Below, piece after piece: positions 1 through 64,000 of a stretch of 64,000 nt of DNA. The stretch lies in contig JBPOIT010000008.1 in the NCBI GenBank assembly GCA_052034235.1, positions 79,081 through 143,080 of the forward strand, read 5' to 3'. A program made the translations under genes and the position numbers. The notes beneath the pieces are model-generated. The model searched no databases, had not been told where the DNA came from, and worked only from the letters and a program-made list of their open reading frames with translations. How positions within the stretch are numbered: the first letter of the stretch is position 1; every line of letters starts with the position of its first letter. The stretch comes from Candidatus Levyibacteriota bacterium (GTDB lineage Bacteria; Patescibacteriota; Microgenomatia; Levybacterales; UBA12049).

Positions 1-40
1 AGGTATATTATCAAGTGTCCCACAATATCCTGATTCTGCA

Positions 41-1888
41 TTGGCACTCCTAGGAGGAGGCACAGTTGCTAGCCATCTGTATGCAAAAGGTTTTGCACGA
101 AGAGAAGATATTGGAAACCATTTATTTCGAATGGCTGGTGAATTTTCTTCATTACTTCAAGTGCATTATCGTACTCATGAACGATCTCTCGCTCATTGGC
201 GGGGGATACCCTTGGGGGATATCGATCAGGTAAGTGAAAGAATATTCACTGGTAGCCGTCTTGCAATAGAAAGTAAAACAACGAAAACTGAAGCTAAAGC
301 AATTGCGACCGGTGTCACTGTCGCACAAAGTATAAATGTGTTAAACGTAGGATCTCTGCAGGAGCTTGCCATAAAACTTTTAGGTCCGACTTTTGCTGCA
401 GCATACCTTTTCCGCAGAATCCGCAAAGAACGATCAGGCGATACTGTAAAACAGTATATAGCTGACCAGAATGATTTGCTCTCTGAAGCTCAACGGATTA
501 AACGACTAATCGCTTCTGATAGAAGTGGGAGTTTGGCACTCGATCTTAATGCAGAGACGGATCTAGGAGAAAGACGCAGGGCACTTGTAGGATCTGTACA
601 AAAGAGTCGAGTCCATACAAAAGGTGCTATCGAAAAAACTCCCTGGTATCTTGCACTAGGTACAACCCTTGCAGATTATACCGCTGATGTTCCTCCAGGT
701 GTCGGTTCATTGATCACAGGAGGTATTATAGTATCAGCTCTCAGTTCCTTTGATGATGAATTTACTCGACTAAGAACAGATGAGGTCCGCAAAATAGAGT
801 TAGGTCACTTGGTTGAATTAATAGATGAAATTGAACTTTCTGAACATCGTATTCCTACACGCATAGAAAGAACTGCAATTATGGATAGATATAAGTTTCA
901 AGAAATTGAAACGCGGGAAGAGGTTTTAGATGCAATGAGAAACCATGCTCTAATTATTGCTGGACTAGATAATGGCGCAGTAATGAACCGGAAAGTCTTA
1001 GTTGATAAACCTATTTTTCTTTTTCCAGGAATTTCTTTTGTTAATGCTCCCTCTGGAACAGGAAAATCTGAATTTTTGAGAATGATTGCGCTGGAACAAG
1101 GAAATATTGCTCGAATACAAATTACCATGGGAGCTGATTTTAGAGAGATTCGTCACGATTTGCTTCCTGAGATTGTTACGCTCGTTGAAGCAGTTCCACA
1201 AAGCACTGAAACAACTATAGCTGAACAAATGGTACCTTTTGTTATGGAAAAAGGGGATAACGCATTTAAAGATGCTCTTCGCGGACTTGAGAATGACAAA
1301 ACCATATCGCGTAAATATGGTAGACATTCTACGAATAACGTCTTGAATAGACTCTTTACTGAACATTATCAGAGACAAGCATTACTCCAAATTTGGGTTG
1401 AAGATCCTTCATTTGTAAGTGGATCGGTCGTAGGTTTGGCAAATACACTGCTCAATACTGCCTTTATGAAGGTCATACAATCCTTAATACCTTCAATTAA
1501 TACACCTGAAGAAGCTGCTGCATATCTCCAAAGAAAACCTGGTGCCTCAAAAGGCACTTCTACCGGTGAAGCACAGCGTTGGGAATTATGTAAAGCACTA
1601 CTAAAAGAAAGAGCTGTGCTTCTTCTTGACGAACCGACTGGAAACCTCGATTCACATGAAGAAGACTCTTCACTTGATCATGTAGCCAACTCTTTAATCG
1701 CATATCAGAAGCGTTACCCACATACAGTCATTCTCATTGCAACCAACGATAGAACACTCCAAACGAAATTAATTCAAGCATCACAAGCCGATGTTTTACA
1801 ACAGAGATTTCCACTCGTTGATAAACTTATTCAAGCAGAAGATACTGGCAAAAGCATTATATGGAGAGCCGAACCATTGATAGTTTAA
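41..1888 (+). CDS. ABC-type ATPase domain protein with ~320 aa unknown N-terminal domain; probably 5'-partial (frame open from window position 2, annotated start is TTG)
   Basis: C-terminal half has Walker A NAPSGTGKSEF, ABC signature-like STGEAQRW and Walker B/D-loop LLLDEPTGNLD; ~175 aa between Walker A and signature (longer than canonical ABC); no in-frame stop between pos 2 and 41. Confidence 0.5.
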   Translation: MALLGGGTVASHLYAKGFARREDIGNHLFRMAGEFSSLLQVHYRTHERSLAHWRGIPLGDIDQVSERIFTGSRLAIESKTTKTEAKAIATGVTVAQSINVLNVGSLQELAIKLLGPTFAAAYLFRRIRKERSGDTVKQYIADQNDLLSEAQRIKRLIASDRSGSLALDLNAETDLGERRRALVGSVQKSRVHTKGAIEKTPWYLALGTTLADYTADVPPGVGSLITGGIIVSALSSFDDEFTRLRTDEVRKIELGHLVELIDEIELSEHRIPTRIERTAIMDRYKFQEIETREEVLDAMRNHALIIAGLDNGAVMNRKVLVDKPIFLFPGISFVNAPSGTGKSEFLRMIALEQGNIARIQITMGADFREIRHDLLPEIVTLVEAVPQSTETTIAEQMVPFVMEKGDNAFKDALRGLENDKTISRKYGRHSTNNVLNRLFTEHYQRQALLQIWVEDPSFVSGSVVGLANTLLNTAFMKVIQSLIPSINTPEEAAAYLQRKPGASKGTSTGEAQRWELCKALLKERAVLLLDEPTGNLDSHEEDSSLDHVANSLIAYQKRYPHTVILIATNDRTLQTKLIQASQADVLQQRFPLVDKLIQAEDTGKSIIWRAEPLIV

Positions 1889-1954
1889 GAAAAAATTGTA
1901 CAACAGTTTCCATTTCTCTCTCATTTTGGTTATAATACAAACGTTTACACATAC

Positions 1955-2036
1955 GCGGATGTGGTGAAATGGTAGACACGCAAGTTTTAGGAACTTGTGC
2001 CCAAAAGGTGTGGAGGTTCGAGTCCTCTCATCCGCA
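1955..2036 (+). tRNA. tRNA-Leu (anticodon UAG), class II with long variable arm
   Basis: Cloverleaf folded by hand: acceptor GCGGATG/CATCCGC, 3-bp D stem, anticodon stem CAAGT/ACTTG, loop TTTAGGA (U33, anticodon TAG, G37), 14-nt variable arm, T stem GGAGG/CCTCT with TTCGAGT loop, discriminator A; CCA not encoded. Confidence 0.85.
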
Positions 2037-2055
2037 CAAAAGGTTGTTATACCTT

Positions 2056-2937
2056 TCAAGTGGTTACTATTGGTTTCATTTTATTACTAAAAAGAGTTAT
2101 TGGATTAGCTACTAAAATTTGTTTTCTTGTAGGATCATCTTGCCCCAAAAGTGTAATAGGCCAGAGATCTGCCTCATATGGTGGAACCCATCCTAAATCT
2201 GTCCCAGCTAAAATCCTGTCTGGTCTTTCTTCACACATAGTAAAAAATGCATTTTTAGCTCGTTCGTTCCATTCTGTTATGTTTGGGTGTACCGTTACTG
2301 TTCTTCTTCCTGTGTCAGGATCGAATCGTCGAGATTCTCCTATTTGATGCATACACGTTGTGTTTAGATAAACACGATCTTCCTTTGTTGCAAATTCGAC
2401 TGCTTCATCCATATATTTAGGGTCAAGCCCGCCAAAATGAGCGAGGATAAGTGTAAGATTTGGAAATCGTTTTAGAACATCTTTGCTCATTGCTACTGAA
2501 TTAAAATCTTGACCAGATCCAGCTGCATGGAGCAAAAATGGAATTTTATTTTTTTGCGCAATATCATAATAAGGATAATACCGTGGATCATCCATAGGAA
2601 TCCTAAAGAGCGCAGGATGAGACTTTATACCAACAACAAACTCTTTACCTGCAAGCATTTCAATCTCTTCTGGTTTGTCAGCCTTGGAGCTGAATTCAGA
2701 TTCTTCGTTAGGGTTTGCCATGAGATACATACCAAGAAAACGTGGATCATCTATTACTTTCTCTAAAGTCGCTTTATTCTTTTTAGCAGAAAAAGGAATC
2801 GTGAGAAATCCTGTGTCACTAAATTCCGGAGCGTGGAAGTATCCAGTTGTATCACCAATACCCAGTCGTCTTGATTTTCCTAGAAATGTATGTGTATCAA
2901 TTACTTGTAATTTTTGAGGACGAGTTTCTATGCTCAT
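2056..2937 (-). CDS. metal-dependent amidohydrolase (amidohydrolase-2-like TIM barrel)
   Basis: N-terminal VIDTHTF (HxH metal site), later ILAHFGG and HAAGSG motifs typical of amidohydrolase-2 family; 293 aa. Confidence 0.55.
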   Translation of the reverse strand: MSIETRPQKLQVIDTHTFLGKSRRLGIGDTTGYFHAPEFSDTGFLTIPFSAKKNKATLEKVIDDPRFLGMYLMANPNEESEFSSKADKPEEIEMLAGKEFVVGIKSHPALFRIPMDDPRYYPYYDIAQKNKIPFLLHAAGSGQDFNSVAMSKDVLKRFPNLTLILAHFGGLDPKYMDEAVEFATKEDRVYLNTTCMHQIGESRRFDPDTGRRTVTVHPNITEWNERAKNAFFTMCEERPDRILAGTDLGWVPPYEADLWPITLLGQDDPTRKQILVANPITLFSNKMKPIVTT

Positions 2938-2965
2938 AGCAAAGGTATAATAATGTGCTAGTCAG

Positions 2966-3874
2966 TTACTTTGGCAAATAAGCCAATAGTCTTTCGACAT
3001 CTGGTTGCTCCATTTCAAATGAAAGTGCGGCAAGATTTTCTCTCATGTGCATCGGATTTTTTGTCTGAACCAAGGGTACCGCTCCCCATTCATAAACAGC
3101 GCGAATTCCCACTTGAGCTGGAGTCATGTTATATTTATAAGCTATTTCTGTTACAACATCGCTAGCATCCTGACTCCCAGTCAGTCCTCTGTTTAGCGCG
3201 GCTGATGCCTCAAAAACAATGCCATTAGCACGACATATCTTACGAGTTTCAGCTGCATCTGGACGAGGATTTGCTAAATTCACTTTAGCTTGATACACAC
3301 TTACTGTACCACCTACTTTATCAACCTCGTCAATTGCAAGTCCTAATTCATCTGGCCGCAGATTACTTAACCCAACTGAACGTGCATGACCAATCTTTAC
3401 AGCAGCAACTAAGCCTTTTACTCCCACAAGCATATCTTGTTCACGGTCTTCCCACCTATTGTGCAAAAAGAGAACATTTGGAACTCTACCAAGTCTTTCC
3501 CTGCTTTTTTGAGCAGCATCAATTATATAATCATACGGAGAAGTTCCAGTATCGGGTGGTATTATACCTACTTTGGTTGCAATAGTTAACTGTTCGTGTG
3601 GGAATGCTAGGATAGCCCTGCGGACAGCTAATTCTGATGCTCCATATGCCTGAGCGGTATCTATATGATGAAACCCAAGACCGATTGCAATTCTCAATAA
3701 TCCAGTATCTTTTTTTAAATCACCAGGTAGCGCAGGAAACATTTTTGTTTTTTGATCTTGCTCAGTGCCCGCAGCATATGCTGCTGTTCCAAAACCTATA
3801 GGATTACCAATTATATTTGATATGTTAACTCCTGAATCTGGCAATCCACCACCAGTATATTTCTCATGTCCCAT
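2966..3874 (-). CDS. aldo/keto reductase family oxidoreductase
   Basis: GFGTAAYA, HIDTAQAYGASE, LFLHNRWED motifs characteristic of AKR superfamily; 302 aa. Confidence 0.7.
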   Translation of the reverse strand: MGHEKYTGGGLPDSGVNISNIIGNPIGFGTAAYAAGTEQDQKTKMFPALPGDLKKDTGLLRIAIGLGFHHIDTAQAYGASELAVRRAILAFPHEQLTIATKVGIIPPDTGTSPYDYIIDAAQKSRERLGRVPNVLFLHNRWEDREQDMLVGVKGLVAAVKIGHARSVGLSNLRPDELGLAIDEVDKVGGTVSVYQAKVNLANPRPDAAETRKICRANGIVFEASAALNRGLTGSQDASDVVTEIAYKYNMTPAQVGIRAVYEWGAVPLVQTKNPMHMRENLAALSFEMEQPDVERLLAYLPK

Positions 3875-4007
3875 AGCAGTATTATAGCAATTTTTTTACA
3901 AAATGGAAGTACTTCGAATGTATAACGGAAATATAACCTATCACACCGGGAGTAATGAACATTGAAGATTTTCTGGTTTCCACAAACGTTGATGAGATGA
4001 TGATATG

Positions 4008-4039
4008 AGGTGTGGAGGTTCAAGTCCTCTCATCCGCAC
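4008..4039. repeat. direct repeat: copy of the 3' 32 nt of tRNA-Leu (end of variable arm + T arm + acceptor 3' strand), 1 mismatch
   Basis: aggtgtggaggttcaagtcctctcatccgcac vs tRNA 2005-2036 aggtgtggaggttcgagtcctctcatccgcac. Confidence 0.8.
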
Positions 4040-4095
4040 TAGACCGGACATCGTGTTCGGAAGAACTCGAATAGCTTGATATATAGGGCTAATTA
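4040..4095. repeat. 56-nt unit (tagaccggacatcGtgttcgga...) repeated at 4924-4979 (~49/56 identical)
   Basis: Direct sequence comparison of the two intergenic regions. Confidence 0.8.
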
Positions 4096-4158
4096 AAACT
4101 AGACATAAACCATTACATTCTATCCTCCAAAAATTAATAGCAATTTAGCCTCAGAAAT

Positions 4159-4177
4159 GGTTCAAGTCCTCTCATCC
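4159..4177. repeat. second short copy of tRNA-Leu T-arm fragment ggttcaagtcctctcatcc
   Basis: identical to 4018-4036; a third copy tggttcaagtcctctc at 5041-5056. Confidence 0.75.
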
Positions 4178-4275
4178 TGTTTTTCCATAAATCGATAGAT
4201 GTAATTTTCTAAATACTATTGCCAATACGAGCTTAATATATTGACAAAAGGTATGTTATGTCATAAAATCTATAA

Positions 4276-4560
4276 GTGAAATATTTTGATTGGGATAAAG
4301 AGAAGAATGAGCGCTTAAGGATAGAACGTGATATATGCTTTGAAGATATCCTTACTATTCTTGAAGAGAAAGACTTTCTCGATGTCGTAGAGCATCCTAA
4401 TACAATAAAATATCCTAATCAAAAAATGTTTGTGATAGAATGGGATGAATATGTATATTTAGTTCCATTTGTCGAAGATGAGGAAAAGTATTTTTTAAAA
4501 ACTATTATTCCAAGCAGAAAAGCCACAAAGCAATATTTAGAAAAGAAAAAATTACTATGA
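4276..4560 (+). CDS. brnT: BrnT-like toxin (DUF497 RNase, type II TA)
   Basis: GTG start; N-terminal YFDWDKEKNERL and C-terminal IIPSRKATKQYLEKKK resemble BrnT family consensus (FEWD...IISARKAT.KE...Y); 4-nt ATGA overlap with downstream antitoxin. Confidence 0.6.
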   Translation: MKYFDWDKEKNERLRIERDICFEDILTILEEKDFLDVVEHPNTIKYPNQKMFVIEWDEYVYLVPFVEDEEKYFLKTIIPSRKATKQYLEKKKLL

Positions 4561-4817
4561 AATATTACGAATTACCAAAAGAAGAACAAGAATTACTTGA
4601 AGAGTACGAAAAAGGAGAATTTAAAAGTGTTTCCGATCTTAAAACAGTAAAGGAACAATTTTCCCAAATTGCCAAGAATACTCTAAATAAAGCGAGAAAT
4701 ATCAATATTAGACTTTCAGAGAAAGATTTAGTATTGCTTAAAAGAAAAGCTGTAGAGGAAGGTATTCCCTATCAGACACTTGTATCTTCTGTTCTACACA
4801 AATTTGTAAGTAAATAA
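4557..4817 (+). CDS. brnA: BrnA-like antitoxin (ribbon-helix-helix)
   Basis: C-terminal INIRLSEKDLVLLKRKAVEEGIPYQTLVSSVLHKF matches BrnA RHH pattern (ISIRLPxxxLxxLKxxAxxxGxPYQSLIKxxL); overlaps brnT by 4 nt. Confidence 0.6.
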   Translation: MKYYELPKEEQELLEEYEKGEFKSVSDLKTVKEQFSQIAKNTLNKARNINIRLSEKDLVLLKRKAVEEGIPYQTLVSSVLHKFVSK

Positions 4818-4862
4818 ACATTAATTATTTTCTACGATTTATAGTTTTCTTCGGCTTGATAC

Positions 4863-4923
4863 GCTTCCATAAATTTAATAAGTTGAGCTAGTAATGGTTC
4901 AAAATAAAACCGCTCTTCCGCAC
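4863..4923. repeat. 61-nt repeat ending in degenerate tRNA 3'-end copy (ggttcaaaataaaaccgctcttccgcac); second copy at 6228-6288
   Basis: gcttccataaattt[A/G]ataag...ttcaaaataaaaccgctcttccgcac in both; ~53/61 identical. Confidence 0.8.
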
Positions 4924-4979
4924 TAGACCGGACATCCTGTTCGGATAACCTCGAATAGCTTGATAAATAGGGTTAATTG
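4924..4979. repeat. second copy of the 56-nt tagaccggacatc... unit
   Basis: see 4040-4095. Confidence 0.8.
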
Positions 4980-5040
4980 TAAGCAGTTTAATTCTATATT
5001 GGGCTACTTATAATAAATTATTAAAATTCTAGCCTTATAA

Positions 5041-5056
5041 TGGTTCAAGTCCTCTC
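5041..5056. repeat. third short tRNA-Leu T-arm fragment copy (tggttcaagtcctctc)
   Basis: match to 4158-4173 and to tRNA T arm. Confidence 0.6.
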
Positions 5057-5128
5057 TTTTCATTATAATCTTACCGCTTGACAAATGGGTATTATATAGG
5101 TACTATATGGGTAGTCGTTTTTGAACTT

Positions 5129-6175
5129 ATGTTTACACCCTACTTTACTATCACTCCTAAAATAACAAAAGATATTGAATTAATAGGTCAAATATTTGGA
5201 TATTTTCGTGCTGTCACACTTCCCCTTGGCTACAGAAAAGAACTTATTACTAAAGTTACTGCAGAAACAGTGCATGCCTCAACAGCAATAGAAGGGAATA
5301 CTCTAACTGAGAAACAAGTGCAAGAAGTATTAGCAGGAAAAGAGATACATGCGGAGGATCAAGATATTAAAGAAATCATCAATTATAATAGCGCACTTGA
5401 TTATATTGAAAAAATTGTAAAAGATACGAAAGAACTAGTAATTACAGAGGTATTAATCAAAGAAATTAATTTTATTATTCTTAAAAATATACGAGATGAT
5501 ATTTCAGGAGCATATAGAACTGGACAGGTGCGTGTTGGCGACTATGTGCCTCCTGATCATTTGAAAGTGCCAACTTTAATGTCTGAATTTATACAATGGA
5601 TCAAAGATCCTCTGCCTACTTCTCTATCACCTATTCTCTATACAGGTATTGCGCATTATCAATTTGTTGCGATTCATCCATTCACTGATGGCAATGGAAG
5701 AACGACACGCATTTTGACTACACTTATGCTTGCTCTCAATGGATATGATATGACAAGTTTCTTTGCTCTCGAGAGTTATTACAACCGAAATAGAAAAGCT
5801 TATTATGAAGCTCTTAACTCTGCTGATAAATATAGAATAAACGGAGAACCTGATTTAACTAGATGGCTTGAATATTATGTAGAAGGAATGCTTATAGAGG
5901 CAACACGTGCAAAATCACGAATTGAAGAATTGCACGAAAAAAGTAAAATGGTTAGTGATAAAGCTTGGCTAAGTGACATTCAGATTAAGATGCTCAAGCT
6001 TACGATAAAACAAGGCAAGGTAAAAACAGCAGATTATCTGCTTGTTTCAGGATTGAGCAGAAAAGGCACGTATAATGCTTTGGAGAAGCTAGTACAAGAA
6101 GGACTTATAAGCAGGAATGGAACGAATAAAGGAGCATATTATACGGTTACTGAAAAAGGATTAACGTATCGATAA
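5129..6175 (+). CDS. Fic/Doc family protein (class II, internal inhibitory motif), C-terminal winged-helix-like tail
   Basis: Fic active-site motif HPFTDGNGRTTR; upstream inhibitory-helix motif S-T-A-I-E-G-N ([ST]xxxE[GN]); ATG at 5129 preferred over TTG at 5078 which lies inside the repeat; TTGACA-17-TACTAT promoter at 5078-5106. Confidence 0.75.
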   Translation: MFTPYFTITPKITKDIELIGQIFGYFRAVTLPLGYRKELITKVTAETVHASTAIEGNTLTEKQVQEVLAGKEIHAEDQDIKEIINYNSALDYIEKIVKDTKELVITEVLIKEINFIILKNIRDDISGAYRTGQVRVGDYVPPDHLKVPTLMSEFIQWIKDPLPTSLSPILYTGIAHYQFVAIHPFTDGNGRTTRILTTLMLALNGYDMTSFFALESYYNRNRKAYYEALNSADKYRINGEPDLTRWLEYYVEGMLIEATRAKSRIEELHEKSKMVSDKAWLSDIQIKMLKLTIKQGKVKTADYLLVSGLSRKGTYNALEKLVQEGLISRNGTNKGAYYTVTEKGLTYR

Positions 6176-6227
6176 ACGTCTACTAATGGTCTATATTAAG
6201 TCCAATGATACCTTTTCAACCTGATAG

Positions 6228-6288
6228 GCTTCCATAAATTTGATAAGATGAGCCAGAAGTAGTTCAAAATAAAACCGCTCTTCCGCAC
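6228..6288. repeat. copy of the 61-nt repeat with degenerate tRNA 3' end; right boundary of the cassette array
   Basis: see 4863-4923. Confidence 0.8.
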
Positions 6289-6305
6289 AAATGTTTGCAT
6301 CGACT

Positions 6306-8075
6306 TTAATCTTTACGTGGTTCAGAAAGTTTATCTACTAACATCTGCATCGAAGGAGCATAGGTTACACCCTCTTGCGTAAAATGAAATGCGTAGTTTA
6401 TAGATCCAACTGAACCACCATCAGTCGTGTATGAAGCTGCATCAGCAATGTTATACATCATTAGCAATTGGAGCATCTCACTATACCCCATACCAGCTTC
6501 ATGAGCCATACCTTCAATTTCTTTTTTTGTCCTCTCAATACTATCATCGATTTTATCTTGCACAACTGGATTAGCAATAAGAGCACGTAGTCTTGTACTT
6601 CTTGAGCCGAAGTGCAGTACTGTTCCATATTTTTTAAGCAATACTCCTACAGGATTCTCTCGTTCGAGTACTGTCGATGCAATTTTCATTTCACCATCAG
6701 TTGCACCAGCCATTTCAAGTACCCTAGTTCCAATGAGAGTATTGAAATAATGTTGAGAAGCTTTGTAATGTTTTGCTAAAGGTTTACCTATATCGTGAAG
6801 CGCCAATAACAATCTATAGAAAGTCTTGCGAACATTTCCTGGGAGCTCCTCTAGCTTTCCAAAAATTTTTTCATGCTCTATCATTGTTGATAATGTATTG
6901 TAATGCAAAGTTTGCCCCTCCCAATTTGAGATCTGGGCATACTGTTCAGATAAGAAAGCTGATTGACTAAGTGCATCGATGACATGTTGGGGATGATAGT
7001 CTTGCCCCATTCTTCCATCCGCTATGTCTAAAATATCACGGGGAACAGATTCATAATCTGCTTCCTGCAATGTCATTCTGCGTTTCTCACCAGTTTTAAA
7101 TTGCTTTTCTATACGCGTATTCCGTTGTAATATCGTGTGTTGTTCTGTAGGGAAATGGCTTGCATGAAGGTCTACGCATTCTATTGGCAATACTGGAATA
7201 GTTACTCCACTATCTATTGCTTTATTTTTTACCATTTCCACTTGACTTAGCGGTACCTCTAGCGCTAATAATTTCCCAGGAGGGACATCAAACATTGTTC
7301 TATCTTCAAACCTTGATAATGCAGGAACTCGATATGAACTGACCGCATCTGCGTCAAACACAGCAATAACTGGGAAATTACCTTCTATTGTAGAATATGC
7401 ATCCGCCAAATCCATATATTTTAGGTCCCTTGGAATATCCTTGCGAACCTTTCCGAACCAACCTGGTGAAAAACGTGGGCCGTCTTTTACTCCGTAGTGA
7501 GTTTTTCCTACTGTATAAGCCAAAGTTAAAAATTCAGATGGTCTCATATCTAAACCTGTATCTAAGGCGAAATACATTGCCCAATCTTTTTTCGATCCAT
7601 ATTGCCAGACGAGTGGAATACCTTCTGTTTCATGTAATAGCGCGTACGATCGTGCGTAAAAACGCGCCCTGGATAGAGAAGTTGTAGGCATATTACCAGG
7701 TGTCCCTAACCAGCCATCTGGTGCTACTTGTACCCCTTCATCAAAAATTCCATCTACAATATTTGACACCTCTTCGGTATATGTACCTGGTGTACTCTCA
7801 TGAGCATATTGAAGATAACCTGTCCCATGAAAGAAACGATCTGTCCTGATCTTTTCACTGCCATATATGGATTCAATAACGGGTTTATACCTTGTGTATG
7901 CTTCACTCACACTTTTCGGAACTTCAACATTCCTTGCTTCGGTTAAATTCCGTTCTAGACTAAGATATCCTTTTATTATTTGAGTAGGTACATCAATTCT
8001 ATTTGGTAATTCTCTTCGCATAACCATAAAAATGGAATTATAACAAAACCTGTAGGTATTAACAATGACCTCCAC
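6306..8075 (-). CDS. large HD-domain phosphohydrolase-like protein with ~370 aa unknown N-terminal region
   Basis: C-terminal half carries H...LHDIGKP...H...D pattern of HD superfamily (QHVIDAL, LLLALHDIGKPLAKH); rest unrecognised; true start may be internal Met (e.g. ~8027). Confidence 0.5.
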   Translation of the reverse strand: MEVIVNTYRFCYNSIFMVMRRELPNRIDVPTQIIKGYLSLERNLTEARNVEVPKSVSEAYTRYKPVIESIYGSEKIRTDRFFHGTGYLQYAHESTPGTYTEEVSNIVDGIFDEGVQVAPDGWLGTPGNMPTTSLSRARFYARSYALLHETEGIPLVWQYGSKKDWAMYFALDTGLDMRPSEFLTLAYTVGKTHYGVKDGPRFSPGWFGKVRKDIPRDLKYMDLADAYSTIEGNFPVIAVFDADAVSSYRVPALSRFEDRTMFDVPPGKLLALEVPLSQVEMVKNKAIDSGVTIPVLPIECVDLHASHFPTEQHTILQRNTRIEKQFKTGEKRRMTLQEADYESVPRDILDIADGRMGQDYHPQHVIDALSQSAFLSEQYAQISNWEGQTLHYNTLSTMIEHEKIFGKLEELPGNVRKTFYRLLLALHDIGKPLAKHYKASQHYFNTLIGTRVLEMAGATDGEMKIASTVLERENPVGVLLKKYGTVLHFGSRSTRLRALIANPVVQDKIDDSIERTKKEIEGMAHEAGMGYSEMLQLLMMYNIADAASYTTDGGSVGSINYAFHFTQEGVTYAPSMQMLVDKLSEPRKD

Positions 8076-8099
8076 TTGGTTGATATATAAGACCTATAG

Positions 8100-8978
8100 G
8101 TGTATAATCTTCCTTTTATGATTACTCAAGAAAGACACAAACGATCCGGTGAGTATTATGCAAAAGTTCTTTGGGGAATGAGCGAACGAAGGACGAGTCG
8201 AAGAATAGATAGACTGGATGTTCCGCAAGATGACAAAGATCTTGCAAAGCAACTATTAACAAGTCACAAAAATAGGTATTCATCAGTAGCGGCCTTAGAA
8301 GTTCCACATCTAGAATTAAGCCCAACTGAGAAATTAGGTGTTGTTTTTTTTATATCTTCAATTTTTGCTGTCGATGACCTGATCGATACGAACAAAAAAA
8401 ATGGTTCTACTAACCTGTTTAGCGAACAGCTAGATACGCTTAAGGTAAGAGACACTGGAATAACAGTAGCACAGTTGCGAGACAAGGTATACGATTCCTT
8501 TGCTGGTGATAAACGTACACTTCTGGAAAGATATTATGCAAGTATGCTTGAGTTACATAACCAGGGACACGTAGCACCTGCCGGTACATATAGTTTTAAG
8601 GATGCATGGGAATACAAAGAAAATACTACTGTGCCGTTTGTAGAAACAGTTGCTGATTTAGTTGGCTTTGATGCTAATAGGCGTAATGATGTGAGTGCAG
8701 GAGCGATGGCTTTACAATTAGTTGATGATGCGAATGATATTGCACAAGATACACAAGAAAAATCAATGAATATCTATCTTGGCCTTGCAACTGATAACGG
8801 TGAATTATCACAAATAGATTGTGCACTTAGAAATAAGGACTTGACACGAACCGAACTATTCAAGGCTGCCCCGTTAACACATGCACAGTATCTAAATATA
8901 TTTGACGTAGCTGTCTCACACTTGTCAAAACCAGGTAGACGTGGAATTTTGCGAGCAATAGGGAGAATTTATATGTAG
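8100..8978 (+). CDS. isoprenoid-synthase-fold protein (class I terpene synthase / phytoene-squalene synthase-like), tentative
   Basis: Two Asp-rich motifs ~120 aa apart: FAVDDLID (DDxxD) and LVDDANDIAQDTQE (DDxxD overlapping ND..Q...E, NSE/DTE-like); ALQLVDDAND...NIYLG resembles CrtB/SQS second motif; start more likely ATG 8118 (leaderless after TTGATA-17-TATAAT promoter at 8080-8108). Confidence 0.35.
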   Translation: MYNLPFMITQERHKRSGEYYAKVLWGMSERRTSRRIDRLDVPQDDKDLAKQLLTSHKNRYSSVAALEVPHLELSPTEKLGVVFFISSIFAVDDLIDTNKKNGSTNLFSEQLDTLKVRDTGITVAQLRDKVYDSFAGDKRTLLERYYASMLELHNQGHVAPAGTYSFKDAWEYKENTTVPFVETVADLVGFDANRRNDVSAGAMALQLVDDANDIAQDTQEKSMNIYLGLATDNGELSQIDCALRNKDLTRTELFKAAPLTHAQYLNIFDVAVSHLSKPGRRGILRAIGRIYM

Positions 8979-9032
8979 AGCATTCGCACCTTGAACAACA
9001 GGTGTAAATCTATTATAATTCATTTTACACAT

Positions 9033-9869
9033 ATGGCAAAAGCAATACTTGCTCGTCAGGATGACGGGACACTTACATTGACACTTACTATCCCTCAGGA
9101 AGCGGTTAAAAAGGCTCGCACTGAAGTCGTTAAAAACATGGCTGCAGGTGCTGAACTACCTGGATTCCGCAAAGGAAAGGCTCCTGAAAAATTGGTTGAA
9201 GAAAAACTCAATCAAGATCAGGTTCGTGAAGAAATCCTTAAAAACTTACTTCCACAGATCTACACAGATGCAGTTGAAGAACATAAGATAAGGCCTATCA
9301 TGAATCCAAAACTCCATGTTGAGAAAATTGAAGACGACAAAGACTGGATTGTTACTGCATTGACCTGCGAAATGCCTGAAGTTGATCCTGGCGCTTACAA
9401 AGAAAATGTGAAGAAAATAACAGCAAAAAGTAAAATAGTTATCCCAGGTAAGGAAGAGGAAGCAAAAAAACCAAGTACAGAAGAAGTACTGAAAGTCGTT
9501 CTTGATGGAGCAAAGGTAAGTGTACCTGCAATTCTTGTTGAACAGGAAGCAGATAGATTAATTGCACAGCTTTTGGATGATATTAAACGTCTTGGACTGA
9601 GCCTTGATCAATATCTCGGTTCTACCAAGCGAAACCCTCAAGATCTGCGAGCAGAATACGCAACACGAGCAGAAAGTGATATCAAACTCGAATTTGTGCT
9701 TCAAAAAATCGCAGAAGATGCAAAGATATCAGTTGATCCAAAAGAAGTAGACGAGGCTATCACCAAGGCTAAGAGTCCTCAAGAAAAAGAGAGCATGGAA
9801 GCGAATAGATACCTTCTTGCAGGCATACTGAGACAACAGAAAACGCTTGATTTCTTAATGAATCTATGA
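9033..9869 (+). CDS. tig: trigger factor, short form lacking the PPIase domain
   Basis: N-terminal ribosome-binding signature GFRKGKAP; C-terminal arm-domain-like region; only ~279 aa so the central FKBP domain is absent; ATG at 9033 chosen over upstream in-frame start. Confidence 0.6.
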   Translation: MAKAILARQDDGTLTLTLTIPQEAVKKARTEVVKNMAAGAELPGFRKGKAPEKLVEEKLNQDQVREEILKNLLPQIYTDAVEEHKIRPIMNPKLHVEKIEDDKDWIVTALTCEMPEVDPGAYKENVKKITAKSKIVIPGKEEEAKKPSTEEVLKVVLDGAKVSVPAILVEQEADRLIAQLLDDIKRLGLSLDQYLGSTKRNPQDLRAEYATRAESDIKLEFVLQKIAEDAKISVDPKEVDEAITKAKSPQEKESMEANRYLLAGILRQQKTLDFLMNL

Positions 9870-9884
9870 TAGAGTCCACATACT

Positions 9885-10517
9885 ATGGGCAAAACAAAGA
9901 CAAAGCAGCTTAACCCACTTCAGCACAGCCTGGAGACAGTCCAGGATTATGCCTCCAATGGGGCAAAAAACATCGTTAAAAGTTCCGCAGACATCGCAGG
10001 TCAATCAACTAACGATTTCTTTGAGATGCTTGGACTCGATACCAAACCTGAATCCCAAGGCAATAAAGATCCAAGACGTGGTGAAGTTGAACTTTTTAGT
10101 TCAGAAAAAAAGCATAAAGTAGAATCACGAGCACATATCGAATATCATGATGAAATTCGTAAATCTGGCGAACATGCAAACCGAGCCGTAGAAAGCCAAG
10201 CAATTCGCAAAATCCAAGAGGCACTTTCTGAGATACAACAGCTTATAAAATCAAGTAAAACCCTAGAAATTGAATTTGCTGAATTTGCAGTAATGGAAGC
10301 ACCAACCGAAGTGGGAGAATATGACCTCAATTTCTTTGAATGGCTCATGCTTACTATTAAACAAGCCCGTGAGAAAGTTGAAGATTCAGGAGCTTGGCTA
10401 TCTGCAGTAAAAGGCAAAAACGGTAAAAAGGGTACAGATTATTGGTCAATGTCTCAAAAGCACGGGACATCTTTCAGCATGTCCAATGAACGCTCCAGTG
10501 CAACTTCAGTCGGTTAA
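9885..10517 (+). CDS. hypothetical protein
   Basis: 210 aa ORF, charged, no recognisable motif; 3' end overlaps sufU convergently by 12 nt. Confidence 0.4.
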   Translation: MGKTKTKQLNPLQHSLETVQDYASNGAKNIVKSSADIAGQSTNDFFEMLGLDTKPESQGNKDPRRGEVELFSSEKKHKVESRAHIEYHDEIRKSGEHANRAVESQAIRKIQEALSEIQQLIKSSKTLEIEFAEFAVMEAPTEVGEYDLNFFEWLMLTIKQAREKVEDSGAWLSAVKGKNGKKGTDYWSMSQKHGTSFSMSNERSSATSVG

Positions 10518-10871
10518 AGCTTTACTTAAGGTCGTATAAACGAGCAGCGCGCATTTCGTTCTCGTTGGCGTCAATTCCACTTCTAATAACTTCAAAACAT
10601 CACTCGGCTTCATTTCCTTAATATATGTACACGTTTTGCCTTTTATTTCTTCCGTAAAAAGAGATGCTGATGCTTTTGAAATTGAGCACCCCTCTGATTC
10701 GAAAGCAATTTGTTCAATCTTTTCATTCTTTAGCTTGGCAGTAATATGGATTTTATCTCCACAAAGAGGATTTACATCAGATATATCAATATCAGCATCC
10801 TTAATTACCCCATAATTTAATGGATGTTTCCAATGTTCTAAAATTATTTCGCGATAAATATGATCCTGCAT
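10506..10871 (-). CDS. sufU: SufU/IscU-type Fe-S cluster scaffold
   Basis: NPLCGD, EGCSISKASA and TKCALL motifs (three conserved Cys of U-type scaffolds); last gene of suf cluster. Confidence 0.75.
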   Translation of the reverse strand: MQDHIYREIILEHWKHPLNYGVIKDADIDISDVNPLCGDKIHITAKLKNEKIEQIAFESEGCSISKASASLFTEEIKGKTCTYIKEMKPSDVLKLLEVELTPTRTKCALLVYTTLSKALTD

Positions 10872-10872
10872 A

Positions 10873-12075
10873 TTAAAGATTAAACGTTTTTTTGACCGCC
10901 GCTAAACCGTCAACCAATCGGTCGATATCTTCTTTTGTTGTATACAGTGAAACTGATGCACGAGCCGTTGCTATAACACCTAATCTCTTCATCAAAACCT
11001 GACAGCAATGATGACCAGAGCGTATTGCTACATTATGACTATCAAGCACTTGCGCAATGTCATGTGGATGAATACCGGGTATTTCAAACGAAAAGATACC
11101 TATACGATTTTCACTTGTCTTGGACCCGTGAAGTTTGAGATAGGGGAGTGATGTTAGTTTTTCTAACCCATACGCAGTTAATGCTGCGTCATGTTTCATA
11201 ATAGTTTCAAAACCACTCTTTTGGATGTAGGCAATTGCTGCTCTAAGTCCTGCAACACCTTCTAAATTACCAGTTCCGGCTTCAAATTTTTCAGGCACAT
11301 CAGCATAGACTACTTTTTCTTTGGTAACAGTTTTAATCATATGGCTACCCACAATAACCGGATTCATGTTTTCTAACAGAGCTTGCCTGGCCCACAAAAC
11401 ACCCACACCCGAAGGACCAAACATTTTGTGAGCTGAAAAAGTAAGAAAATCACAATCTAGTGTTTGAACATCGATAGGAAGGTGAGCAATAGATTGAGCA
11501 GCATCAATTAACACTTTGATCTCAGGATTTCTTTTTTTAAACTGGCGGATAATATCATCAATTGGATTAATCGTACCGAGGACATTGGAAATATGCGTTA
11601 AGGCAAGCAGTTTAACGTTTGCTGGCACTGAAATGATGAGTCTTCCTTCTTCGTTTATAGGAAGAAAAACAATTTCAATGCCAATTTCATCCTTCAAACG
11701 GAGCCATGGCACGAGATTTGCATGATGTTCCATTTCAGTGAGGACCACCACATCACCTTTTTTAAGAAACTTACGAGCCCAACCCTCAGCCACATAATTG
11801 ATTGATTGATTTGTATTGCTTGTAAAAATTATTTCATTTCGCGATTTTGCGCCAATGAATCTTGCAACGACATCACGTGTCGCTTCATACACTGCAGTCG
11901 CTTCTTCTGCTAATTTATAAATGCCCCGGTGAATATTGGCATTTTTCTTTATATAAAACTCAGTTACTGTATCAATCACTATTTGCGGCTTTTGACTTGT
12001 CGCTGCTGAATCTAAATACGTTAACTCCTGATAATTTTTAAAAATTGGGAAATCTTTTTTGAAGTTACTCAACAT
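10873..12075 (-). CDS. sufS: cysteine desulfurase SufS
   Basis: PLP-lysine motif SAHKMFGPSGVGVLW, HHANLVPW, catalytic Cys in RSGHHCCQ; 400 aa; in suf cluster. Confidence 0.85.
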   Translation of the reverse strand: MLSNFKKDFPIFKNYQELTYLDSAATSQKPQIVIDTVTEFYIKKNANIHRGIYKLAEEATAVYEATRDVVARFIGAKSRNEIIFTSNTNQSINYVAEGWARKFLKKGDVVVLTEMEHHANLVPWLRLKDEIGIEIVFLPINEEGRLIISVPANVKLLALTHISNVLGTINPIDDIIRQFKKRNPEIKVLIDAAQSIAHLPIDVQTLDCDFLTFSAHKMFGPSGVGVLWARQALLENMNPVIVGSHMIKTVTKEKVVYADVPEKFEAGTGNLEGVAGLRAAIAYIQKSGFETIMKHDAALTAYGLEKLTSLPYLKLHGSKTSENRIGIFSFEIPGIHPHDIAQVLDSHNVAIRSGHHCCQVLMKRLGVIATARASVSLYTTKEDIDRLVDGLAAVKKTFNL

Positions 12076-12631
12076 ACGAATTAAGCTCCTTTAGTGCTTT
12101 TTTGGCAGAATCTTCTGGGAATGCTGAAAGCATGCTGTGTAAAAATCCTTGAATGATCAGTGCTTTGGCTGAACGTTCAGAAATACCTCGTGAACGAAGA
12201 TAAAACATTTCAAGATCATTCACACGTCCAACAGTAGTCGCATGTCCAGCTTTGATATCATTTTCTAGAATTTCCAAACTCGGCACAGCGCGGCCTTTGG
12301 CTTTGTTTGACAGAAGCAGTAAATGTGCAGCAAGCCATGCATTTGTTCCTTTGGCTCCTGGTTCAATTTTGACAAGGCCGTCATAATTTACCTGAGCATT
12401 ACCGTCCAATGCCCCTTTGACGATAATTTTACTTGTTGTGTCAGGCTGTTCATGATAAATATTGGTGACCAGATCGAGTTTACTGCTCTCTTTACCAAGA
12501 AGTAAAATCAACAGTGTTATACTTGCTCCTTTGCCAGCAAGTTTAATTGAATACGAAAGCTGCGTTTCATCACCCATCCATAAAACGGGCAAAACTCTCT
12601 CTTCATTTGCTTTAATAATTATTTCATTCAT
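12065..12631 (-). CDS. sufD: SufD-like Fe-S assembly protein (short form)
   Basis: SufB/SufD C-terminal beta-helix-like region; position between sufB and sufS; only 188 aa. Confidence 0.55.
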   Translation of the reverse strand: MNEIIIKANEERVLPVLWMGDETQLSYSIKLAGKGASITLLILLLGKESSKLDLVTNIYHEQPDTTSKIIVKGALDGNAQVNYDGLVKIEPGAKGTNAWLAAHLLLLSNKAKGRAVPSLEILENDIKAGHATTVGRVNDLEMFYLRSRGISERSAKALIIQGFLHSMLSAFPEDSAKKALKELNSYVE

Positions 12632-14031
12632 TACCCAACACTTCCTTCCATAGAGAGACTTATCAAACGATTCAGTTCAACCGCATATTCAAGCGGCAGT
12701 TCTTTGACAATCGGTTCAATAAAACCATTGACGATAAGTGAGGTTGCCTGGGCTTCATCAAGTCCGCGTGACATGAGATAAAAGAGTTGCTGTTCTCCAA
12801 TTTTGGAAACTGAAGCTTCGTGTCCTAATGTAACGTCCTGCTCGTTCACAATATTCACAGGATACGTATCTGACCGTGAAAGTTCATCAAGAAGCAGCGC
12901 ATCGCAGCGCACAAACGATTTACTGCCCCGAGCTCCGTTGACAATTTTTACCATGCCCCGGTAACTTGAACGACCGCCATGCATACTGACAGATTTGGAG
13001 GTAATCGTACTCGTTGTATACGGCGCGAGATGAATAGCTTTACCTCCTGCGTCTTGATGCTGGCCCTTGCCGGCAAATGCGAGTGACAACACTTCACCTC
13101 GTGCACCTTTGCCTGCCAAAATGACTGACGGATATTTCATGGTTGCTTTGGAACCCAAATTGCCATCAATCCACTCGCCAAACCCTTCTTCATGAACAAG
13201 CATGCGTTTGGTGACGAGATTGTAGACATTATTACTCCAGTTCTGGATAGTTGTATAGCGTACACGTGCTCCTTTTTTGACAATAATTTCAACAACAGCA
13301 GCATGCAGTGAGTCTGTTGAGTAAATCGGTGCAGTGCAGCCCTCAACATAATGAACATAACTTCCTTCTTCCGCGATAATAAGCGTACGTTCAAATTGGC
13401 CCATGTTGGCGGCATTGATTCTGAAATATGCTTGAAGGGGAATGGTCACTTGAACGCCAGCCGGAACATAGACAAAACTGCCGCCGCTCCAAACAGCTGA
13501 ATTGAGAGCTGCAAATTTATTATCACTCGGCGGGATGACAGTTCCGAAATATTGACGCACAATGTCAGGATATTTTTGAAGCGCAGTGTCCATGTCGACA
13601 AAAATCACTCCCTGATTTTCCCATTCTTTGCGCAAATTGTGATAAATAACTTCCGAATCATACTGCGCACCTACTCCTGCAAGAAATTTCTTCTCAGCCT
13701 CAGGAATACCAATTTTGTCATAGGTGTCTCGGATATCTTTGGGGACATCATCCCATGAACGGGATTTTTTATCAGACGGACTCACATAATAGTAAAGATT
13801 CTCAAAATCAATGCCCGATAAATCTGCACCCCAACTCGGCATCATTTTTTGCTCAAACATCATATGCGCATTGAGTCTGAATTCCCGCATCCATTCGGGT
13901 TCATTTTTGTGGTAAGAAATTGATTCTACCACATCACGGCTTAACCCTTTAGGCGTTTTGAACACAGCATTTTCCGGTTTGTGGAAACCATATTTGTAGT
14001 CTGTTTTAACAACTGGTTGTGGTGGTTTCAT
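12631..14031 (-). CDS. sufB: Fe-S cluster assembly protein SufB
   Basis: 466 aa, typical SufB core; between sufC and sufD. Confidence 0.8.
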
Positions 14032-14792
14032 ACGTATGTTTCATAACCTGATTCTTCAATTTCTTTGGCAAGGACATGATCCCCTGATTTGGCGATTTTG
14101 CCCTTAATCATCACATGAACAAAATCAGGTTTGATGTAATGCAAAATTCTTTGGTAATGGGTGATAAGTACCAATCCCAGTTTATAATCAAGCGCATTAA
14201 TTGCTTTGGCAATGTATTTCAGCGCATCAACATCCAAACCTGAATCAGGTTCATCAAGAACAGCAAATGCTGGTTTGAGCATAGCCATTTGTAAAATCTC
14301 AGCCTTTTTCTTCTCACCACCTGAAAATCCTTCATTGAGAGAACGTTTGGTTAAATCATCTTGAAAGGCAAGTTGTTCAGCACCTTCTTTTAACTGATTT
14401 CGAAAGGCGATAGGGGAAAGTTTTTTTTCGCCAGTTTTTTTATTCTCATTAATCGCCATACGGAGAAAACTTGCATAATTTACGCCAGTCACCTCGACTG
14501 GATACTGAAAACCAAGAAAGAGCCCTGCTTTGGCACGCTGGTCGGGAGTAAGGGTTGTAATATCAGTTCCGTTTAATGTGATCGTTCCTTCAGTAATTAC
14601 ATAGTGTGGATGTCCCATGAGCACCTGGGCAAGTGTTGATTTGCCACCACCATTCGGACCCATGATTGCATGAATCTCACCTTTTTTTATGGTCAAATTG
14701 ACACCGTTGAGGATTTTTTTACCCTCAACTGTGCCTGCATGCACATTTTTAATTACCAGTGTATCTTTCATTTTTTGTGTGATTCTCTCCAT
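14028..14792 (-). CDS. sufC: Fe-S cluster assembly ATPase SufC
   Basis: Walker [10 protein letters not shown], signature FSGGEKKK, Walker [12 protein letters not shown]; 254 aa. Confidence 0.85.
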
Positions 14793-15021
14793 TCTTTTTC
14801 AAGTTCCTGATTAATTTCCTCAACCATATCATCAACTTCCTCATCACTCAGCCCGTGCATTTGGCCGCCAATCTGCAATGTATCATCTTCGCTGAAATAA
14901 CATCCGGCGCAGTGTATGCCATATTCAGCCAAAAGCTCCGCAGCACGCGGACTCTCCTGCGTAAGGATATTTACTTTATCAAATTTCGTTATAACATAAG
15001 GCGCACTCTGTGTTGTCATAA
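14768..15021 (-). CDS. DUF1858-like small redox-disulfide protein
   Basis: GIHCAGCYFSEDDTLQIGGQMHGLSDEEVDDMVEEIN resembles the hybrid-cluster-associated redox disulfide domain; start taken at internal MTTQ (ATG ~15021); upstream part of the 139-aa ORF overlaps nothing conserved. Confidence 0.45.
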
Positions 15022-15035
15022 TACAATACAAAATT

Positions 15036-16091
15036 TTATAAAGCAGCAATAATTTTGTCCGCAAGTTCGGTGGTAGAAAGTACGTGCTGGGTGGCAATGT
15101 CCTTGGTACCGTAACCTTTGTCCAAAATCGTTTGTACTGCATTATACATGGCGTCTCGCTCTTTTTTAAGTCCAAAGCTATATTCAAGCATCATCGCAGC
15201 TGAAAGCATACTGCCGATTGGATTGGCGTAATTTAATCCAGCTGCTTTTGGGAATGAACCATGAATTGGTTCATATAGTGCATTTTTGAGCCCGATTGAT
15301 GCAGAAGGGAGAAGACCGATTGACCCGGTAATGACTGACGCTTCATCTGTCAAAATATCTCCAAACATATTTTCAGTAAGGACAACATCAAACGCACTCG
15401 GGCGTTTGATAATCTGCATTGAAGCATTGTCGACAAACATATATTCGACAGTAATATCAGGATAGTCTTTTTCCATAGCCTGAACCGTTTCGCGCCACAA
15501 TCGTGAAGTCTCAAGCACATTTGCTTTATCAACAACGGTCAGGTGCTTTTTGCGCTTTTGTGCAACTTCAAAACCATATTTTGCAATTCTCACAATTTCC
15601 GGTTTAGAATATTCTGACGTGTCAAAAGCACTCATTCCATTATTAGTTCTTCCTCGTTTACCAAAATAAATGCCACCGATAAGTTCACGAATAACAACAA
15701 AATCGACGTCTTTAATAATTTCAGCACGCAGCGGTGAACGATCTGCAACACTTTGGAATATTTCTATCGGACGGATATTGGCATACAACCCAAGTGCTTT
15801 TCTGATGCCTAAGATTCCTTGTTCCGGCCTCACTTTGGCTGTGGGATCATTATCATATTTGGGATCACCAATCGCGCCGAGGAGGATAGCGTCTGCTTCT
15901 AAACTCAATTTGTGTGTTTCTTTGGGGTAGGGATCTCCCGTTTTATCAATAGCAACGGCACCAATCAAGCCTTCCTGAAAGGTAAACGTATGGCCAAATT
16001 TTTCAGCTGCCTTTTCTAAAAATCGTACTGCCTGTGTGGTTATTTCTGGTCCAACACCATCACCTGGAAGTACTGCAATTGTTTTTTTCAT
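15036..16091 (-). CDS. leuB: 3-isopropylmalate dehydrogenase
   Basis: GDGVGPE N-terminus, isocitrate/isopropylmalate DH signature region, 351 aa, follows leuD. Confidence 0.85.
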   Translation of the reverse strand: MKKTIAVLPGDGVGPEITTQAVRFLEKAAEKFGHTFTFQEGLIGAVAIDKTGDPYPKETHKLSLEADAILLGAIGDPKYDNDPTAKVRPEQGILGIRKALGLYANIRPIEIFQSVADRSPLRAEIIKDVDFVVIRELIGGIYFGKRGRTNNGMSAFDTSEYSKPEIVRIAKYGFEVAQKRKKHLTVVDKANVLETSRLWRETVQAMEKDYPDITVEYMFVDNASMQIIKRPSAFDVVLTENMFGDILTDEASVITGSIGLLPSASIGLKNALYEPIHGSFPKAAGLNYANPIGSMLSAAMMLEYSFGLKKERDAMYNAVQTILDKGYGTKDIATQHVLSTTELADKIIAAL

Positions 16092-16702
16092 GTTGTACGT
16101 GAATAATCATCAGTTCTGGTTTTTTCAAATGTTTCTTTTTCGCGGGTCAGACTTACCAAATAATCAACATCGTCATAGCCGTTCATGATACAGATTTTTT
16201 TGTAAGGGTTTATGTCAAAGGATTCGTAAAGGTCTTTCTTCGGAATACCGATCGTTTGTTTTTCAATATCAACTTCAATAATAGTCTTATGATCTGTTTG
16301 CACTTCTTTAAAGAGTTTGCGCAAAAACACTTCTGAAACCTGAACCGGGAGAAGGGAATTGTTCAGAGCGTTATTTTTAAAGATATCTGCAAAAAAGCTT
16401 GAAACAACAACGTTAAAACCATAATCAGATAACGCCCATGCTGCATGTTCACGACTGGAACCGCAACCGAAATTTCGGCCGGCAATAAGTATTTCCCCTT
16501 TATAATTTGGATGATTGAGGACAAAATGAGGTTTTGGATTCCCTTCAGGATCAAACCGCCAATCTCGAAACACATTCAGCCCAAAACCTTCACGAGTCGT
16601 CGCTTTGAGAAACCGCGCCGGAATAATCTGATCAGTATCCACATCCTGCATATCGAGTGGTACTGCTGTTGAAATAATTTTTGTAAGTTTCTTTTTGGTC
16701 AT
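16088..16702 (-). CDS. leuD: 3-isopropylmalate dehydratase small subunit
   Basis: 204 aa aconitase swivel domain; between leuC and leuB with 4-nt overlaps. Confidence 0.8.
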   Translation of the reverse strand: MTKKKLTKIISTAVPLDMQDVDTDQIIPARFLKATTREGFGLNVFRDWRFDPEGNPKPHFVLNHPNYKGEILIAGRNFGCGSSREHAAWALSDYGFNVVVSSFFADIFKNNALNNSLLPVQVSEVFLRKLFKEVQTDHKTIIEVDIEKQTIGIPKKDLYESFDINPYKKICIMNGYDDVDYLVSLTREKETFEKTRTDDYSRTT

Positions 16703-16704
16703 AT

Positions 16705-18120
16705 TTAAATAAACTTTCTTACATCACTTACTTTCCCAGTAATTGCTGCGACGGCTGCGGTCATGGGACTTACGAGAAATGTTCTTGCACCCGGACCTTG
16801 GCGGCCTTGGAAATTACGATTGGAAGTTGAGACACAATATTTTCCGGCAGGAATTTTATCTTCGTTCATCCCAAGACAGGCAGAACAGCCTGCACCTCGC
16901 ATATCAAATCCTGCTTCGGTAAAAATTGTATTAAGGCCTTCTTTTTCGATTTGTTTGGCAACTTGCGCTGAACCAGGAACGACAAAAACAGTAAGTCCGG
17001 CTGGCTTTTTCTTGCCTTTAACAAGAGCTGCAACTTTTCGAAAATCTTCAATACGCGAATTGGTACAAGAACCGAGAAAAACATAATCAACTTTGTGACC
17101 CAAAAGCTTCTTGCCTTGTTTATCAGTCAAACCCATATACTCCATAGCTTTTAAGAAACTATCTCGTTCCGGTGCTGTTTCAAGTGTATCAACGGTCGGG
17201 ATACGTTTGGTAATACCAATTCCCATACCAGGATTGGTACCATACGTGATCATTGGCTCAATATCTGAGGCATTTATATAAAGTTCACGATCATATTCCG
17301 CTCCTGCGTCAGATGGAAGCGTTTTCCAATATGCTACTGCCTTATCCCACTCTTTTCCCTTAGGTGCAAACTTACGACCTTTCATATAGGCAAATGTTGT
17401 CTCATCAGGTGCAATCATTCCTCCACGAGCACCCATTTCAATACTCATATTACAAATCGTCATGCGGGCTTCCATAGAAAGCGAACGGATTGCTGAACCA
17501 GAATATTCGACAAAATAGCCTGTACCACCTGAGGCTGAGATTTGAGCGATAATATAAAGAATAATATCCTTTGAGCTGACACCTTTGCCTAATTCACCCT
17601 CAATTCGGATATTCATGGTTTTCGGTTTGTACTGGAGAATAGTTTGTGTTGCTAAAACTTGCTCAACCTCGCTTGTTCCGATTCCAAACGCAATCGCTCC
17701 GAATGCACCGTGTGTAGAAGTATGGCTGTCACCACAGACAATTGTCATGCCTGGTTTAGTAATACCAAGTTCCGGACCAATAACGTGAACAATGCCTTGA
17801 TAAGGATGTCCCAAACCATACAAACGAACGCCAAACTCTTTGCAATTACTTTCAAGCATCGCGACCTGTTTGCGTGACATTTCTTCTTTTATGGGTTTAT
17901 CCTGATCTTTGGTGGGAACATTGTGATCCATTGTCGCCCACGTACGATCAAGTCGGGAAACTTTTAACCCGCGCTTTCTTAAACCATTAAATGCCTGAGG
18001 ACTGGTTACTTCATGAATCAGATGTGCGTCAATATAAAAAACTGCGGGATAACTTTCCTGTTGATGAACAACATGTGCGTTCCAGATCTTTTCGAATAAC
18101 GTTTGTGGTTTCTTTGCCAT
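16705..18120 (-). CDS. leuC: 3-isopropylmalate dehydratase large subunit
   Basis: aconitase family Cys ligands (GSCTNS, CGPCIG-like CSACLGMN), 471 aa. Confidence 0.85.
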
Positions 18121-18137
18121 AGATTTAAACTAACATG

Positions 18138-19628
18138 CTACACAATTTTATTTAATGCATCCAAATATGCTTTGACTGATGCGACGACGATATCTGAATC
18201 TGCTCCGAAGCCGTAAAACAGAACGCCCTTATGAGCGATTTGGATATGTACTTTCCCTGTGTCATCGCTGCCTCGGGTAAGAGCCTGGACCAAATATTCT
18301 TCAAGCACAACTTTTTTCTTAAGGATTTTATCAATAGCATGAAACGCAGAGTCGACCGGTCCATTTCCAGTAGCTGTTGAAACTTCTTCCTTACCGTTTA
18401 ACAATAATTTCACTGTTGCCATAGGTGCAAGAGGAGTGCCACAAACAACTTGCAAAAGGGTAAGTTTGGCACCAGCATCATTGGCCGAATCGCCCATAAG
18501 TATTCGCAAATCATCATCGTTGATATCTTTTTTCTTATCAGCAACGTTTAAAAATTCCTGATAAACACTATCAAGCTTTTCCTGAGTCAATTTATACCCC
18601 AAACGCTCCATGTGATGCTTCAATGCTGCTCTTCCACTTCTTGCAGTAAGTGCGAGTGAAGATTCTTTGATACCCACATCTTCAGGACTCATAATTTCAT
18701 AGGTAAAGCGATTTTTTAAAACCCCATTCTGATGAATACCTGAGGAATGAGCAAATGCATTGCGCCCGACAATTGCTTTGTTTGCTTGTACTGGCATACG
18801 CATGAGACGAGAAACCAAACGTGACGTTGGATAGATCTTTTTTGTATTGATATTGGTAACTGCATTGAGATCTTTACGGGTTTTTAAAATCATAACAGCC
18901 TCTTCAAGTGACGTATTACCAGCACGTTCTCCAACACCATTTATGGTTACTTCAAACTGACGAGCGCCGTTTTGGACTGCTGCGATTGTGTTCGCTGTTG
19001 CCATACCAAGATCATTATGACAATGAACACTTACAATAACCCTGTCAATTCCCTTTACATTCTCAAAGAGATATTTAATTTTTGCACCAAATTCATTTGG
19101 CAAGCAATAACCTGTGGTATCCGGAATATTAACCGTTGTTGCGCCAGCTTGAATTGCTGCTTGGATAAATTGCGCAAGAAATGCATTCTCTGTACGCCCT
19201 GCATCCATGGCTGAGAACTCAACATCCTGCGTAAACTTTTTGGCATATTTGACGGCCTCGACAGCTTGCTCCGTGATTTTTTCGCGCGTTGAGCGGAACT
19301 GATGAATGATATGGATGTCAGAACTACTGATAAAGGTGTGGATTCGTTTGTGTTTGGCAAATTTCAACGATTCAGCTGCTGCATCAATGTCTCCCTTTAT
19401 CGCTCGTGATAATGCGGTAATCACAGGCTCTTTCACATTTTTTGAAATTTCCTGGACTGACTTTAAATCACCTGGACTTGAGATAGGGAAGCCTGCCTCG
19501 ATGATATCAACACCCAAAGCCTCAAGCGATTGTGCCACTTCAATTTTTTCAACAGTATTCAGCTGGCAACCCGGTACCTGCTCACCATCACGAAGTGTCG
19601 TATCAAAGATAAATATTTTATTTTTCAT
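18138..19628 (-). CDS. leuA: 2-isopropylmalate synthase
   Basis: [10 protein letters not shown]-terminus, [13 protein letters not shown] motif, C-terminal LeuA dimerisation domain; 496 aa. Confidence 0.85.
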
Positions 19629-20463
19629 TATGTTTTGTTTCTACTTTAGTAAAGATATTTTTCCTAAAAAACAGTATATACACCATGCCAATATATCCTA
19701 CCATTATAGCAAGTCTTGCCCCGCTAAAATGCTGGTCGATGCCGGTAAATGTCTGCAGCGCATGACCAACCAAACTGTGTGAATCCGGCAGGAACGGCAT
19801 ATGCAGCGGCACAATTTCATACAGTTCGACATGCCAATAAATTTCAAACAATTCAGTGATACCGTTTTGCACCATCGCAGCTCCCAGCAGTATAATCATA
19901 TACTCAGTAATTTGAAAGACTCGCTTCACTGAAAATTTCAGATAAGCCATACTGGTAGCCAAACCAACTGCACCGGCGCTGAGAAAACCGGTAAACAATC
20001 CTGCCATATTCTGAAAGAACACTGAGAAAAGAGAAGTACTTGCCGTGAACAATGCAATCTCAAACCCTTCACGAACGACTAAAAATAAAATGGTAAAAAA
20101 GAGTGAAACATCAAATACGTTCTTCTTCAGTTTTTCAGCGGCTTTTTTAATAACCGACATTTTTTGCACATGCATGACTTTGTGCAGTGAAAAAATAACA
20201 TAAGCCAAGAAACAACCTGAAAAGATCATCAAATAACTCTCAAGCACTTCAGCATTTTCTTCTGTCAAAACAGCCCGAGCGCTGTCACCAAAAGCAAATG
20301 TTCCGATTGCCAGCACAAATGCAATTGCCATACCCACTCCGGCTGCAAGAACAATTTCTTTTTCCTTTCTCAGCTGCAGGGACCTCGAAAGTCCCCAAAA
20401 GACACCTACAATCAAAAAGGCTTCCAAAAATTCTCTAAAACTAATCAACGCTGTTGTAAACAT
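19618..20463 (-). CDS. FTR1/EfeU-family permease-like membrane protein
   Basis: Two RExxE motifs in predicted TM helices ([10 protein letters not shown] and [10 protein letters not shown]); multi-TM; overlaps leuA start by 11 nt; lies between Leu leader attenuator and leuA. Confidence 0.5.
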
Positions 20464-20480
20464 AAAATCGATTTAAGCCA

Positions 20481-20502
20481 TAAAAAAACCGCCTTCCGGC
20501 GG
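20481..20502 (-). terminator. intrinsic terminator of Leu attenuator (ccgcc-GGAA-ggcgg + U7) immediately upstream of FTR1-like gene
   Basis: minus-strand RNA cccgccggaaggcgg followed by ttttttt, then ATG of 19618-20463 gene 18 nt later. Confidence 0.65.
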
Positions 20503-20541
20503 GTTTGTTTGTCGAATTTTTAACCAAACAAATCTCGCCGT

Positions 20542-20589
20542 TTACACGGTAAGGAGAGCAAGGTTAAGTAGAATATTTTGGCTGTTCAT
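20542..20589 (-). CDS. Leu-rich leader peptide MNSQNILLNLALLTV (15 aa)
   Basis: 5 Leu in 7 consecutive codons; sits between a TTGACG-17-TACAAT promoter and the terminator. Confidence 0.55.
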   Translation of the reverse strand: MNSQNILLNLALLTV

Positions 20590-20596
20590 ATGAATC

Positions 20597-20625
20597 ATTG
20601 TAACAAGACCTTAATTTCCCGTCAA
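20597..20625 (-). promoter_or_regulatory. sigma70-like promoter TTGACG-17nt-TACAAT for leu leader
   Basis: read on minus strand: ttgacgggaaattaaggtcttgttacaat. Confidence 0.5.
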
Positions 20626-20633
20626 GCATTAAT

Positions 20634-21557
20634 TTAGAATTGCACCTTTGTGCACCAGCTTATGTAGGCTTCGTCTTGGCCTCTGACTACTGAGAAGAAT
20701 TTATCTTGGAGTTTTTTGGTTAATAGGCCGATTTTTTCTGAGATGACTCTTTTATCGATGCTATGAACCCAAGCTACTTGGCATCCAGTTCCTGAAAGGA
20801 AGATTTCGTCAGCGACGTAGATTTCTGTACGCTCGATCGGGCGGGCTTCAACTGGGATTCCCATGTCTTTTGCGAGCTGTATTACTGAGCGGCGGGTGAT
20901 GCCTTCGAGAACGCCTTCTGAGACTGTGGGTGTTATCAAAATACCATCACGGATCATAAAGAAATTTTCAGCTGAACCTTCTGCCACATGACCATCTTTA
21001 TTAAGCATAATAGCCTCATCATAACCGTTGTCTGTAGCTTCTTTTCGTGCTAGTGCTGAATTGATATAGCCACCGGAAGCTTTGGCACGGGAAGGGATAG
21101 CGTTATCTGAAATTCGCTGCCACGTAGAAACACCCATATTCAAACCTTTACTGACAGGCAAATATTCACCAAGTGGGATCATGTAGAGTGTAAAATCGAG
21201 TGTGGTATTGGCAAGATTTGGACCGAGTTCTAAATTGCCGACATAAGCAAACGGACGGAAATAGACGTCAGTTGTTGGTTTATTTTTTTTGAGAAGATCA
21301 AGCGTAATCGTTTTGAGCTGGTCTTTATCATAGGGAAAACCACAGCCTAATATCCTAACACTTGAGAGAAAACGCTTGTAATGGTCATCCAAACGAAATA
21401 CATAGACAGCTTTTTCTTTTTGATTGTAATACCCGCGAATTCCGCCAAAAATACCTGTGCCGTATTGCAGTGCATTGGTTTGAACTGACACTTTCGCGTC
21501 TTCCATTTTGACTACTTTATTCTCAAAAAATGCGTAGGGAAAAGATCCGGTTTTCAT
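20634..21557 (-). CDS. ilvE: branched-chain amino acid aminotransferase
   Basis: class IV aminotransferase fold, 307 aa, within ilv cluster. Confidence 0.8.
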   Translation of the reverse strand: MKTGSFPYAFFENKVVKMEDAKVSVQTNALQYGTGIFGGIRGYYNQKEKAVYVFRLDDHYKRFLSSVRILGCGFPYDKDQLKTITLDLLKKNKPTTDVYFRPFAYVGNLELGPNLANTTLDFTLYMIPLGEYLPVSKGLNMGVSTWQRISDNAIPSRAKASGGYINSALARKEATDNGYDEAIMLNKDGHVAEGSAENFFMIRDGILITPTVSEGVLEGITRRSVIQLAKDMGIPVEARPIERTEIYVADEIFLSGTGCQVAWVHSIDKRVISEKIGLLTKKLQDKFFSVVRGQDEAYISWCTKVQF

Positions 21558-21558
21558 A

Positions 21559-21852
21559 TTATTTCAAAAATGTCGGGCCGACTTTGCATGGTTTAATTTC
21601 AATTTTCTCCCAAACTTTATTTACCACATATGGTTCAACAAGCAACCATTCATCAAGTTCAGTTCTACTAGGAAAATCCATCACCATAACTGAACCATTC
21701 ATGTGGCCATCAGTATCAAGCGTTGCTATGCCATACAAATAGCTTCCTGCAGCTTTCATCTGATCACCTAATGCAACATGCTTTTCTCTAACATCAAGAC
21801 GTCTTTTTAGACCTCCATCTTTATAATCATGAGCTATTATTAGAAATTGCAT
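21559..21852 (-). CDS. YciI-like small protein
   Basis: 97 aa, MQFLIIAHDYKDGG...HVALGDQMKAAG pattern of YciI/DGPF family; inserted between ilvD and ilvE. Confidence 0.5.
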   Translation of the reverse strand: MQFLIIAHDYKDGGLKRRLDVREKHVALGDQMKAAGSYLYGIATLDTDGHMNGSVMVMDFPSRTELDEWLLVEPYVVNKVWEKIEIKPCKVGPTFLK

Positions 21853-21864
21853 GGCACCTCCATT

Positions 21865-23661
21865 TTACCACATTCCAGCACCATCTATGGCTTGTTTGGC
21901 TGTTAATCTCATGCGTTTAAGCAGTCTGTTATTTATTGTTTTAACAAAAGGATGCATTCCGCCATTTTTCTCAGCTGTCTGATCCCAAATCTTTTTGCGA
22001 GCTTTAAAGATGACCGGATCGTCAAGTTGTACACAATCCATACTGTCTTTGTTGATATCAATGATAATATCATCACCGTCTTCAACAAGGGCAATAGGGC
22101 CGCCGAGGAATGCTTCAGGGCCGACATGGCCAATGACGAGTCCGACTGAACCGCCTGAGAAACGAGCATCAGTCATAAGGGCAATGGTAATATTCTTTTC
22201 GCGACAAAGTGTTGTAATGCGTGACGTCGGATCAAGCATCTCAGGCATGCCTGGAGCGCCACGAGGACCCTCGTAGCGAATGACAACCATATCTTTGTCC
22301 TGAAATACATCTGGAGTTTTTTCAAGTGTATCGAGAAGTTCTCTCTCACTATTAAAAACACGAGCTTTCCCTTTGAACACACCGTTTTCCATTCCTGTTT
22401 CAACACCTGCAACTTTGATGACTGCACCGCCTTTGGGAGCGAGATTGCCTGTAAGCAAACGCAATCCGCCAGTTTTTTTAAATGGTTTTTTCACGGACAA
22501 AATAACCTCACCGTCGGGTTTTGGTGGAGCTAAACGTTTTATCTGCTCTGAAAGTGTTTCGCCTGTACACGTCATGCAATTACCATCCAAAAAGCCTGCA
22601 TCTAACAGTTCTTTAACAATCACCGGCAGACCACCTTTTTCTTCGATATCAACCATCGAATACGCGCCAAACGGTCTGGCATTTATGAGAACAGGCAAAC
22701 TGTGGGAGAGTTTATTAAATTCTTTTTGAGTCATCACATCTTCCCACAGATCAAATCCAGCAGCCCTCGCGATTTCAACAGAGTGGAGGACGACATTGGT
22801 TGAACCGCCCATAGCAATCGCAACTGCAAGCGCGTTACGAAGTGAAGCCGGCGTGACGAGGTTTTTGGGTCTGATACCTTTTTTGGTCATAGTGAGAAGA
22901 CAATCAATCAGCTGCTCAGGAAATTCTGTCACTCTTCGTGGATCATCTGACGTCGGGGTTACCATATGCAGCGGTTCCAAACCAACAAGTGCGATAAAGG
23001 TTTGCATCGTGTTATACGTAAACATCCCTCCACAGCTTCCCTGACCACAACAAGCATTGAGAGCAACACGTTTTTTCTTATCTTCGTCTGGATCACCTGC
23101 AACTTGAAAAGCACTTACGATATCAATTCGCTCGTGCGTTTGAGGATCAAGGCCAGGTTTGATTGAACCGTCTGAGAAAATGACTGCTGGCTGGTTGTGT
23201 TCCAAAATTGCAGCAAGTGTTCCAACGGGAGGTTTGTCACAGGCAACAACTGAAATACAGCCCTGTACTTTGCTTGCACTTAAATGAATGGTGATTGCAT
23301 CGTGTGTTACTTCACGACCGATGAGGGAAAAGCGCATTTCATCAGTTCCATTGAGTTGGCCGTCCGAAACACCGATTGTGTAAGCTGGAGGGATAAGACG
23401 AGCTGGAAGATTGTCTTTTTTTATGCGAGCTGCCAGCGCTTTATGGATGATTTTTACTTTTTCTGTAACCCCCACGTAACATTGACTATCACCGAGACTG
23501 CCAGTTACTGCCCACACAGGTTCGTGAATTTTGATGGGGGATTGGCCGAGGAAACGAGCAGTTCCCACGCGCTGTACATCACGTCCGGGGTTGTCCACGA
23601 CAAATTCAGACGTATCAACAGTTTTCTCTTCACACTGACAATTTTCTCCACAGCTTTTCAT
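21865..23661 (-). CDS. ilvD: dihydroxy-acid dehydratase
   Basis: 598 aa ILVD/EDD family; Cys ligand region CGQGSCGGMFTYNTMQT-like. Confidence 0.85.
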   Translation of the reverse strand: MKSCGENCQCEEKTVDTSEFVVDNPGRDVQRVGTARFLGQSPIKIHEPVWAVTGSLGDSQCYVGVTEKVKIIHKALAARIKKDNLPARLIPPAYTIGVSDGQLNGTDEMRFSLIGREVTHDAITIHLSASKVQGCISVVACDKPPVGTLAAILEHNQPAVIFSDGSIKPGLDPQTHERIDIVSAFQVAGDPDEDKKKRVALNACCGQGSCGGMFTYNTMQTFIALVGLEPLHMVTPTSDDPRRVTEFPEQLIDCLLTMTKKGIRPKNLVTPASLRNALAVAIAMGGSTNVVLHSVEIARAAGFDLWEDVMTQKEFNKLSHSLPVLINARPFGAYSMVDIEEKGGLPVIVKELLDAGFLDGNCMTCTGETLSEQIKRLAPPKPDGEVILSVKKPFKKTGGLRLLTGNLAPKGGAVIKVAGVETGMENGVFKGKARVFNSERELLDTLEKTPDVFQDKDMVVIRYEGPRGAPGMPEMLDPTSRITTLCREKNITIALMTDARFSGGSVGLVIGHVGPEAFLGGPIALVEDGDDIIIDINKDSMDCVQLDDPVIFKARKKIWDQTAEKNGGMHPFVKTINNRLLKRMRLTAKQAIDGAGMW

Positions 23662-24122
23662 TTTTTTGAATATTCTGCAAGTTCTAAAATAATGCCTTCC
23701 GGTCCGTAGAAATAACAGAGTTTTTTCTTTGACGGAGCATAATCCTGAATCTCACTAAAAAAGGTTACGTTTCTCTTCTTTAATTGTGCAACAACCGCTT
23801 CAATGTTTTCAACCTCAAAAGCAAGATGTCTCAATCCGTGATGATTGGCTTTACTTATCTTTTCCTCTGAATCATCAACCGGTGAATCGTATTGTATCAG
23901 TTCAAGATTGGTTTGAGCAGCATCCAAACGAAGCGCGCAATATTCTGCTTTGACATTTTTCAGTTGAGTAACGGCATCAACCCAACCTCCAGTCAAAGTT
24001 CCTTCGTGAACAATGCTAAATCCTAAATCCAAAAAGAATTTTTTGGCAGCAGGCAAATCTGTAACGACGATATTTATATGATCAATTTTGAGAAGAGACG
24101 CAGAGGATGTTCGCTGCTTCAT
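23658..24122 (-). CDS. glyoxalase/VOC family protein
   Basis: 154 aa, two beta-alpha-beta-beta-beta modules (IDHINIVVTDL...; GLRHLAFEVENIE); overlaps ilvD start by 4 nt and ilvC end by 1 nt. Confidence 0.55.
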   Translation of the reverse strand: MKQRTSSASLLKIDHINIVVTDLPAAKKFFLDLGFSIVHEGTLTGGWVDAVTQLKNVKAEYCALRLDAAQTNLELIQYDSPVDDSEEKISKANHHGLRHLAFEVENIEAVVAQLKKRNVTFFSEIQDYAPSKKKLCYFYGPEGIILELAEYSKK

Positions 24123-25201
24123 TATTTTTTCGTTTTAGCTGCTGGCTTAATTGCTTTTTGATACTCTGGGCGAAGTTTGCGAACTTGTTTGCCTGTTTGC
24201 CACAGTTCACTTTCATCCATTTCTTTGAGTTCTTTTGCCAATTTTTCGCGGTAATCTGGTTTACTGTTTGCTTTGATAGTTATTTCAGCTTCCTTGCCGG
24301 ATTTGACGCTGTCATACAGTTCTTTAAAGACTGGTTCAACAGCTTTTCTGAATTTTGGCTTCCAATCAAGTGCGCCGCGCTGTGCTGTTGTTGAACAATT
24401 TGCAAACATCCAGTCCATACCATTCTCACCGATAAGAGGGATAAGACTTTGTGTTGCTTCTTCAACGGTTTCGTTAAATGCTTCGGATGGAGAGTGGCCT
24501 TTCTTGCGAAGCAAATTATATTGTGCTTCCATAAGACCAGCAATTGCTCCCATCAAAACACCACGCTCACCGGTTAAATCACTGTACACTTCGTTTTTGA
24601 AAGTGGTTTCAAACAAGAATCCTGAACCAATGCCGATACCCATAGATTTAACTTTATCAGCTGCTTTACCAGTTGCGTCTTGATACACGGCAAAACTTGC
24701 ATTGATACCACGACCTTCAAGAAAAATCTTGCGAACGGTACGTCCTGAACCTTTTGGAGCAACCAAAATAACATCAACATCTTTTGGAGGAACGATACCT
24801 GTTTGTTTGGCATAGGTAACCGCAAACCCATGAGAGAAATATAACGTTTTACCAGCGGTTAAATATTTTTTAACCGTTGGCCAGAGTGCAATTTGTGCTG
24901 CGTCTGAGAGGAGAACGCACAAAATGGTACCACGCTCCGCTGCTTCTTCAATTGAGAAAAGTGTTTTACCTTCAACCCAGCCGTCTTCTTTTGCCTTTTT
25001 GTAAGAAGCTGATGGTTTTCTTTGTCCGACAATGACATTAAAACCATTGTCTCTGAGATTTAACGCTTGTGCTGGTCCTTGCACGCCGTAACCAATAACA
25101 GCAATGGTTTCATTCTTTAAAACCTTTTTTGCTTTTTCAAGTGTAAATTCTTCTCTTGTTACGACGTCTTCTTTTACGCCGCCGAAATTCATTTTTGCCA
25201 T
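24122..25201 (-). CDS. ilvC: ketol-acid reductoisomerase
   Basis: IGYGVQGPAQALNLRDNG NADPH-binding N-terminus; 359 aa. Confidence 0.85.
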   Translation of the reverse strand: MAKMNFGGVKEDVVTREEFTLEKAKKVLKNETIAVIGYGVQGPAQALNLRDNGFNVIVGQRKPSASYKKAKEDGWVEGKTLFSIEEAAERGTILCVLLSDAAQIALWPTVKKYLTAGKTLYFSHGFAVTYAKQTGIVPPKDVDVILVAPKGSGRTVRKIFLEGRGINASFAVYQDATGKAADKVKSMGIGIGSGFLFETTFKNEVYSDLTGERGVLMGAIAGLMEAQYNLLRKKGHSPSEAFNETVEEATQSLIPLIGENGMDWMFANCSTTAQRGALDWKPKFRKAVEPVFKELYDSVKSGKEAEITIKANSKPDYREKLAKELKEMDESELWQTGKQVRKLRPEYQKAIKPAAKTKK

Positions 25202-25263
25202 AGAGTTCCTTTCAAAATATCCTAAACAATTAGAATTTTTAGATTATACAACCAAATCTTAAT

Positions 25264-25773
25264 CTATTCAATATCTTTATCGTCTTTTAAGACGGCAATT
25301 CTGCCAGATCTGACGAATTCCAAGATACCAAATGGTTTGAGTTTTGAAAATAATAAATTAACTTCTTTTTCCGAGCCAGTCAGTTCAACAGTAATTGAGC
25401 CTGCTCTGTTCAAAACGATGGGTGTATGAAATTCGTGAGCAATTTTACCTATTTCATATTCTTGTTTCTTATCTTTGACTGAAACTTTAATAAGCGCAAC
25501 TTCCTTATACACTAACTCACTATTTGACTTTGCCATCACTTTGACGACTTCAATAATTCGATAAAGATGTTTGACTGTTCTATCAACAAGCTGTCTGTCA
25601 GCATTTACTGCAACGGTAAAGCGTGAAATACCTGGTTGTTCTGTCTCTGAAACGGTAAGGCTTTCAATATTTACCTTTCTACGCAAAAATAAATCAGAAA
25701 TACGATAAAGCACGCCCGGCTTGTTCTCGGCGAAAATAATAATGGTATATAAATTTAAGTCAGTCAATGTCAT
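25264..25773 (-). CDS. ilvN: acetolactate synthase small (regulatory) subunit
   Basis: ACT domain ENKPGVLYRISDLFLRRKVNIESLTV; 169 aa; follows ilvB. Confidence 0.8.
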   Translation of the reverse strand: MTLTDLNLYTIIIFAENKPGVLYRISDLFLRRKVNIESLTVSETEQPGISRFTVAVNADRQLVDRTVKHLYRIIEVVKVMAKSNSELVYKEVALIKVSVKDKKQEYEIGKIAHEFHTPIVLNRAGSITVELTGSEKEVNLLFSKLKPFGILEFVRSGRIAVLKDDKDIE

Positions 25774-25776
25774 AGG

Positions 25777-27465
25777 TTATTTCAATCGTACCTCCGCAAC
25801 GCTTGCACCTGTTGGCACCATTGGGAACACATTTTCTTCTTTTCTGACAACAATTTCCAAAACCTGCGGGCCTTTCGCTGCAATCAACCGGTCTAATGCT
25901 TTACTTAAATCTGCACGCTTTTCAACTTTGTGGGCATCGAGTCTGAAACCTTTGGCAACTGCTACAAAATCAGGATTATTCATTTCAGTAAACGAATAAC
26001 GTTTTTCAAAAAACATTTCCTGCCACTGCCGCACCATACCTAAGAAATTATTGTTCAGAATAATAATTTTGACGGGGATTTGTTCCTGTGCAATTGTTGC
26101 AAGTTCTTGAATATTCATTTGAAAACTTCCGTCTCCGTTTATCGCAAAAACTTCTTCTTTTGGCCTCCCAACCTTGGCACCCATAGCTGCAGGAAGTGCA
26201 AAACCCATCGTACCTGCACCTCCAGAAGTAACAAAGGTATCAGGTTTTTGGTATTCGTAATACCTGGCTGTCATCATTTGATGCTGACCGACATCAGCCA
26301 CAATAATTGCTTCTCCTTTTGTTTTATCTGAGAGCATTTTGATAACTTCAGGCATACTGATTTCGCCAGTCAGCGGATCAGTTTCGTGTTTATATACTGT
26401 TTCGTATTCTTTCTTTTTGCACGCAGCAAATTTCGCAAGCCACTGGGGATGTGTTTGTTTTTTGACGTGCTTGGTGAGTGCCTTCAGTGCAGCTTTCGCA
26501 TCTGCCGCAATAGCGATATCAACCTGAATTATTTTATTTATTTCTGCTGGATCGATATCAACATGGATAATTTTTGCATTTGACGCATAATCTGAAACTC
26601 TACCTGTGACGCGGTCATCAAATCGCATACCGACGGCGATTATCACATCAGCTTCGTTGGTTAACAGATTTGGACCATAATTGCCATGCATGCCGAGCAT
26701 CCCAGCGTATAATGGGTGAGAAGCAGGGAATGCAGACAATCCGTGCAGTGTTACACCCACAGGAATACCGGTTTTTTCGACAAACGTTATGAGTTCTTTT
26801 TCTGCTTTGGAAATCAAAATACCGTGCCCAATCAGCATGAATGGTTTTTTGGCATTATTTATAACTTCTGCGGCTTCTTCAATCTGCATCATATCAGGCT
26901 CTTTTTCAGGATGATAACTTGGCAATGAAGTGATTTTTTTGTATGTAAACTCCATTAATTCGATTTGTGCATTTTTGGTGATATCAACCAAAACTGGACC
27001 TGGACGGCCAGAATTGGCGATATAAAAGGCTTTGGCCATGACTTCAGGAATTTCCGCCGCTCGGGTAACCTGATAATTCCATTTGGTGATTGGGGTAGTA
27101 ATACCGATAACGTCAGCTTCCTGAAATGCATCAGTTCCGATGACAGCTGCCGCAACTTGTCCAGTAATACAAACCAGAGGAACTGAATCCATCTGAGCAT
27201 CAACAATTGCGGTAACTAAATTGGTGGCACCAGGTCCTGATGTAACTAAACAAACTCCCTGGCGTCCTGTTACTCGAGCATATCCTTCAGCAGCATGTCC
27301 AGCACCCTGCTCATGTCTCACTAAAATATGGCGCAATTTATCTTTGTAATCATACAACGCGTCATAAGTCGGCATGATTGCACCGCCAGGATAACCGAAG
27401 ATTACTTCGACACCTTCGTGCACCAAAGATTCCATTATTGCTTGTCCGCCTGTTATTTTTTTCAT
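25777..27465 (-). CDS. ilvB: acetolactate synthase large subunit
   Basis: TPP-enzyme motifs; start taken at MKKITGGQAIMESLVHEGVE (ATG 27465) because upstream 29 codons of ORF overlap the leader/terminator. Confidence 0.85.
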   Translation of the reverse strand: MKKITGGQAIMESLVHEGVEVIFGYPGGAIMPTYDALYDYKDKLRHILVRHEQGAGHAAEGYARVTGRQGVCLVTSGPGATNLVTAIVDAQMDSVPLVCITGQVAAAVIGTDAFQEADVIGITTPITKWNYQVTRAAEIPEVMAKAFYIANSGRPGPVLVDITKNAQIELMEFTYKKITSLPSYHPEKEPDMMQIEEAAEVINNAKKPFMLIGHGILISKAEKELITFVEKTGIPVGVTLHGLSAFPASHPLYAGMLGMHGNYGPNLLTNEADVIIAVGMRFDDRVTGRVSDYASNAKIIHVDIDPAEINKIIQVDIAIAADAKAALKALTKHVKKQTHPQWLAKFAACKKKEYETVYKHETDPLTGEISMPEVIKMLSDKTKGEAIIVADVGQHQMMTARYYEYQKPDTFVTSGGAGTMGFALPAAMGAKVGRPKEEVFAINGDGSFQMNIQELATIAQEQIPVKIIILNNNFLGMVRQWQEMFFEKRYSFTEMNNPDFVAVAKGFRLDAHKVEKRADLSKALDRLIAAKGPQVLEIVVRKEENVFPMVPTGASVAEVRLK

Positions 27466-27476
27466 AATATAAACAT

Positions 27477-27497
27477 AAAAAAACCGCCTTTCGGCGG
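27477..27497 (-). terminator. intrinsic terminator of ilv attenuator (ccgcc-GAAA-ggcgg + U7)
   Basis: minus-strand RNA caagcaccgccgaaaggcggttttttt immediately upstream of ilvB ATG. Confidence 0.65.
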
Positions 27498-27532
27498 TGC
27501 TTGATTGGTCCAGGTCACAATCAATCCCGCCT

Positions 27533-27580
27533 CTAGGAGGCAAGAGCGACAATGACTAGAAGAGCTGCTGAATTTCTCAT
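27533..27580 (-). CDS. BCAA-rich leader peptide MRNSAALLVIVALAS (15 aa)
   Basis: LLVIVAL run of Leu/Val/Ile codons between strong promoter and terminator upstream of ilvB. Confidence 0.55.
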   Translation of the reverse strand: MRNSAALLVIVALAS

Positions 27581-27589
27581 GTTACAATC

Positions 27590-27617
27590 ATTCTATCACA
27601 AGCCCTAAGCTTGTCAA
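27590..27617 (-). promoter_or_regulatory. sigma70-like promoter TTGACA-16nt-TAGAAT (with TGn) for ilv leader
   Basis: minus strand: cttgacaagcttagggcttgtgatagaat. Confidence 0.5.
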
Positions 27618-27634
27618 GGACTACTATCAGGAGA

Positions 27635-29335
27635 CTAAGCCGCTTCTAAAACCGGGAAAATATTTCCAGGCGCCATAACACCATGAGGATCAAATGCTTC
27701 TTTAAACGCTCTCATTTCTGCAATTCCTTTATCACCAACCAATTCTCTTAGTAATGCCTGTTTCACAGGATGTTCTCCAACCGCATGTTCTGCAGTACCT
27801 ACTCCTCCCAACTCTCGAATTGCTCTCGTACTTACTTGTAATAATATACTAGCTGCTGCAGTAGCTTCTTCCTGCGTTTTAGGCATTGCGTTTCGATGCC
27901 CGTTTCCTTCACCATGCCCCCATTCGACACTTTGAATATCTCCCAAAGCTGTTTCATACCAACCAGATAGTTTTTCTAAATCATCTGGGTTCACACACAC
28001 ATCTGTTCCACTTTTTTTTATTCCACGCCCGCGCATGATTCGATTTACTGTATCAGGAACATCTTCTCGTATACCTATAAAATATTGCTGGGTTTGCTTA
28101 TCTTCAGGTATGGCACCTAATACTCTCGAGTCATCATTTACATTTATACCAACCGCAGTGATGTTATCACCCAATAACTCTAAGGCTGTCATATCATCAC
28201 CAGGAAGTTCCATTTGTACCAAAACGAGCGCATTTCCTTTTTCACCTGGTGGATTGAAGCTACCATTTTCAGCAATCAGTTGTCTCGCACCAGACCCAAT
28301 ATATTCAACAGCACTTAGGCCACCTGGTTCTTTCGTCTCACGTTTTTCTGGCTGTTGTTGACGCAATCTCCGCACAAGTTCGTGCATCTGCTGATCATTG
28401 TCACACACAACAAGTGCCATTGCTGTAGGAGGCTCTGGAAGAACACGGAGCGATAATTTTGTAATTGTCCCTAGTGTACCCTCACTTCCTACCAGCATAT
28501 CAATCAAATCAACTTCTCCTTTTTCATTTCGCTTTGTGTTATAACCCGCAGAAATCTTTGGGACGTCAGGCATGGCATATGTAGGAACTGGAACTTTTCT
28601 TCTTGAAGTACCATCTGGACTGACAATTTCAAAATAATCAGGATCACCTTCTTTTTCACCTTTTTGAGAGAATGACTCACCTCGTTTAACATTTATAATT
28701 TCACCTGTAGCCAAGACCATTTCGATTCCTTCTACAAATTCATTTAATTTTCCATATTTGTAATTAAGAGCACCCCCATTATTTGTTGAAGCACCACCAC
28801 CCACAGTTGCACGATCATATGTTGGCGCACAAGGAAGAAAAAGGTCTTCTTGTTTTAGTTTCTTATTGAGATCACTAAATGTTACTCCGGGTTCAACTGT
28901 GACGACTTTTTCACCGTGCAGGGTTGTTTCTACCTCACCAATTCCGGTAAGTTCCTGCATATTAATCAGTACATCATTATGTGGGACAGCGGCACCGGTA
29001 AGAGAAGATTTTGCCCCAAAGGCAACAATACCTCTTACTTCTCCGTCAGCTTTCAAGCTGACTGCTTTGCCCATGACAAACGCCACTTCAGCAGCACCTG
29101 AACCCGGTTTCATTGTGTACATTACAGGGGATTCACCTTTAAAACCCGCTTCATCACCAACATATGTTTGTATTGTTAATTGATCAGATGTTGCGTCGAT
29201 TCTAGAGAAATCAGGTCTTTCTGTTGCATACCTCGTTCTAATTTCATTTCGTGGTCTGCCTGAACGCTCATGTAAGGGACTATCTGGCGTTGCTAAAGGC
29301 TGTGGTCTATAGATATCTGGTCTCACGCTGAGCAT
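27635..29335 (-). CDS. FAD-linked oxidase (GlcD / D-lactate dehydrogenase-like)
   Basis: PCMH-type FAD-binding region (TVGGGASTNNGG) and C-terminal oxidase domain; 566 aa. Confidence 0.6.
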   Translation of the reverse strand: MLSVRPDIYRPQPLATPDSPLHERSGRPRNEIRTRYATERPDFSRIDATSDQLTIQTYVGDEAGFKGESPVMYTMKPGSGAAEVAFVMGKAVSLKADGEVRGIVAFGAKSSLTGAAVPHNDVLINMQELTGIGEVETTLHGEKVVTVEPGVTFSDLNKKLKQEDLFLPCAPTYDRATVGGGASTNNGGALNYKYGKLNEFVEGIEMVLATGEIINVKRGESFSQKGEKEGDPDYFEIVSPDGTSRRKVPVPTYAMPDVPKISAGYNTKRNEKGEVDLIDMLVGSEGTLGTITKLSLRVLPEPPTAMALVVCDNDQQMHELVRRLRQQQPEKRETKEPGGLSAVEYIGSGARQLIAENGSFNPPGEKGNALVLVQMELPGDDMTALELLGDNITAVGINVNDDSRVLGAIPEDKQTQQYFIGIREDVPDTVNRIMRGRGIKKSGTDVCVNPDDLEKLSGWYETALGDIQSVEWGHGEGNGHRNAMPKTQEEATAAASILLQVSTRAIRELGGVGTAEHAVGEHPVKQALLRELVGDKGIAEMRAFKEAFDPHGVMAPGNIFPVLEAA

Positions 29336-29386
29336 TATAACATACTTATTTGACGTGAAAGAAAGCTGAGGAGTATACTTCTTTTT

Positions 29387-30478
29387 ATGACAACTGTTCC
29401 TCTGAATGATATTCTTTTTCTGGCTCAGAAACTTATTTCCATCCCGTCTGTCACAGGAGATATCGACAAGTCAATTGATGTGTTACAAATTGCAAAAAAA
29501 GAACTGTCAGATTTTTCTTTTACGCCATATGCTTCAAATGGCTATCCGAGTCTTTTGTATACGAATACGCCGGATACCAAACAGTTTAAAATAATCCTCA
29601 ACGCACACTTGGATATCGTCCCCGGATTACAAACGCAATTCAGACCATATGTACAGGACGGCAAACTCTACGGTAGGGGAGCATATGATATGAAAGCTGC
29701 TGCTGCTGTTATGGTCTTGCTCTACAGAGAAGTTGCAGAAACTTTACCTTTTAGTTTAGGATTACAAATAACAACTGATGAGGAATCAGGAGGACTAAAC
29801 GGTACGCTCCATCAAGTAAATGAAGGTGTGAGAGCAGAATTTGTAATCACAGGTGAATCGGGAAGCAATTTTAGGATAATTCATGAATCAAAAGGTATGC
29901 TGCATCTCAAACTCATTTCAAAGGGCGTTGCATCGCACAGTGCTTACCCATGGCGAGGCAGGAATGCAATTATACAAATGTACCAAGCATTAGAAGAAAT
30001 ACATAAAATATATCCTCCGCTTACAGAAGAAAAATATCAAACCAGCATTAATATCACACATATTTCAACACCCCAATCTTCGAAACATACAGTAACCCCA
30101 GATGTCTGTGAAGCTATTTTGGACGTTAGATATCTTCCGAATGAACATGATTCAGTGATAAAAACTATTCGTTCAATTATGCCAGAGAAAATTGGATTCG
30201 AAATCCTGCTTCATACGCCACCACATGTAACAGATAGTAATAATGAATATATTCATCACCTTAAAGAATTAACTCGAGATTTGTTGCATAAAGATACTGC
30301 ACTTATCAAACAACATGCCACATCTGATGCGCGCCATTTTACGTCAGTCAACTGCGCGGGAGTAGAGTTCGGACCCGTAGGTTATGGGCAACATGATGAT
30401 AATGAGTGGGTTGATATTAATAGTCTTGAAAATTATTATAAAATCCTTCAATCTTTTCTTAAATCTCTTGAGAAATAG
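29387..30478 (+). CDS. M20-family metallopeptidase / deacylase (ArgE/DapE-like)
   Basis: AHLDIVP, TTDEESGG, GESGSNF-type M20 metal-binding motifs; 363 aa. Confidence 0.65.
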   Translation: MTTVPLNDILFLAQKLISIPSVTGDIDKSIDVLQIAKKELSDFSFTPYASNGYPSLLYTNTPDTKQFKIILNAHLDIVPGLQTQFRPYVQDGKLYGRGAYDMKAAAAVMVLLYREVAETLPFSLGLQITTDEESGGLNGTLHQVNEGVRAEFVITGESGSNFRIIHESKGMLHLKLISKGVASHSAYPWRGRNAIIQMYQALEEIHKIYPPLTEEKYQTSINITHISTPQSSKHTVTPDVCEAILDVRYLPNEHDSVIKTIRSIMPEKIGFEILLHTPPHVTDSNNEYIHHLKELTRDLLHKDTALIKQHATSDARHFTSVNCAGVEFGPVGYGQHDDNEWVDINSLENYYKILQSFLKSLEK

Positions 30479-30561
30479 TATATTTTTGCTCTGTTAATTC
30501 CTTACAAAACACTTACACAAAATACTTTACAAATTTATCAGCACTCCACTATAATGAGTTC

Positions 30562-30667
30562 ATAATTATGTCAAGACATACACATTGCATGAAGAAGATG
30601 GTTATTAACCCCTAGCGGGCGGTGACTATCATGATGCAAACACCCGCTACAATGAGCGGGTTTTTTT
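30562..30667 (+). ncRNA. candidate ~105-nt small RNA or orphan leader (promoter TTTACA-18-TATAAT at 30526-30555, terminator cccgct-acaatg-agcggg + U7 at 30643-30667)
   Basis: promoter and intrinsic terminator bracket a short non-coding stretch; contains only a 15-codon ORF (30568-30615, MSRHTHCMKKMVINP) without SD. Confidence 0.3.
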
Positions 30668-30768
30668 GTTTTTATGGATGAGCATCAAAATTAATGTCTT
30701 GTTTTTGTCAGGACACGGGAGTATATAGGAGATATAATATCTTTTCGTTTTAAATTTAATATAAATAT

Positions 30769-32238
30769 ATGGATCTTAAAAATAAATTACTCTTTGACAA
30801 AGGTCAACCAATACAATTGGGGCTTGGACTCCACAACATAGGAAGTGGCGTACTCCGTTATTCTCATGAAGACGTTAAAAAAACAGTTCAAGATTATTAC
30901 GCACAGCGCTGCGGACATCTGCCGCTCAATGCCAAAACAGTTGGCATGCTCGTTGATGAAATAACAGAAGATATCCGTTCACAAGCCGCATATCTGAGTC
31001 AGTTATACGGAAGAGAAATCAAACTGCTAACGCATGAAGATCTCAAAAAACTCAAAACGAAACCACTCATCGTACCTTATATCCTTGTTCCAGAAGTTGA
31101 AGAACAATTTTCTAAAATTGATGCAAACATGTGGGGGATTCCGGGCAAATTAACACATGTGTTGAAAAACAAATCGGAATTCTATCGCATGGTCAATGTT
31201 CTTAAAGTGGACGATTTCCGTGTGCCTGATTATCAAACTGCCTATTTAGCAGAAGTTATCCCGTATACTAAAGCATTTCTGAAAAAAATTGAAGATATGT
31301 ACACGGAAGCTGGCGTAAGAAATACGTACCCAGTAGGTGTCATGCTACGAGCAGCTGATGAAGATGGTAACTTTGGAAGCTCACTGCTTTATGAAAAAGG
31401 CAAATATGTTGTCATGATCCCAAATGGGGAAATTAGTGACGCACGTGTTTATGGTAATTGGGAAGAAGCACTTGTTAATTCAAAACGCATCCTCGCAGCA
31501 GCCATGCAAACCCAAAAAGAGCCACGTGTCGTTGTAAGCAGATACATCGATGTCGTTGATTCACCAGGATTATCGGTTGTTATACTCAAGGGTTCGGTCT
31601 TTTCACTTGGATGGAACGTACAAACTCAAAAAGAGCCGAGTCGAAACCCTGTCGTTGCTGGAACATACCGTCCAAAAGATCCAATTCTTAAAGGACTTCA
31701 GGAGAAATACGAAACATATTCAGCAAAAGTACTCGAAAAATACCTTCGCAAAACAGCGGAACGCTGCAAAATTGATTTTAATGCAATTGAAGGAATTGCA
31801 AATATTGATCTTATCATTCCAAGTGCGTTAGAGAAAAAATTCCAGGAAAAACGCGGCAATAAAATTGACTTTTACTTTGCAGAATGTAACCCTCGCTGGA
31901 CCACATACTCAGACGCAGTCTTAACAGTGCTTGGAGCGAGAAAACTAGATGCTACAGTTAACAATATGCTCAAAGTTATCAAAGAGGGTATCGCTATTGT
32001 CGATAATTATAAACTTCCAAGTACTATCGATCCAAGAAGTGTCCGTGATCTTATCTACCAAAAAGATCAAGAATTGCAGAAACAAGGCACTAGAATTATA
32101 TGTAGAATGACAACTAATCCAATGGGGGTTATCTTCGCAGGAGATATTGAACTTGCGCAACTTGAGATGAAAAATATCGTAAAGAGTCTCCATTCGCAAA
32201 ACGTAACACGTTCTGCTGCGGAATTTCTTTTTCAATAA
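30769..32238 (+). CDS. hypothetical protein, possibly ATP-grasp-fold ligase
   Basis: 489 aa; C-terminal FYFAECNPRWT resembles the ATP-grasp E-x-N Mg-binding motif; otherwise unrecognised. Confidence 0.3.
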   Translation: MDLKNKLLFDKGQPIQLGLGLHNIGSGVLRYSHEDVKKTVQDYYAQRCGHLPLNAKTVGMLVDEITEDIRSQAAYLSQLYGREIKLLTHEDLKKLKTKPLIVPYILVPEVEEQFSKIDANMWGIPGKLTHVLKNKSEFYRMVNVLKVDDFRVPDYQTAYLAEVIPYTKAFLKKIEDMYTEAGVRNTYPVGVMLRAADEDGNFGSSLLYEKGKYVVMIPNGEISDARVYGNWEEALVNSKRILAAAMQTQKEPRVVVSRYIDVVDSPGLSVVILKGSVFSLGWNVQTQKEPSRNPVVAGTYRPKDPILKGLQEKYETYSAKVLEKYLRKTAERCKIDFNAIEGIANIDLIIPSALEKKFQEKRGNKIDFYFAECNPRWTTYSDAVLTVLGARKLDATVNNMLKVIKEGIAIVDNYKLPSTIDPRSVRDLIYQKDQELQKQGTRIICRMTTNPMGVIFAGDIELAQLEMKNIVKSLHSQNVTRSAAEFLFQ

Positions 32239-32290
32239 ACCGCAATTGTTTTCAGCTTCAAGTTTTGTTACAATCTAATCTGTTGAAACC

Positions 32291-32364
32291 GGGCTCATAG
32301 CTCAGTTGGTTAGAGCGTTGCATTGACATTGCAAAGGTCAGTGGTTCGAGTCCACTTGGGCCCA
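32291..32364 (+). tRNA. tRNA-Val (anticodon GAC)
   Basis: acceptor GGGCTCA/TGGGCCC (one G-U), D arm GCTCAGTTGGTTAGAGC, anticodon stem TTGCA/TGCAA loop TTGACAT, T arm AGTGG-TTCGAGT-CCACT, discriminator A. Confidence 0.85.
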
Positions 32365-32382
32365 CACAAATTAAAATATCTA

Positions 32383-32410
32383 CCCTCCCAATTTGGAGGG
32401 TTTGCTTTTG
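32383..32410 (+). terminator. intrinsic terminator after tRNA-Val (ccctcc-caattt-ggaggg + T-rich)
   Basis: hairpin followed by tttgcttttg. Confidence 0.5.
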
Positions 32411-32416
32411 CTACGT

Positions 32417-33241
32417 ATGTCATTACCGGTTGAGATTGAAAGACCTTATTTTGAACCAGTCGAATTATTAGGAACAGAACATAAGTTTTGGCCTAATGTG
32501 ATAGATGTTCTCCAAACACATGATACAAGAACTCTATATGATCGAGTTGTTGCTGTTGCCAATCAGGCTCCAAATGTAGACTTAGTGGCAGTACATGAAA
32601 TGATAGATGTTATCTCCCTTGAGTATGGTGATAAACCACCAAGAAAATTAACCGGAGATAATGAAATAAATCACTCTCTTCAAGTGTTTTTAGTTGGTGC
32701 AGAATTGATTGGTCCGGACAGTCTAACAACTCAACAGGCACAAATCATGTTAGGACATAATCTGGTTGAAGATACTACTTTGCCACGTCAGGTTCGAAAA
32801 AATATGGGAACTGTTGTTCATGATGGAATTGATGCTCTCAGTCACCATGTAGCTGGTGTAGCACGTTTTCCAAATGGTGATAAAACTCCTCATTTCAATG
32901 AAATTATAAATGCTCACGATGATCCTGAACATGATAAATCGGAACTTGTAACGATCAAAATAGCAGACTTTATCGTTGTTGGAAATGATCCATTAACTCC
33001 TAGCGAACTTGTAGACTCAACAAGAATACCACAATGGCAATCGATGACCGACAAAAAGATTCGTGAAATGAAGCTCTTCAAAAGTCTTCTACCCCAAGAA
33101 CAAACCGGTGCTCATCGAAGATTAAGGGAAGCTATTGCATTTACGACACTTCGGCAAGACCCACAAGCACAGACAAAACTTACCGAAGTTTTACAGAGAA
33201 GGACTGCTCAAGAACTTCCTAGACAAGTACCAACAAAATGA
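32417..33241 (+). CDS. HD-domain protein related to small alarmone hydrolase (Mesh1/SpoT-hydrolase-like) with HD dyad replaced by HN
   Basis: EINHSLQVFLVGAEL...LGHNLVEDTT aligns by eye with Mesh1/SpoT INHPIGVA...LLHDTVEDT; ATG at 32417 preferred (TTG 32393 lies in tRNA terminator). Confidence 0.45.
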   Translation: MSLPVEIERPYFEPVELLGTEHKFWPNVIDVLQTHDTRTLYDRVVAVANQAPNVDLVAVHEMIDVISLEYGDKPPRKLTGDNEINHSLQVFLVGAELIGPDSLTTQQAQIMLGHNLVEDTTLPRQVRKNMGTVVHDGIDALSHHVAGVARFPNGDKTPHFNEIINAHDDPEHDKSELVTIKIADFIVVGNDPLTPSELVDSTRIPQWQSMTDKKIREMKLFKSLLPQEQTGAHRRLREAIAFTTLRQDPQAQTKLTEVLQRRTAQELPRQVPTK

Positions 33242-33819
33242 CAAGTAACAATGCCTACCAGTTATTAACAAAGTACATGCAGAACAAAAACCTGCTGAAG
33301 CATTCTCTTGCAGCTGAGGCAGCTATGAAGGGAATTTATCGCCATCTTACTCCTCAGGACAAACAAAATGAGACTGATGAAGAAATTTGGGGAATTACAG
33401 GATTACTTCATGACATCGATTATGAAGTTGCACAAAATGAAGGCAAACTCGATCAGCACGGGACATTTGTTGGGATAGCGGAGAAAGACGCATTACCAAA
33501 GGATATTGCCCACGGCATTCAGGCACATGCTTATGTCTATTCAAAAGTTATGCCCGAATCACCAATGGATTGGGCAATAACAGCTTGTGATCAGCTTACT
33601 GGTCTTATTGTCGCTTGTGCGCTCGTACAGCCTGAGAAAAAACTCTCAATCCTTACTACCGAATCAGTCCTTAAAAAATTCCGGATGAATGCATTTGCCA
33701 AGGGAGCGGATAGAAACGCAATTCTATTTTGTGAATCAAAACTAAACATTGAACTTGCGCAGTTTGTCGAAATTGTCCTCAAATCCATGCAAGGTATAAG
33801 TAAGGAAATAGGATTATAA
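33238..33819 (+). CDS. HD/HDIG-family phosphohydrolase-like protein
   Basis: LKHSLAAEAAM...GITGLLHDIDYE (H...HD) pattern; 193 aa; ATGA overlap with upstream gene. Confidence 0.45.
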   Translation: MTSNNAYQLLTKYMQNKNLLKHSLAAEAAMKGIYRHLTPQDKQNETDEEIWGITGLLHDIDYEVAQNEGKLDQHGTFVGIAEKDALPKDIAHGIQAHAYVYSKVMPESPMDWAITACDQLTGLIVACALVQPEKKLSILTTESVLKKFRMNAFAKGADRNAILFCESKLNIELAQFVEIVLKSMQGISKEIGL

Positions 33820-33829
33820 TCACTTATAT

Positions 33830-34099
33830 TTGACAACCGGTTCTCATTCCATCTACACTTTTAATATGGCTAAGCAAATCCAACCATTTGAACGTAGTAC
33901 CAAACTAAAACTTCCTGAAATTCTCTTTAATAATTTCGTAGGAGGACTTTCGTGGGGTATAGGTGCAACAGTAGGCGTCGCACTCTTTTTTGCAGCACTC
34001 ACTATGATCGCTCAAAACATCAATCTTGTCCCTGTGGTCGGTACTTTTGTTTCTGACATCATAGATTTCATCCTCAGAACTAATCCAAATTTGAAATAA
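33830..34099 (+). CDS. small membrane protein
   Basis: 89 aa ORF with one long hydrophobic segment (GGLSWGIGATVGVALFFAALTMIA). Confidence 0.35.
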   Translation: MTTGSHSIYTFNMAKQIQPFERSTKLKLPEILFNNFVGGLSWGIGATVGVALFFAALTMIAQNINLVPVVGTFVSDIIDFILRTNPNLK

Positions 34100-34139
34100 C
34101 GAAACGCTAATAAATAGCAACCAGTGAGCGTTTTTTAGA

Positions 34140-34712
34140 TTATGCCGTTGCTTGCCTAGCGGAAACCCTTTTTGGCTTATTCCTTAATGGTCTAACTAAA
34201 GTTTGCAAAGCTTTAACAACACGGGGATTTGTTTTAGGATTTTGTTGTGCTTCAACTTGTTCAACAATTTTTTCCATTCGCAAATATCCCTCTATTGATT
34301 CTTCATCTGTCTCAGGGTTTTCATGAAGTTCAGTCAGTCCATTTTTCAAACGCTCTGCTATCCCCTGAGAGAAAGTATACTTGTAAACCCCTTCATCGAG
34401 ATCAAATATAATTTCTTCATATGGACTTTCTTGCTGATGAGCCTGCTGTTCATTAATTACTAAAATTCTAATTTGATCAGTTGAAGAGGTACGATCATAA
34501 CTCATCGTAACCAATTGTCTTCCACTTCGTTGATCGAGCATTTCTCTTCGTGTTTGTGGGGTGGTAGTTACTTCATCCGATTTAGGATACGGTAACTCAT
34601 ATGTGCTAGGAGAAAAAGACGAAACGCGGTTCTTTATTGTTTTTGTCAATTGAGAGATATCATCATGAGTTACCTCACGAGTCATTGCTATTTCTGGAGA
34701 TATTTCTGCCAT
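34140..34712 (-). CDS. hypothetical protein
   Basis: 190 aa ORF, acidic, no motif recognised. Confidence 0.4.
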   Translation of the reverse strand: MAEISPEIAMTREVTHDDISQLTKTIKNRVSSFSPSTYELPYPKSDEVTTTPQTRREMLDQRSGRQLVTMSYDRTSSTDQIRILVINEQQAHQQESPYEEIIFDLDEGVYKYTFSQGIAERLKNGLTELHENPETDEESIEGYLRMEKIVEQVEAQQNPKTNPRVVKALQTLVRPLRNKPKRVSARQATA

Positions 34713-34748
34713 ACAATCATTCTACACGAATTATCACACTTCTGAAGT

Positions 34749-35033
34749 TTACACCCGTGATGGGTGATTTTCATGGGGACGTGCACCTACCGCTCCTGCA
34801 AAACCTGTACGACTATTGCTAAAAGGCAGAAATCCACATTTTTCTCTGGCTAGTTCAAACACAGTACCTACTACGGGCCCAAAAGGTTGCCGCATCTCTC
34901 GGAGTCTCTGCCTTCGCTGTATATGCCAATCACTAACTTCTTTAGCCATCATCGCCATTCCTTCTGCGACTGCAACATTTGGTGATCTCAATTCATACAT
35001 GCTTGAATTATAACATACCTTCAAGAAGTACAT
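34749..35033 (-). CDS. hypothetical small protein
   Basis: 94 aa ORF. Confidence 0.3.
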   Translation of the reverse strand: MYFLKVCYNSSMYELRSPNVAVAEGMAMMAKEVSDWHIQRRQRLREMRQPFGPVVGTVFELAREKCGFLPFSNSRTGFAGAVGARPHENHPSRV

Positions 35034-35147
35034 TTATTACCCTGTTTTAATCACTTGCGCAATTCTCTCAACACATAATTTTTTACAATTAATATATATT
35101 TAATATCATATCTATTACTGCTATACTATTTCCGTTAGAGAAGGGGG

Positions 35148-35561
35148 GTGAAAGAAATGACGGCTATTAAAGACATTGAAGGAATTGGTGCAGCACAGGA
35201 AAAGAAGCTTGTTGCCGAAGGAGTAAAAACAGTTGAAGGATTACTCGACGCAGCAGGAAGCGCCGCCGGACGAAAAAAGCTTGCTGTAGCAACAGGAATA
35301 AATGAAAAACTACTCCTCGAATGGGTAAATCATGCTGATTTATACCGAATCAAGGGTGTAGGTTCTGAATTTTCTGATTTGCTCGAAGCAGCAGGTGTTG
35401 ATTCTGTCCCAGAATTATCTCACCGAAAAGCAGAAAATCTCCATGAAGCGCTTGTGGAGGTCAATGCAAAGAAAAAATTAGTGCGCGTACTACCAAGTGT
35501 TGAAAAAGTCCAGGACTTTATTGACCAGGCGAAAAAACTGAAAAAAGTAGTTACACATTAG
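35148..35561 (+). CDS. DUF4332-like helix-hairpin-helix protein
   Basis: repeated IEGIGAAQEKKL / IKGVGSEFSDLL HhH-like segments; 137 aa. Confidence 0.45.
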   Translation: MKEMTAIKDIEGIGAAQEKKLVAEGVKTVEGLLDAAGSAAGRKKLAVATGINEKLLLEWVNHADLYRIKGVGSEFSDLLEAAGVDSVPELSHRKAENLHEALVEVNAKKKLVRVLPSVEKVQDFIDQAKKLKKVVTH

Positions 35562-35576
35562 TTTTCACTTTCACAC

Positions 35577-35605
35577 AAAAAAACCACTCTTCAAGAGTGG
35601 TTTTT
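35577..35605. terminator. bidirectional intrinsic terminator (A7-ccactct-tca-agagtgg-T5)
   Basis: perfect 7-bp stem flanked by A-run and T-run. Confidence 0.65.
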
Positions 35606-35662
35606 GGTTCTTCAATTTTCCTCAAAAATGTCCTCCCACAGGCATTTGACTTATGCCTAAAG

Positions 35663-37006
35663 ATGACCTATAATATTTCGATGCGTGAAAGAATATTCTC
35701 TTCCAGGACTGGGAGAACAGTGCGTGCTTATGCCTCATTGGGCATGATGCCTTTTGTTGGAGGATTTAGTGCTGAAACTGAAGCAGTATCTCAAACAACT
35801 GAGATGCGCCCAAGTACAAGCACCGTTCAGACAGTTACACAAGTCACAACCGGTGGTGTTGATTTAGATCGCGGGCAAGTTATTCTGGAAAAGCGTACCG
35901 TGAAGCCTGGTGATATGGTCACTCAGATAGCTGTGGATCAGATACATGCAGCAGGTAAAAAAAGTACGAGAGTAGGCAGGGATATCGTTACAGCATTTAC
36001 TGCAACAGCTTCTTCACTCAAAGATGCAGATATTATCGTACCCGGCAAACAACTGTCAATTCCTGATAGAAAAACTGTACGTAAACTTGTCGAAGCCGGT
36101 AGGGGAAAAGGGGATCCCAAGACAGTAGCGGAAGTGAAACAACTTGCTGATGCAATCAGAGCAAGTAATAATAATTTTAACGATAAAGCGGTGCGAGAAG
36201 AGGCAACAGATGTCATACAAACACTAACTCATGGCAATACTCAACCAACTATCGCTGAGTCACCAAGTACGAATGAACAACCCAGTGAAGCCCAGTCACC
36301 TAACACCAACACCGTCCCTCAAGTATCGCGTGGTGGAATTATAGAGTCACCAGAACAACCTACTAATATATCAACCCAACAAGTGCCAACTGCAAATGAG
36401 ACAAATGATAATAATAGCCCTTGGGTACCACTTGTCCCCCTGAGCGCTGTTTTACTAGCTGCAAGTGCGGTCGTAGGGATAGGTTACAACTCTTTAAAGA
36501 AAAAATATCCACCAGATCCTGAGAAGAAAAGCGGCAAGGAAAAGTTTTTGACATGGTTAAAAAAAGGACGCCCGATTCCTCAAGAGACTCAAGAAGATGT
36601 GAACGCGTGGTTATGGGAGGACGGCATACTTGCAAAGCTTAAGGCATCTCCATATAGACCATACCAAAGTGATGAATCATGCTATTTTGAATACTTCAGA
36701 AACACTTCTGATGTGGAAAGAATTCTTGCCAGAATGAATGGGCAACTTGATAAGCAAAGTAAATCCCATCTGGAAGCTTTTAAAGAAAATATATTTAATA
36801 AAGATAACCTTGTATTGGTAGTATATCTGGAGGAACCCAAATGGGGATATAAACTCATACCACGTATCGATGTTATAGAAATACCCAACGAGGAAAGTCT
36901 TATTGCCACAGGAGAAATACCTGTTGTGCCTGGTACACTTACTTATAGAACATTACACCCTGGCATTGGAAGAGACACGCAGGAGAGACCTCTCGTTCGA
37001 GGGTAA
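35663..37006 (+). CDS. LysM-domain membrane protein with low-complexity Thr/Gln/Asn-rich linker
   Basis: RTVKPGDMVTQIAVDQ...IIVPGKQLSIPD LysM pattern; TM helix WVPLVPLSAVLLAASAVVGIGY; start moved downstream because 35597 lies in terminator hairpin. Confidence 0.5.
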   Translation: MTYNISMRERIFSSRTGRTVRAYASLGMMPFVGGFSAETEAVSQTTEMRPSTSTVQTVTQVTTGGVDLDRGQVILEKRTVKPGDMVTQIAVDQIHAAGKKSTRVGRDIVTAFTATASSLKDADIIVPGKQLSIPDRKTVRKLVEAGRGKGDPKTVAEVKQLADAIRASNNNFNDKAVREEATDVIQTLTHGNTQPTIAESPSTNEQPSEAQSPNTNTVPQVSRGGIIESPEQPTNISTQQVPTANETNDNNSPWVPLVPLSAVLLAASAVVGIGYNSLKKKYPPDPEKKSGKEKFLTWLKKGRPIPQETQEDVNAWLWEDGILAKLKASPYRPYQSDESCYFEYFRNTSDVERILARMNGQLDKQSKSHLEAFKENIFNKDNLVLVVYLEEPKWGYKLIPRIDVIEIPNEESLIATGEIPVVPGTLTYRTLHPGIGRDTQERPLVRG

Positions 37007-37852
37007 CTACTTCTTAAATTTTTCCCGAACCTCTTTACTTATTTTTTGATTAATCCGTTCAAAAGCCACTTCTCTTGAACCAGGTGTCAATAATTGGTCT
37101 GGAGTAAATAATTCCATGCTTACTGTTTCTCTATCATTTCTTCCATAGATAACGTGAAGGTTACCGTTGCGGTCAAAACCCATAAAAAATGCCACATTTT
37201 CAGTTGCAGTTTTACTGGCATTTTTCGGCGCAAGAAGAAGCGCTTTACCAGGTGCTTTATCTGATTGTTCACCTGGAGTAAGTGATTCATCGGCAAATTG
37301 TTCAGCATCAGACACTCTTCTACCTCTATTACCAGGAAATCTGCCCATGAGCTTTGTAGCACGTAATATCGCTTCATCAGTATCCAACACCCCAGTTCTT
37401 GCTAAATCTGCATGATCATGAATTTCACCATATAAGAGCGGAGAATCTGTACCAGCTGGGTGTCCCCAAAAAACATTTATTGTCGTAGCACGGTAGAAAA
37501 AGGTCATGCCTTCATCAATTGTAAAGGGTATCTGGATAAAATGACGTGGCTTGTAACGAATACCGTCTTCAGTTGATACTTGTTCAAAAATCATCGGCCG
37601 TTCAACGGAGAGAGGTTGACCTTGAAAGACATTTGCCCGTTTAGAGAGAGGAGGCATATGACCACTTGTTTCATTTCTCATATTTTCCTGAGAGATGTAT
37701 GCAAGAAATGCATCCAAAACACCTGCCTTCCCAACAGGCATCTCTGTTGAAAGTAAATTTGTCTGCTCAGTAAGAGGTGGTGGCAACTCTTCGAGGAAAT
37801 TTCTCTGTGGTTGACTATTTATTGTTCTTCTCCAACTTTCTATTAATCTCAT
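37007..37852 (-). CDS. hypothetical protein
   Basis: 281 aa ORF, no motif recognised. Confidence 0.4.
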   Translation of the reverse strand: MRLIESWRRTINSQPQRNFLEELPPPLTEQTNLLSTEMPVGKAGVLDAFLAYISQENMRNETSGHMPPLSKRANVFQGQPLSVERPMIFEQVSTEDGIRYKPRHFIQIPFTIDEGMTFFYRATTINVFWGHPAGTDSPLLYGEIHDHADLARTGVLDTDEAILRATKLMGRFPGNRGRRVSDAEQFADESLTPGEQSDKAPGKALLLAPKNASKTATENVAFFMGFDRNGNLHVIYGRNDRETVSMELFTPDQLLTPGSREVAFERINQKISKEVREKFKK

Positions 37853-37942
37853 ATTAATTTGTTATTATAGCATGCTGAGTCTCATTATCTTTTTGGCAAG
37901 GTTGAGAATATAGTAAATATTTTTAGGATATATGCTTGCAAA

Positions 37943-38968
37943 TTGAATGTATTTTTCTATAATGTCCCGATGGGTGGTAAAGAGCGTAAAGGACGAAAGA
38001 AGCATGTACAAGCAGGTTATCCAATAGAATCACTTGAGCTTACAAGTGTGTTTACAACAATAAGTGGAAGGCCACTAGATGAGGAATCTACTTTGCATTC
38101 AGCTGCAGCAGAGCGCACCAAATTTGTGTATGTCAGAAATGTTCACCCAGATTCAAGAGGTGCCTTTCCTGACTGGCCCATGAACAGTACTGCCATGCAA
38201 GAAGTTACGAGTAATAGAAAACGTATCAGTAACGACTTAGCGTGGCTCAATCAACAATACTACGGAAATGAAAAACCTCAGATGGTCACGACAAAGCAAG
38301 CACATGAGCTTGCAAGTATTGGAGTCTGGATGCCTGCATTTCTCGTATTCCGGGCAATTAATCCTGTTAGAATAAGAGAAATTCCCGATAATGTTGGTGA
38401 CTTATATAAAATTGCACAAGGTATACAAAGCGCAACAAAGGTTTTACAACAGGAGCAGGGAGATACGTATCCAGTTACACCGGAAGTAATCTATGAAATG
38501 GCTGACAGAATGCAACCAAATAAGCTTCCGCTCCTTGTAAACGAAACTGTAGAGCGAGTCTGTCCTGCATCAGAAAAAATCATCAGGGCTACGGCAGCTG
38601 TTCTTTTGGACGGAGCTGAAGGAAATCCTGCAGAAAGCGATTTGGGCGCATACATAAACGTCGAAGAATTTTCTAGACTGAAGGACTTTTCACTGGCAAG
38701 TACCATATATATCGCAAGCATTTTTGACTACTTCCACGAAATGGATCGTCGAAAAATCCTCTTAGCTGAAGGAGTTACGAAAGATAGTTTTGGTCAATTA
38801 GTCCGCGTAGATAGGAATAAAGTGGCAACTGAAATGAAAGCTCTCGATGACGAGTTTGTCCGGAGCAGAACCATATTGCAAAGAACTTTTAATACCTCAT
38901 TGGGGAGAAATCCATCAAACATCATGTCTGATGAAACGATTTTCGCAAAGCATGGACTTATACGCTAA
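37943..38968 (+). CDS. hypothetical protein
   Basis: 341 aa ORF, no motif recognised. Confidence 0.4.
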   Translation: MNVFFYNVPMGGKERKGRKKHVQAGYPIESLELTSVFTTISGRPLDEESTLHSAAAERTKFVYVRNVHPDSRGAFPDWPMNSTAMQEVTSNRKRISNDLAWLNQQYYGNEKPQMVTTKQAHELASIGVWMPAFLVFRAINPVRIREIPDNVGDLYKIAQGIQSATKVLQQEQGDTYPVTPEVIYEMADRMQPNKLPLLVNETVERVCPASEKIIRATAAVLLDGAEGNPAESDLGAYINVEEFSRLKDFSLASTIYIASIFDYFHEMDRRKILLAEGVTKDSFGQLVRVDRNKVATEMKALDDEFVRSRTILQRTFNTSLGRNPSNIMSDETIFAKHGLIR

Positions 38969-39005
38969 AGACAGAAATGGACAGTATGATATAATACTAT
39001 AAGAC

Positions 39006-40301
39006 ATGAGGCAGCTAGACAGAGAATCAGGAGCCGTATTACAAATATTTTTTGAAAATTATATGACTGATGCGGCAATTACTAGAGCTATTGATACTAC
39101 TCAGGGTAAGAATCCGTTAGTGAGAACGGCCAGATTTCTGCATGGTCTGCCCGCCCAAGGAATTGCAGACATTTCCAATGCCTTAATAAAAGGCATAGGT
39201 ACAGAATCAGCCTACTGGAACGTTAACAGAAGAGATGTAGCAAATGCATATTTAGAGATTGCCCCACTACAAAAAATTCCTGAGGATCGTTTAACAACAA
39301 TGTATACAGAAAGTATCGACGAGATTGCCCCAACAGCAGATCTTTGGGGAAGTCCTTTTTCATTAGTCACTACAGGAGAGGTACTTTCTCGTTTCATTGG
39401 AAGCAATCCTCATTCCAAAGCTGCAATAGAACACGCATGGGAGCAGGTTCAAACACGCATGGCTTCTCAAGAAAATTGGGAACCGTTTCAACAACAGATT
39501 GATGCAATGCTTGAAAGCTACGAAGAAACTTCTCTTTCAGTGGATGTACAAGAACATATTATATTCGAAAAACCCAGAAAAAAAAGCTTATTACAAACTG
39601 CACGAAGCAAAAAAAAGTATTTAACGATCCTGGCAACAAAACAATTACATTCTGAAGGAAAACGACCTGTGGACATCGCAAGGGCACTCGATGTGGCTGC
39701 ATCTAGTGTCACGAGTCATATGACCTTATTAGCGGAAGCCGATGAAATTACTCGAGCACGAAAAGGCGTTGAAGGAAACCCTGATGAGCGTGATGCTCGA
39801 AGAGCTGTTATCAAATCACTCGCCGCTAGTGGAAAAACTCCATTGGAAATTGCCGAAATAACACAGCTCTCAGAGACAAAAATCGAGGCGCATCTGTTTA
39901 TGTTAAGAATAGTACCAGAAGGTAGTAAACCAAGAGTACTGGTGGCTGAATCAGCATCGGGACCCATTAAAAGCAGACGTGAAGCATTAGTTCCTTTGGT
40001 AGGAGTAATAACAATCGAGGCGCTAGCGAAGCGATTTGGTTGCTCAGTAGGAACTATTTCAAACGATTATGATGCTCTTGAAGCTCAAGGCCTCATTACC
40101 AAACAGCAAAGACATGCATTGTCAACAAAGGGTAACAAAGCAGAAAGGATTATAGAATATGCCTTAGCAAACCCAAAGAAAAAAGGTGTTGAGATTGCTA
40201 AAGCACTTGGGGTATCACCAGGTCATGTATCTATCACACTGAAAAACCACTTCAAAAAAGACCCTCCCTCACCAGAACCTAACTATCTTCGATCAGACTA
40301 G
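39006..40301 (+). CDS. hypothetical protein with four tandem helix-turn-helix-like repeats in C-terminal half
   Basis: four segments of pattern (K/G)xxxxEIAxxLxxSxxxVxxHLxxL: RPVDIARALDVAASSVTSHMTLL, KTPLEIAEITQLSETKIEAHLFML, TIEALAKRFGCSVGTISNDYDAL, GVEIAKALGVSPGHVSITLKNH. Confidence 0.45.
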   Translation: MRQLDRESGAVLQIFFENYMTDAAITRAIDTTQGKNPLVRTARFLHGLPAQGIADISNALIKGIGTESAYWNVNRRDVANAYLEIAPLQKIPEDRLTTMYTESIDEIAPTADLWGSPFSLVTTGEVLSRFIGSNPHSKAAIEHAWEQVQTRMASQENWEPFQQQIDAMLESYEETSLSVDVQEHIIFEKPRKKSLLQTARSKKKYLTILATKQLHSEGKRPVDIARALDVAASSVTSHMTLLAEADEITRARKGVEGNPDERDARRAVIKSLAASGKTPLEIAEITQLSETKIEAHLFMLRIVPEGSKPRVLVAESASGPIKSRREALVPLVGVITIEALAKRFGCSVGTISNDYDALEAQGLITKQQRHALSTKGNKAERIIEYALANPKKKGVEIAKALGVSPGHVSITLKNHFKKDPPSPEPNYLRSD

Positions 40302-40363
40302 CATGCTCCTGAACAAAACTTTATTTTTGACAAGTAATTCTTTGTTACGTATAATCTCACGAT

Positions 40364-40903
40364 ATGATTGAGCAATCAGTTCCACTGCAAGAAAGGGTAC
40401 GATCCTTACAGGCAGCCGGTCATCCAAATGCATTAGAATTCGTTGCCGCAAAGAGAATCGCTGATGTAGCTCATGAAAGCACAAGCGGTAATTGGTGGGA
40501 AGACTGGCGAAGGCAAAGACCAAATCCATGGTATAGCCAAACTGAAGAAGGACTAATAGTAGTCAGAGGCCGTGGAGGAAAACAAGTCTTTGATACGTTG
40601 ATGACACCTTGGGGAGAATGGCACACAGTAGGCTCACGGTTAGGAATAATTTTTGACCAAGAAAGTTTTTTGAAAGAAGTCACACTCGAACCATTTGGAA
40701 CCCCACCACCAAGTGTCGTTAGCTTTTCAGCACACTTTGGAGAATATTATGGAGTGAAATCGGTAGGCGGACTGACACTCCCAAGAGCCTCCTTGAGAGA
40801 AAGACCGAATAACTATTTTCAAACTGGGGATTCATGGAAGGCGCTTCAAGACACGTATAATTCGGTAGTTCCCCCAAGAGAAGCCCCCCGAACAAGAAGA
40901 TAG
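40364..40903 (+). CDS. hypothetical protein
   Basis: 179 aa ORF, Trp-rich, no motif recognised. Confidence 0.4.
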   Translation: MIEQSVPLQERVRSLQAAGHPNALEFVAAKRIADVAHESTSGNWWEDWRRQRPNPWYSQTEEGLIVVRGRGGKQVFDTLMTPWGEWHTVGSRLGIIFDQESFLKEVTLEPFGTPPPSVVSFSAHFGEYYGVKSVGGLTLPRASLRERPNNYFQTGDSWKALQDTYNSVVPPREAPRTRR

Positions 40904-40960
40904 ATACTTTAATTATCTTATAGTTTGTAAATTTCCTCAATTTTTGATACAATCCCGTAT

Positions 40961-41458
40961 ATGAAAAAATCTAAATTGTTAAAGCGGGGGATTATTATAT
41001 TTTGTGCCCTTCTGATTACGGTATTCAGCTTTGGTTGGTTCACATTTCAAAAAGCCGAAGCCGGGATGCAGAACGTGGAATTATTGACAAATACTTTTTT
41101 GGCCAAGACTTCACGGGGTGAATATGAAAACACTTATAGTATGATGGCGGAAGTTGCTCGAAGAGAAATATCATATGGACAATTCAAGGATAGTCTTACC
41201 TATCCTAAAGGAATATTTACCGAGATAACTACCGTTAGAGTAACTAGCTACAGTTTTATGTATTATATCGGCCAAGGTATGACAATAAATTTTACAGGAT
41301 ATGTGGTCTATTCGGATGGTAACACAGGGGATTTAACAGCTACGTATATTGAAGAGAATGGGGAGTGGAAGATAACCTCCATGAGGATCTTTCCTAACAT
41401 AGACAGACTTAAAAAATTTAATACAAATCTAGACTACACTCCGGCTCAGCAAAATTAA
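40961..41458 (+). CDS. membrane-anchored/secreted hypothetical protein
   Basis: N-terminal signal/anchor MKKSKLLKRGIIIFCALLITVF; 165 aa. Confidence 0.45.
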   Translation: MKKSKLLKRGIIIFCALLITVFSFGWFTFQKAEAGMQNVELLTNTFLAKTSRGEYENTYSMMAEVARREISYGQFKDSLTYPKGIFTEITTVRVTSYSFMYYIGQGMTINFTGYVVYSDGNTGDLTATYIEENGEWKITSMRIFPNIDRLKKFNTNLDYTPAQQN

Positions 41459-41501
41459 GAAACATGATTAAATACCTGACGAACAAACCCACAGGTAACA
41501 A

Positions 41502-41810
41502 ATGTCCATGAATAAAATAAAAACATATCTCAAAGGGTTTTTTAAAGGTTTAGGCCTTTTACTTATTGTGTTTGTGATGGGGGCGATTCTTGAAATTTTG
41601 CATAAACCCAACGTTTCTCAGGAAATTTTACAACAATTTCTCGAAGGTATATTTTTTATTGCATTCACAGCTTACTTCGTTAGAAAACATAACCAATCTG
41701 AAACATGGATACTTTGTTCTTTGTTCTCATTACCGTTCCTTTTTGGTGCTATTGAATATCAAAAACATTTTTCAGAAACCCATCTTGAGGGTGAAAAACA
41801 AAAAAAGTAG
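41502..41810 (+). CDS. small membrane protein
   Basis: 102 aa, 3 predicted hydrophobic helices. Confidence 0.4.
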   Translation: MSMNKIKTYLKGFFKGLGLLLIVFVMGAILEILHKPNVSQEILQQFLEGIFFIAFTAYFVRKHNQSETWILCSLFSLPFLFGAIEYQKHFSETHLEGEKQKK

Positions 41811-41866
41811 CATCCATAAGACATCTCACGCTATAAACCTCTCCCAATCCCGCCGTAGAAAATAGA

Positions 41867-42337
41867 TCAGGTTCGTATACCATTTCTTAATCTCTCGAGC
41901 ACATGGTCTGTTGCTGATCTGATTACCTCAACTGCCTGGTTACCGGCACTCGCATTATTTAATGGATCATTTTCATGAGTTATGTATGCTCCTCCAGATA
42001 CGTTTCTTGCAGCAGATTGGATTAGCCTACGAGGGCAAACAGTGTAACCATAATTAGAAACTTCAATGCCATTACCTTGTAATGTTGGTATATCCCGTTG
42101 AGGGATAATACCACCTTTATAGTGTTCACTTAAACGAGAAACTATTGCACCACAATAACTGGGTCCGGGACATGGTTCACAAAGTCGATTTTGAACTTCT
42201 TCGGTATCACCACCATTAATAAATGCGACATTTTTCGAAACTGCATACCGTTGCCCTGCATCATTTACTTTCGCCTGAGCAAATAGTCCTACTTCCGTCT
42301 GTCCTCCAAGGCGATATATCTCACTACTCATATGCAC
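41867..42337 (-). CDS. hypothetical protein (possible Cys/His peptidase-like)
   Basis: 156 aa; conserved-looking Cys (YCGAIV) and His (GAYITHEND) spaced ~68 aa, loosely CHAP-like; weak. Confidence 0.3.
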   Translation of the reverse strand: MHMSSEIYRLGGQTEVGLFAQAKVNDAGQRYAVSKNVAFINGGDTEEVQNRLCEPCPGPSYCGAIVSRLSEHYKGGIIPQRDIPTLQGNGIEVSNYGYTVCPRRLIQSAARNVSGGAYITHENDPLNNASAGNQAVEVIRSATDHVLERLRNGIRT

Positions 42338-42389
42338 ATATTATATCCCATAGTATATATGCTGTCAACTCAAAACAACTTCAGGTAGC

Positions 42390-43178
42390 GTGGTTAACAA
42401 ATACTATGCAGAAGCGGATGCATTCATAGTGTTTGTATTCTATACTTGTCTTGTGAAAGAAAAACTTCAAAAGCTAATGCATCAAAACGTATCTTCATTT
42501 ATTATTGCACCGTTTACAAAAAATGAAGCTATTATTGTCCAACTTCTCTTCACCTATGCTTTTTTTGAATACATTTTATATGGAGGTTTAAAAGAATTTC
42601 ATATCGCTGACAAATTGGGTCCCACTGTTTTATATCTTCTTGAACCGTCTTCATTGATTGCCATGACAATCGCACTCTATTATTTACTTTTTCTCGTATT
42701 TGTAGCTGCAGGTATGTATAACCCTCAGAAAGAAATAAAAAAAATTATTCCACTCACTATGGTCGGTATCGTCTCATTGCTCTCAATTATGTACGCAAGC
42801 GATAGTGTCAGAATAGCCGCTCCCAAAGATTTCTATGATAGCGTACTTTATTGTGTCGGACTAATAACACTGTTAGTATCTGCGGTGAGACTGATAGTAA
42901 TCATGAGCACGTTGGGAAAACGGTATGATAGTTGGGGGAAGCTTGACGATAATGAAATAGTCAGTAAAATGCAAATTTCGTTTATGAGCTTTCCAAAATA
43001 TATAGTACTAGCGCTTTGTTCAGTTACGCTTTATTTTCTTTTACATCCACCATTTGCTCATTCACTTTCAAAACAGCTACCGCTTCTCCTTCCAACATTT
43101 TTACAATCATACTTTTACATGATGATTGTATTAAGCCTCTACGAAAAACTCACAATCAGAAAACTTACTACCAAGTAA
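42390..43178 (+). CDS. polytopic membrane protein
   Basis: 262 aa with ~6 hydrophobic helices. Confidence 0.45.
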   Translation: MVNKYYAEADAFIVFVFYTCLVKEKLQKLMHQNVSSFIIAPFTKNEAIIVQLLFTYAFFEYILYGGLKEFHIADKLGPTVLYLLEPSSLIAMTIALYYLLFLVFVAAGMYNPQKEIKKIIPLTMVGIVSLLSIMYASDSVRIAAPKDFYDSVLYCVGLITLLVSAVRLIVIMSTLGKRYDSWGKLDDNEIVSKMQISFMSFPKYIVLALCSVTLYFLLHPPFAHSLSKQLPLLLPTFLQSYFYMMIVLSLYEKLTIRKLTTK

Positions 43179-43326
43179 GATGGGCAGAACTAACGTTCGT
43201 GTAATGGTGTTCTTTCAGGTGGTAAAAGTGGCTAAAAAACTAATTCCCCTACGTACAAGCCCAAACCATGCAGAGTGTGGCGATTACACTTTCTTTCCAT
43301 ACGGTGCTGGTGTATAATGCCTCACA

Positions 43327-43845
43327 ATGTCAACGTGTGAACAAAGAGGATTACAACCTGGAGAATTTGCTACAGCAGTGACAGCACATGTTGTCGGTGA
43401 ACATGGCACCAGCGGTGTATCATTAGCCCCAGATGCTTCTTGGGTAAGTGCCTCGCTCAACGAGGGACCTACCGCTCCTGTGGTTTACCACGCTACTGTG
43501 TATGAGGTAACAGAAGTTACTCAATATGGTGGTATGAGAGGGAGAATCGTTGCAACAACAGAACCTCCAACAGAATTGAACCAACCCGGTACCGTCAGTA
43601 CGATTCATTCGGGATTTAACGGTTATATGGGCGGCAGAAGAAATCCCACAGACGCAGCTCTTCGCGAAGCCGGAGTAACCATAACTACGCAACCTGAGGG
43701 AGCAACAGGTAGAGATATTCAAAGAGTCCAAGTAGAAAATCCTTGGAAAACAGTTGGCCAATACGCAAATAACGCCATCCTGCTAGACGTCGTCACTCCC
43801 CCAAGTCATTTCATTACACGACCGAGAAGAGTTGCACAACGATAA
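43327..43845 (+). CDS. hypothetical protein (GC-richer than neighbours)
   Basis: 172 aa ORF; TATAAT at 43313-43318 only ~9 nt before ATG. Confidence 0.4.
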   Translation: MSTCEQRGLQPGEFATAVTAHVVGEHGTSGVSLAPDASWVSASLNEGPTAPVVYHATVYEVTEVTQYGGMRGRIVATTEPPTELNQPGTVSTIHSGFNGYMGGRRNPTDAALREAGVTITTQPEGATGRDIQRVQVENPWKTVGQYANNAILLDVVTPPSHFITRPRRVAQR

Positions 43846-43954
43846 CCCTGTGATTTGTGATTACCACGCTCCAGGTAGAAATTAAACTAACAACCATTCT
43901 CTTTTGCATCCCATAATATTGACATCCTGAGTCTCCAGCTTTATACTTCCGTTT

Positions 43955-44548
43955 ATGACTGAAATTGATCGCAGAGGTTTTCTTAGATTAGCAATAGCCG
44001 CTGGCACAGGAGCAGCAGGTGCTGTGGTAAATACGACCTTGGGAGCCGGAGAAATAGCTGTTGGAAAAGAATTAGGTATTTCTGTCGGAAATGCTTCTTT
44101 TGATAATCAAGAAAAAAAAGCCTGTGGAAATAATCCGAATCCAAAAGCCTGTAGAGAGGAGTTAATTAATGATCCACAGCTGGAAACTGAACTCTTATTT
44201 AATGCACCACTTATAGAAGAAATTATATTTCGAGGTGTCCCTTCAATGGCATTAAGCGCATACGAAAACAGAGGTAACGAAGAAGCCCCTCATCCAATTG
44301 AAGCATTTGTAAATGGATCCGGAGGATTACGCATGAATAGACGTGAAGCTATCGTAGGAGGAGTAACAGCTGCCGCTTTTGGACTTGCACATAATATAAC
44401 TGAGAAGGGGATAGACACAAAACATGTCCCCGCACCACAATTTACTGCTGGCCTCACAAATTGGTATCTCCAAAGAAAATTTGGCTTTTTCTCCAATTTT
44501 CTTAGTCACATCGGAGCAAATTATTTAGCAAAACGACAATATAAGTAG
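43955..44548 (+). CDS. CPBP (CAAX protease / Abi) family intramembrane metalloprotease-like protein with Tat-like signal
   Basis: N-terminal DRRGFLRLAIAAG twin-arginine motif; EEIIFRG (CPBP motif 1 EExxxR) and FGLAHN (motif FxxxH); 197 aa. Confidence 0.45.
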   Translation: MTEIDRRGFLRLAIAAGTGAAGAVVNTTLGAGEIAVGKELGISVGNASFDNQEKKACGNNPNPKACREELINDPQLETELLFNAPLIEEIIFRGVPSMALSAYENRGNEEAPHPIEAFVNGSGGLRMNRREAIVGGVTAAAFGLAHNITEKGIDTKHVPAPQFTAGLTNWYLQRKFGFFSNFLSHIGANYLAKRQYK

Positions 44549-44576
44549 AAACCTACAGCCTCAAACCGCGCGGAGC

Positions 44577-44960
44577 GTGGCGGTTACAGAACTCTGTTAC
44601 AATATTTTAATGAGCGTTGATACTGTTTATTACCTCATGGGTTGTTTTACTACTATCCTTTTTGGGCTTTATCTTGTAGTTGATTATAAAGATTTTGGCG
44701 AAAAGTTAATCCGTACTCAGAAGGAGAAGTTGAAAAGTGAACCCAAAGTAACAGTGGGTACCATGCAAAAGATAACTCTCCTAACAGGAATTGGTTGTAC
44801 AATCTTTGGCATCTATGAAGTAACGCAGTATAACAGCTTCGTTCGGGACCTTTCCTTTCCTAACGCTTTTATACCTTACGGCATTGCCATTTACATAGGT
44901 TTCACCATTATATTCACCTTCAAACTCATCATAAGCATTAGAAAACACTTAAAGAAATAA
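44577..44960 (+). CDS. small membrane protein
   Basis: 127 aa, 3-4 hydrophobic helices; real start may be ATG ~44610 (MSVDTVYYL). Confidence 0.4.
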   Translation: MAVTELCYNILMSVDTVYYLMGCFTTILFGLYLVVDYKDFGEKLIRTQKEKLKSEPKVTVGTMQKITLLTGIGCTIFGIYEVTQYNSFVRDLSFPNAFIPYGIAIYIGFTIIFTFKLIISIRKHLKK

Positions 44961-45300
44961 TCACCTTCCTACTGAAAGGCTTACGTCAAAAGGTTCAGGC
45001 TTGTTCCACCTGAAGTTTGGTGGTTATTCACTATTTTAAAGCATTAATCATATTTGCGACCCAGCCATTAATAAGATCACAAGCAAAATACAACAGTGTT
45101 GCCTTCTGGAATAAACTCAACTTATTAAATACTTTGATCATAGCCTCATCATACGTCCAATCACCTAGTTATATGGTTATGACAGTTTTGTCTAATAAGC
45201 ACCTTCAAGTCAGTCACTCATTAAATGTTACATATATATTTTGCTAGCGAAAAACGTTTAGATAATTTCTCAACAATAACACCAAACCCGTTTTCCCAAC

Positions 45301-45331
45301 AAAAAAGCCACCCTAACAGCTTATGGGTGGC
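45301..45331 (-). terminator. minus-strand intrinsic terminator (gccaccc-11nt loop-gggtggc followed by U6 on minus strand) in a ~600-bp ORF-poor AT-rich spacer
   Basis: 7-bp GC-rich stem with A6 on plus strand = U-run on minus strand; lies ~240 nt downstream of the minus-strand gene ending at 45577. Confidence 0.45.
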
Positions 45332-45576
45332 CTCGGTAGATTCCTTAAGGCTAATTCTCTGAAAAATGTTTATGTACTATACATAAAGTTTTTCAACCAG
45401 ACAATAAAACTTAGTTTCCCCAAGTTAATTGACTTCTTGCATAAATTAGCAGATCAAAAGTATTTTGTAAAGAGTATATATATGGATCATACTGTACTAA
45501 AAATTGACCGCCAAACAGAGATGGAATTATAGTTGTATTAAAAAATAAGGAGTATGTTACACCTGAAGCGTGGGGG

Positions 45577-46626
45577 TTAGGTAATCATTTTAACTTTCTT
45601 GAAAACTCTAACAATTCCACCTTGATGACCTCGATAGTCATATTGAGATCGTAATTCAGCAATTAATTCAACGGGCAATTGTGCGTTAATTGCATCAGTC
45701 ACTTGAGCACCAAATTCTTTTTCCTTATTCGAAAAAGAAACAAAAAGAATTTGTGACTTTTTGAAATGTTCTTTAGCACGATTTACGTAGGCTTTAACAT
45801 CTCCCTTGTGTGCTTTCATTGGCATAGCTACTAATAACATACTATAAGTAATACCAGTAGAATTAAAATGCCATTTGAAATCATCTTCCATGCCGATGTT
45901 TTCAATAAAATTCAATAAATGATCTAAAATTTGGCTAAATTCACTTCCTAAATCGGTTTTTTTAAACCTCTGATTATCAGCACATAATTCCAGGGCTCTT
46001 ATCGCAATACTAAAAAAGAATCCTTTTTTATAAATCTGTTCAATTTTTTCATAATAGTTGGAAAGAGACTTATATTTTCTTGATTCAGGTAAATAATATT
46101 TATCATGAAATCTAGTAACTAAACGTTCATGAGAACTAATTATTACACTGGTTGTAAAATAAATTATTGCTTTCTTCTGAACTTCCTGAATTAAATATTT
46201 TGATTTTGGCAATAATACCGATTCTAAAAAAGGTTCAGTTACATTTAAAAAATTATCTTCTTGATTATCTAAAGGTCTTATCCTTACAAAAACTTTATTT
46301 TCTCTAATAAAAACCTCTTTTGTGGAATTCTTAACCCATTGTATCTCTAGAGGTTTTATATCTGAGCTTGGCAATTCATCTTTAATTGATCTGATAGCAA
46401 AATTGAATTTACCCTGAATGTCATTCTTAATAGCAGCTTTTTGAAGTAATACAAATTTAAATTGTTGAGCGAAAGGGATTAACACTTTAGCTTTTAATAA
46501 AGAATATATTGGCAAATTTTTAATGAAATGATTTGCTAATAATAAAAATACTACTACAAAGAATAACACGTAACCAATTAAAGGATGACTTTCAAGTAAT
46601 TTTATAAACGTCTCCGGATCTTGCAT
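45577..46626 (-). CDS. hypothetical membrane-anchored protein (AT-rich gene)
   Basis: 349 aa; N-terminal TM helix LIGYVLFFVVVFLLLANHFI; Lys/Asn/Phe-rich, low GC. Confidence 0.45.
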   Translation of the reverse strand: MQDPETFIKLLESHPLIGYVLFFVVVFLLLANHFIKNLPIYSLLKAKVLIPFAQQFKFVLLQKAAIKNDIQGKFNFAIRSIKDELPSSDIKPLEIQWVKNSTKEVFIRENKVFVRIRPLDNQEDNFLNVTEPFLESVLLPKSKYLIQEVQKKAIIYFTTSVIISSHERLVTRFHDKYYLPESRKYKSLSNYYEKIEQIYKKGFFFSIAIRALELCADNQRFKKTDLGSEFSQILDHLLNFIENIGMEDDFKWHFNSTGITYSMLLVAMPMKAHKGDVKAYVNRAKEHFKKSQILFVSFSNKEKEFGAQVTDAINAQLPVELIAELRSQYDYRGHQGGIVRVFKKVKMIT

Positions 46627-46635
46627 ATCTTATAG

Positions 46636-46857
46636 TCATTTAATAAATTCAGAACTACGAGTTATACACTGACTTCCATTACAGCTAACAACAATTCTAT
46701 TACTTCTTGTAAAAATATATTGTAAATTGTCTCTCGATATAATATCTCCACAAAAAGTACATTTAAGTGCACTTGCGTTAAATTTCTCTATTAGTTCTAA
46801 GTCTTCAAGAACTTGAGAAAGGTCCGATTCAAAAACAGCTTCAATTTTTTTATTCAT
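46636..46857 (-). CDS. small Cys-rich (zinc-ribbon-like) protein
   Basis: 73 aa; CTFCGD ... SCNGSQC (CxxC...CxxxxC). Confidence 0.35.
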   Translation of the reverse strand: MNKKIEAVFESDLSQVLEDLELIEKFNASALKCTFCGDIISRDNLQYIFTRSNRIVVSCNGSQCITRSSEFIK

Positions 46858-46956
46858 TTATAAAATTTAGTGAATTATAGCATTTAATTATTAATTTATT
46901 AGTAAATGATTTTCTCTCCTCTTTATTCCCACCCACAAATTTGCTATAGTAAACCC

Positions 46957-48711
46957 ATGAATAAAGAAGCTTATTTACAGGAAATTCGGCATTCTTCGGC
47001 GCATCTTTTGGCGGCGGCGGTTAAAACTCTTTGGCCGGGAGCTAAGAATGCTATTGGACCTGCTATTGAAAATGGATTTTATGAGGACTTTGACATGGGA
47101 GATGTGAAATTGTCTGAAGATGATTTGCCACGGATTGAAGAGAAGATGCGGGAGATTTTGAAAGGGTGGAGTGCTTTTGAAGTGAAGGAAGTATCTGCGG
47201 AGCAGGCAAGGCGCGATTTTGCTGATAATCCTTACAAACTCGAACTTATTGAAGAATTTGCAAAAGAAGGGAAGACCTTGACTGAGAATAATCCGGGGAA
47301 CTTCCTTGATCTTTGTAAAGGTGGACATTCACAGAGGCCTCAAGAAGATCTAAAACATTTCAAATTGCTTTCAATTGCTGGAGCATATTGGAGAGGGGAC
47401 GAGAAGAATAAGATGTTAACTCGTGTTTACGGGACGGCATTTGCCAAGAAAAGTGAACTCGATGCGCATCTTGAAATGATTGAAGAGGCAAAGCTGCGGG
47501 ATCATAAGAAATTGGGGAAAGAACTCGACTTGTTTGTGTTTTCTGAGACTGTGGGGAAAGGGTTGCCTCTTTGGACTCCGAAGGGATCGACTATTAGACG
47601 GGTGCTTGAGCGGTTTATTGTGGATGAAGAACTCGCACGGGGATATCTGCATGTCTACACACCTGATCTTGCCAATATCGCACTCTACGAGAAATCTGGA
47701 CATTATCCATACTACAAAGATTCTATGTATGCCCCAATTCAGATTGATGATGAGCAGTTTATGCTGCGGCCGATGACATGCCCACATCATTTTGAATTGT
47801 ATTTGAGCAAACCTCATAGCTACAAAGAATTGCCCATGAGATACGCTGAGCTTGCCAAACTGTACCGTTATGAACAATCAGGCGAGTTAGCAGGTTTACA
47901 GCGCGTACGCACGTTTACACTGGCAGACGCGCATATCATTGCACGTCGTGATCAGGCTGAAGAAGAAATAAACGGGGTTTTGGATCTGATCGAATTTATC
48001 GCTGATAAATTCCACCTCGAATTTGGAAAGGACTATCACTATCGCCTGAGCCTTGGAGACCGCTCTGACGAGAAAAAATACTTCAAAGATGACAAAGCAT
48101 GGGACGAGGCAGAAAATGCCCTCCGCACGGTTCTTACGGCGCGTAAAGCCCATTTCGTTGAGGCACCTGGAGAAGCAGCGTTCTACGGACCCAAAATCGA
48201 TGTCCAGATGAAAAACGTCAACGGCAAAGAAGATACAGCATTTACCGTGCAGTATGACTTCGTTATGCCAAAGCGATTTAAACTCTCCTATATCAACGAA
48301 AACGGAGAAGAAGAACAGCCAATTGTTATCCATCGTTCATCAATCGGCGCACTTGAGCGAGTGATGGCATTTCTCATCGAACACTTCGCTGGAGCGTTTC
48401 CATTGTGGCTTGCACCTGTTCAGGTGCTTCTTTTGCCAATTGCTGATCGGCATGCTGATTTTGCTCAAAAAGCTGCTGCTGAGCTCAGAAAAGCAGGAAT
48501 TAGAGCTGAAGCGGATGTCCGCTCAGAACGACTTCAAGCGAAGATACGTGACGCCACTTTACAAAAAGTACCTTTTATGGGTATAATAGGGGACAAAGAA
48601 ATTGAGAATTCCTCGATTTCAGTTCGTAAACGAGGCGGACAAGACTTAGGTCAAGTCGAAATAGCCACGTTTATGAAGGAATTACAAGAAGAAATTGATA
48701 AAAAAATCTAA
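46957..48711 (+). CDS. thrS: threonyl-tRNA synthetase (short form lacking N-terminal TGS domain)
   Basis: editing-domain HSSAHLLA near N-terminus, class II motifs and anticodon-binding domain; 584 aa from ATG 46957. Confidence 0.85.
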   Translation: MNKEAYLQEIRHSSAHLLAAAVKTLWPGAKNAIGPAIENGFYEDFDMGDVKLSEDDLPRIEEKMREILKGWSAFEVKEVSAEQARRDFADNPYKLELIEEFAKEGKTLTENNPGNFLDLCKGGHSQRPQEDLKHFKLLSIAGAYWRGDEKNKMLTRVYGTAFAKKSELDAHLEMIEEAKLRDHKKLGKELDLFVFSETVGKGLPLWTPKGSTIRRVLERFIVDEELARGYLHVYTPDLANIALYEKSGHYPYYKDSMYAPIQIDDEQFMLRPMTCPHHFELYLSKPHSYKELPMRYAELAKLYRYEQSGELAGLQRVRTFTLADAHIIARRDQAEEEINGVLDLIEFIADKFHLEFGKDYHYRLSLGDRSDEKKYFKDDKAWDEAENALRTVLTARKAHFVEAPGEAAFYGPKIDVQMKNVNGKEDTAFTVQYDFVMPKRFKLSYINENGEEEQPIVIHRSSIGALERVMAFLIEHFAGAFPLWLAPVQVLLLPIADRHADFAQKAAAELRKAGIRAEADVRSERLQAKIRDATLQKVPFMGIIGDKEIENSSISVRKRGGQDLGQVEIATFMKELQEEIDKKI

Positions 48712-49282
48712 ATTCAAACAGCAAGAAAAACGGTATAGACTCAACGAGCGGATCTTCGCGGCTACTTTGAGAGTCATAGATGCCGAAAGTAAGCAAATAG
48801 GTGTCCTGTCCAAAGACGAAGCACTGCGACTTGCTCGAGAACAGGAACTTGATTTGGTTGAAATCGCGCCAATGGCTAAACCGCCTGTCGCAAAGATTAT
48901 CGACTATAACAAATTCCAATATCAATTAGCGAAGAAGAAACAGGAAGAAAAGAAAAAAGCGAAAAGTTCCGAAACCAAGGAAATACGCCTTGGGCCTTTT
49001 ATGTCTGATAATGACTTACAAGTTATGATCAGAAGAGGACGAGAGTTTTTGGAAGACGGAGATAAAATCCGTTTGGTAGTTAAGTTTAGAGGACGACAAA
49101 TTACTCGTTCAGAATTTGGAAGACAAATTATTCAAAAAGTCGTAGCGGCATTGAGTGATATCTCCAAAGTCGATCGGGAACCAAAATTTGAAGGACGACA
49201 AATGGTCGCTCTTTTATCTGTTGAAAAGGGAAAGAAACACGAAGAAAGTGCCCCAGCAGAAAAGGAGCCAGCACAAGCTTGA
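48695..49282 (+). CDS. infC: translation initiation factor IF-3
   Basis: IRLNERIFA...VRVIDAE...DLVEIAP N-domain and KEIRLGP...GRQ C-domain; true start possibly non-canonical; overlaps thrS end. Confidence 0.8.
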   Translation: MIKKSKFKQQEKRYRLNERIFAATLRVIDAESKQIGVLSKDEALRLAREQELDLVEIAPMAKPPVAKIIDYNKFQYQLAKKKQEEKKKAKSSETKEIRLGPFMSDNDLQVMIRRGREFLEDGDKIRLVVKFRGRQITRSEFGRQIIQKVVAALSDISKVDREPKFEGRQMVALLSVEKGKKHEESAPAEKEPAQA

Positions 49283-49314
49283 TCAGGGATCAAAAGAAAG
49301 GATTATGATACGTT

Positions 49315-49524
49315 ATGGCAAAGGCAAAAGTAAAGAAGAAAATAAAAGGTTCAGTTTCAAAACGCTTTAAGGTCACCAAGACCGGCAAAGTGATGTTTGC
49401 GCATCAATACGGAAGTCACAAAAAACTGCACAAATCAAAATCACGTATCCGTCGCCAAAAAGAACCAGGACAATTGACAGGAGCATTCGCAAAGAAAATC
49501 AAACAGATTCTAGGCGCAGCCTAA
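49315..49524 (+). CDS. rpmI: 50S ribosomal protein L35
   Basis: 69 aa, very basic, [26 protein letters not shown] typical of L35. Confidence 0.8.
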
Positions 49525-49531
49525 TAAAACT

Positions 49532-49882
49532 ATGAGTAGAATTAAACGAGGAATCGTATCACGAAGAAAACATAACAAACTGTTGGGACTTACCAAGGGT
49601 TATCGCGGCACAAAGAGTAAACTCGTCAAAGTCGCAAAAGAAGCATACCTGCATGCAGGACAATATGCTTATGAAGGCCGCAAAGACAGAAAGCATGATT
49701 TCCGCACACTTTGGATTGTGAGAATCAGTGAAGCAATCAAACTCGAAGGCATGAACTACAGTGTGTTCATCAACAAACTGAAGAAATCAAACATCGAACT
49801 CGACAGAAAGATCCTCAGCGACCTCATCGTCAACGACCCAGCCGCATTCAAACGCGTAGTTGACACCGTCAAAACCGTATAG
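49532..49882 (+). CDS. rplT: 50S ribosomal protein L20
   Basis: [26 protein letters not shown] typical L20 N-terminus; 116 aa. Confidence 0.85.
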
Positions 49883-49899
49883 TAGGATAAAACAGTACT

Positions 49900-49971
49900 A
49901 TGAATTTCTCAGCAAACAACTATTTTTGGTTTTACTTTACTCCCTCCAAGGGGGGTTCGCTCGTGGCATAA
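49900..49971 (+). CDS. aromatic-residue leader peptide MNFSANNYFWFYFTPSKGGSLVA (23 aa)
   Basis: six consecutive aromatic codons Y-F-W-F-Y-F; AGGA 12 nt upstream; followed by alternative hairpins and intrinsic terminator; occupies the position of pheM downstream of rplT. Confidence 0.55.
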   Translation: MNFSANNYFWFYFTPSKGGSLVA

Positions 49972-50003
49972 ACCCCACTAGCAAAGGTAAAACCTTAAGA
50001 ACA

Positions 50004-50026
50004 CCCCCAACTAAGGGGGTTTTTTT
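50004..50026 (+). terminator. intrinsic terminator of aromatic attenuator (ccccc-aactaa-ggggg + T7)
   Basis: acacccccaactaagggggttttttt; upstream G6 run (49950-49955) can alternatively pair with the C5 arm. Confidence 0.65.
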
Positions 50027-50067
50027 GTGGACAAACGCGAAAAATGTTTTTTTCGCCAGGAGCTTAT

Positions 50068-51012
50068 ATGAAAATTTTAGGCATAGGTGAATCAGTTATA
50101 GATAATGTGTACCAAATTGATGGAGAAGCTCCAAAACATTTTGATGGAAAAGATTTACATTCCACCAAACATGTCGGTGGACCAGTTCTGACTGCCATGA
50201 TTGTGTTGGCAAGACTCGGAGTTCCATGCACCTACATGACATCAGTTGGACGTGACGAAGACGCTGAACTCATCGAGCGGGTACTCAAACATGAAAATGT
50301 CCGCTTACTCCCGAAATACCAGCAAAAAACAAAAGTGAATACCATCGTCATAAATAAACAAACAGGGCAACGGGAAAAGCTGAGAGGACCCATCAAACAC
50401 TCCTCGATAAAAGACCTCAGCCGCAACTTCCTCCACCAATTTGACCTCATCATCATCGACCGACACGAACAACAAGCCTTTTACGAAATCATCAAAAAGA
50501 AAAAAGCCACAACAAAAATCATTATCGATCCGTCAACAGAAATCTCAAAATTCACACTCGATATGATCAAATACGCTGAGTATCCAATTATCCCAATCGA
50601 AGCAGTGACACCAACATTTACCGGCTCACTTGAAAAAATCGACCATGTCCTTAAGAGACTCTATGAATGGACCAAAAAACCACTTGTCATCACAGCTGGA
50701 AACCTGGGGAGTTTTATTTTCAACGGACAATCGGCTGAACTTTTGCAGCCGCTTCCTGTTAAAGCGCTTGATACAACAGGAGCGGGAGATATTTATCGGG
50801 GTGCTTTTGCCTACGGCCTCACACAAAACTGGGATCTGAAAAAAACAGCCAGATTCAGCAACATCGTTGCAGCACTGCAATGTACCAGAATAGGCAACGC
50901 AGCAGCTATTCCTTCAAAAAAAGAAATCATGAAATATCATGACACACTCATTGAAGGAAAAGCTTTAACCTCTTGTACGCTAAACAATATTTATTTACAA
51001 TTACAAAGTTAA
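50068..51012 (+). CDS. PfkB-family carbohydrate/nucleoside kinase
   Basis: C-terminal DTTGAGDIYRGAFAYG (PfkB signature 2); ATG 50068 (MKILGIG) chosen. Confidence 0.6.
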   Translation: MKILGIGESVIDNVYQIDGEAPKHFDGKDLHSTKHVGGPVLTAMIVLARLGVPCTYMTSVGRDEDAELIERVLKHENVRLLPKYQQKTKVNTIVINKQTGQREKLRGPIKHSSIKDLSRNFLHQFDLIIIDRHEQQAFYEIIKKKKATTKIIIDPSTEISKFTLDMIKYAEYPIIPIEAVTPTFTGSLEKIDHVLKRLYEWTKKPLVITAGNLGSFIFNGQSAELLQPLPVKALDTTGAGDIYRGAFAYGLTQNWDLKKTARFSNIVAALQCTRIGNAAAIPSKKEIMKYHDTLIEGKALTSCTLNNIYLQLQS

Positions 51013-51014
51013 CA

Positions 51015-51947
51015 ATGAAACAATACGATTTAGAATTATTCGCCGGACCTTGTTCAATTACTCCTGAAAATACTGAGGAAGTAATAAGTGAAACAGCAAA
51101 CATAACCACACCCGACGGTACGCGTGCAATTTATGGCACGCGCGTTGTCGGTTTAAAATCCCGAACAGCACTTGATTTCAACGGTGACGGCATGGGGCTT
51201 GATTCACAAATCATGCAAAAAGTGATTACCCACAATGATCCTGATCCTAAAAAATATGAAATCCCCAGTGTCCAGTTGGCCGAGAAAATCGCAAAAGCAA
51301 CCGGCATGGTCATTTCAACTGAAATAATGTTGCCACATCTACAGCTGCCGTTTTGGGCAGCCAAAAAAGCACTCCGCGGCAACGTAATGATTTGGAATCC
51401 AGCAGTTGAACAGCTGGGATGGAATCTGTTGGAACTTGCTGCATTTGCCAGGGAAAACGATTGGAATGTCGGCATCAAACACGGCAAATTCCTCGGCAAA
51501 GATCCGCTCGAAGTTGCCAATCATCCAGATTACAAAGGTGAAACAACACTCGAGAAGGTTTTAATTGGTTTGACAACGTATGTGGGTAAGATTGATGGAG
51601 ATTTGGTCATCATTCACCGCGGTGTTGATGTGCCTGGACGCGGCGATTATCGAAACGCCACAATCCATCACATCATGGCACGTATCAAGCATAACATCCC
51701 ACACGGCAAAATCTTTTTTGACCCTACACACACCATCGGCCCGGTCATGCGCCACACCATTGTTGATGAAATTATTAAAGCTGCCAAACTCAAAGTAGGC
51801 GACGAATTTCTCTATGACGGCTTTCTGATGGAAGCTGGAAGTTCGTCACCTGTTGATATGGGAGAACACCTGACACTTGATGAACTCAGAGATGTGGTCA
51901 CAACACTGAGCGAGTTTAGAAAAATAAGGCCGCCAAAAAATTCATGA
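51015..51947 (+). CDS. aroF: 3-deoxy-7-phosphoheptulonate (DAHP) synthase, type I-beta (KDO8PS-like fold)
   Basis: FAGPCSI, IHRGVD and DPTHTIG motifs match DAHPS I-beta/KDO8PS family; operon context favours DAHPS. Confidence 0.6.
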   Translation: MKQYDLELFAGPCSITPENTEEVISETANITTPDGTRAIYGTRVVGLKSRTALDFNGDGMGLDSQIMQKVITHNDPDPKKYEIPSVQLAEKIAKATGMVISTEIMLPHLQLPFWAAKKALRGNVMIWNPAVEQLGWNLLELAAFARENDWNVGIKHGKFLGKDPLEVANHPDYKGETTLEKVLIGLTTYVGKIDGDLVIIHRGVDVPGRGDYRNATIHHIMARIKHNIPHGKIFFDPTHTIGPVMRHTIVDEIIKAAKLKVGDEFLYDGFLMEAGSSSPVDMGEHLTLDELRDVVTTLSEFRKIRPPKNS

Positions 51948-53029
51948 AGACAATTACCGTTACCGCTGAAGAAAAACCGAAAAAACCATACAACATCATT
52001 ATTGGATCCCATCTTCTCCAAAAGCTTGAGAGTATCGTTGATCTGAAGGAGTATTCACACATCGCAATCATAACTGATTCCAATGTCGCGAAGTATCATT
52101 TGGAAACGCTGCGATCACACTTCAAACAGCCCGTCAAAACAATCATTATCCCGCCAGGTGAAAAAGAAAAAACGATCCACTCTGTTGAGATTATTTGGAA
52201 AGAACTTGCTGAAGCTGGTTTTGACCGAAAATCACTTGTTATCAATTTGGGCGGCGGTGTGATTGGGGATATGGGAGGATTTGCAGCAGACACCTACATG
52301 CGAGGAATTGCTTTTATAAACATCCCGACAACTATTCTCGCACAAGTTGACGAAAGCGTGGGCGGCAAAACAGGAATCGATTTTCTGGGCATTAAAAACA
52401 TCATTGGCACATTTCAACAACCTAAAGCAGTAATTATCGATATGGCAACAGTCGCAACGTTGCCCAACAGAGAATTCACCTCAGGTTTTGCAGAAATTAT
52501 CAAACATGGCCTGATCGCTGATAAAACCTATTTTGAAAAAGTCACAGCCAAAAAGCCCCGAGACTTTTCTGAAGAAGAACTCGTTGCTATCATTACCGGA
52601 TCTTGTGAAATAAAACAAAAATATGTAGAAAGCGACACGCATGAGAAAGGCTTAAGGCGGGAACTAAATTTCGGCCACACCATCGGGCATGCAATCGAAT
52701 CACTTAGCCTCCAAACAGATGTGCCATTGCTGCATGGAGAAGCGGTGAGTATTGGTATCGCTGCTGAGGCAAAACTTTCTCAGCTGAAAGGTTATCTTTC
52801 TGAAGACGACGTCCTGACTATTCGCAGAGTTTATGAACATGCTGGTTTACCAACGAGGATCAAACTTTTGGAGACAGAGAATATTATCAATAAAATGAAA
52901 AGTGACAAAAAATCAATTGCTGGCGAAATAAAATGGACACTACTCAAACACATTGGCAAAGCAACGCACGATGAAGAAGTATCAGAATCTCAGATACGCG
53001 AAGCACTCGATTTTATTTTGCATGAATAA
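51944..53029 (+). CDS. aroB: 3-dehydroquinate synthase
   Basis: NAD-binding GGGVIGDMGGFAA and metal-binding His motifs; 361 aa. Confidence 0.85.
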   Translation: MKTITVTAEEKPKKPYNIIIGSHLLQKLESIVDLKEYSHIAIITDSNVAKYHLETLRSHFKQPVKTIIIPPGEKEKTIHSVEIIWKELAEAGFDRKSLVINLGGGVIGDMGGFAADTYMRGIAFINIPTTILAQVDESVGGKTGIDFLGIKNIIGTFQQPKAVIIDMATVATLPNREFTSGFAEIIKHGLIADKTYFEKVTAKKPRDFSEEELVAIITGSCEIKQKYVESDTHEKGLRRELNFGHTIGHAIESLSLQTDVPLLHGEAVSIGIAAEAKLSQLKGYLSEDDVLTIRRVYEHAGLPTRIKLLETENIINKMKSDKKSIAGEIKWTLLKHIGKATHDEEVSESQIREALDFILHE

Positions 53030-54308
53030 ATTGCAACTTGTACCGCTTGAAGAACCTGTCACTGCTGAAGTCGCATTACCCGGCTCACTTAGTTATACAA
53101 TCCGCGCACTTGCGCTTGCTGCAATGACCAAAGGCATTGTGCATATAAACCACCCGCTTAAAAGCGATGACACATATGCCATGCTCGCATCCCTCCAAAC
53201 ACTAGGCATCAAATGTGAGGAAGAAGAAGACGCTTTTGTTGTTTTTGGCGACCTTTCGGATGTGATTGATCAGGAGTACACAATCAATATCAGATTATCA
53301 GGAAGAGCTGCGAGAACTCTTCTGGGGATACTTTGCATTGTACCAGGAACAAAAACCTTAACCTGCAGCGATCCATTTAAAAAACGTCCTATGAAGGATC
53401 TGGTTGAGGGACTGAGACAATTAGGCGCCAAAATCGAATATCTAGAAGACGATGGTCATTTGCCCGTCAAAATTACCTCATCCAAACTCCAAACAGGTCA
53501 CGTCTCAATGGAAGGAACGATGAGCAGTCAATATTTCTCAACACTTATGATGATTGCACCGATGATTGGTGAAGTCTCAATTGATGTTTTGGGCGAACAA
53601 GCCTCAAAACCATTTATCGACATCACTATCGAGGCAATGCAGCGTTTTGGAATTACTGTCTTTAACAACAATTATCAGTCATACAAAATCCCAGCAGGTC
53701 AAACATATACAGCCAAAACGTACACTGTCGAAGCTGATGCAACCGCTGCAAGTTATTTCTGGGGTATAGCAGCTGTGACGGGAAGTACCATAACCGTTAA
53801 AAACGTTTCACCCGAATCCAAACAAGGAGACGTAAAATTTGTAGAAATACTCGAAAAAATGGGCTGCACCATAACTGCAGACGAATCAGGAATAACCGTA
53901 CAAGGTAACGAACCGTTGGTTGGCGTTACAGTTGATATGAATCATCTGCCTGACGTTGTGCCAACGCTTGCAGTCGTCGCATCATTTGCAAAAGGTACAA
54001 CCACAATCACCGGACTTGGACATCTCAAAGGAAAAGAATCAGACCGAATTGAAGCACCAAAAGAAGAACTTACCAAATTAGGCGTCACCATTTCTTCTAC
54101 CGAAAATTCACTGACCATCCAAGAGTCAACACCCGGTAGCGCTGAAGTGCAAACACACGGCGATCATCGAATAGCCATGTCTTTGGCAATTGTCGGCGCA
54201 AAAATTCCAGGACTTGTCATACATAATCCCGAAGTTGTCAGTAAGTCATTTCCTGAATTTTGGGGTACAATAGAAGAGTTGGGAATAAAAACAAAGGAAA
54301 TCGTATGA
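53022..54308 (+). CDS. aroA: 3-phosphoshikimate 1-carboxyvinyltransferase (EPSP synthase)
   Basis: EPSPS family length and LPGSLSYTIRALALAAM, conserved KESDRI region; ATG 53022 overlaps aroB stop. Confidence 0.85.
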   Translation: MNKLQLVPLEEPVTAEVALPGSLSYTIRALALAAMTKGIVHINHPLKSDDTYAMLASLQTLGIKCEEEEDAFVVFGDLSDVIDQEYTINIRLSGRAARTLLGILCIVPGTKTLTCSDPFKKRPMKDLVEGLRQLGAKIEYLEDDGHLPVKITSSKLQTGHVSMEGTMSSQYFSTLMMIAPMIGEVSIDVLGEQASKPFIDITIEAMQRFGITVFNNNYQSYKIPAGQTYTAKTYTVEADATAASYFWGIAAVTGSTITVKNVSPESKQGDVKFVEILEKMGCTITADESGITVQGNEPLVGVTVDMNHLPDVVPTLAVVASFAKGTTTITGLGHLKGKESDRIEAPKEELTKLGVTISSTENSLTIQESTPGSAEVQTHGDHRIAMSLAIVGAKIPGLVIHNPEVVSKSFPEFWGTIEELGIKTKEIV

Positions 54309-54805
54309 ATATAATTCTAATCGGCTTCATGGGAGCCGGAAAAACAACTATCGCTAAAAAACTTGCTGCTGAACTCGATTTCAAATATATCGACATGGAT
54401 ACGGTTATTGTTGAGAAATCAGGCAGAAAATCTGACAGAGAGATCTTTGAGAAAGACGGAGAAATCGCGTTTCGCGAATTTGAAATTCTTGTTGCCAACG
54501 AGCTTAAAGACGAACAAAATCATGTTATCTCAACAGGAGGCGGTATTGTCATGAACCAGGTAAGTATCGCTTATCTCAAAAAAAATGGGGTCGTGGTCTT
54601 TTTACAGACTGGCTTTGAAACAGCAAAAAGCCGCGTCCACCAGGACGAACCGCCACCACTTTTTAAAGACAAAGAAAAAGCAAAAGAGCTCTACGACTTG
54701 CGCCAGCCACTGTATCACTTTTACGCAGATGTCATTGTTGAAACCGACGACAAAAATCCAAATGAAGTAGCGCAAGAAGTTATACAAAAGATCAAACATT
54801 TATGA
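54305..54805 (+). CDS. aroK: shikimate kinase
   Basis: MNIILIGFMGAGKTT Walker A at N-terminus; 166 aa; ATGA overlap with aroA. Confidence 0.8.
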   Translation: MNIILIGFMGAGKTTIAKKLAAELDFKYIDMDTVIVEKSGRKSDREIFEKDGEIAFREFEILVANELKDEQNHVISTGGGIVMNQVSIAYLKKNGVVVFLQTGFETAKSRVHQDEPPPLFKDKEKAKELYDLRQPLYHFYADVIVETDDKNPNEVAQEVIQKIKHL

Positions 54806-55632
54806 ACATCACAGCACAAACTAAAATTTGTATGGTAATAGGTGACCCCGTCGGCCATTCACTCGGTCCGCAAATGTATAATCCCGCATACAAAGCACTT
54901 GGCATCGATAACGAATACGTGTACGTCGGCTGCAATGTGAAAGTTGAGGAACTTGAAGATTTTTTCAAAGGCGTCAGGGCAATGCATATACGAGGCATCA
55001 GCTGCACTGTGCCGCATAAAGAACATGTGAGAAAATTTCTTGATGTCATCGATGAAACCGCACAAAAAATCGGCGCCGTTAACACAATAGTAAACGAAAA
55101 TGGTGTCTTACACGGCTATAACACTGATTGGCTGGGTGTTGTCACACCGCTTGAGAAAATCACCTCACTTGAAAATAAAACCGTTGCCCTGCTTGGCACA
55201 GGCGGCGCAGCAAAAGCGGTTGCATACGGCGTAACAAAACTGGGCGGACAACTCGCAGTGTTTGGCAGAACCTTTGAAAAAGCGGAAGCACTTGTTGATA
55301 CGTTTGGAGGAGATGCATATTCATTTGAGGCGCTTGAAAAAGTGAGTGACATGGATATTATTTTTAACGCCACACCCGTTGGGCTTCATCCACATGTAAA
55401 CGAAACGCCGCTGCCAAAAGAATATATAAAGAGTCATCATATTGTCTTTGACGCGGTCTATGCGCCTCATAAAACAAAATTCCTGAGCGATGCTGAGAAA
55501 CAAGGTGCTACAATAATCTATGGTACAGAGATGTTGCTCTACCAGGGAATGGAGCAGTTTAAACTCTATACAGGACACGATGCACCAGAAGATGTGCTGA
55601 GGACTATTTTAAAGGAGCACGAAAACGTATGA
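54802..55632 (+). CDS. aroE: shikimate 5-dehydrogenase
   Basis: GDPVGHSLGPQMYN (substrate-binding) and GTGGAAKAV Rossmann motif; 276 aa. Confidence 0.8.
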   Translation: MNITAQTKICMVIGDPVGHSLGPQMYNPAYKALGIDNEYVYVGCNVKVEELEDFFKGVRAMHIRGISCTVPHKEHVRKFLDVIDETAQKIGAVNTIVNENGVLHGYNTDWLGVVTPLEKITSLENKTVALLGTGGAAKAVAYGVTKLGGQLAVFGRTFEKAEALVDTFGGDAYSFEALEKVSDMDIIFNATPVGLHPHVNETPLPKEYIKSHHIVFDAVYAPHKTKFLSDAEKQGATIIYGTEMLLYQGMEQFKLYTGHDAPEDVLRTILKEHENV

Positions 55633-56321
55633 CACATAATTACTGTTTACCGATTATAAAAAGAACAAAAGCTGAGGTGCTTGAAAAAATAACGCTGGCT
55701 CATGACTATCATTATTTTGAAGTCTGGCTTGATTATATTGAAGATTTGGATTTTGATTTTGTTCACGAACTGCTTACCTACAAAGACAGAATCATTTTTG
55801 TTTTGAGAAGACAGCATTTAGAAACGCCTACGATGGAAACACAGCGCCGCTTGTCGATTATTTCCGCAATCAGCAAATCAGAATGCATGCTCGATTTGGA
55901 TGTCATCACCCAGCAGGAAGAACTGTCTTATATCCAGAACAATAACTTAGAAATTCCTTTGATAACGTCCTATCACGATTATCAATCAACACCAGAAGAA
56001 AAAAAGCTGATTGAAGTTATGTCGATTATGATGAACTACAAACCAGCCATTATAAAAATTGCAACGAAATGTAATAAACCAGAAGACGGCCTTCGACTGC
56101 TTGATTTGCTGTTGAGTTTGAAAAAGGAAAAGAAAAAGTACATTATTTTGGGAATGGGGGAGTATGGTACAATTACGAGGCTATACGGAGCACTTTGGGG
56201 CAACGAATTTATCTTTGCACCAGAAAAAAAGGAAGAAGCATCAGCACCAGGGCAACTGACAAGAGAAGAGATGCAGACTGTTCTTGCTATTTTAAATGAG
56301 AGTGAAACAAAATCAGACTAA
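55629..56321 (+). CDS. aroD: 3-dehydroquinate dehydratase, type I (tentative)
   Basis: 230 aa; YFEVWLD resembles the type I DHQase ExRxD motif; only missing step of pathway in the operon. Confidence 0.5.
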   Translation: MTHNYCLPIIKRTKAEVLEKITLAHDYHYFEVWLDYIEDLDFDFVHELLTYKDRIIFVLRRQHLETPTMETQRRLSIISAISKSECMLDLDVITQQEELSYIQNNNLEIPLITSYHDYQSTPEEKKLIEVMSIMMNYKPAIIKIATKCNKPEDGLRLLDLLLSLKKEKKKYIILGMGEYGTITRLYGALWGNEFIFAPEKKEEASAPGQLTREEMQTVLAILNESETKSD

Positions 56322-56333
56322 TTAATAAGCATT

Positions 56334-57419
56334 ATGGCTGGAAATACATTTGGACATTTATTTAGAGTTACAACCTTTGGAGAGTCGCATGGCGGCGCGG
56401 TTGGTTGTGTCATAGACGGCTGCCCGCCAAACATTGAAATAACTGCAGAAGAAATCCAAAAGGAACTCGATCGACGAAAACCTGGCCAAAGTGCCATTAC
56501 CACTCCACGCAAAGAACAGGACATCATCCATATTTTATCAGGCGTTTTTGAAGGGAAAACAACCGGCACACCAATCCTCATGCTTGCCCACAATACTGAT
56601 ACGAGACCTGAAGATTACGGAAACTTAATTGAACTCTATAGACCAGGACATGCAGATTTTACGTACGAAGCAAAATATGGCATCAGGAATTGGAAAGGCA
56701 GCGGACGCGCATCAGCCAGAGAAACACTTGCCCGCGTCGCTTCAGGAGCACTTGCCAAAAAATATTTGAAAGAAAAACTCGGTGTTGAGGTTTTGAGTTA
56801 TGTCGAAAGTGTCGGCGATATTAAAACCACTGTTGATTTTAACGAGGTCACTATGGATCAGATTGAAAGTAATATTATCCGATGTCCAGATGGAAAAATC
56901 GCTGAGAAAATGATCAAACTCGTTGAAGAAGTGCGAGATGACGGCGATTCTATTGGTGGAGTTATACGAGGCGTTATCAAACATGTTCCTGCAGGTTTGG
57001 GTGAGCCTGTTTTTGATAAGATTCCTTCAGAGCTCGGTAAAGCCATGATGAGTATCAATGCCGTGAAAGGTTTTGAAATTGGATCAGGTTTTGAAGGAAC
57101 AACGATGCGTGGCAGTCAGCATAACGACGAGTTTTTTGTCGATGAGAATCAGACAATCCAAACAAAAACCAATCATGCAGGCGGTACATTGGGAGGAATC
57201 TCAACTGGTCAGACAATCCATTTTCGTGTCGCATTCAAACCAGTCTCAACGATAAGTAAAAAACAAAAAACGGTAAATAAGCAAAAAGAAGAGATCGCTA
57301 TGGAAGCAAGCGGCAGACATGATCCTTGTGTTTTACCACGAGCAGTTCCGATAGTTGACGCCATGAGTGCTCTTGTTATAATGGATCAATATTTAAGGCA
57401 TAAAGCACAAAATCAATAA
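56334..57419 (+). CDS. aroC: chorismate synthase
   Basis: [21 protein letters not shown]-terminus and conserved chorismate synthase signatures; 361 aa. Confidence 0.85.
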
Positions 57420-57420
57420 T

Positions 57421-57690
57421 ATGAGCCATGACTTAAACAAACTGCGAGAGAAAATTGATACCATTGACGATGAAATCGTTGGTTTGTTATCAAAGCGCAT
57501 GGAAATTGTTGAGAAAGTAGGACAGTACAAAAAAGAAATGCAGCTGCCGCCGCTTGATAAAAAGCGCCTTGAAGAAGTGCTGCATACAAAAAAGAACAAA
57601 GCCAAAATTTTGGGCATTTCTGAGTCATTGGTTGAAAAATTATTTAAGGTAATTCACGACCATTCAGTAAAATTACAAAAAAAAGTATGA
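57421..57690 (+). CDS. chorismate mutase (AroQ class, monofunctional)
   Basis: LNKLREKIDTIDDEIVGLLSKRMEIV typical AroQ helix; 89 aa. Confidence 0.7.
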   Translation: MSHDLNKLREKIDTIDDEIVGLLSKRMEIVEKVGQYKKEMQLPPLDKKRLEEVLHTKKNKAKILGISESLVEKLFKVIHDHSVKLQKKV

Positions 57691-58829
57691 AACTAGCCAA
57701 GCGAGTTGATCTTATCCCTGAATACATCCATTTCCGCCTCGGGCGAGAACTGAAGGCTGTGGAAGAAAAGACGGGACGCAAGGTCCTGCATTTCGGCATC
57801 GGCAGTCCTGATGTGACTCCAAGTGAAATCTATCTTGAAAAACTAACTGAATTTTTCCACGAACCAAAAGCACACATGTATCCTGGCTATACCGGCATTC
57901 CTGAATTTAAACAAGCACTCGTTTCCTGGTATAAAACACGTTACGGTGCAATGCTTGAAACATCTGAGGTTGATATTGTGCTCGGCGGCAAAGATCTCAT
58001 CAGCCATCTCCCATTTGTCCTTTTTGATGAAGGCGATGAGGTATTGGTTCCAGATCCAGGTTATCCATCATACACAGAACCTGCAATCCTTTTGGGTGCC
58101 AAACCAATTGCCTATGATTTGATTGCCGAAAATGATTTTAAACCAGATTATAAAAATATCACATCAAAAATTTCAAAAAAAACCAAAGCAATCTGGGTAA
58201 ACTTCCCCTCAAACCCAATAGGACAAGTCTTAACCCTTGCAGAGCTTGAAGAGCTCGTGGCATTTGCAAAAGAACAAAATCTGTTTATTTTGTACGATAA
58301 TGCCTATTCAGACCTCACCTTTGACGGATTTGTCGCTCCAAGTATTATGCAAATAGAAGGTGCCAAAGATATCGCAATTGAACTTGGATCATTCTCAAAG
58401 ACATTTTCATTTGCCGGTTATCGTATGGGTTGGATTGCCGGAAACAAAGATGTCGTTTCAGGTCTTACCAAAATTAAATCACAAATGGATTCTGGCATGA
58501 CGCTTCCGCTTCAAAAACTCGGTGCGTATGCGCTCAACAATTTTGATAAAAAATGGCACACAGCAACTGTCCAAAGTTACAAAGACCGACGGGATATCAT
58601 TGCGGAAAAAATCAAAACACTCGGACTGACGTTTGAAATGCCAAAGGGTGGTATGTTTATTTGGGCAAGAATTCCTGACAGTGAAAAAGATTCCGAAACT
58701 TTTGCGATGAATCTTCTTAGAAACAAACAGATTCTCGTCACACCCGGAAGTGCCTTCGGCAAAAACGGCGACCGATACGTAAGGGTCAGTTATTGTTCTG
58801 ATATCACCAAAATCAACGATTACTTCTAA
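57687..58829 (+). CDS. class I/II PLP aminotransferase (probable aromatic/prephenate aminotransferase)
   Basis: SFSKTFSFAGYRMGW PLP-lysine motif, NPxG region; 380 aa; within aro operon. Confidence 0.65.
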   Translation: MKLAKRVDLIPEYIHFRLGRELKAVEEKTGRKVLHFGIGSPDVTPSEIYLEKLTEFFHEPKAHMYPGYTGIPEFKQALVSWYKTRYGAMLETSEVDIVLGGKDLISHLPFVLFDEGDEVLVPDPGYPSYTEPAILLGAKPIAYDLIAENDFKPDYKNITSKISKKTKAIWVNFPSNPIGQVLTLAELEELVAFAKEQNLFILYDNAYSDLTFDGFVAPSIMQIEGAKDIAIELGSFSKTFSFAGYRMGWIAGNKDVVSGLTKIKSQMDSGMTLPLQKLGAYALNNFDKKWHTATVQSYKDRRDIIAEKIKTLGLTFEMPKGGMFIWARIPDSEKDSETFAMNLLRNKQILVTPGSAFGKNGDRYVRVSYCSDITKINDYF

Positions 58830-58830
58830 G

Positions 58831-60147
58831 ATGAAAAAAGTCACCATAATCGGTTACGGCAGGTTTGGAAAAACACTCTTTCGTCTTTTGAAGGATGAGT
58901 TTGAGGTGACTATTTATAAACGTAAAAAAGCTGAGGGTGAAGAAGGACCAATCACCACTGATCTCAAAAAAGCCTACGAAAACGATACCATATTCTTTGC
59001 AGTCCCCATCGAATCATTTGAGTTTGTCCTATCAGAACACAAAGACTATTTCAGACCTGAACAGGTGCTGATTGATGTCCTTTCCGTCAAACTTCACCCC
59101 AAACACATCTTTGAAAAATATTTGAAAGGTTCCAAAACACAAGCACTGCTAACACATCCAATGTTTGGTCCTGACAGTACTACTCAAGGATTTGCAGATT
59201 TGCCAATCGTCATGGATCAGTTCACGTCAGAGAAGAAAACCTATGACTTTTGGAAAAATGTGTTTGCAAAAAAAGGGTTAAGCGTTATCGAAATGTCCGC
59301 AGATGAGCACGACAGGCTCGCAGCTGATTCACAAGGATTAACTCACTTTATCGGAAGATTACTTGATGAAATTGCGATGAAAGAAACCACCATTGATTCG
59401 CTGGGTGCAAAGCGTTTACAAGATGTACGCGAGCAAACATGTCATGATACCTGGGAACTCTTTACCAACCTCCAACATTACAATCCCTACACCAAACCCA
59501 TGAGAATAAAACTCGGGGAGGCATACGATAAACTCTACAACAAACTCATCCCAAAACAACTTCATAAAGAGTACATCACCATCGGCATTCAAGGAGGGAA
59601 GGGAAGCTTTAACGAAGAAGCTATCAATTATTATCTCAAACGAAACGGTATAAAAGAGTACAAAATCGAATATCTCCACACCTCAGACCGTGTCTTTGCG
59701 GAACTGCACGAGGGTTCAATCGACCAGGGTCTTATCGCCATTCACAATTCAATCGGCGGCGCTGTCACCGAAAGCATCCAGTCCATGGCCAAACACAAAT
59801 TCGAAATCGTCGAAGAATTCGCAATCATCATCTCCCACACCCTTATGATACGAAATGATGCGACGCTAAAGGACATCGACACCATCATGACCCATCCCCA
59901 AGTCCTAGCCCAATGCAAAAGCTCACTCGCCCAAAAATACCCACATCTCAAACAAACCAGCGGAGAAGGAGAACTCATAGACCACGCCCTCGTCGCCAAG
60001 TCATTAAGCGAAGGCAAACTCCCAAAAACTACCGCCACCATGGGCAGCCGAGTCCTGGCTGATATTTACGGATTAAAAATAGTAGAAGAAAACCTCCAAG
60101 ACCTCAAAGAAAACTACACAAGCTTCCTGCTTGTAAAAAGAATTTAA
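58831..60147 (+). CDS. bifunctional prephenate dehydrogenase (TyrA) / prephenate dehydratase (PDT) fusion, no ACT domain
   Basis: N-terminal Rossmann VTIIGYGRFGKT and TyrA core; C-terminal ITIGIQGGKGSFNEEA...HNSIGGAV...NYTSFLLV PDT domain ending right after the TRF-like motif. Confidence 0.6.
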   Translation: MKKVTIIGYGRFGKTLFRLLKDEFEVTIYKRKKAEGEEGPITTDLKKAYENDTIFFAVPIESFEFVLSEHKDYFRPEQVLIDVLSVKLHPKHIFEKYLKGSKTQALLTHPMFGPDSTTQGFADLPIVMDQFTSEKKTYDFWKNVFAKKGLSVIEMSADEHDRLAADSQGLTHFIGRLLDEIAMKETTIDSLGAKRLQDVREQTCHDTWELFTNLQHYNPYTKPMRIKLGEAYDKLYNKLIPKQLHKEYITIGIQGGKGSFNEEAINYYLKRNGIKEYKIEYLHTSDRVFAELHEGSIDQGLIAIHNSIGGAVTESIQSMAKHKFEIVEEFAIIISHTLMIRNDATLKDIDTIMTHPQVLAQCKSSLAQKYPHLKQTSGEGELIDHALVAKSLSEGKLPKTTATMGSRVLADIYGLKIVEENLQDLKENYTSFLLVKRI

Positions 60148-60203
60148 CAAGAATTTCACCGATTTTTCCCAATATTTCCAAAAAATGTTATAATAAATTC
60201 TCT

Positions 60204-60497
60204 ATGGAACTTAAAACTATAAAACAATTAGCAAATCCCATTTTAAAAAAATATGGTGTCGTTCGAGCAGCTGTTTTTGGATCTGCAACCAGAAATGAGA
60301 TGAAAAAACAAAGCGATGTGGACATGCTTGTGGAACTACCTCAATCAGTCCATGGATATGATTATGTTGCTCTCAAAGTTGATTTGCAAGAGGAACTTGA
60401 AACTGCACTTGGAAAACGTGTTGATTTAGTCGAATATGATCTTATCAAACCCGAATTAAAACAGTATATTCTTCCTTCACAGGTACAAATACTATAG
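60204..60497 (+). CDS. mntA: MntA-like minimal nucleotidyltransferase (antitoxin of HepT/MntA pair)
   Basis: GSATRNEMKKQSDVDMLVE (GSx9-13DxD NTase motif); 97 aa. Confidence 0.65.
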   Translation: MELKTIKQLANPILKKYGVVRAAVFGSATRNEMKKQSDVDMLVELPQSVHGYDYVALKVDLQEELETALGKRVDLVEYDLIKPELKQYILPSQVQIL

Positions 60498-60498
60498 C

Positions 60499-60843
60499 AT
60501 GAAAAAAGATCCTCTTATTTTTCTTACCGATATTCTGTTTTCAATTAATCTCATTGAGGAATATATCAAGGACTCGAATCTAAAATCATTTGAAGAACAC
60601 TACGGCACACAAGATAAAGTTATGCACCGTCTGGAGATAATTGCAGAATCCGCAAAACGTTTACCAGAAGAAACCCGTCTGAAATATAATTCCATTCCCT
60701 GGAAAAGTATAATCGGTCTAAGAAATATTATTACTCACACCTATGACGAAGTTAATCTTCAAGAAATTTGGGAAATAATAACTAAACACCTTCCAGAAAC
60801 AAAAAAACAAATTGAACAAATAAAAACCGATTTACAAAAATAA
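60499..60843 (+). CDS. hepT: HepT-like (DUF86/HEPN) toxin
   Basis: RNIITHTY (Rx4HxY HEPN motif); 114 aa; 1-nt spacing after mntA. Confidence 0.65.
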   Translation: MKKDPLIFLTDILFSINLIEEYIKDSNLKSFEEHYGTQDKVMHRLEIIAESAKRLPEETRLKYNSIPWKSIIGLRNIITHTYDEVNLQEIWEIITKHLPETKKQIEQIKTDLQK

Positions 60844-60901
60844 ATACTTCTCGTATCTTATATAACAGACGTGGTTGAGGTTGAGGCCGATTCACGTTAT
60901 A

Positions 60902-61960
60902 ATGATCTTTATGAAAGAAAATCTTTTATCTATTAAAAATAATGCAATTTCGCTTGTTATTTCGGCGAAATCTTTGAAGGAACTTGAGGAAATTAAACTG
61001 CAGATACTTGGACGCAGTGGGATTTTGACAACTGCTTTGAAAGAGATGTCCAAGGTACCGGTGGAGCAGAAGCCTGAGGTGGGGAGGGTTGTGAATGAAG
61101 TGAAGACGATTATTGAGGATTCAATCGCCACCAAAGAAAAGGAACTTAAAAAGACCAAGGCGAGTACTCGTAAAATGCTTGATGTCACTGAACCGGGGAA
61201 GAGGCCGGAGCTTGGGAGTTTGCATCTTATTACCCAGGCAATCAGAGAGATTACTGAGATTTTTGAACATATCGGATTCACTCGTGAACGATATCCTGAA
61301 ATTTCGTATGATTGGTATAACTTCACAGCACTCAACTTCCCGGAAAACCATCCAGCTCGGGATGATCTCGAAACCTTTTATATCGCAGGTACACCGCATA
61401 AACAAAAAGGACGCATGATGCTTAACGTTCATACCTCAACTGGCCAAGTCCAGCATATGGAGCGCGTCAAACCGCCATTCAAAATGCTCAATATCGCAAA
61501 AGTGTATAGACGCCAATCAGACGTTTCTCACACACCTGTTTTCCACCAATTCGAAACCCTCGTCGTCGGCGAAAATATTTCGATATCTCACTTAAAAGGT
61601 GTTTTGGATTATTTCGTCAAATCATATTTCGGCGAAACTCGAACAGCACGCATCAGACCATACAATTTCAGATTTACAGAACCATCATTTGAAACCGACG
61701 TTTCATGCGGTGTCTGCAAAGGAACAGGCAAAATCGGAAGTGAAAAATGCAGACTCTGCAAAGAAGGCTGGCTCGAACTCGGAGGCGCCGGCATGGTCCA
61801 TCCAAATGTCCTCAGAGCAGGCGGAATCGATCCAAACAAATACACAGGCTTCGCATCTGGCTGGGGAGTCGAGCGGGTACTTATGATGAAAGAAGGAATT
61901 AAAATCGACGATCTGAGGACACTCTATGCAAACGATTTGGACTTTTTGAAACAATTCTAA
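60902..61960 (+). CDS. pheS: phenylalanyl-tRNA synthetase alpha subunit
   Basis: class II motifs (FPENHPARD, GAGMVHPNVL, GWGVER); start uncertain (TTG 60875, ATG 60902 or 60911; TTGAGG-17-TATAAT promoter at 60875-60903). Confidence 0.85.
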   Translation: MIFMKENLLSIKNNAISLVISAKSLKELEEIKLQILGRSGILTTALKEMSKVPVEQKPEVGRVVNEVKTIIEDSIATKEKELKKTKASTRKMLDVTEPGKRPELGSLHLITQAIREITEIFEHIGFTRERYPEISYDWYNFTALNFPENHPARDDLETFYIAGTPHKQKGRMMLNVHTSTGQVQHMERVKPPFKMLNIAKVYRRQSDVSHTPVFHQFETLVVGENISISHLKGVLDYFVKSYFGETRTARIRPYNFRFTEPSFETDVSCGVCKGTGKIGSEKCRLCKEGWLELGGAGMVHPNVLRAGGIDPNKYTGFASGWGVERVLMMKEGIKIDDLRTLYANDLDFLKQF

Positions 61961-61972
61961 TTAGTAAACTTT

Positions 61973-63931
61973 ATGAATATTAAAATTTTAGACAGCTGGT
62001 TGAGAGAATATCTTAAAACCAGTGCAACACCAAAACAAATAGCTGAAAAACTATCACTTTCAAGTGTGTCAGTTGAACGTATCGAGAAATTCAAAAAAGA
62101 CGACTATGTCTATGACATCGAAGTCACAACCAATCGACCAGAACTCATGTCAGTTATCGGCATCGCACGAGAAGCAGCAACCGTCCTTCCACAATCAGGA
62201 ATCAAAGCTTCATTCACTGAACCCAAACTCACCATGCCCAAAGTGACAATTAAAAATGGTCCCAAAATGACAATCAAAAATGATCCAAAGCTTGTGCATA
62301 GAATTCTCGCAGTCATCATGGAAGTAAACCTCAAAGATTCACCACAATACGTCAAAGACAGACTTGAATCAACAGACATCAGAAGCCTCAACAACGTTAT
62401 CGACGTTACCAATTACATCATGCGCGAAATTGGCCACCCGACACATGTCTTTGATTACGACAGACTCACCAATTACACACTCATCATCAGAGAAGCAAAA
62501 CGTGGAGAAAAAATAAAAACACTTGACGACAAAGTCTATACACTTTCAGGCGGAGACATCGTTGCAGACGACGGAACCGGCCAAATTGTCGATTTGCTTG
62601 GCGTTATGGGCACTGCCAACAGTGTCGTCACCAATGAGACCAAACGCATCCTCTTTTTTATCGACAGTGTTGCACATACAAGAATTCGTAAAACATCAAT
62701 GGAACACGGCATCCGAACAGAAGCCGCAGTTCTTAACGAGAAAAACCTCAATCCAGAATATGCAGCTGACGCATTTGCAGCTGGTGTAAAACTCTTTGAA
62801 AAAATCGCAAACGCTAAAATCGTTTCAAACATCATAGAAATCTATGAAACCAAACCAAAAGCAACCAAAATTTCTGTCACTGAAGAAAAAATTAACAGTG
62901 TCGTCGGAATAACCATCCCTCTCAAAACATCAGTTGAAATCCTGACCAAACTCGGATTTGAAGTCAAACTCAAAGGCACAACGCTTGATGTCATTGTCCC
63001 GCCAAAAAAGAGTGGACTGGACATGCAAATCACCGAAGACATCATCGAAGAAATTGCCCGTGTGTATGGCTACCACAACATCCCAGGCTCACTGCCGCCA
63101 ATCACCAACAAAGAATATGTCCATATCGAGAAAAGTGATCTCTTTTGGGAAGACCGGATCAAAGACAGTCTCAAATATTGGGGCTTCACAGAAGTCTATA
63201 CCTATCCAATGGTTTCAAAAGAGCTTATCACCAGCAAACATGATGAAGCAGTCACCATTCATAATCCCTTAAACGAAGAATTTGTGTTTATGCGCCAAAC
63301 CTTAATTCCAAGCCTTCTTCAGGTAGCTGACAATAATCCTGACCATACAGTCATCAAAATATTTGAAATCGCAAATATTTATGAAAAAACCCGAGAGTTG
63401 CCAAGACAAGCAATGAGACTCTCAGGACTCATCAGAAAACCCAAAAATTCCTTTTATGAAGTTAAAGGTCTTGTCGAACAACTGCTTGATGACTTAGGCA
63501 TTAGAGCGCTTTCATTTACCAATTTGCCAGAAGAGCGAAACGGTGCCACAATTTATATCAGTAAAAAGGAACTTGGCGTTATTGAAATCATTGACGACAC
63601 AACAATTGATTTTGAACTCGATTTATCAGTACTGCTCGCACATGTCCGCCAAAAGCGCACATACACACCGCCAAGCAAATATCCACAACTCATTGAAGAT
63701 ATCGCTGTCATAGCGCCTTCTGATGTCACGACAGGGGATTTACTGGAAGCACTTGCCAAACAAAGTCCACTCATTACAGAAGTAACACTTTTTGATAAAT
63801 ATCAGGAAACCCGAACGTTCCACATCGTCTATCAAAGCATGAGTAAAAATTTAACCAACGAAGACATCAAACCAATCAGAGAGAAGATTTTGAAACTGTT
63901 ACACGAGACATTCCACGCAAAACTGAAATAA
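61973..63931 (+). CDS. pheT: phenylalanyl-tRNA synthetase beta subunit (652 aa, short form)
   Basis: B3/B4 and B5 domain-like regions, conserved C-terminal FDVY-like ferredoxin-fold anticodon-binding domain; follows pheS. Confidence 0.8.
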   Translation: MNIKILDSWLREYLKTSATPKQIAEKLSLSSVSVERIEKFKKDDYVYDIEVTTNRPELMSVIGIAREAATVLPQSGIKASFTEPKLTMPKVTIKNGPKMTIKNDPKLVHRILAVIMEVNLKDSPQYVKDRLESTDIRSLNNVIDVTNYIMREIGHPTHVFDYDRLTNYTLIIREAKRGEKIKTLDDKVYTLSGGDIVADDGTGQIVDLLGVMGTANSVVTNETKRILFFIDSVAHTRIRKTSMEHGIRTEAAVLNEKNLNPEYAADAFAAGVKLFEKIANAKIVSNIIEIYETKPKATKISVTEEKINSVVGITIPLKTSVEILTKLGFEVKLKGTTLDVIVPPKKSGLDMQITEDIIEEIARVYGYHNIPGSLPPITNKEYVHIEKSDLFWEDRIKDSLKYWGFTEVYTYPMVSKELITSKHDEAVTIHNPLNEEFVFMRQTLIPSLLQVADNNPDHTVIKIFEIANIYEKTRELPRQAMRLSGLIRKPKNSFYEVKGLVEQLLDDLGIRALSFTNLPEERNGATIYISKKELGVIEIIDDTTIDFELDLSVLLAHVRQKRTYTPPSKYPQLIEDIAVIAPSDVTTGDLLEALAKQSPLITEVTLFDKYQETRTFHIVYQSMSKNLTNEDIKPIREKILKLLHETFHAKLK

Positions 63932-64000
63932 CTACTTCTTTTTCCTTCGCGATTTTTTCCCTGTATTCTTTTTGTTTTTTCCTGAAGAAACTTTGCGTTT

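Follow-up and report, generated by a model that had tools for sequence, protein, structure and literature searches.

The 3' end of a tRNA-Leu(UAG) gene as a likely integration hotspot filled in tandem by recombinase-less elements in a CPR bacterium

The Ccr large serine recombinases insert SCCmec at the 3' end of the housekeeping gene rlmH without inactivating it, and the arrays that arise there include recombinase-less pseudo-SCC elements separated by repeated integration-site sequences. In mycobacteriophages with integration-dependent immunity and in the split-integrase system of the SSV1 type, the element carries attP within one of its genes, so that integration alters the protein. Tandem accretion of decayed integrative elements is already a known phenomenon. 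CIMEs of the ICESt1/ICESt3 family of Streptococcus thermophilus have shed their integration and transfer genes yet retain attL/attR-type sites. They are found in tandem at a conserved gene's 3' end and could move only if a related element provides the recombinase (PMC5704250). IMEs with serine recombinases integrate mostly within genes (PMC5704250). Among the tycheposons of Prochlorococcus, 910 of 937 elements carry tyrosine recombinases and a minority large serine recombinases (10.1101/2020.12.28.424599). The serine integrases of phages LI, Bxb1 and SPbeta use short att sites; relative to attB half-sites, the zinc-ribbon motif of attP half-sites is displaced outward by about 5 bp (PMC11722253).

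In the window, the whole analysed 64-kb stretch of DNA from a tiny-genome CPR bacterium (probably one of the Levybacteria), the 3' end of tRNA-Leu(UAG) is likely a site-specific integration hotspot filled by tandem accretion of recombinase-less integrative elements. Two of its three modules (modules 2 and 3) fall within the definition of CIMEs. However, CIME/ICESt systems have tyrosine integrases and long identical cores, whereas here a large serine recombinase (LSR) and a shared core of about 7 nt would be involved, and the mini-elements of the window are far smaller (0.9-1.4 kb), with an internal motif (block 2) and promoters of their own. The insertion style and the arrays of pseudo-elements are those of the SCCmec/pseudo-SCC composite islands of staphylococci, but the target is a tRNA gene rather than a protein gene, the host is a CPR bacterium, attP would lie inside the recombinase ORF so that integration alters its C-terminus, and the LSR would belong to an unrelated family. 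As in the tRNA islands of Prochlorococcus, successive integrations push older elements inward, partial tRNA copies lie between elements, and degraded remnants and cargo-only pieces occur; the separators there are true partial tRNAs, whereas two of the three separators here are attP-type arms that are not tRNA-derived. Serine-recombinase IMEs usually enter genes; here integration is at the very 3' end of tRNA genes. In the mycobacteriophage and SSV1 systems the enzymes are tyrosine integrases, and integration affects a repressor gene or splits the whole int gene; here the exchange would concern no more than the final ~25-30 residues of a serine recombinase. We know of no described attP within the 3' coding region of its own integrase with a conserved alternative tail, and literature searches found none.

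The tRNA-Leu(UAG) gene is intact (1955-2037, plus strand; ARAGORN and Rfam), and its last ~23 nt, GGTTCGAGTCCTCTCATCCGCAC, probably form the left half of attB, with the crossover in the terminal GCAC. Self-comparison and tRNA calls bore out a 32-nt copy of the tRNA 3' end at 4008-4039 (plus strand; junction j1), which differs by one mismatch and has a TTCAAGT loop. Directly after it stands the first copy of unit A (tagaccggacatc..., 4040-4094, minus strand), the P' arm; the second (4924-4978, minus strand) is the P' arm of module 3, and the copies are 88% identical over a 69-nt repeat that includes the preceding core. Copy 1 consists of a 27-nt spacer with a hairpin, CCGGACA-tcg-TGTTCGG (4044-4060), and a remnant of the last ~19 LSR codons (..SPIYQAIR.., 4066-4093). 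The hairpin of copy 2 (4928-4944) differs in the loop only, and a 1-nt frameshift is common to both. By homology, the ~56-nt unit A combines the right arm with the final ~19 codons of an LSR gene. In related genomes intact LSR genes adjoin tRNA genes at the position of unit A; two such ORFs (573 aa in locus L024, 512 aa in L035) have resolvase-type N-termini and end ..ISP[IL]YQ.IR.. across the unit A homologue, continuing into antisense tRNA. The Pfam domains Resolvase, Recombinase and Zn_ribbon_recom were found in P0003, an LSR of this family, and more than 900 homologues. Unit A was present in 58 metagenome loci, about 22 with an LSR ORF and about 36 without; across these loci it adjoins the 3' ends of many different tRNAs.

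The sequence-only reading took two stretches, which lie one base from where it put them (4896-4923 and 6261-6288), for decayed tRNA ends. This repeat, ggttcaaaataaaaccgctcttccgcac, is real and 27 nt of it are identical between the copies, within a 74-nt repeat of 86% identity (4850-4923 and 6215-6288). As decayed tRNA ends, however, the stretches fail: the arms are 5 nt longer, they code in antisense, and the copies differ chiefly at third positions. Together with its 28-nt pseudo-core, unit B (copy 1, 4832-4923; copy 2, 6191-6288; both minus strand) appears to be the left, attP-type arm (P arm) of the attachment site of an LSR element. Its antisense reads AEERFYFEPLLAQLIKFMEAYQAEENYKS in copy 1 and AEERFYFELLLAHLIKFMEAYQVEKVSLDLI in copy 2, each followed by a stop, and encodes a conserved alternative LSR C-terminus. 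Tails encoded by DNA of this type end two independently called proteins (P0108 and P0093), and the motif [FY]FE[PLH]xLxW[IL]xx[LM]MxxYQ is conserved in at least 10 loci. Differences between the two copies in the window number 2, 2 and 8 at first, second and third codon positions (36, 23 and 61 summed over seven pairs); as they are mostly synonymous, the copies diverged while coding, i.e., in different parent elements. The spacing of the sites points the same way. Of 43 cases in which a tRNA gene was detected beside unit A, 41 place GTTCRA 51 nt from the unit A pattern (for tRNA junctions the count is 41 of 41); at P-type junctions the distance is 56 nt. The window itself shows 50 nt (tRNA type) and 55 nt (P type). 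This 5-nt offset is exactly that of the phage LSR att sites, in which the DBD2 motif is known to be shifted by 5 bp in attP relative to attB (PMC11722253). The only crossover sequence common to tRNA and pseudo-core junctions is TCCGCAC.

These observations suggest how the elements may have worked. In intact relatives, the LSR gene lies directly past the tRNA and is read from the other strand; its final codons, which are unit A, reach the tRNA's terminal GCAC and continue beyond it. When the element is excised, or where two elements meet in tandem, the LSR frame would run across the crossover into unit B and gain the conserved C-terminal tail of ~25-30 residues; because the frame continues in this way, attP would fall within the LSR gene's 3' end, and on integration the tail would be swapped for a few antisense-tRNA residues (..SSADERT and a stop). 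The predicted reaction joins attP (unit B with its pseudo-core, then unit A) to attB (tRNA 3' end, then flank), with exchange in TCCGCAC. Junction j1 would then be attL-type; j2, where unit B copy 1 meets unit A copy 2 (crossover GCAC at 4920-4923), attP-type between two tandem elements; and j3, where unit B copy 2 joins host DNA (6261-6288, with flank from 6289 on), attR-type. Canonical LSRs are not known to recombine attP with attL or attR, so this scheme does not account for the formation of a tandem array; co-integrates, homologous recombination or a relaxed enzyme are possibilities.

Because unit A is read as an LSR 3' end and unit B as the left att arm and LSR tail, modules 2 (4040-4923) and 3 (4924-6288) would be LSR-less mini-elements in tandem, miniature derivatives of LSR-moved elements. 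Both have lost the recombinase gene and kept a toxin-antitoxin pair or a defence gene only. The cargo of module 2 (4241-4817, plus strand) comprises a promoter-like site (TTGACA-17-TAAAAT, 4241-4269), a BrnT toxin (4276-4560) and a CopG-type/BrnA antitoxin (4557-4817); that of module 3 (5078-6175, plus strand) is a Fic gene (from its ATG at 5129 to 6175) preceded by a promoter-like site (TTGACA-17-TACTAT, 5078-5106), and the gene fits the PADLOC SoFic defence model (E = 5.6e-61). GC content is 0.28-0.35 across 4200-5800 and 0.38-0.44 in the surroundings. Since the recombinase gene is absent, the minis, which keep both arms and their own promoters, would be mobile, if at all today, only with LSR supplied in trans, or in cis from a neighbouring element. 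The absence of an integrase from the window, noted from the sequence alone, held up: a tblastn search of the 64 kb with an LSR, a single tyrosine integrase and proteins of the ICE backbone gave no match.

The mini-element architecture was seen at 17 or more other loci or junctions, in various genomes, at various tRNAs and with differing cargo. The recurrent layout is a P' arm of ~55 nt, a spacer, block 2 at 74-88 nt, an own promoter, one or two genes and a P arm. At tRNA-Leu(CAG) in L024, a Fic gene is followed by an RHH-toxin pair in the same cassette architecture, which also occurs in L089, L079, L047, L054 and others. A BrnTA module is joined through unit B and unit A to an intact LSR gene in L037, and L038, with LSR, Replic_Relax, Fic, TraG-like and TrbL genes, represents the intact parent type, a conjugative-type element. 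The cargo proteins of different loci are 23-46% identical, so there is no evidence for recent transfer of the same cassette. Neither an excised circle nor an empty attB of the exact lineage was found, none of the contigs was circular, and the attB sequence is a reconstruction. Block 2, a conserved internal motif of LSR-less mini-elements at a fixed spacing from the unit A pattern (76 nt at 4144-4177), is present twice on the plus strand (TTTAGCCTCAGAAATGGTTCAAGTCCTCTCATCC, 4144-4177; ..TAGCCTTATAATGGTTCAAGTCCTCTCTTTT, 5027-5060) and holds the 19-nt T-arm pieces. The piece at 4159-4177 is as first described and identical to the copy at 4017-4035; the other, given as 5041-5056, lies at 5042-5060 (84%). 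The LSR element model does not explain these fragments, and we count them against it.

Module 1 (2038-4007, minus strand) carries an amidohydrolase (Amidohydro_2, 2056-2937, minus strand) and an aldo-keto reductase (Aldo_ket_red, 2966-3874, minus strand); the gene content of all three modules is as the sequence-only reading gave it. Its description of the island as AT-rich holds for 4200-5800; the GC content of module 1 is genome-like. In module 1 an LSR-type left arm is absent and a recombinase relic was not recognisable. We read j1 as an older, displaced tRNA end, which would serve module 2 as attL and bound module 1 on the right. The 32-nt repeat suggests that module 1 was probably inserted separately and later, into the tRNA itself, bringing along a copy of those last 32 nt and pushing the older end to 4008-4039.

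The island reaches further than in the sequence-only reading. An older part (6289-8990; flank AAATGTTTGCATCGACTTTA..) holds two orphan genes, one for a 573-aa protein with an HD-like motif (the "HD" gene; 6306-8027, minus strand) and one for a 292-aa protein (8100-8978, plus strand), which fall between tRNA-Leu and its ancestral neighbour, trigger factor (TF; ATG at 9033); TTCGCAC followed by CTT at 8982-8988 is a possible fourth junction relic. The 573-aa protein has no Pfam match and a single homologue in 5.8 billion proteins. TF begins 14-78 nt past tRNA-Leu(UAG) in six more distant Levybacteria (L025, L027, L028, L033, L034 and L036) and 6995 nt past it in the window. A close relative, L001, shares the older part: the tRNA is identical, and identity is 93% for the HD-like protein, 98% for the 292-aa protein and 98.6% for TF. 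Module 1 is missing from L001, which has between tRNA..GCAC and the shared flank (AAAATATTTGTATCAACTTTA) one unrelated BrnT/CopG pair only, in reverse orientation. Content within the same boundaries thus differs between close relatives, so the unvarying arrangement that the sequence-only reading had named as counting against integration is not what is found.

Alternatively, the minis are fossils: one or two LSR conjugative elements would have integrated once and been reduced by deletions and local junction duplication, the cassettes never having been mobile. We regard this as possible, at somewhat over one chance in three. A recombinase is absent from the window, the full-size relative L038 bears Fic cargo, and decay to att-flanked remnants is a documented fate of such elements (PMC5704250). 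Both unit A copies also carry the same frameshift, and because they share it and are 88% identical, duplication of the left arm in situ, or gene conversion, is possible. However, independent erosion should not reproduce the short architecture across so many junctions with varied genomes, tRNAs and cargo; the unit B copies diverged in different parent elements; and L001 carries a different cassette at the same site.

It is unlikely that all junctions derive from direct copies of the tRNA 3' end in progressive decay, deposited as classical tRNA-targeting islands integrated one after another through a tyrosine integrase whose crossover lies inside the tRNA, each island rebuilding the tRNA end. 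Module 1, with its flanking 32-nt repeat, does fit; unrelated contigs (L014) pair a tyrosine integrase with a 30-nt copy of the same tRNA end; and the T-arm fragments are truly tRNA-like. Junctions j2 and j3, however, exceed the tRNA end by 5 nt, share nothing with it but GGTTCAA and TCCGCAC, are identical to each other at 27 of 27 positions, which random decay would not predict, and encode a conserved peptide in frame with the LSR gene remnant, while homologous junctions carry a serine, not a tyrosine, recombinase. For modules 2 and 3 the conserved frame, the offset and the codon-position pattern rule the decayed copies out. Serial integration at the tRNA 3' end, as originally proposed, therefore stands in its hotspot, its modules and the att-type junctions that bound each of them, but the repeats are mostly not decayed tRNA copies.

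An integron-like platform, with promoterless cassettes captured through folded attC-like sites at a tRNA-derived attI-like site by an integrase encoded elsewhere, is very improbable, although the cassettes are small, mostly single-function and in one orientation, with a repeated ~210-nt junction between them, and carry toxin and defence cargo as in chromosomal integrons. It fails three defining features: IntI, attI and Pc are absent, the junctions are not attC-type imperfect palindromes (the sole hairpin is 6-7 bp), and each cassette has its own sigma-70-like promoter site; moreover, the junction halves are, on our reading, the two ends of an LSR gene region. Generic intergenic repeats of the REP or MITE kind, tRNA-like by chance and unrelated to site-specific recombination, would also be short, AT-rich and intergenic, but can be set aside almost entirely: the 56- and 61-nt units, each present twice as first described, and the other island repeats are confined to the tRNA-Leu locus within the 64-kb window (shuffled controls, ~0 matches), the spacing of GTTCRA from unit A beside tRNA genes is fixed, and the repeats are homologous to recombinase gene ends.

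The segment that follows the intact tRNA-Leu(UAG) gene (1955-2037, by ARAGORN and Rfam) is probably a tandem series of recombinase-less derivatives of large serine recombinase (LSR) elements together with one unrelated insertion. The repeats listed by the sequence-only reading were all recovered by a repeat finder: a 32-nt copy of the tRNA 3' end with one mismatch (4008-4039), 19-nt T-arm pieces (4159-4177 and 5042-5060), a 74-nt repeat (86%; 4850-4923 and 6215-6288) ending in the 'degenerate' 28-mer GGTTCAAAATAAAACCGCTCTTCCGCAC, and a 69-nt repeat (88%; 4026-4094 and 4910-4978) containing the unit TAGACCGGACATC.... Elsewhere in the 64 kb window the array repeats have no further copy, nor would any be expected from shuffled controls. 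Pfam confirmed the proposed gene content, giving Amidohydro_2 and Aldo_ket_red on the minus strand (module 1), BrnT with a CopG-type antitoxin (module 2) and Fic (module 3), the last being SoFic-like in PADLOC (E = 5.6e-61). Sigma-70-like promoter matches precede BrnT and Fic (scores of 11/12 and 10/12, respectively), and GC is 0.28-0.35 across the BrnTA/Fic part, with no such fall across module 1. A tblastn search of the 64 kb window with an LSR and one tyrosine integrase as queries detected neither, and a Pfam search of the eight ORFs between 41 and 8978 gave no recombinase domain. Further along lie two orphans, a 573-aa 'HD-like' protein (6306-8027, minus strand) and a 292-aa protein (8100-8978, plus strand), neither of which has a Pfam or PADLOC family; because both fall within the island, an accessory or defence role, so far uncharacterised, is possible for them.

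The proposal that this tRNA is a polymorphic integration hotspot is well supported by related loci. Among 5.8 billion proteins, only one homologue of the HD-like protein was found (93% identical), on L001, a contig from a Logan assembly of a close relative, and GTDB gave no match; as it is an orphan, the anchors for an empty-site search were the tRNA anticodon-arm 25-mer and trigger factor. The tRNA of L001 is identical to that of the window, and its HD-like, 292-aa and trigger factor proteins are 93%, 98% and 98.6% identical. Just 0.85 kb separate the terminal GCAC of the L001 tRNA from the common host flank (AAAATATTTGTATCAACTTTA..), and this space is filled by a different BrnT/CopG pair in the opposite orientation. 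The gap from tRNA to trigger factor is 3.6 kb in L001 versus 7.0 kb in the window. In both, the variable segment closes with GCAC directly before the conserved flank. The GTDB scan with the 25-mer returned 13 loci (10 or 11 labelled CPR/Patescibacteria, mostly Levybacteria), and the site is nearly empty in six of these (L025, L027, L028, L033, L034 and L036) and in the metagenome locus L074, with trigger factor starting 14-78 nt past tRNA-Leu(UAG). Since the gap is this short in those loci, 2038-8990 is wholly inserted relative to the ancestral order of tRNA and trigger factor. The HD-like and 292-aa genes would be an older layer, common to L001, and the three modules a younger, strain-specific one. 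Among the loci compared we saw neither a lack of polymorphism nor a genome-wide spread of the repeats, the two outcomes named beforehand as refuting the hotspot. The Levybacteria locus L038 has a further variant at the same hotspot, its gap (12760-15921) holding NUDIX, an APH-type kinase, an IS200-type Y1 transposase and an unknown gene. At 8982-8988 in the window, just upstream of trigger factor, TTCGCAC followed by CTTGAACAAC resembles the CGCAC-CTT junction between tRNA and trigger factor in L025 and L028; this could be what is left of the earliest junction on the right-hand side, at which the layer of the HD-like and 292-aa genes would end.

The ~56-nt repeat (unit A) corresponds to the 3' end of an LSR gene. 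In the GTDB locus L024, a unit A homologue, CTCGAATAGCCTGATATAACGGGCTAAT, lies 27 nt past tRNA-Leu(UAG) and forms the 3' end of a 573-aa opposite-strand ORF, with a resolvase-type N-terminus and a zinc ribbon, that continues into the antisense tRNA. A 512-aa homologue of this ORF in L035 (Levyibacteriota), 71% identical, ends ..ISPIYQSIRYLTEQDLPSSADERS and stop over the 3' end of tRNA-Leu(GAG). The L035 protein (P0003) and >900 homologues (E < 1e-20; the top 120 share 65-83% identity with the query) have the Pfam domains Resolvase, Recombinase and Zn_ribbon_recom and hence are LSRs. On the minus strand, unit A of the window reads ..SPIYQAIR.. and, past a 1-nt frameshift, ..SEHDVRSSADERT and stop; these last ~19 codons are the sole LSR remnant in the window. 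Exact 19-mers of unit A plus core had no match in viral or metagenome contigs, while 58 metagenome loci were recovered with a degenerate version of the unit A pattern, ~22 with an LSR ORF behind the pattern and ~36 without. The left neighbour of unit A in the 58 loci is a tRNA 3' end or a unit-B-type sequence (see below), the tRNAs covering all Leu isoacceptors, Lys, Glu, Val, Gln, Pro, Arg, Gly, Met, His and Phe. Among the relatives, an LSR is present in L024, L035/L038, L037 and the ~22 metagenome loci. Unit A aligns to intact LSR 3' ends at tRNAs, and a multiple alignment of intact LSR genes and LSR-less loci has a common stretch of only ~55 nt, made up of the spacer and the last ~19 codons; this ruled out a ~110-nt LSR remnant in the LSR-less modules (modules 2, 3 and their like, here called minis). 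The P' arm of the L057-type LSR begins TAGACAGGAC, as in the window. In the LSR family as sampled (proteins P0003-P0122, loci L041-L098), the stop codon or 3' end lies within the antisense 3' end of many tRNA genes.

Unit B, the 61-nt repeat with its 28-mer, also derives from the recombinase reading frame, as judged from its coding pattern. Most LSR homologues take their C-terminus from the antisense tRNA (e.g., ..S[SC]ADER[TS] and stop or ..SGAGDGNRTR...), but P0108 and P0093 end differently, in ..DPSALYIEPALTWFTSLMEFYQNVDISMN and ..SCAPSGTMFEPI, each followed by a stop. Read antisense in the LSR frame, unit B of the window gives AEERFYFEPLLAQLIKFMEAYQAEENYKS and stop at junction j2 (unit B to unit A, crossover GCAC at 4920-4923) and AEERFYFELLLAHLIKFMEAYQVEKVSLDLI and stop at junction j3 (6261-6288 to the flank); the P0108 end is similar to these, and the P0093 end matches the L001 junction, which reads CAPSGTIFEPI and stop. 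Reading unit A through the junction in all loci gave a conserved tail, [FY]FE[PLH]xLxW[IL]xx[LM]MxxYQ plus acidic residues, in at least 10 independent loci, and the unit-B-encoded tail is also found in the LSR protein P0108 and in L037, L047, L054 and L069. Differences at codon positions 1/2/3 number 2/2/8 between the two window copies of unit B and 36/23/61 when summed over seven pairs. As the tail is conserved and the differences lie mainly at third codon positions, unit B with the 28-mer is coding sequence, namely the LSR ORF continued across the attachment site in an excised or tandem configuration. The 28-mer, formerly taken for a decayed tRNA copy, is LSR-tail coding sequence that has only GGTTCAA and TCCGCAC in common with the tRNA. 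An alternative tail of ~25-30 residues ([FY]FEPxLxWIxxxMxxYQ plus acidic residues) is carried by a minority of the LSR family.

The spacing of these sequences is that of serine integrase attachment sites. The 28-mer is 5 nt longer than the tRNA version. In 41/41 tRNA junctions GTTCRA is 51 nt away from unit A, against 56 nt in those of P type (50 and 55 nt, respectively, in the window, where the spacer lacks 1 nt). The outer recognition motif of attP lies ~5 bp further from the crossover than that of attB (PMC11722253), and the GTTCRA distances differ by this amount. The common sequence of attP and attB is confined to TCCGCAC, and it is exactly here that sequence identity switches in the window, L001, L024 and L037; j3 and the L001 junction are divergent to the left of GCAC and match to its right. 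We infer from these alignments that strand exchange takes place within TCCGCAC. A crossover in the T-loop, tried as an account of the T-arm fragments, was rejected for j2 and j3, as it would destroy the tRNA and leaves the divergence of window and L001 exactly left of GCAC, with a match to the right, unaccounted for.

With these assignments, the array would begin with the tRNA, ending in GCAC, and module 1, followed by junction j1 (4008-4039), where 32 nt of true tRNA end adjoin unit A in an attL-type arrangement. At j2, unit B and its 28-mer meet unit A, which would be attP-type, as between tandem elements; at j3, unit B and its 28-mer meet the host flank, which would be attR-type. Given these junction types, modules 2 (884 bp) and 3 (1365 bp) are complete in both arms and lack a recombinase. 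Module 1 is without unit A, has a native-like GC content and is bounded by the true 32-nt repeat (one mismatch). The long direct repeat of tRNA sequence that flanks a classical tRNA-targeting genomic island of the tyrosine integrase type is seen at this module only and is lacking from modules 2 and 3. Module 1 holds the amidohydrolase and aldo-keto reductase genes only, with no tyrosine integrase at its tRNA-proximal end. We take it to have entered the tRNA later and independently, moving the older tRNA end to 4008-4039. The stretch 3962-4007 is weakly similar to unit B, and 2038-2060 is weakly similar to the host flank; we consider neither similarity established. Of the earlier interpretation, the polymorphic hotspot is retained, whereas its view of most of the repeats and its integron analogy are not, units A and B being LSR gene ends.

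Similar arrays recur in other loci. On the other strand of L024, tRNA-Leu(CAG) is followed by unit A, a T-arm-like fragment, TTGACA-17-TATAAT and Fic, then by unit B with GTTCAAAATAAGAGTTCTCTTGTGCAC, and then by a second unit A, fragment and promoter with an RHH antitoxin and a RelE-like toxin; an intact LSR sits at tRNA-Leu(UAG), 1.5 kb from this mini array. L089 carries two minis, one at tRNA-Leu(UAG) with an unassigned 318-aa ORF and one at tRNA-Leu(CAG) with BrnTA, the order in L037 is promoter, BrnT, BrnA, IS and unit B adjoining unit A and an intact LSR, and arrays are also present in L079, L047 and L048. Fic-family and BrnTA cargo recurs, at only 23-46% identity to that of the window. 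At tRNA-Leu(GAG) in L038 (1-11539; GCA_013816255.1, JACDET010000003.1, the contig of L035), an LSR is accompanied by two small ORFs, Replic_Relax, Fic, an 827-aa TraG/VirD4-like ATPase, a T4SS_LegC2C7-like protein and TrbL. This is a putative integrative conjugative element in a Levybacteria genome and represents the full-size parent type of the minis. L024 (DATLDE010000011.1) is labelled Candidatus Limnocylindrales (Chloroflexota), but in its tRNA-Leu cluster, glucosaminidase-like genes and LSR element it follows the Levybacteria pattern of L001, L035 and L089, and misbinning of the contig is possible.

Two further features set the minis apart or mark their left arms. The motif TTTAGCYTCAAAAAGTGTTCRA (block 2, part of what had been called a T-arm fragment) is present in all LSR-less minis, at 4144-4165 and about 5027-5047 in the window and in 13 other loci, starting 74-88 nt (mostly 76-78 nt) past the unit A pattern start and with T-arm-like sequence next to it. 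The T-loop bases match the resident tRNA in several loci (the window; L024, CAACTC; L094, tRNA-Gly GGTTCGATTCC) and not in others, and TTAGCC of the motif is complementary, in inverted orientation, to GGCTAA of unit A. Sought as an oriT or accessory site, the motif was not found outside minis, including the readable parts of full-size elements. Block 2 may be an accessory recombinase site, a relic of a founding deletion or the result of gene conversion by the tRNA. The spacer contains a hairpin of 6-7 bp beginning 5-8 nt past the tRNA end or crossover (4044-4060 and 4928-4944 in the window), which in intact elements lies inside the LSR coding sequence. Its arms vary by locus (GAGAC/GTCTC, GAGTCA/TGACTC, TTGATAG/CTATCAA; CCGGACA/TGTTCGG in the window, where the two copies differ in the loop only). 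Across 16 loci (alignment A4, columns 9-25) the covariation score was 0.378 versus 0.204 in shuffles, none of 500 shuffles reaching it, and 63.5% of cells were paired versus 51% in shuffles. RNAalifold of the left arms gave only an invariant 6-bp pairing, GGGCTA/TAGCCT, which is uninformative.

The minis may be fossils or may still be mobilizable in trans; that they are mobile today is possible but somewhat doubtful. None of the 98 fetched loci was a circular contig (no terminal overlaps). Recombination of attP with attL or attR is not known from canonical LSRs, so the tandem arrays may have formed by another route, such as co-integrates, homologous recombination or a relaxed enzyme. A broader and rather unlikely proposal is that the minis are a working cassette system of tiny CPR genomes, in which the LSR of a co-resident conjugative element shuffles them in trans between tRNA genes and is itself switched by integration. 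The cassette would be a non-autonomous 1-kb unit with a ~55-nt P' arm containing the covarying hairpin, an internal motif at fixed distance, its own promoter, a single function (defence or toxin-antitoxin) and a P arm. The switch would arise from an attP in the LSR ORF, integration removing the conserved C-terminal tail. We know of no built-in control of directionality or activity by tail removal among serine integrases. Our incomplete literature search, in which absence counts for little, found no account of an LSR whose own 3' coding region contains attP, or of Patescibacteria with conjugative elements or cassettes linked to LSRs at their tRNAs. A 2025 survey of T4SS in Patescibacteria reports most clusters to be without relaxases and mentions neither recombinases nor tRNA (PMC12102498).

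Among known systems, the CIME/accretion model of ICEs and IMEs is functionally closest, with decayed elements, retained att sites and tandem build-up; a CIME (cis-mobilizable element) has lost integration and transfer genes, retains attL/attR-type sites of its ICE/IME family and can excise or transfer once a cognate element provides the recombinase (PMC5704250). The array likewise has no integration or transfer genes, and its arms come from an LSR element family that includes a T4SS-bearing member. A second close analogue is provided by the SCCmec/pseudo-SCC composite islands, with Ccr serine recombinases and the rlmH 3' end. The tycheposon arrays of Prochlorococcus tRNAs are a third, although theirs are mostly tyrosine-based and their separators are true partial tRNAs (10.1101/2020.12.28.424599). 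The integron-like platform of the sequence-only reading fails on three counts, since an integron is expected to have the tyrosine recombinase gene intI with an adjacent attI and Pc whereas the platform gene here is a tRNA and IntI (by the tblastn and Pfam searches above) and attI are lacking, no attC-type inverted repeats were listed at the junctions by the repeat finder, and integron cassettes are usually promoterless whereas BrnT and Fic each have a promoter-like site.

As tandem accumulation of decayed integrative elements behind tRNA genes is already well known, the locus by itself adds no new principle. What is of interest, rather than the array, is the recombinase family, the possible tail switch through an attP within the ORF, and the occurrence of cassette-like minis in CPR genomes. 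The family is very large and closely related, is found mostly on CPR/Patescibacteria-like contigs and targets the extreme 3' ends of many tRNA genes; its natural attP/attB pairs, with conserved tRNA targets, are of interest for LSR genome engineering. At least one member belongs to an element that also encodes a type IV secretion system and Replic_Relax, which bears on whether the T4SSs of Patescibacteria are conjugative. Because attP is inside the recombinase ORF, integrated and excised states would encode different LSR C-termini, and this swap is a testable candidate mechanism of directionality control. Recombinase-less cassettes of 1 kb also suggest a route for the acquisition and turnover of defence and toxin-antitoxin genes (SoFic, BrnTA) in ultra-small genomes.

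Some minor observations concern the tRNA and its left side. In viral contigs, the tRNA 3' 26-mer occurs mostly in phage tRNA arrays and in a few unrelated att sites, and units A and B are absent from the contigs that match it. Att-like copies of the last 26-31 nt of this tRNA-Leu, with no tRNA attached, are present in unrelated IMG/VR contigs (L014, 771-1969; L022; L008). In one of these, a high-GC contig, a tyrosine integrase lies right at the att-like site; the same tRNA end hence serves unrelated integrases. Upstream of the tRNA in the window is an ABC-type ATPase gene (41-1888, plus strand), cut by the window start, with weak PADLOC matches to mad3/mad8 (methylation-associated defence). 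This gene is not syntenic with the relatives, which have glucosaminidase-like genes and tRNA-Leu(CAG)/(GAG) there, and homology to L001 begins only ~50 nt before the tRNA, at a conserved promoter-like TTTCCA-18-TATAAT. Rearrangement or invasion on the left of the tRNA is possible as well.

Follow-up and report, generated by a model that had tools for sequence, protein, structure and literature searches.

A sequence-divergent family of the class I isoprenoid-synthase superfamily, and the strain-level orphan gene beside it, at a variable slot in a Candidatus Levyibacteriota genome

The window analysed here, a stretch of 64,000 nucleotides from a Candidatus Levyibacteriota contig, contains two divergently oriented genes between a tRNA-Leu and the trigger factor gene. 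An initial annotation had described them as an HD-domain phosphohydrolase-like protein and a putative isoprenoid-synthase-fold protein forming a two-gene unit. Both open reading frames are present: counted from GTG, the minus-strand frame at 6306..8075 encodes 589 aa and the plus-strand frame at 8100..8978 encodes 292 aa. So are the peptides quoted from them, QHVIDAL and LHDIGKPLAKH in the former protein and FAVDDLID and LVDDANDIAQDTQE in the latter. Translation more probably begins at ATG 8027, giving a protein of 573 aa, and at ATG 8118, giving one of 286 aa. The locus, in window coordinates, is laid out as follows.

1955..2037, plus strand: tRNA-Leu(tag), conserved as the outer border of a variable slot whose other end is at the 286-aa gene
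2056..6175, between the tRNA and the 573-aa gene: strain-variable accessory genes (amidohydrolase, aldo-keto reductase, BrnT/CopG toxin-antitoxin and SoFic-type Fic, assigned by Pfam)
6306..8027, minus strand: gene of the 573-aa orphan protein, with an unrecognised N-terminal region of ~310 aa, a linker (~311-339) and a C-terminal region of ~230 aa (340-573)
6441..6905, minus strand: HD-like motif set H375 (TLHYNTL), H411-D412 (LALHDIGKP, codons 6792-6797) and D529 (YNIADAAS)
8028..8117, both directions: divergent intergenic region of 90 bp with back-to-back promoter-like sites
8065-8037, minus strand: mirror promoter-like site of the 573-aa gene, TTGTTA-17-(TG)TATAAT
8118..8978, plus strand: gene of the 286-aa class I isoprenoid-synthase-fold protein, one of an unmodelled family with members of ~290 aa
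8373..8387, plus strand: Asp-rich motif 1, DDLID (D86-D90), close to the C-terminus of helix 69-95, the equivalent of helix D
8715..8771, plus strand: metal-binding motif 2, Q200-x2-D203-D204-x2-D207-x3-D211-x6-N218, where helix 186-206, the equivalent of helix H, ends
9033-9869, plus strand: trigger factor (Pfam), a recurrent neighbour of the 286-aa family gene
9885-10517, plus strand: DUF5660 protein (Pfam), likewise a recurrent neighbour

We prefer the two ATG starts because gene calls on independent public contigs give 573 and 286 aa and because a TATAAT ends 9 nt ahead of each. The intergenic distance, originally given as 24-90 bp, is 24 bp for the mechanical ORFs and 90 bp when measured from ATG to ATG. 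The TTGATA-17-TATAAT promoter described there lies at 8080-8108 (+) with a score of 11/12, back to back with the mirror site of the 573-aa gene and separated from it by 14 bp. The −10 elements, each ending 9 nt before its ATG, suggest that the transcripts of both genes may be leaderless, and Shine-Dalgarno-like sequences are rare at the gene starts of this genome. The arrangement TATAAT-N9-ATG occurs four times in the window against 0.82 expected (four or more in 0 of 100 shuffles), and two of these four sites are the starts of the 573-aa and 286-aa genes. Since 15 of 47 gene starts show this TATAAT-to-ATG geometry, it is a general trait of the genome and not special to this pair. Relative to contig L001, the 90-bp divergent region is 97.8% identical, and both genes (93-98% identical) are under purifying selection, with dN/dS values of 0.20 for the 573-aa gene and 0.28 for the 286-aa gene.

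The same tRNA-Leu flanks the variable slot in L001 and L005, the accessory genes of 2056..6175 are absent or different in both, and synteny between the window and L001 ends at 6285, just beyond the 573-aa stop codon. One of these accessory genes encodes a SoFic-type Fic defence protein (PADLOC SoFic, E = 5.5e-61). At the other end, the trio of 286-aa family gene, trigger factor and DUF5660 is also found in L001, L005 and L017; a literature search on DUF5660 and on trans-IPPS gaps in CPR returned nothing specific. The genome had been called streamlined, a description at odds with the complete-looking ilv/leu and shikimate/aromatic amino-acid operons that the window holds. At L003, an isopentenyl phosphate kinase (IPK) gene lies 1.2 kb and a cis-prenyltransferase gene 2.6 kb from the family gene, and at L010 an isopentenyl phosphate kinase gene lies 4.5 kb away. 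The IPK/cis-prenyltransferase cluster at these related loci is the arrangement (IPK/cis-IPPS clustering) described for Microgenomates-type CPR bacteria (PMC6107057); the loose proximity of IPK to the family gene could be a mere effect of compact genomes.

The 573-aa protein has a single relative in our word-index search, P0002, which is 93% identical. We found no relatives in GTDB genomes, JGI metagenomes or viral contigs, and none in phages and plasmids by tblastn; protein-family searches gave no accepted match, and PDB phmmer and profile searches gave no match. Its assignment to the HD phosphohydrolases is tentative: the H...HD...D residues and the LHDIGKP sequence are present, but a significant HD profile or fold match is absent. 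Pfam HD scores 12.3 bits on the full protein (E = 0.21), below the cut-off of 22, and the match was reproduced neither with the C-terminal fragment nor with P0002; Pfam searches with the two halves of the protein were no more informative. All residues of the motif set are kept in P0002, although conservation in one relative at 93% identity says little. The spacing, the signature and a predicted helical region are shared with the HD phosphohydrolases of PF01966, from which the protein differs in an N-terminal region of ~310 aa without any relative; residues 340-573 are helical in a structure model of low confidence (pLDDT 36, unusable). A degenerate HD domain, of a metal-dependent phosphohydrolase or nuclease, may be present at the C-terminus. 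For the N-terminal region, an ADP-ribosyltransferase-like reading of "FFHGTG ... TTSLS ... IEGNFPVIAVF" was considered and set aside as an unsupported likeness of pattern.

The 286-aa family has a well-known fold, that of class I isoprenoid synthases, yet is invisible to Pfam and NCBIfam. The 286-aa query has no Pfam match at E ≤ 1, polyprenyl_synt and SQS_PSY included; across the family, SQS_PSY touches 4 of the 56 members (best E = 6.5e-5) and polyprenyl_synt one (E = 0.044). An NCBIfam search with all 56 members gave noise only, PADLOC and PHROGs searches with the query gave no match, a word-index homology search returned near-identical copies only, and a single-protein scan of GTDB genomes returned no match. 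The family was recovered solely by exhaustive HMMER searching combined with structure prediction.

An AF2 model of the 286-aa protein, built on the 56-sequence alignment, is all helical (pLDDT 92.8, pTM 0.89). Isoprenoid synthases make up all of the best 50 Foldseek matches in the PDB, and the all-alpha bundle matches that of known members of the class I isoprenoid synthase superfamily. The Asp-rich motifs, initially placed ~120 aa apart and in fact separated by 117 aa (D86 to D203), occupy the C-terminal ends of two helices, 69-95 and 186-206, between which come one short helix and then three longer ones. Their location on the helix-D and helix-H equivalents had been named beforehand as a point on which the fold assignment should be judged, and the positions in the model agree. 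The AF2 model, the helix layout and the profile alignments together support the proposed fold (class I terpenoid synthase / trans-IPPS alpha fold).

Conservation across the 56 sequences is very low overall (mean column identity 23%), yet a small set of residues is invariant in these very divergent proteins: the metal-binding aspartates together with Q200, N218, Y166 and K132. In the first motif D86 and D90 are invariant, and position 87 is Asp in 41 of 56 homologues; DDLID aligns with DDVVDE/DDVIDK, the FARM of polyprenyl synthases, in stretches that are collinear but each non-significant on its own. The second motif follows the pattern QxxDDxxDxxxD...N, with Q200 and D203 kept in 53 sequences, D204 and D207 in 56, and D211 and N218 in 55. 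It aligns with FQLVDDIMDYASD of the hexaprenyl-PP synthase 4jxy in a profile search (E = 0.0074) and, by hhalign, with FQVQDDILDVVGD, the SARM of E. coli IspA. Trans-IPPS chains, matched at this SARM, are the sole PDB matches of the family profile (best E 0.0074). Other conserved residues are R53, [R/K]167-xx-T170 and T254-R255-xx-Y258; in the hhalign comparison with IspA, Y166-R167-xx-T170 falls opposite HRHKT, at a probability of 6%. The second motif had been read both as a DDxxD and as an ND..Q...E triad of the NSE/DTE type. The former holds, with D204 and D207 invariant and D203 and D211 nearly so, but the latter does not, as N206, Q210 and E214 vary across the 56 homologues. The triad actually conserved is D203/D207/D211, which has the spacing of NSE/DTE but different residues.

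The 286-aa protein therefore belongs to a sequence-divergent, unmodelled family inside the class I isoprenoid-synthase superfamily, whose helix-D equivalent bears an invariant DDxxD and whose helix-H equivalent bears QxxDDxxDxxxD...N. The class I alpha fold is common to trans-prenyl diphosphate synthases, squalene/phytoene synthases, MoeN5-type prenyltransferases and class I terpene cyclases. The 573-aa gene, an orphan at strain level, occupies the inner end of the variable accessory slot near the tRNA-Leu, and no link between it and the isoprenoid-fold gene is demonstrable. On balance, we regard it as probable that these are two independent divergent genes, one of a divergent class I isoprenoid-synthase family and one an orphan, and not a functional pair.

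The proposed two-gene metabolic unit, in which the HD protein would, for instance, dephosphorylate the prenyl (di)phosphate substrate or product of its partner, draws on the divergent orientation, the back-to-back promoters and the 97.8% conservation of the region in L001, and on the presence of the pair in L001, L013 and L014, with which a 5' fragment in L002 agrees. Because the pair and its shared promoter region are kept in all four own-lineage contigs, lineage-specific co-regulation is possible. Yet the adjacency is limited to strains at least 93% identical, and the pair is not kept in more divergent relatives. The 573-aa gene is absent beside the family homologues of L003, L005, L007, L010, L015 and L017, the six distant ones with upstream sequence on the contig, and tblastn found no 573-aa relatives in those contexts. 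L005 is a positional orthologue context (tig 81% and SufB 91% identical to the window, the positional orthologue of the 286-aa protein 28%), and there a methyltransferase fills the slot held by the 573-aa gene. Moreover, the 573-aa gene has no homologues elsewhere, synteny breaks right at it, next to toxin-antitoxin and SoFic genes, and the HD assignment is itself below the Pfam cut-off. We consider a metabolic unit highly improbable; the "terpene synthase + phosphohydrolase operon" reflects an accident of the variable accessory slot, and that reading should not be propagated.

Among functions for the 286-aa family taken alone, a divergent housekeeping short-chain trans-prenyl diphosphate synthase (FPP/GGPP), priming the cis-prenyltransferase (undecaprenyl-PP synthase) of CPR-like bacteria, appears unlikely: the family lacks an RRG and a GGKRxR-type IPP site and conserves only three or four basic residues, polyprenyl_synt touches a single member, and the 28% identity of the L005 positional orthologue, set against that of tig and SufB, is atypical for an essential, conserved IPPS. 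A head-to-head synthase of the squalene/phytoene type (HpnC/HpnD/CrtM-like) seems quite improbable, since the query and 52 of 56 members have no SQS_PSY match, the Arg beside both SQS/PSY motifs is missing, and desaturase, HpnE or cyclase partner genes were not seen in any context examined. Nor are hopanoids or carotenoids known to be made by CPR-like organisms, which counts against it. Least probable of all is that the fold has been kept in a non-enzyme with a role in structure, regulation or assembly, comparable to NDUFAF6 or to those subunits of heteromeric prenyl synthases that are not catalytic. The recurrent neighbours, which are translation and chaperone genes and not metabolic ones, and the very low sequence conservation would fit such a role, but the residues that persist are the metal-binding aspartates, Q200, N218, Y166 and K132, which is how a conserved active site looks. 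From non-catalytic prenyl synthase subunits, the metal-binding aspartates are typically lost.

If the protein is an enzyme, the Asp motifs would hold a Mg2+ cluster binding the diphosphate of an allylic prenyl diphosphate, with R53, K132, [R/K]167-xx-T170 and T254-R255-xx-Y258 presumably completing the diphosphate site. Metal-assisted ionisation would then yield an allylic carbocation, to be captured either by an acceptor (prenyl transfer) or by its own chain (cyclisation or hydrolysis). Judging from the sequences, we find a single-diphosphate enzyme (a small terpene synthase or a prenyltransferase) likelier than an FPP/GGPP synthase, because of the few conserved basic residues and the missing RRG and GGKRxR. 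A bolder reading, which we offer tentatively and hold to be less probable than not, sees in the ~290-aa family a new class of class-I-fold terpene synthases or prenyltransferases of uncultured CPR-like bacteria, whose divergent alleles would be exchanged between strains at a fixed site next to trigger factor, the terpenoid or prenylated product varying with the lineage; in a sub-variant, the family would be the missing FPP synthase of CPR-like bacteria. If true, the new class would mean unexpected specialised isoprenoid chemistry in organisms thought nearly devoid of it.

What the locus holds, then, is a new, divergent family in a known enzyme superfamily, which keeps a complete-looking set of putative catalytic aspartates and whose hosts appear to be poorly known bacteria. 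If active, it would add a missing isoprenoid step or the first specialised terpenoid or prenyl-transfer chemistry in such bacteria. With trans-IPPS (PF00348; IspA, 4jxy, GGPPS 6kd7) the family shares the FARM DDx2-4D and the SARM (F)QxxDDxxD. It differs from them in having variable positions 91-95 after D90 in place of the RRG that follows the first motif, in lacking the GGKRxR IPP-binding loop, in having fewer conserved basic residues (R53 alone in the N-terminal region), and in its very low internal identity. MoeN5 / CqsB4-type prenyltransferases, which have the trans-IPPS fold (PDB 5b00, 7vwt), match structurally only, at 12% identity; no sequence-level relationship of the 286-aa protein to them was detected, and acceptor-pathway genes are absent near its gene. 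The DxxxD spacings are shared with squalene/phytoene synthases (PF00494; HpnC 4hd1, human SQS, CrtM 2zco), but the motif-adjacent Arg of RxxDDxxD and RDxxxD is replaced by variable residues other than Arg at positions 83 and 206, and carotenoid or hopanoid context is lacking. Unlike class I terpene cyclases, the family has a D-D-D triad instead of N-S-E or D-T-E, and neither an RY pair nor an effector triad is identifiable in the 286-aa protein, which is also shorter than the 330-360 aa of these cyclases and of the non-canonical class I TPS. For the latter, recently defined as classes IB-IF (PMC11234867), the motifs reported for class ID and class IB (DYLDNLxD, DY(F,L,W)IDxxED) differ from those of the 286-aa protein. 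Structure-guided mining of class-I-like folds found only three of six candidate types active (PMC11234867), which speaks for caution over an activity of the 286-aa family; if active, the family would lengthen the list of "non-canonical" class I terpene synthases revealed solely by structural models.

The 286-aa plus-strand protein has no sequence-level match in Pfam, NCBIfam, PADLOC, PHROGs or the PDB, and a word-index search returned near-identical copies only. Exhaustive HMMER searching of 1.84 billion cluster representatives recovered 59 proteins at E≤1e-3, of which 24 also pass E≤1e-10; almost all have a length of 280–310 aa. In the family alignment A2 (56 sequences, mean column identity 23%), Asp86, Asp90, Tyr166, Asp204 and Asp207 are invariant and Lys132, Tyr158, Gln200, Asp203, Asp211 and Asn218 nearly so, while Arg53, Gly74, Phe78, Arg/Lys167, Thr170, Thr254, Arg255 and Tyr258 are frequent. 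AlphaFold2 run on A2 gave a confident, all-helical model (pLDDT 92.8, pTM 0.89), and all 50 of its top 50 Foldseek matches in the PDB are class I isoprenoid synthases, among them epi-isozizaene synthase, polyprenyl diphosphate synthases and squalene synthase (E ∼4e-3, probability 1.00, TM 0.4–0.56). The structure-match list comprises MoeN5 (13.7), GGPP and solanesyl-PP synthases (13.6), the carbazole prenyltransferase CqsB4 (13.5), HpnC (12.5), human squalene synthase and epi-isozizaene synthase (12.4 each) and CrtM (12.0).

In the model, the first Asp-rich motif, DDLID (residues 86–90), sits close to the C terminus of helix 69–95 and the second, QLVDDANDIAQD (200–211), at the end of helix 186–206; between them, a short helix (101–107) precedes longer ones (117–127, 130–148 and 160–182) in a D-E-F-G-H layout. 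Against PDB sequences, the A2 profile matches trans-prenyl diphosphate synthases only (best E 0.0074), aligning the second motif with FQLVDDIMDYASD of one such enzyme; the first motif falls on DDVVDE in a collinear stretch that is individually non-significant. In an hhalign alignment with E. coli IspA, whose probability is only 6% (P 0.006), Tyr166-Arg167-xx-Thr170 pairs with HRHKT and the second motif with FQVQDDILDVVGD. Together, helix layout, motif placement and profile alignments support the isoprenoid-synthase fold proposed in the initial annotation, with the Asp motifs predicted to occupy the equivalents of helices D and H. The accompanying N-D..Q...E (NSE/DTE-like) reading of the second motif was not borne out: Asn206, Gln210 and Glu214 vary in A2, and the conserved i, i+4, i+8 triad is Asp203/Asp207/Asp211.

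Both annotated ORFs were present, at 6306..8075 (minus strand, 589 aa, GTG) and 8100..8978 (plus strand, 292 aa, GTG), and their translations contain every peptide motif previously quoted. ATG codons at 8027 and 8118 are the more probable starts; the resulting 573 and 286 aa are exact gene calls on independent public assemblies, and a TATAAT hexamer lies 9 nt upstream of each ATG. The 90-bp spacer between the ATGs holds two promoter-like sites back to back, 14 bp apart, including the plus-strand site already noted.

Promoter-like sites between the divergent genes (consensus scan)
8080-8108, plus strand: TTGATA-17-TATAAT, 11/12
8065-8037, minus strand: TTGTTA-17-TATAAT with upstream TG, 10/12

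TATAAT-N9-ATG occurs four times in the window (0.82 expected), twice at the starts of these genes. A −10-like hexamer precedes the ATG by 6–13 nt at 15 of the window's 47 gene starts, and any Shine-Dalgarno-like sequence is found at only six; the organism apparently depends on leaderless or SD-independent initiation. Because this TATAAT-ATG geometry is general in the genome, the promoters look real, yet not special to the pair. Relative to the 93–98% identical locus L001, both genes are under purifying selection (dN/dS 0.20 for the 573-aa gene, 0.28 for the 286-aa gene).

The proposed two-gene unit was rejected. Only strains of at least 93% identity have the 573-aa gene beside the family gene, and tblastn searches of all loci with more distant family members detected no relative of the 573-aa gene; the evidence thus does not support the proposed HD/terpene-synthase operon. 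Synteny between the window and L001 stops at 6285, just past the stop codon of the 573-aa gene, and tRNA-Leu(tag) (1955-2037) and the family gene bound a variable slot.

Content of the variable slot
Window: amidohydrolase, aldo-keto reductase, BrnT/CopG, SoFic-type Fic defence protein, 573-aa gene
L001: a different BrnT/CopG and the 573-aa gene
L005 (locus with a distant family member): one methyltransferase

Given this slot and the synteny break, we assign the 573-aa gene to accessory content that varies between strains and lies next to a tRNA gene. In the window, the BrnT/CopG pair and the Fic gene together make up a small defence/toxin-antitoxin islet within the slot.

4276-4817, plus strand: BrnT/CopG toxin-antitoxin pair, just upstream of the Fic gene
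5078-6175, plus strand: Fic-domain protein adjoining the 573-aa gene; PADLOC SoFic single-gene anti-phage defence model, E 5.5e-61

The sole relative of the 573-aa protein found in any search is P0002 (93% identical); GTDB genomes, JGI metagenomes and IMG/VR yielded none, tblastn against phages and plasmids was empty, and so was the PDB by sequence and by profile. Its annotated HD motif set is plausible, LALHDIGKP (His411-Asp412) being a classic HD signature, but the only family signal, Pfam HD over residues 404–438 of the 589-aa ORF, is below cut-off (12.3 bits against 22, E 0.21) and disappeared when the C-terminal fragment or P0002 was scanned. As first histidine, the annotated QHVIDAL, 63 aa upstream, fits less well than His375 in TLHYNTL, 36 aa upstream; Asp529 in YNIADAAS would be the last ligand.

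Across the family, the genomic setting varies.

Context of family genes (identity to the 286-aa query)
Window, L001, L013, L014 (query/98%): directly upstream of the trigger factor gene tig and a DUF5660 gene, then the Suf operon
L005 (P0004, 28%): family gene-tig-DUF5660-Suf
L017 (P0029, 24%): tig-DUF5660-family gene-infC-rpmI-rplT-pheST
L010, L011 (P0010, 297 aa, 27%): between rpsJ (S10) and rplC (L3), inside the S10 ribosomal operon
L003 (P0003, about 39–40%): after an ECF-type sigma factor and a 74-aa gene
L007 (P0006): after a MacB-type ABC transporter
L015 (P0014): after a RelB/YafQ pair

In three divergent lineages (window/L001, L005, L017), trigger factor has the DUF5660 protein (window 9885-10517, plus strand) as a neighbour; we found no mention of DUF5660 in the literature searched. 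The P0010 insertion stretch (L010 5602-7797, also in L011) has a SET-domain gene between tuf and rpsJ. Isopentenyl phosphate kinase (IPK) genes lie 1.2 kb (L003) and 4.5 kb (L010) from the family gene, their products matching PDB 7lnt at E 4e-34 and 5e-30. In both clusters (L003 505-2627; L010 710-2162) the gene after IPK encodes a conserved 218/229-aa hypothetical protein without Pfam match, possibly a divergent IDI/Nudix; in L003 a cis-prenyltransferase comes next as well. The IPK cluster adjoins a conserved ECF-like sigma factor and a 74-aa membrane protein. The same IPK/cis-IPPS arrangement has been reported for Microgenomates-type CPR bacteria (PMC6107057). The window encodes no IPK, and the tie to isoprenoid metabolism through IPK proximity is suggestive but loose.

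Between the window and L005, amino-acid identity is 91% for SufB, 81% for Tig, 80% for the SufD-like protein and 66% for SufS, against 28% for the family protein at the same position and 29% for DUF5660; the latter two positional orthologues (L005 2489-4980, window 8118-10517) have the look of deeply divergent alleles that flank tig in a fixed slot. In the comparison with L001, by contrast, no stretch of the locus is better conserved than the family gene: its nucleotide identity is 98.7%, whereas the 573-aa gene reaches 94.3% and SufS, NifU and the SufD-like gene about 89% (dS 0.03 against 0.16 for the neighbouring gene). The peak, about 7800-9300 at 98–99%, reaches from the promoter region through the 286-aa gene into the start of tig, between flanking genes at 89–94%, and suggests a recent recombination tract. 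Steady fast evolution seems a poor fit to the two identity values side by side. The family gene looks instead to have undergone divergent-allele replacement in one lineage and recent recombination in another, a pattern that speaks against an essential housekeeping synthase of the plain kind and in favour of an exchangeable function of accessory type.

Elsewhere, the window carries ilv/leu, shikimate and aromatic amino-acid pathways, Suf, aminoacyl-tRNA synthetases and many hypothetical proteins, so the description of the genome as streamlined is inaccurate. The shikimate/aromatic amino-acid operon (50044-60147) closes with a 438-aa ORF (58831-60147, plus strand) combining a prephenate dehydrogenase N-domain and a prephenate dehydratase domain, an apparent TyrA-PheA fusion. 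Genes for a DUF4332 protein and for a 431-aa protein built from several HTH repeats (39006-40301) break up a long run of ORFs (30769-46626) without Pfam match at E≤1e-5.

ORFs without Pfam match (E≤1e-5)
30769-32238, 32393-33241, 33238-33819, 34140-34712, 35597-37006
37007-37852, 37943-38968, 40364-41458, 41867-46626

As to enzyme type, the second motif of the family reads QxxDDxxDxxxD, letter for letter that of trans-isoprenyl diphosphate synthases (trans-IPPS); in contrast to the chain-elongating members, the family lacks both the RRG after the first motif and the GGKRxR loop. With only three to four conserved basic positions besides, one diphosphate site fits better than two. The arginines flanking both motifs of squalene/phytoene synthases (SQS/PSY) are also missing. 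On these residues we tentatively rank a single-substrate ionising enzyme, either a non-IPP-acceptor prenyltransferase or a small terpene synthase, as the most probable candidate, ahead of an FPP/GGPP synthase and, last, a head-to-head synthase.

By its model, the 286-aa protein is a structural member of the class I isoprenoid-synthase superfamily and is predicted to work like one. Sequence models of trans-IPPS, SQS/PSY and terpene cyclases do not recognize it, and some of their signature residues are absent; having the fold but falling outside each established family, it is filed as a new, divergent family within the superfamily. The family has a familiar fold, yet is unmodelled and comes from poorly known bacteria. 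Its status is comparable to that of the "non-canonical" class I terpene synthases recently found by structural-model mining, only half of whose candidate types were active (PMC11234867).

Follow-up and report, generated by a model that had tools for sequence, protein, structure and literature searches.

A predicted leucine attenuator precedes an FTR1-family permease gene at the head of the leu unit of a candidate-phyla-radiation bacterium

The genes for leucine synthesis in the window (the whole 64-kb stretch of DNA that was analysed) are preceded by a short leader with the build of a leucine-specific leader-peptide attenuator, and the gene directly behind this leader encodes a permease of the FTR1/EfeU family rather than LeuA. 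The explanation of the whole that we favour, with moderate confidence, is that the leader is a Leu attenuator and that an FTR1 iron permease is the first cistron of the unit it controls, co-induced with the Fe-S-dependent leucine pathway. The mechanism itself is already known, being the classical leader-peptide attenuation of leu and ilv operons. The new elements are the host, a member of the candidate phyla radiation (CPR), the occurrence of three such attenuators within 64 kb and the conservation of a metal permease as the first regulated cistron. CPR bacteria are generally considered incapable of most amino-acid biosynthesis, and to our knowledge their gene regulation is unstudied. The window holds complete branched-chain and aromatic amino-acid pathways, each headed by an attenuator with matching codons. 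Literature searches found no paper on leader peptides or attenuators of this kind in the CPR, and none on FTR1 in Roizmanbacteria or Patescibacteria beyond passing mention; nor did they reveal an account of three such attenuators so close together or of a metal permease as the conserved first cistron behind one.

Organization of the ilv-leu-suf array

The minus strand carries the leu leader element, the FTR1 gene, the leu genes and the whole ilv-leu-suf array. In the direction of transcription, the array begins with a first attenuator (27466-27617) and continues with ilvB (27465-25777), ilvN, ilvC, a VOC/glyoxalase gene, ilvD, a YciI-like gene and ilvE (20634-21557), the last gene of the ilvBNC-VOC-ilvD-yciI-ilvE unit. 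The leu leader (20625-20482) follows and is succeeded by the gene of the FTR1/EfeU-family permease (19618-20463, 281 residues), the first cistron past the attenuator, and by leuA (18138-19628), whose product matches the NCBIfam model of 2-isopropylmalate synthase with 738 bits. The FTR1 stop and the leuA start overlap by 11 nt (ATGAAAAATAA). Beyond leuA are the tightly packed leuC (18120-16705), leuD (16702-16088) and leuB (16091-15036), which together span 15036-18120 and were assigned from the ORF list and by homology to related loci. A DUF1858-like small gene with a CxxC motif (15019-14768) and sufC, sufB, sufD and sufS complete the array (10873-15019), all co-directional and with gaps of at most 16 nt. 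A terminator scan found no terminator between ilvE and the leu promoter. None that is convincing was found after leuB, ahead of DUF1858-sufCBDS, and the leu unit may thus run on into the suf genes.

Structure of the leu leader

A promoter scan placed a sigma-70-type promoter for the leu unit at 20597-20625, 8 nt past the ilvE stop codon. It comprises TTGACG (20625-20620), a 17-nt spacer and TACAAT (20602-20597), matches the consensus at 10 of 12 positions and carries a TG in front of the -10 element. The leader peptide ORF (20542-20589), read from the sequence, opens at ATG 20589 and encodes MNSQNILLNLALLTV* in 15 codons (ATG AAC AGC CAA AAT ATT CTA CTT AAC CTT GCT CTC CTT ACC GTG TAA). Leucine accounts for five of the seven codons in the stretch LLNLALL, all five being CUN codons located at 20571-20551. 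As only 7 nt separate the -10 element from the leader ATG, the leader mRNA is probably leaderless or nearly so; the ORF has no Shine-Dalgarno sequence, and few genes in the array carry one. The idea that rare codons were used for leucine in the leader was ruled out, since CTT and CTC represent 30% and 16%, respectively, of the Leu codons of the array.

Downstream of the ORF lies an intrinsic terminator (20482-20502) of the form CCGCC-GGAA-GGCGG followed by seven U residues, with a stem of five GC base pairs at 20502-20489 and the U-tract at 20488-20482. Its end is 18 nt from the FTR1 ATG (20463), and the leader measures ~108 nt in all. The promoter, the 15-codon leader, the terminator, the 18-nt gap, the 11-nt overlap with leuA and two RExxE motifs in the permease had all been described in an earlier, sequence-only reading of this DNA, and each was found again where it had been placed.

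Rfam searches of positions 14000-30000 at E ≤ 1 gave no family match, and at the gathering score the whole window yielded two tRNAs only, with no known leader or T-box family. The covariance model of the leucine operon leader (Leu_leader), which we take to be RF00512, found no match in the leu leader. The T-box class is characterized by a long leader with a specifier loop and a T-box sequence; here there is no Rfam match and the leader extends over only ~108 nt.

Two further elements of the same build are present in the window. The first, an Ile/Leu/Val-type attenuator upstream of ilvB, consists of a TTGACA-16-TAGAAT promoter, the leader MRNSAALLVIVALAS* and the terminator ACCGCC-GAAA-GGCGGT-U7. 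When this ilv leader is aligned with the leu leader, 112 of 174 positions are identical (z = 9.4 against shuffles), and the two are apparently paralogous. The other element, with the leader MNFSANNYFWFYFTPSKGGSLVA*, contains Tyr, Phe and Trp codons and precedes a shikimate/aromatic amino-acid cluster.

Alternative RNA structures and their conservation

The leu leader RNA can adopt mutually exclusive structures. The last codons of the leader ORF (segment 1) pair with the sequence just past the stop codon (segment 2) to form a 1:2 hairpin. Segment 2 pairs alternatively with segment 3 in an antiterminator (20497-20540) held by CGGCG:CGCCG and UUUGUUUG:CAAACAAA pairing. The 5' arm of the antiterminator begins 1 nt past the leader stop, and its 3' arm includes the 5' arm of the terminator, which itself is formed by segments 3:4, so that antiterminator and terminator exclude each other. 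The antiterminator of the window has a folding energy of -17.1 kcal/mol (z = -3.7 against shuffles).

The conservation of these features was assessed in loci in which an FTR1 homologue is followed by leuA, termed type A. Nine distinct type-A loci have visible upstream DNA (the window, L001, L002, L090, L093, L094, L110, L156 and L169/L170), and all nine keep the promoter, the Leu-rich leader, the 1:2 hairpin, the antiterminator and the terminator. TTGAC-type promoters occupy the same place in L001, L002, L090, L093, L094, L110, L156 and L170; across the nine loci the leader ATG is found 6-12 nt past the -10 element and the antiterminator starts 0-5 nt past the stop codon. The leader peptide ends in (I)LNL(A/T)LL(T/A)V* in eight of the nine, the window included, and in NLLLLNF* in L170, while its codons vary synonymously among loci (CTA/CTT/CTC, AAC/AAT, GTG/GTT/GTC, TAA/TAG). 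The terminator stems also vary (CCGCC/GGCGG, CCCCGC/GCGGGG, CCCGC/GCGGG), with the hairpin and a U-tract of six to seven residues retained. Antiterminators of -17 to -22 kcal/mol, each sharing the 5' arm of the terminator, were obtained in all eight loci folded, and in 8/8 loci tested the antiterminator segment lies 3.1-5.8 standard deviations below dinucleotide shuffles. RNAalifold detected three compensatory pairs in a MAFFT alignment of eight leaders, a count that understates the covariation because the terminators of L090, L093 and L110 are slightly out of register in that alignment; folding of the individual sequences was relied on for this reason.

Judged by the preservation of the whole leader in nine diverged loci and by the folding of the antiterminator relative to shuffles, the arrangement is more than chance. 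The conservation across nine loci, together with the two other elements of the same build in the window, leads us to regard the element as a real and well-supported leader-peptide attenuator that, from its codons, would respond to leucine. The Leu-specific attenuator proposed from the sequence alone is upheld to this extent.

Proposed mechanism of regulation

Transcription would start at, or a few nucleotides from, the leader ATG. When tRNA-Leu is well charged, the ribosome would reach the stop codon and cover the 5' arm of the antiterminator; with this arm covered, the CCGCC/GGCGG-U7 terminator would form and RNA polymerase would halt 18 nt before FTR1. When charging of tRNA-Leu is low, the ribosome would stall at the CUN Leu codons and cover segment 1, leaving segments 2 and 3 to pair as the antiterminator and transcription to read through. 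Only 3-4 codons separate the final two Leu codons of the leader from the stop; as stalling at these two may not free the antiterminator, stalling at the earlier Leu codons would be needed. If the leader is not translated, the 1:2 hairpin and the terminator would form together, through which the leu terminator would also end read-through from the ilv unit. The regulated unit would comprise FTR1 followed by leuA and leuCDB. Under this mechanism, leucine starvation would co-induce iron import with the Fe-S-dependent leucine pathway (LeuCD), a plausible benefit given that IlvD and LeuCD need Fe-S clusters.

The position of the permease gene in related loci

No related CPR locus was found in which FTR1 is missing between the leader and leuA. 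The proposal of the sequence-only reading that the attenuator serves an FTR1-like gene placed ahead of leuA thus withstood the refuting condition set by that reading, namely relatives with the same leader and leuA but lacking FTR1. In all nine type-A loci FTR1 and leuA overlap by exactly 11 nt (ATGAAAAATAA/G), even though the permeases themselves are only 54-87% identical. In four to five loci (L002, L090, L094, L110, L170) the FTR1 ATG follows the U-tract of the terminator without a gap, leaving no room there for a separate FTR1 promoter. L001 has a DUF3800 gene and L093 a two-gene cassette inserted between ilvE and the promoter; no insertion was found between leader, FTR1 and leuA in the type-A loci. 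In L090 the gene preceding the leader-FTR1-leuA unit is not ilvE. To the extent that sequence can tell, the leu unit begins with FTR1 as its first cistron, and the invariant 11-nt overlap suggests that this gene is translationally coupled to leuA. As the permease lies between the switch and leuA in all relatives examined, leucine synthesis and iron uptake are probably induced together.

A second arrangement, type B, has the order ilvD-ilvE-FTR1-DUF1858-sufC-sufB and was observed in four loci (L151, L159, L161, L162) and probably also in L146. In these four the gap between ilvE and FTR1 is only 15-25 nt, and neither the leader nor the leu genes are present at this position; the leader thus tracks leuA, occurring in all type-A loci and missing from all four of these. 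The type-B FTR1 gene is followed at -4 or +1 nt by the same DUF1858 gene that lies downstream of leuB in the window. As this gene is common to both arrangements, only the leuACDB block and the leader before FTR1 distinguish type A from type B. FTR1 adjoins suf genes in types B and C, and it lies beside suf genes without any ilv genes in L106, L114 and L160. When 85 FTR1 sequences were arranged in a neighbour-joining tree, those of types A and B did not group as sisters; the deep nodes are too poorly resolved to tell a common ancestry of the two types from separate origins.

These observations bear on the strongest rival account, which takes the attenuator and the iron permease for what they seem and denies their coupling any adaptive meaning. 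It proposes that an ancestor with the order ilv...ilvE-FTR1-DUF1858-suf gained leuACDB after FTR1 together with a duplicated leader, or that the reverse took place by deletions, and that basal read-through supplies enough permease. We consider such a neutral legacy possible, if on the unlikely side. It would account for the tight coupling of FTR1 to DUF1858-sufC in type-B loci that have neither leader nor leu genes, for the DUF1858 gene behind leuB in the window and for the paralogy of the window's two leaders. It also agrees with the apparent ancestry of the leu genes. Among the matches listed for GTDB species representatives, the closest non-CPR homologues of LeuA belong to Bacteroidota, at 60-67% identity; these matches are almost only Bacteroidota, and the frequency of the arrangement among CPR species cannot be read from them. 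LeuA, LeuC and IlvC alike are most similar to Bacteroidota proteins among the matches listed, and the Bacteroidota gene order is ilvDBNC-leuACD-leuB, in which leuA has its own leader and FTR1 is absent. The leu genes are probably foreign in origin, and would have become nested between FTR1 and suf, with the Leu-specific copy of the leader coming to lie before FTR1. Against a purely neutral legacy, the gene order and the invariant overlap were kept while FTR1 diverged to 54% identity, and insertions pile up upstream of the promoter but never within the unit. Furthermore, had the coupling been harmful, one would expect an essential metal importer to have escaped from its place behind a strong terminator. 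The first-cistron position claimed for FTR1 by the sequence-only reading is strengthened by the same pattern of U-tract abutment, 11-nt overlap and insertions confined to the region upstream of the promoter.

The present evidence appears compatible both with an adaptive coupling and with one that was simply inherited with the gene order. Control of an iron permease, and possibly of suf, by leucine seems odd and would require basal read-through or internal promoters. The leu attenuator nevertheless offers a concrete, testable case of control of a metal transporter by an amino-acid signal. A functional coupling would mean that a minimal cell adjusts its iron import to what its Fe-S enzymes require and needs no dedicated iron regulator to do so; if the coupling is a mere legacy of gene order, the locus would illustrate how insertion into an operon can rewire the control of an unrelated gene.

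Identity of the permease

The permease matches Pfam FTR1 (PF03239) with 52 bits, above the cutoff of 25.3 (E = 8e-14), and aligns end to end with the NCBIfam EfeU equivalog model at 76 bits, below the cutoff of 255. Its two RExxE motifs are REFLE (residues 10-14) and REGFE (residues 131-135). An AlphaFold model (pLDDT 72) displays seven long helices, with REFLE in TM1 and REGFE in TM4, and neither motif varies across 23 aligned sequences that include leu-linked as well as unlinked copies; in the metagenome loci, which were retrieved with motif-derived patterns, part of this motif conservation is built in. The topology and motif conservation that the sequence-only reading had wished to see checked are thus those of the family. 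A PDB sequence search with the permease gave no match at E ≤ 1, and Foldseek comparison of the model with the PDB returned nothing below E = 0.2, leaving no solved structure of the FTR1 family for comparison.

The annotations assign the homologues of the permease to Candidatus Roizmanbacteria or Patescibacteria. Of those that share 49-63% identity with it, most are solitary genes in unrelated surroundings, spread over many genomes of Roizmanbacteria and Patescibacteria. Judged by its homologues and neighbours, the permease is a native gene of this Roizmanbacteria-like CPR (Patescibacteria) lineage that is tied to a suf/Fe-S neighbourhood. It fits the Fe-S theme of the locus, which comprises the Fe-S enzymes IlvD and LeuCD as well as the Suf proteins that make the clusters. 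A scan of 47 window ORFs with Pfam revealed no EfeO, EfeB, P19, cupredoxin or ferroxidase partner, and no extracytoplasmic partner is found next to FTR1 in type-A or type-B loci. A cupredoxin gene was observed beside one standalone FTR1 homologue (L005).

The sequence-only reading had suggested that the protein could be a transporter repurposed for amino acids or 2-oxo acids, carrying leucine, a 2-oxo acid or another metabolite of the pathway. Its strict and conserved operon membership as first cistron of a Leu-regulated unit would suit such a role, as would the lack of EfeO, EfeB, P19 or a ferroxidase nearby and the score under the EfeU cutoff. The conserved residues, however, do not point to a changed function: no leu-linked copy has lost either RExxE motif, and the leu-linked clade retains 85 of the 96 columns that are conserved at ≥90% in 71 unlinked FTR1 homologues, with none systematically replaced. 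Close homologues moreover occur in contexts without amino-acid genes or beside suf, and the gene is coupled to DUF1858-sufCB in relatives without leu genes at that position. We know of no FTR1-family member that carries an organic substrate. Repurposing consequently lacks support and is, in our estimate, very improbable. The permease is most likely a genuine FTR1/EfeU-type iron permease, its family membership pointing to iron as the substrate, and iron supply to Fe-S clusters would be a more economical link to the leucine pathway than a new substrate.

Least probable of all, to the point of being hardly credible, is that no attenuator exists and that the hairpin with its U7 is simply the ilv operon terminator beside an ordinary FTR1-leu promoter and a coincidental Leu-rich mini-ORF: the hairpin is indeed the sole terminator following ilvE, the mini-ORF is devoid of a Shine-Dalgarno sequence and a motif scan found promoter-like and terminator-like matches no commoner in the region than in shuffles, but the terminator lies downstream rather than upstream of the promoter, the ORF is conserved as a peptide through synonymous changes in nine loci with an exclusive antiterminator directly past its stop codon in every one, the element is missing exactly where leuA is missing and present in L090 where no ilvE lies upstream, and the two attenuators of like build, with Ile/Leu/Val and Tyr/Phe/Trp codons, precede the matching pathways.

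Comparison with known systems

Attenuators that act through a leader peptide are known from the leu and ilv operons of several groups, examples being the leuA and ilvB leaders of Actinobacteria (PMC1262725, PMC5784534) and the ilv-leu operon of Staphylococcus aureus, which has a Leu-rich attenuator peptide (PMC5794164). The leu leader of the window shares with these, and with the enterobacterial leu leader, a series of Leu codons in a short ORF, exclusive 1:2, 2:3 and 3:4 hairpins and, immediately ahead of the first structural gene, an intrinsic terminator. In Corynebacterium diphtheriae the ilvB leader was shown to be leaderless (PMC5784534), and the leader ATG in the window likewise appears to lie at or near the transcription start. 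The leu leader departs from these systems in giving no Rfam match even at E ≤ 1, in its CPR host and in having a metal permease, rather than leuA, as the first regulated cistron. Elements resembling it, with a Leu-rich leader and a strong terminator with a U-tract before leuA, were found in five Bacteroidota loci (L010, L011, L015, L025, L035), and in a Lentisphaerota-like MAG (L050) with the leader MTSAFILSNLLTLALRPAGG, whose LeuA belongs to the 60-67% identity group. In contrast to the window, the terminator in these Bacteroidota loci and in L050 directly precedes leuA, and there is no FTR1 within 10 kb.

The permease resembles EfeU of the EfeUOB system and yeast Ftr1p of the Ftr1-Fet3 system in its length of ~280 residues, its seven transmembrane helices, the location of RExxE motifs in TM1 and TM4 and its Pfam match. 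Canonical FTR1/EfeU systems include EfeO/EfeB, P19 or a multicopper oxidase as partner (PMC9174327, PMC3577903), whereas the permease of the window has no adjacent EfeO/EfeB, P19 or multicopper oxidase, and it scores far under the cutoff of the EfeU equivalog. Canonical efeUOB operons are described as iron-regulated (PMC3577903), while the permease described here is apparently placed under a leucine attenuator.

The nearest functional parallel, offered as an analogy, is LeuB of Aspergillus fumigatus, through which leucine shortage is linked to higher iron acquisition, a link that its authors ascribe to the need of dihydroxyacid dehydratase and isopropylmalate isomerase for Fe-S clusters (PMC6221358). 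A bolder proposal would make the window a counterpart of this fungal cross-regulation, with tRNA-Leu charging, as sensed by the leader peptide, regulating iron uptake in this reduced-genome lineage, and perhaps Fe-S assembly too, through a ten-gene unit that joins iron import, leucine synthesis and the assembly of Fe-S clusters; we regard it as rather doubtful. The two cases also differ in kind, as the fungal link operates through a eukaryotic transcription-factor network, whereas in the window it would arise from co-transcription behind an attenuator.

Attenuators of the ilv and aromatic amino acid genes

An Ile/Leu/Val-type attenuator lies upstream of ilvB on the minus strand (window 27466-27617), with the leader MRNSAALLVIVALAS*, and by its sequence this leader is a paralogue of the Leu-rich leader that precedes the FTR1/EfeU-family permease gene (FTR1), the two being identical at 112 of 174 positions. 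The mechanical ORF list places the start of ilvB at a TTG (27552) within the ilv leader; the true start is the ATG at 27465. The Leu codons of the leu leader are CUN throughout, with neither UUA nor UUG, whereas these two codons constitute 39% of the Leu codons in the ilv-leu-suf array. The gene for tRNA-Leu(UAG), a CUN-codon reader, is located at 1955-2037 on the plus strand.

A third leader-peptide attenuator was identified on the plus strand (49860-50027), comprising the promoter TTGACA-17-TAGGAT, a leader with a run of Tyr/Phe/Trp (MNFSANNYFWFYFTPSKGGSLVA*) and the terminator ACCCCC-AACTAA-GGGGGT-T7. Separated from it by a gap of 17 nt is an aromatic cluster (50044-60147) encoding DHQ synthase, EPSP synthase, shikimate dehydrogenase, dehydroquinase, chorismate synthase, an aminotransferase and a prephenate dehydrogenase/dehydratase fusion, and this cluster is followed by pheS and pheT.

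Variation around the leu terminator and FTR1

In the related loci L002 (7880-7908) and L170 (5375-5403), the terminator loop and 3' arm include AGGAGG or AAGGAGG, a perfect Shine-Dalgarno sequence located 9-10 nt 5' of the FTR1 ATG; because of this location, terminator folding could additionally hide FTR1 translation initiation. The equivalent position in the window (20481-20473) displays a vestigial ATG-GCT-TAA.

Two loci in which FTR1 is followed by leuA are irregular. L089, whose FTR1 and LeuA share 73% and 85% identity with those of the window, presents a hairpin without a U-tract in place of the usual terminator (1-89; 89 nt are visible 5' of FTR1, up to the contig end). In L090, the ORF with the 11-nt FTR1 overlap starts MKNRSSTFFKEEINSNN (1219-1290), in place of a different 17-residue start. 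Resemblance to LeuA begins about 70 nt downstream of the start of this ORF, which may reflect an N-terminal insertion or a frameshift.

Mobile-looking insertions occupy the region between ilvE and the leu promoter in two further loci. In L001 the insertion is a DUF3800 gene (3121-3849); L093 carries two genes there (about 480-1035), a cassette similar to a toxin-antitoxin pair. Both leave the promoter-leader-FTR1-leuA unit undisturbed.

Additional genes and composition of the pathway

Between leuB and sufC, on the minus strand, is a DUF1858-like gene (14768-15019) whose 83-aa product has a CxxC motif; in the window it overlaps sufC by 25 nt. In four related loci (L151, L159, L161 and L162) the same gene is found 5' of sufC, immediately after FTR1. 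The ilv operon also contains, on the minus strand, a VOC/glyoxalase-family gene (23658-24122) and a YciI-like gene (21559-21852); the YciI-like gene is retained in L001, and both are missing from L002 and L169.

LeuA, LeuC and IlvC of the array (15036-27465, minus strand) display 60-74% identity to Bacteroidota proteins (loci L009-L088), while IlvD is just 32-35% identical to its Bacteroidota counterparts. These identities suggest that the branched-chain pathway is a mosaic, partly acquired horizontally, in a lineage from which such a pathway is usually absent.
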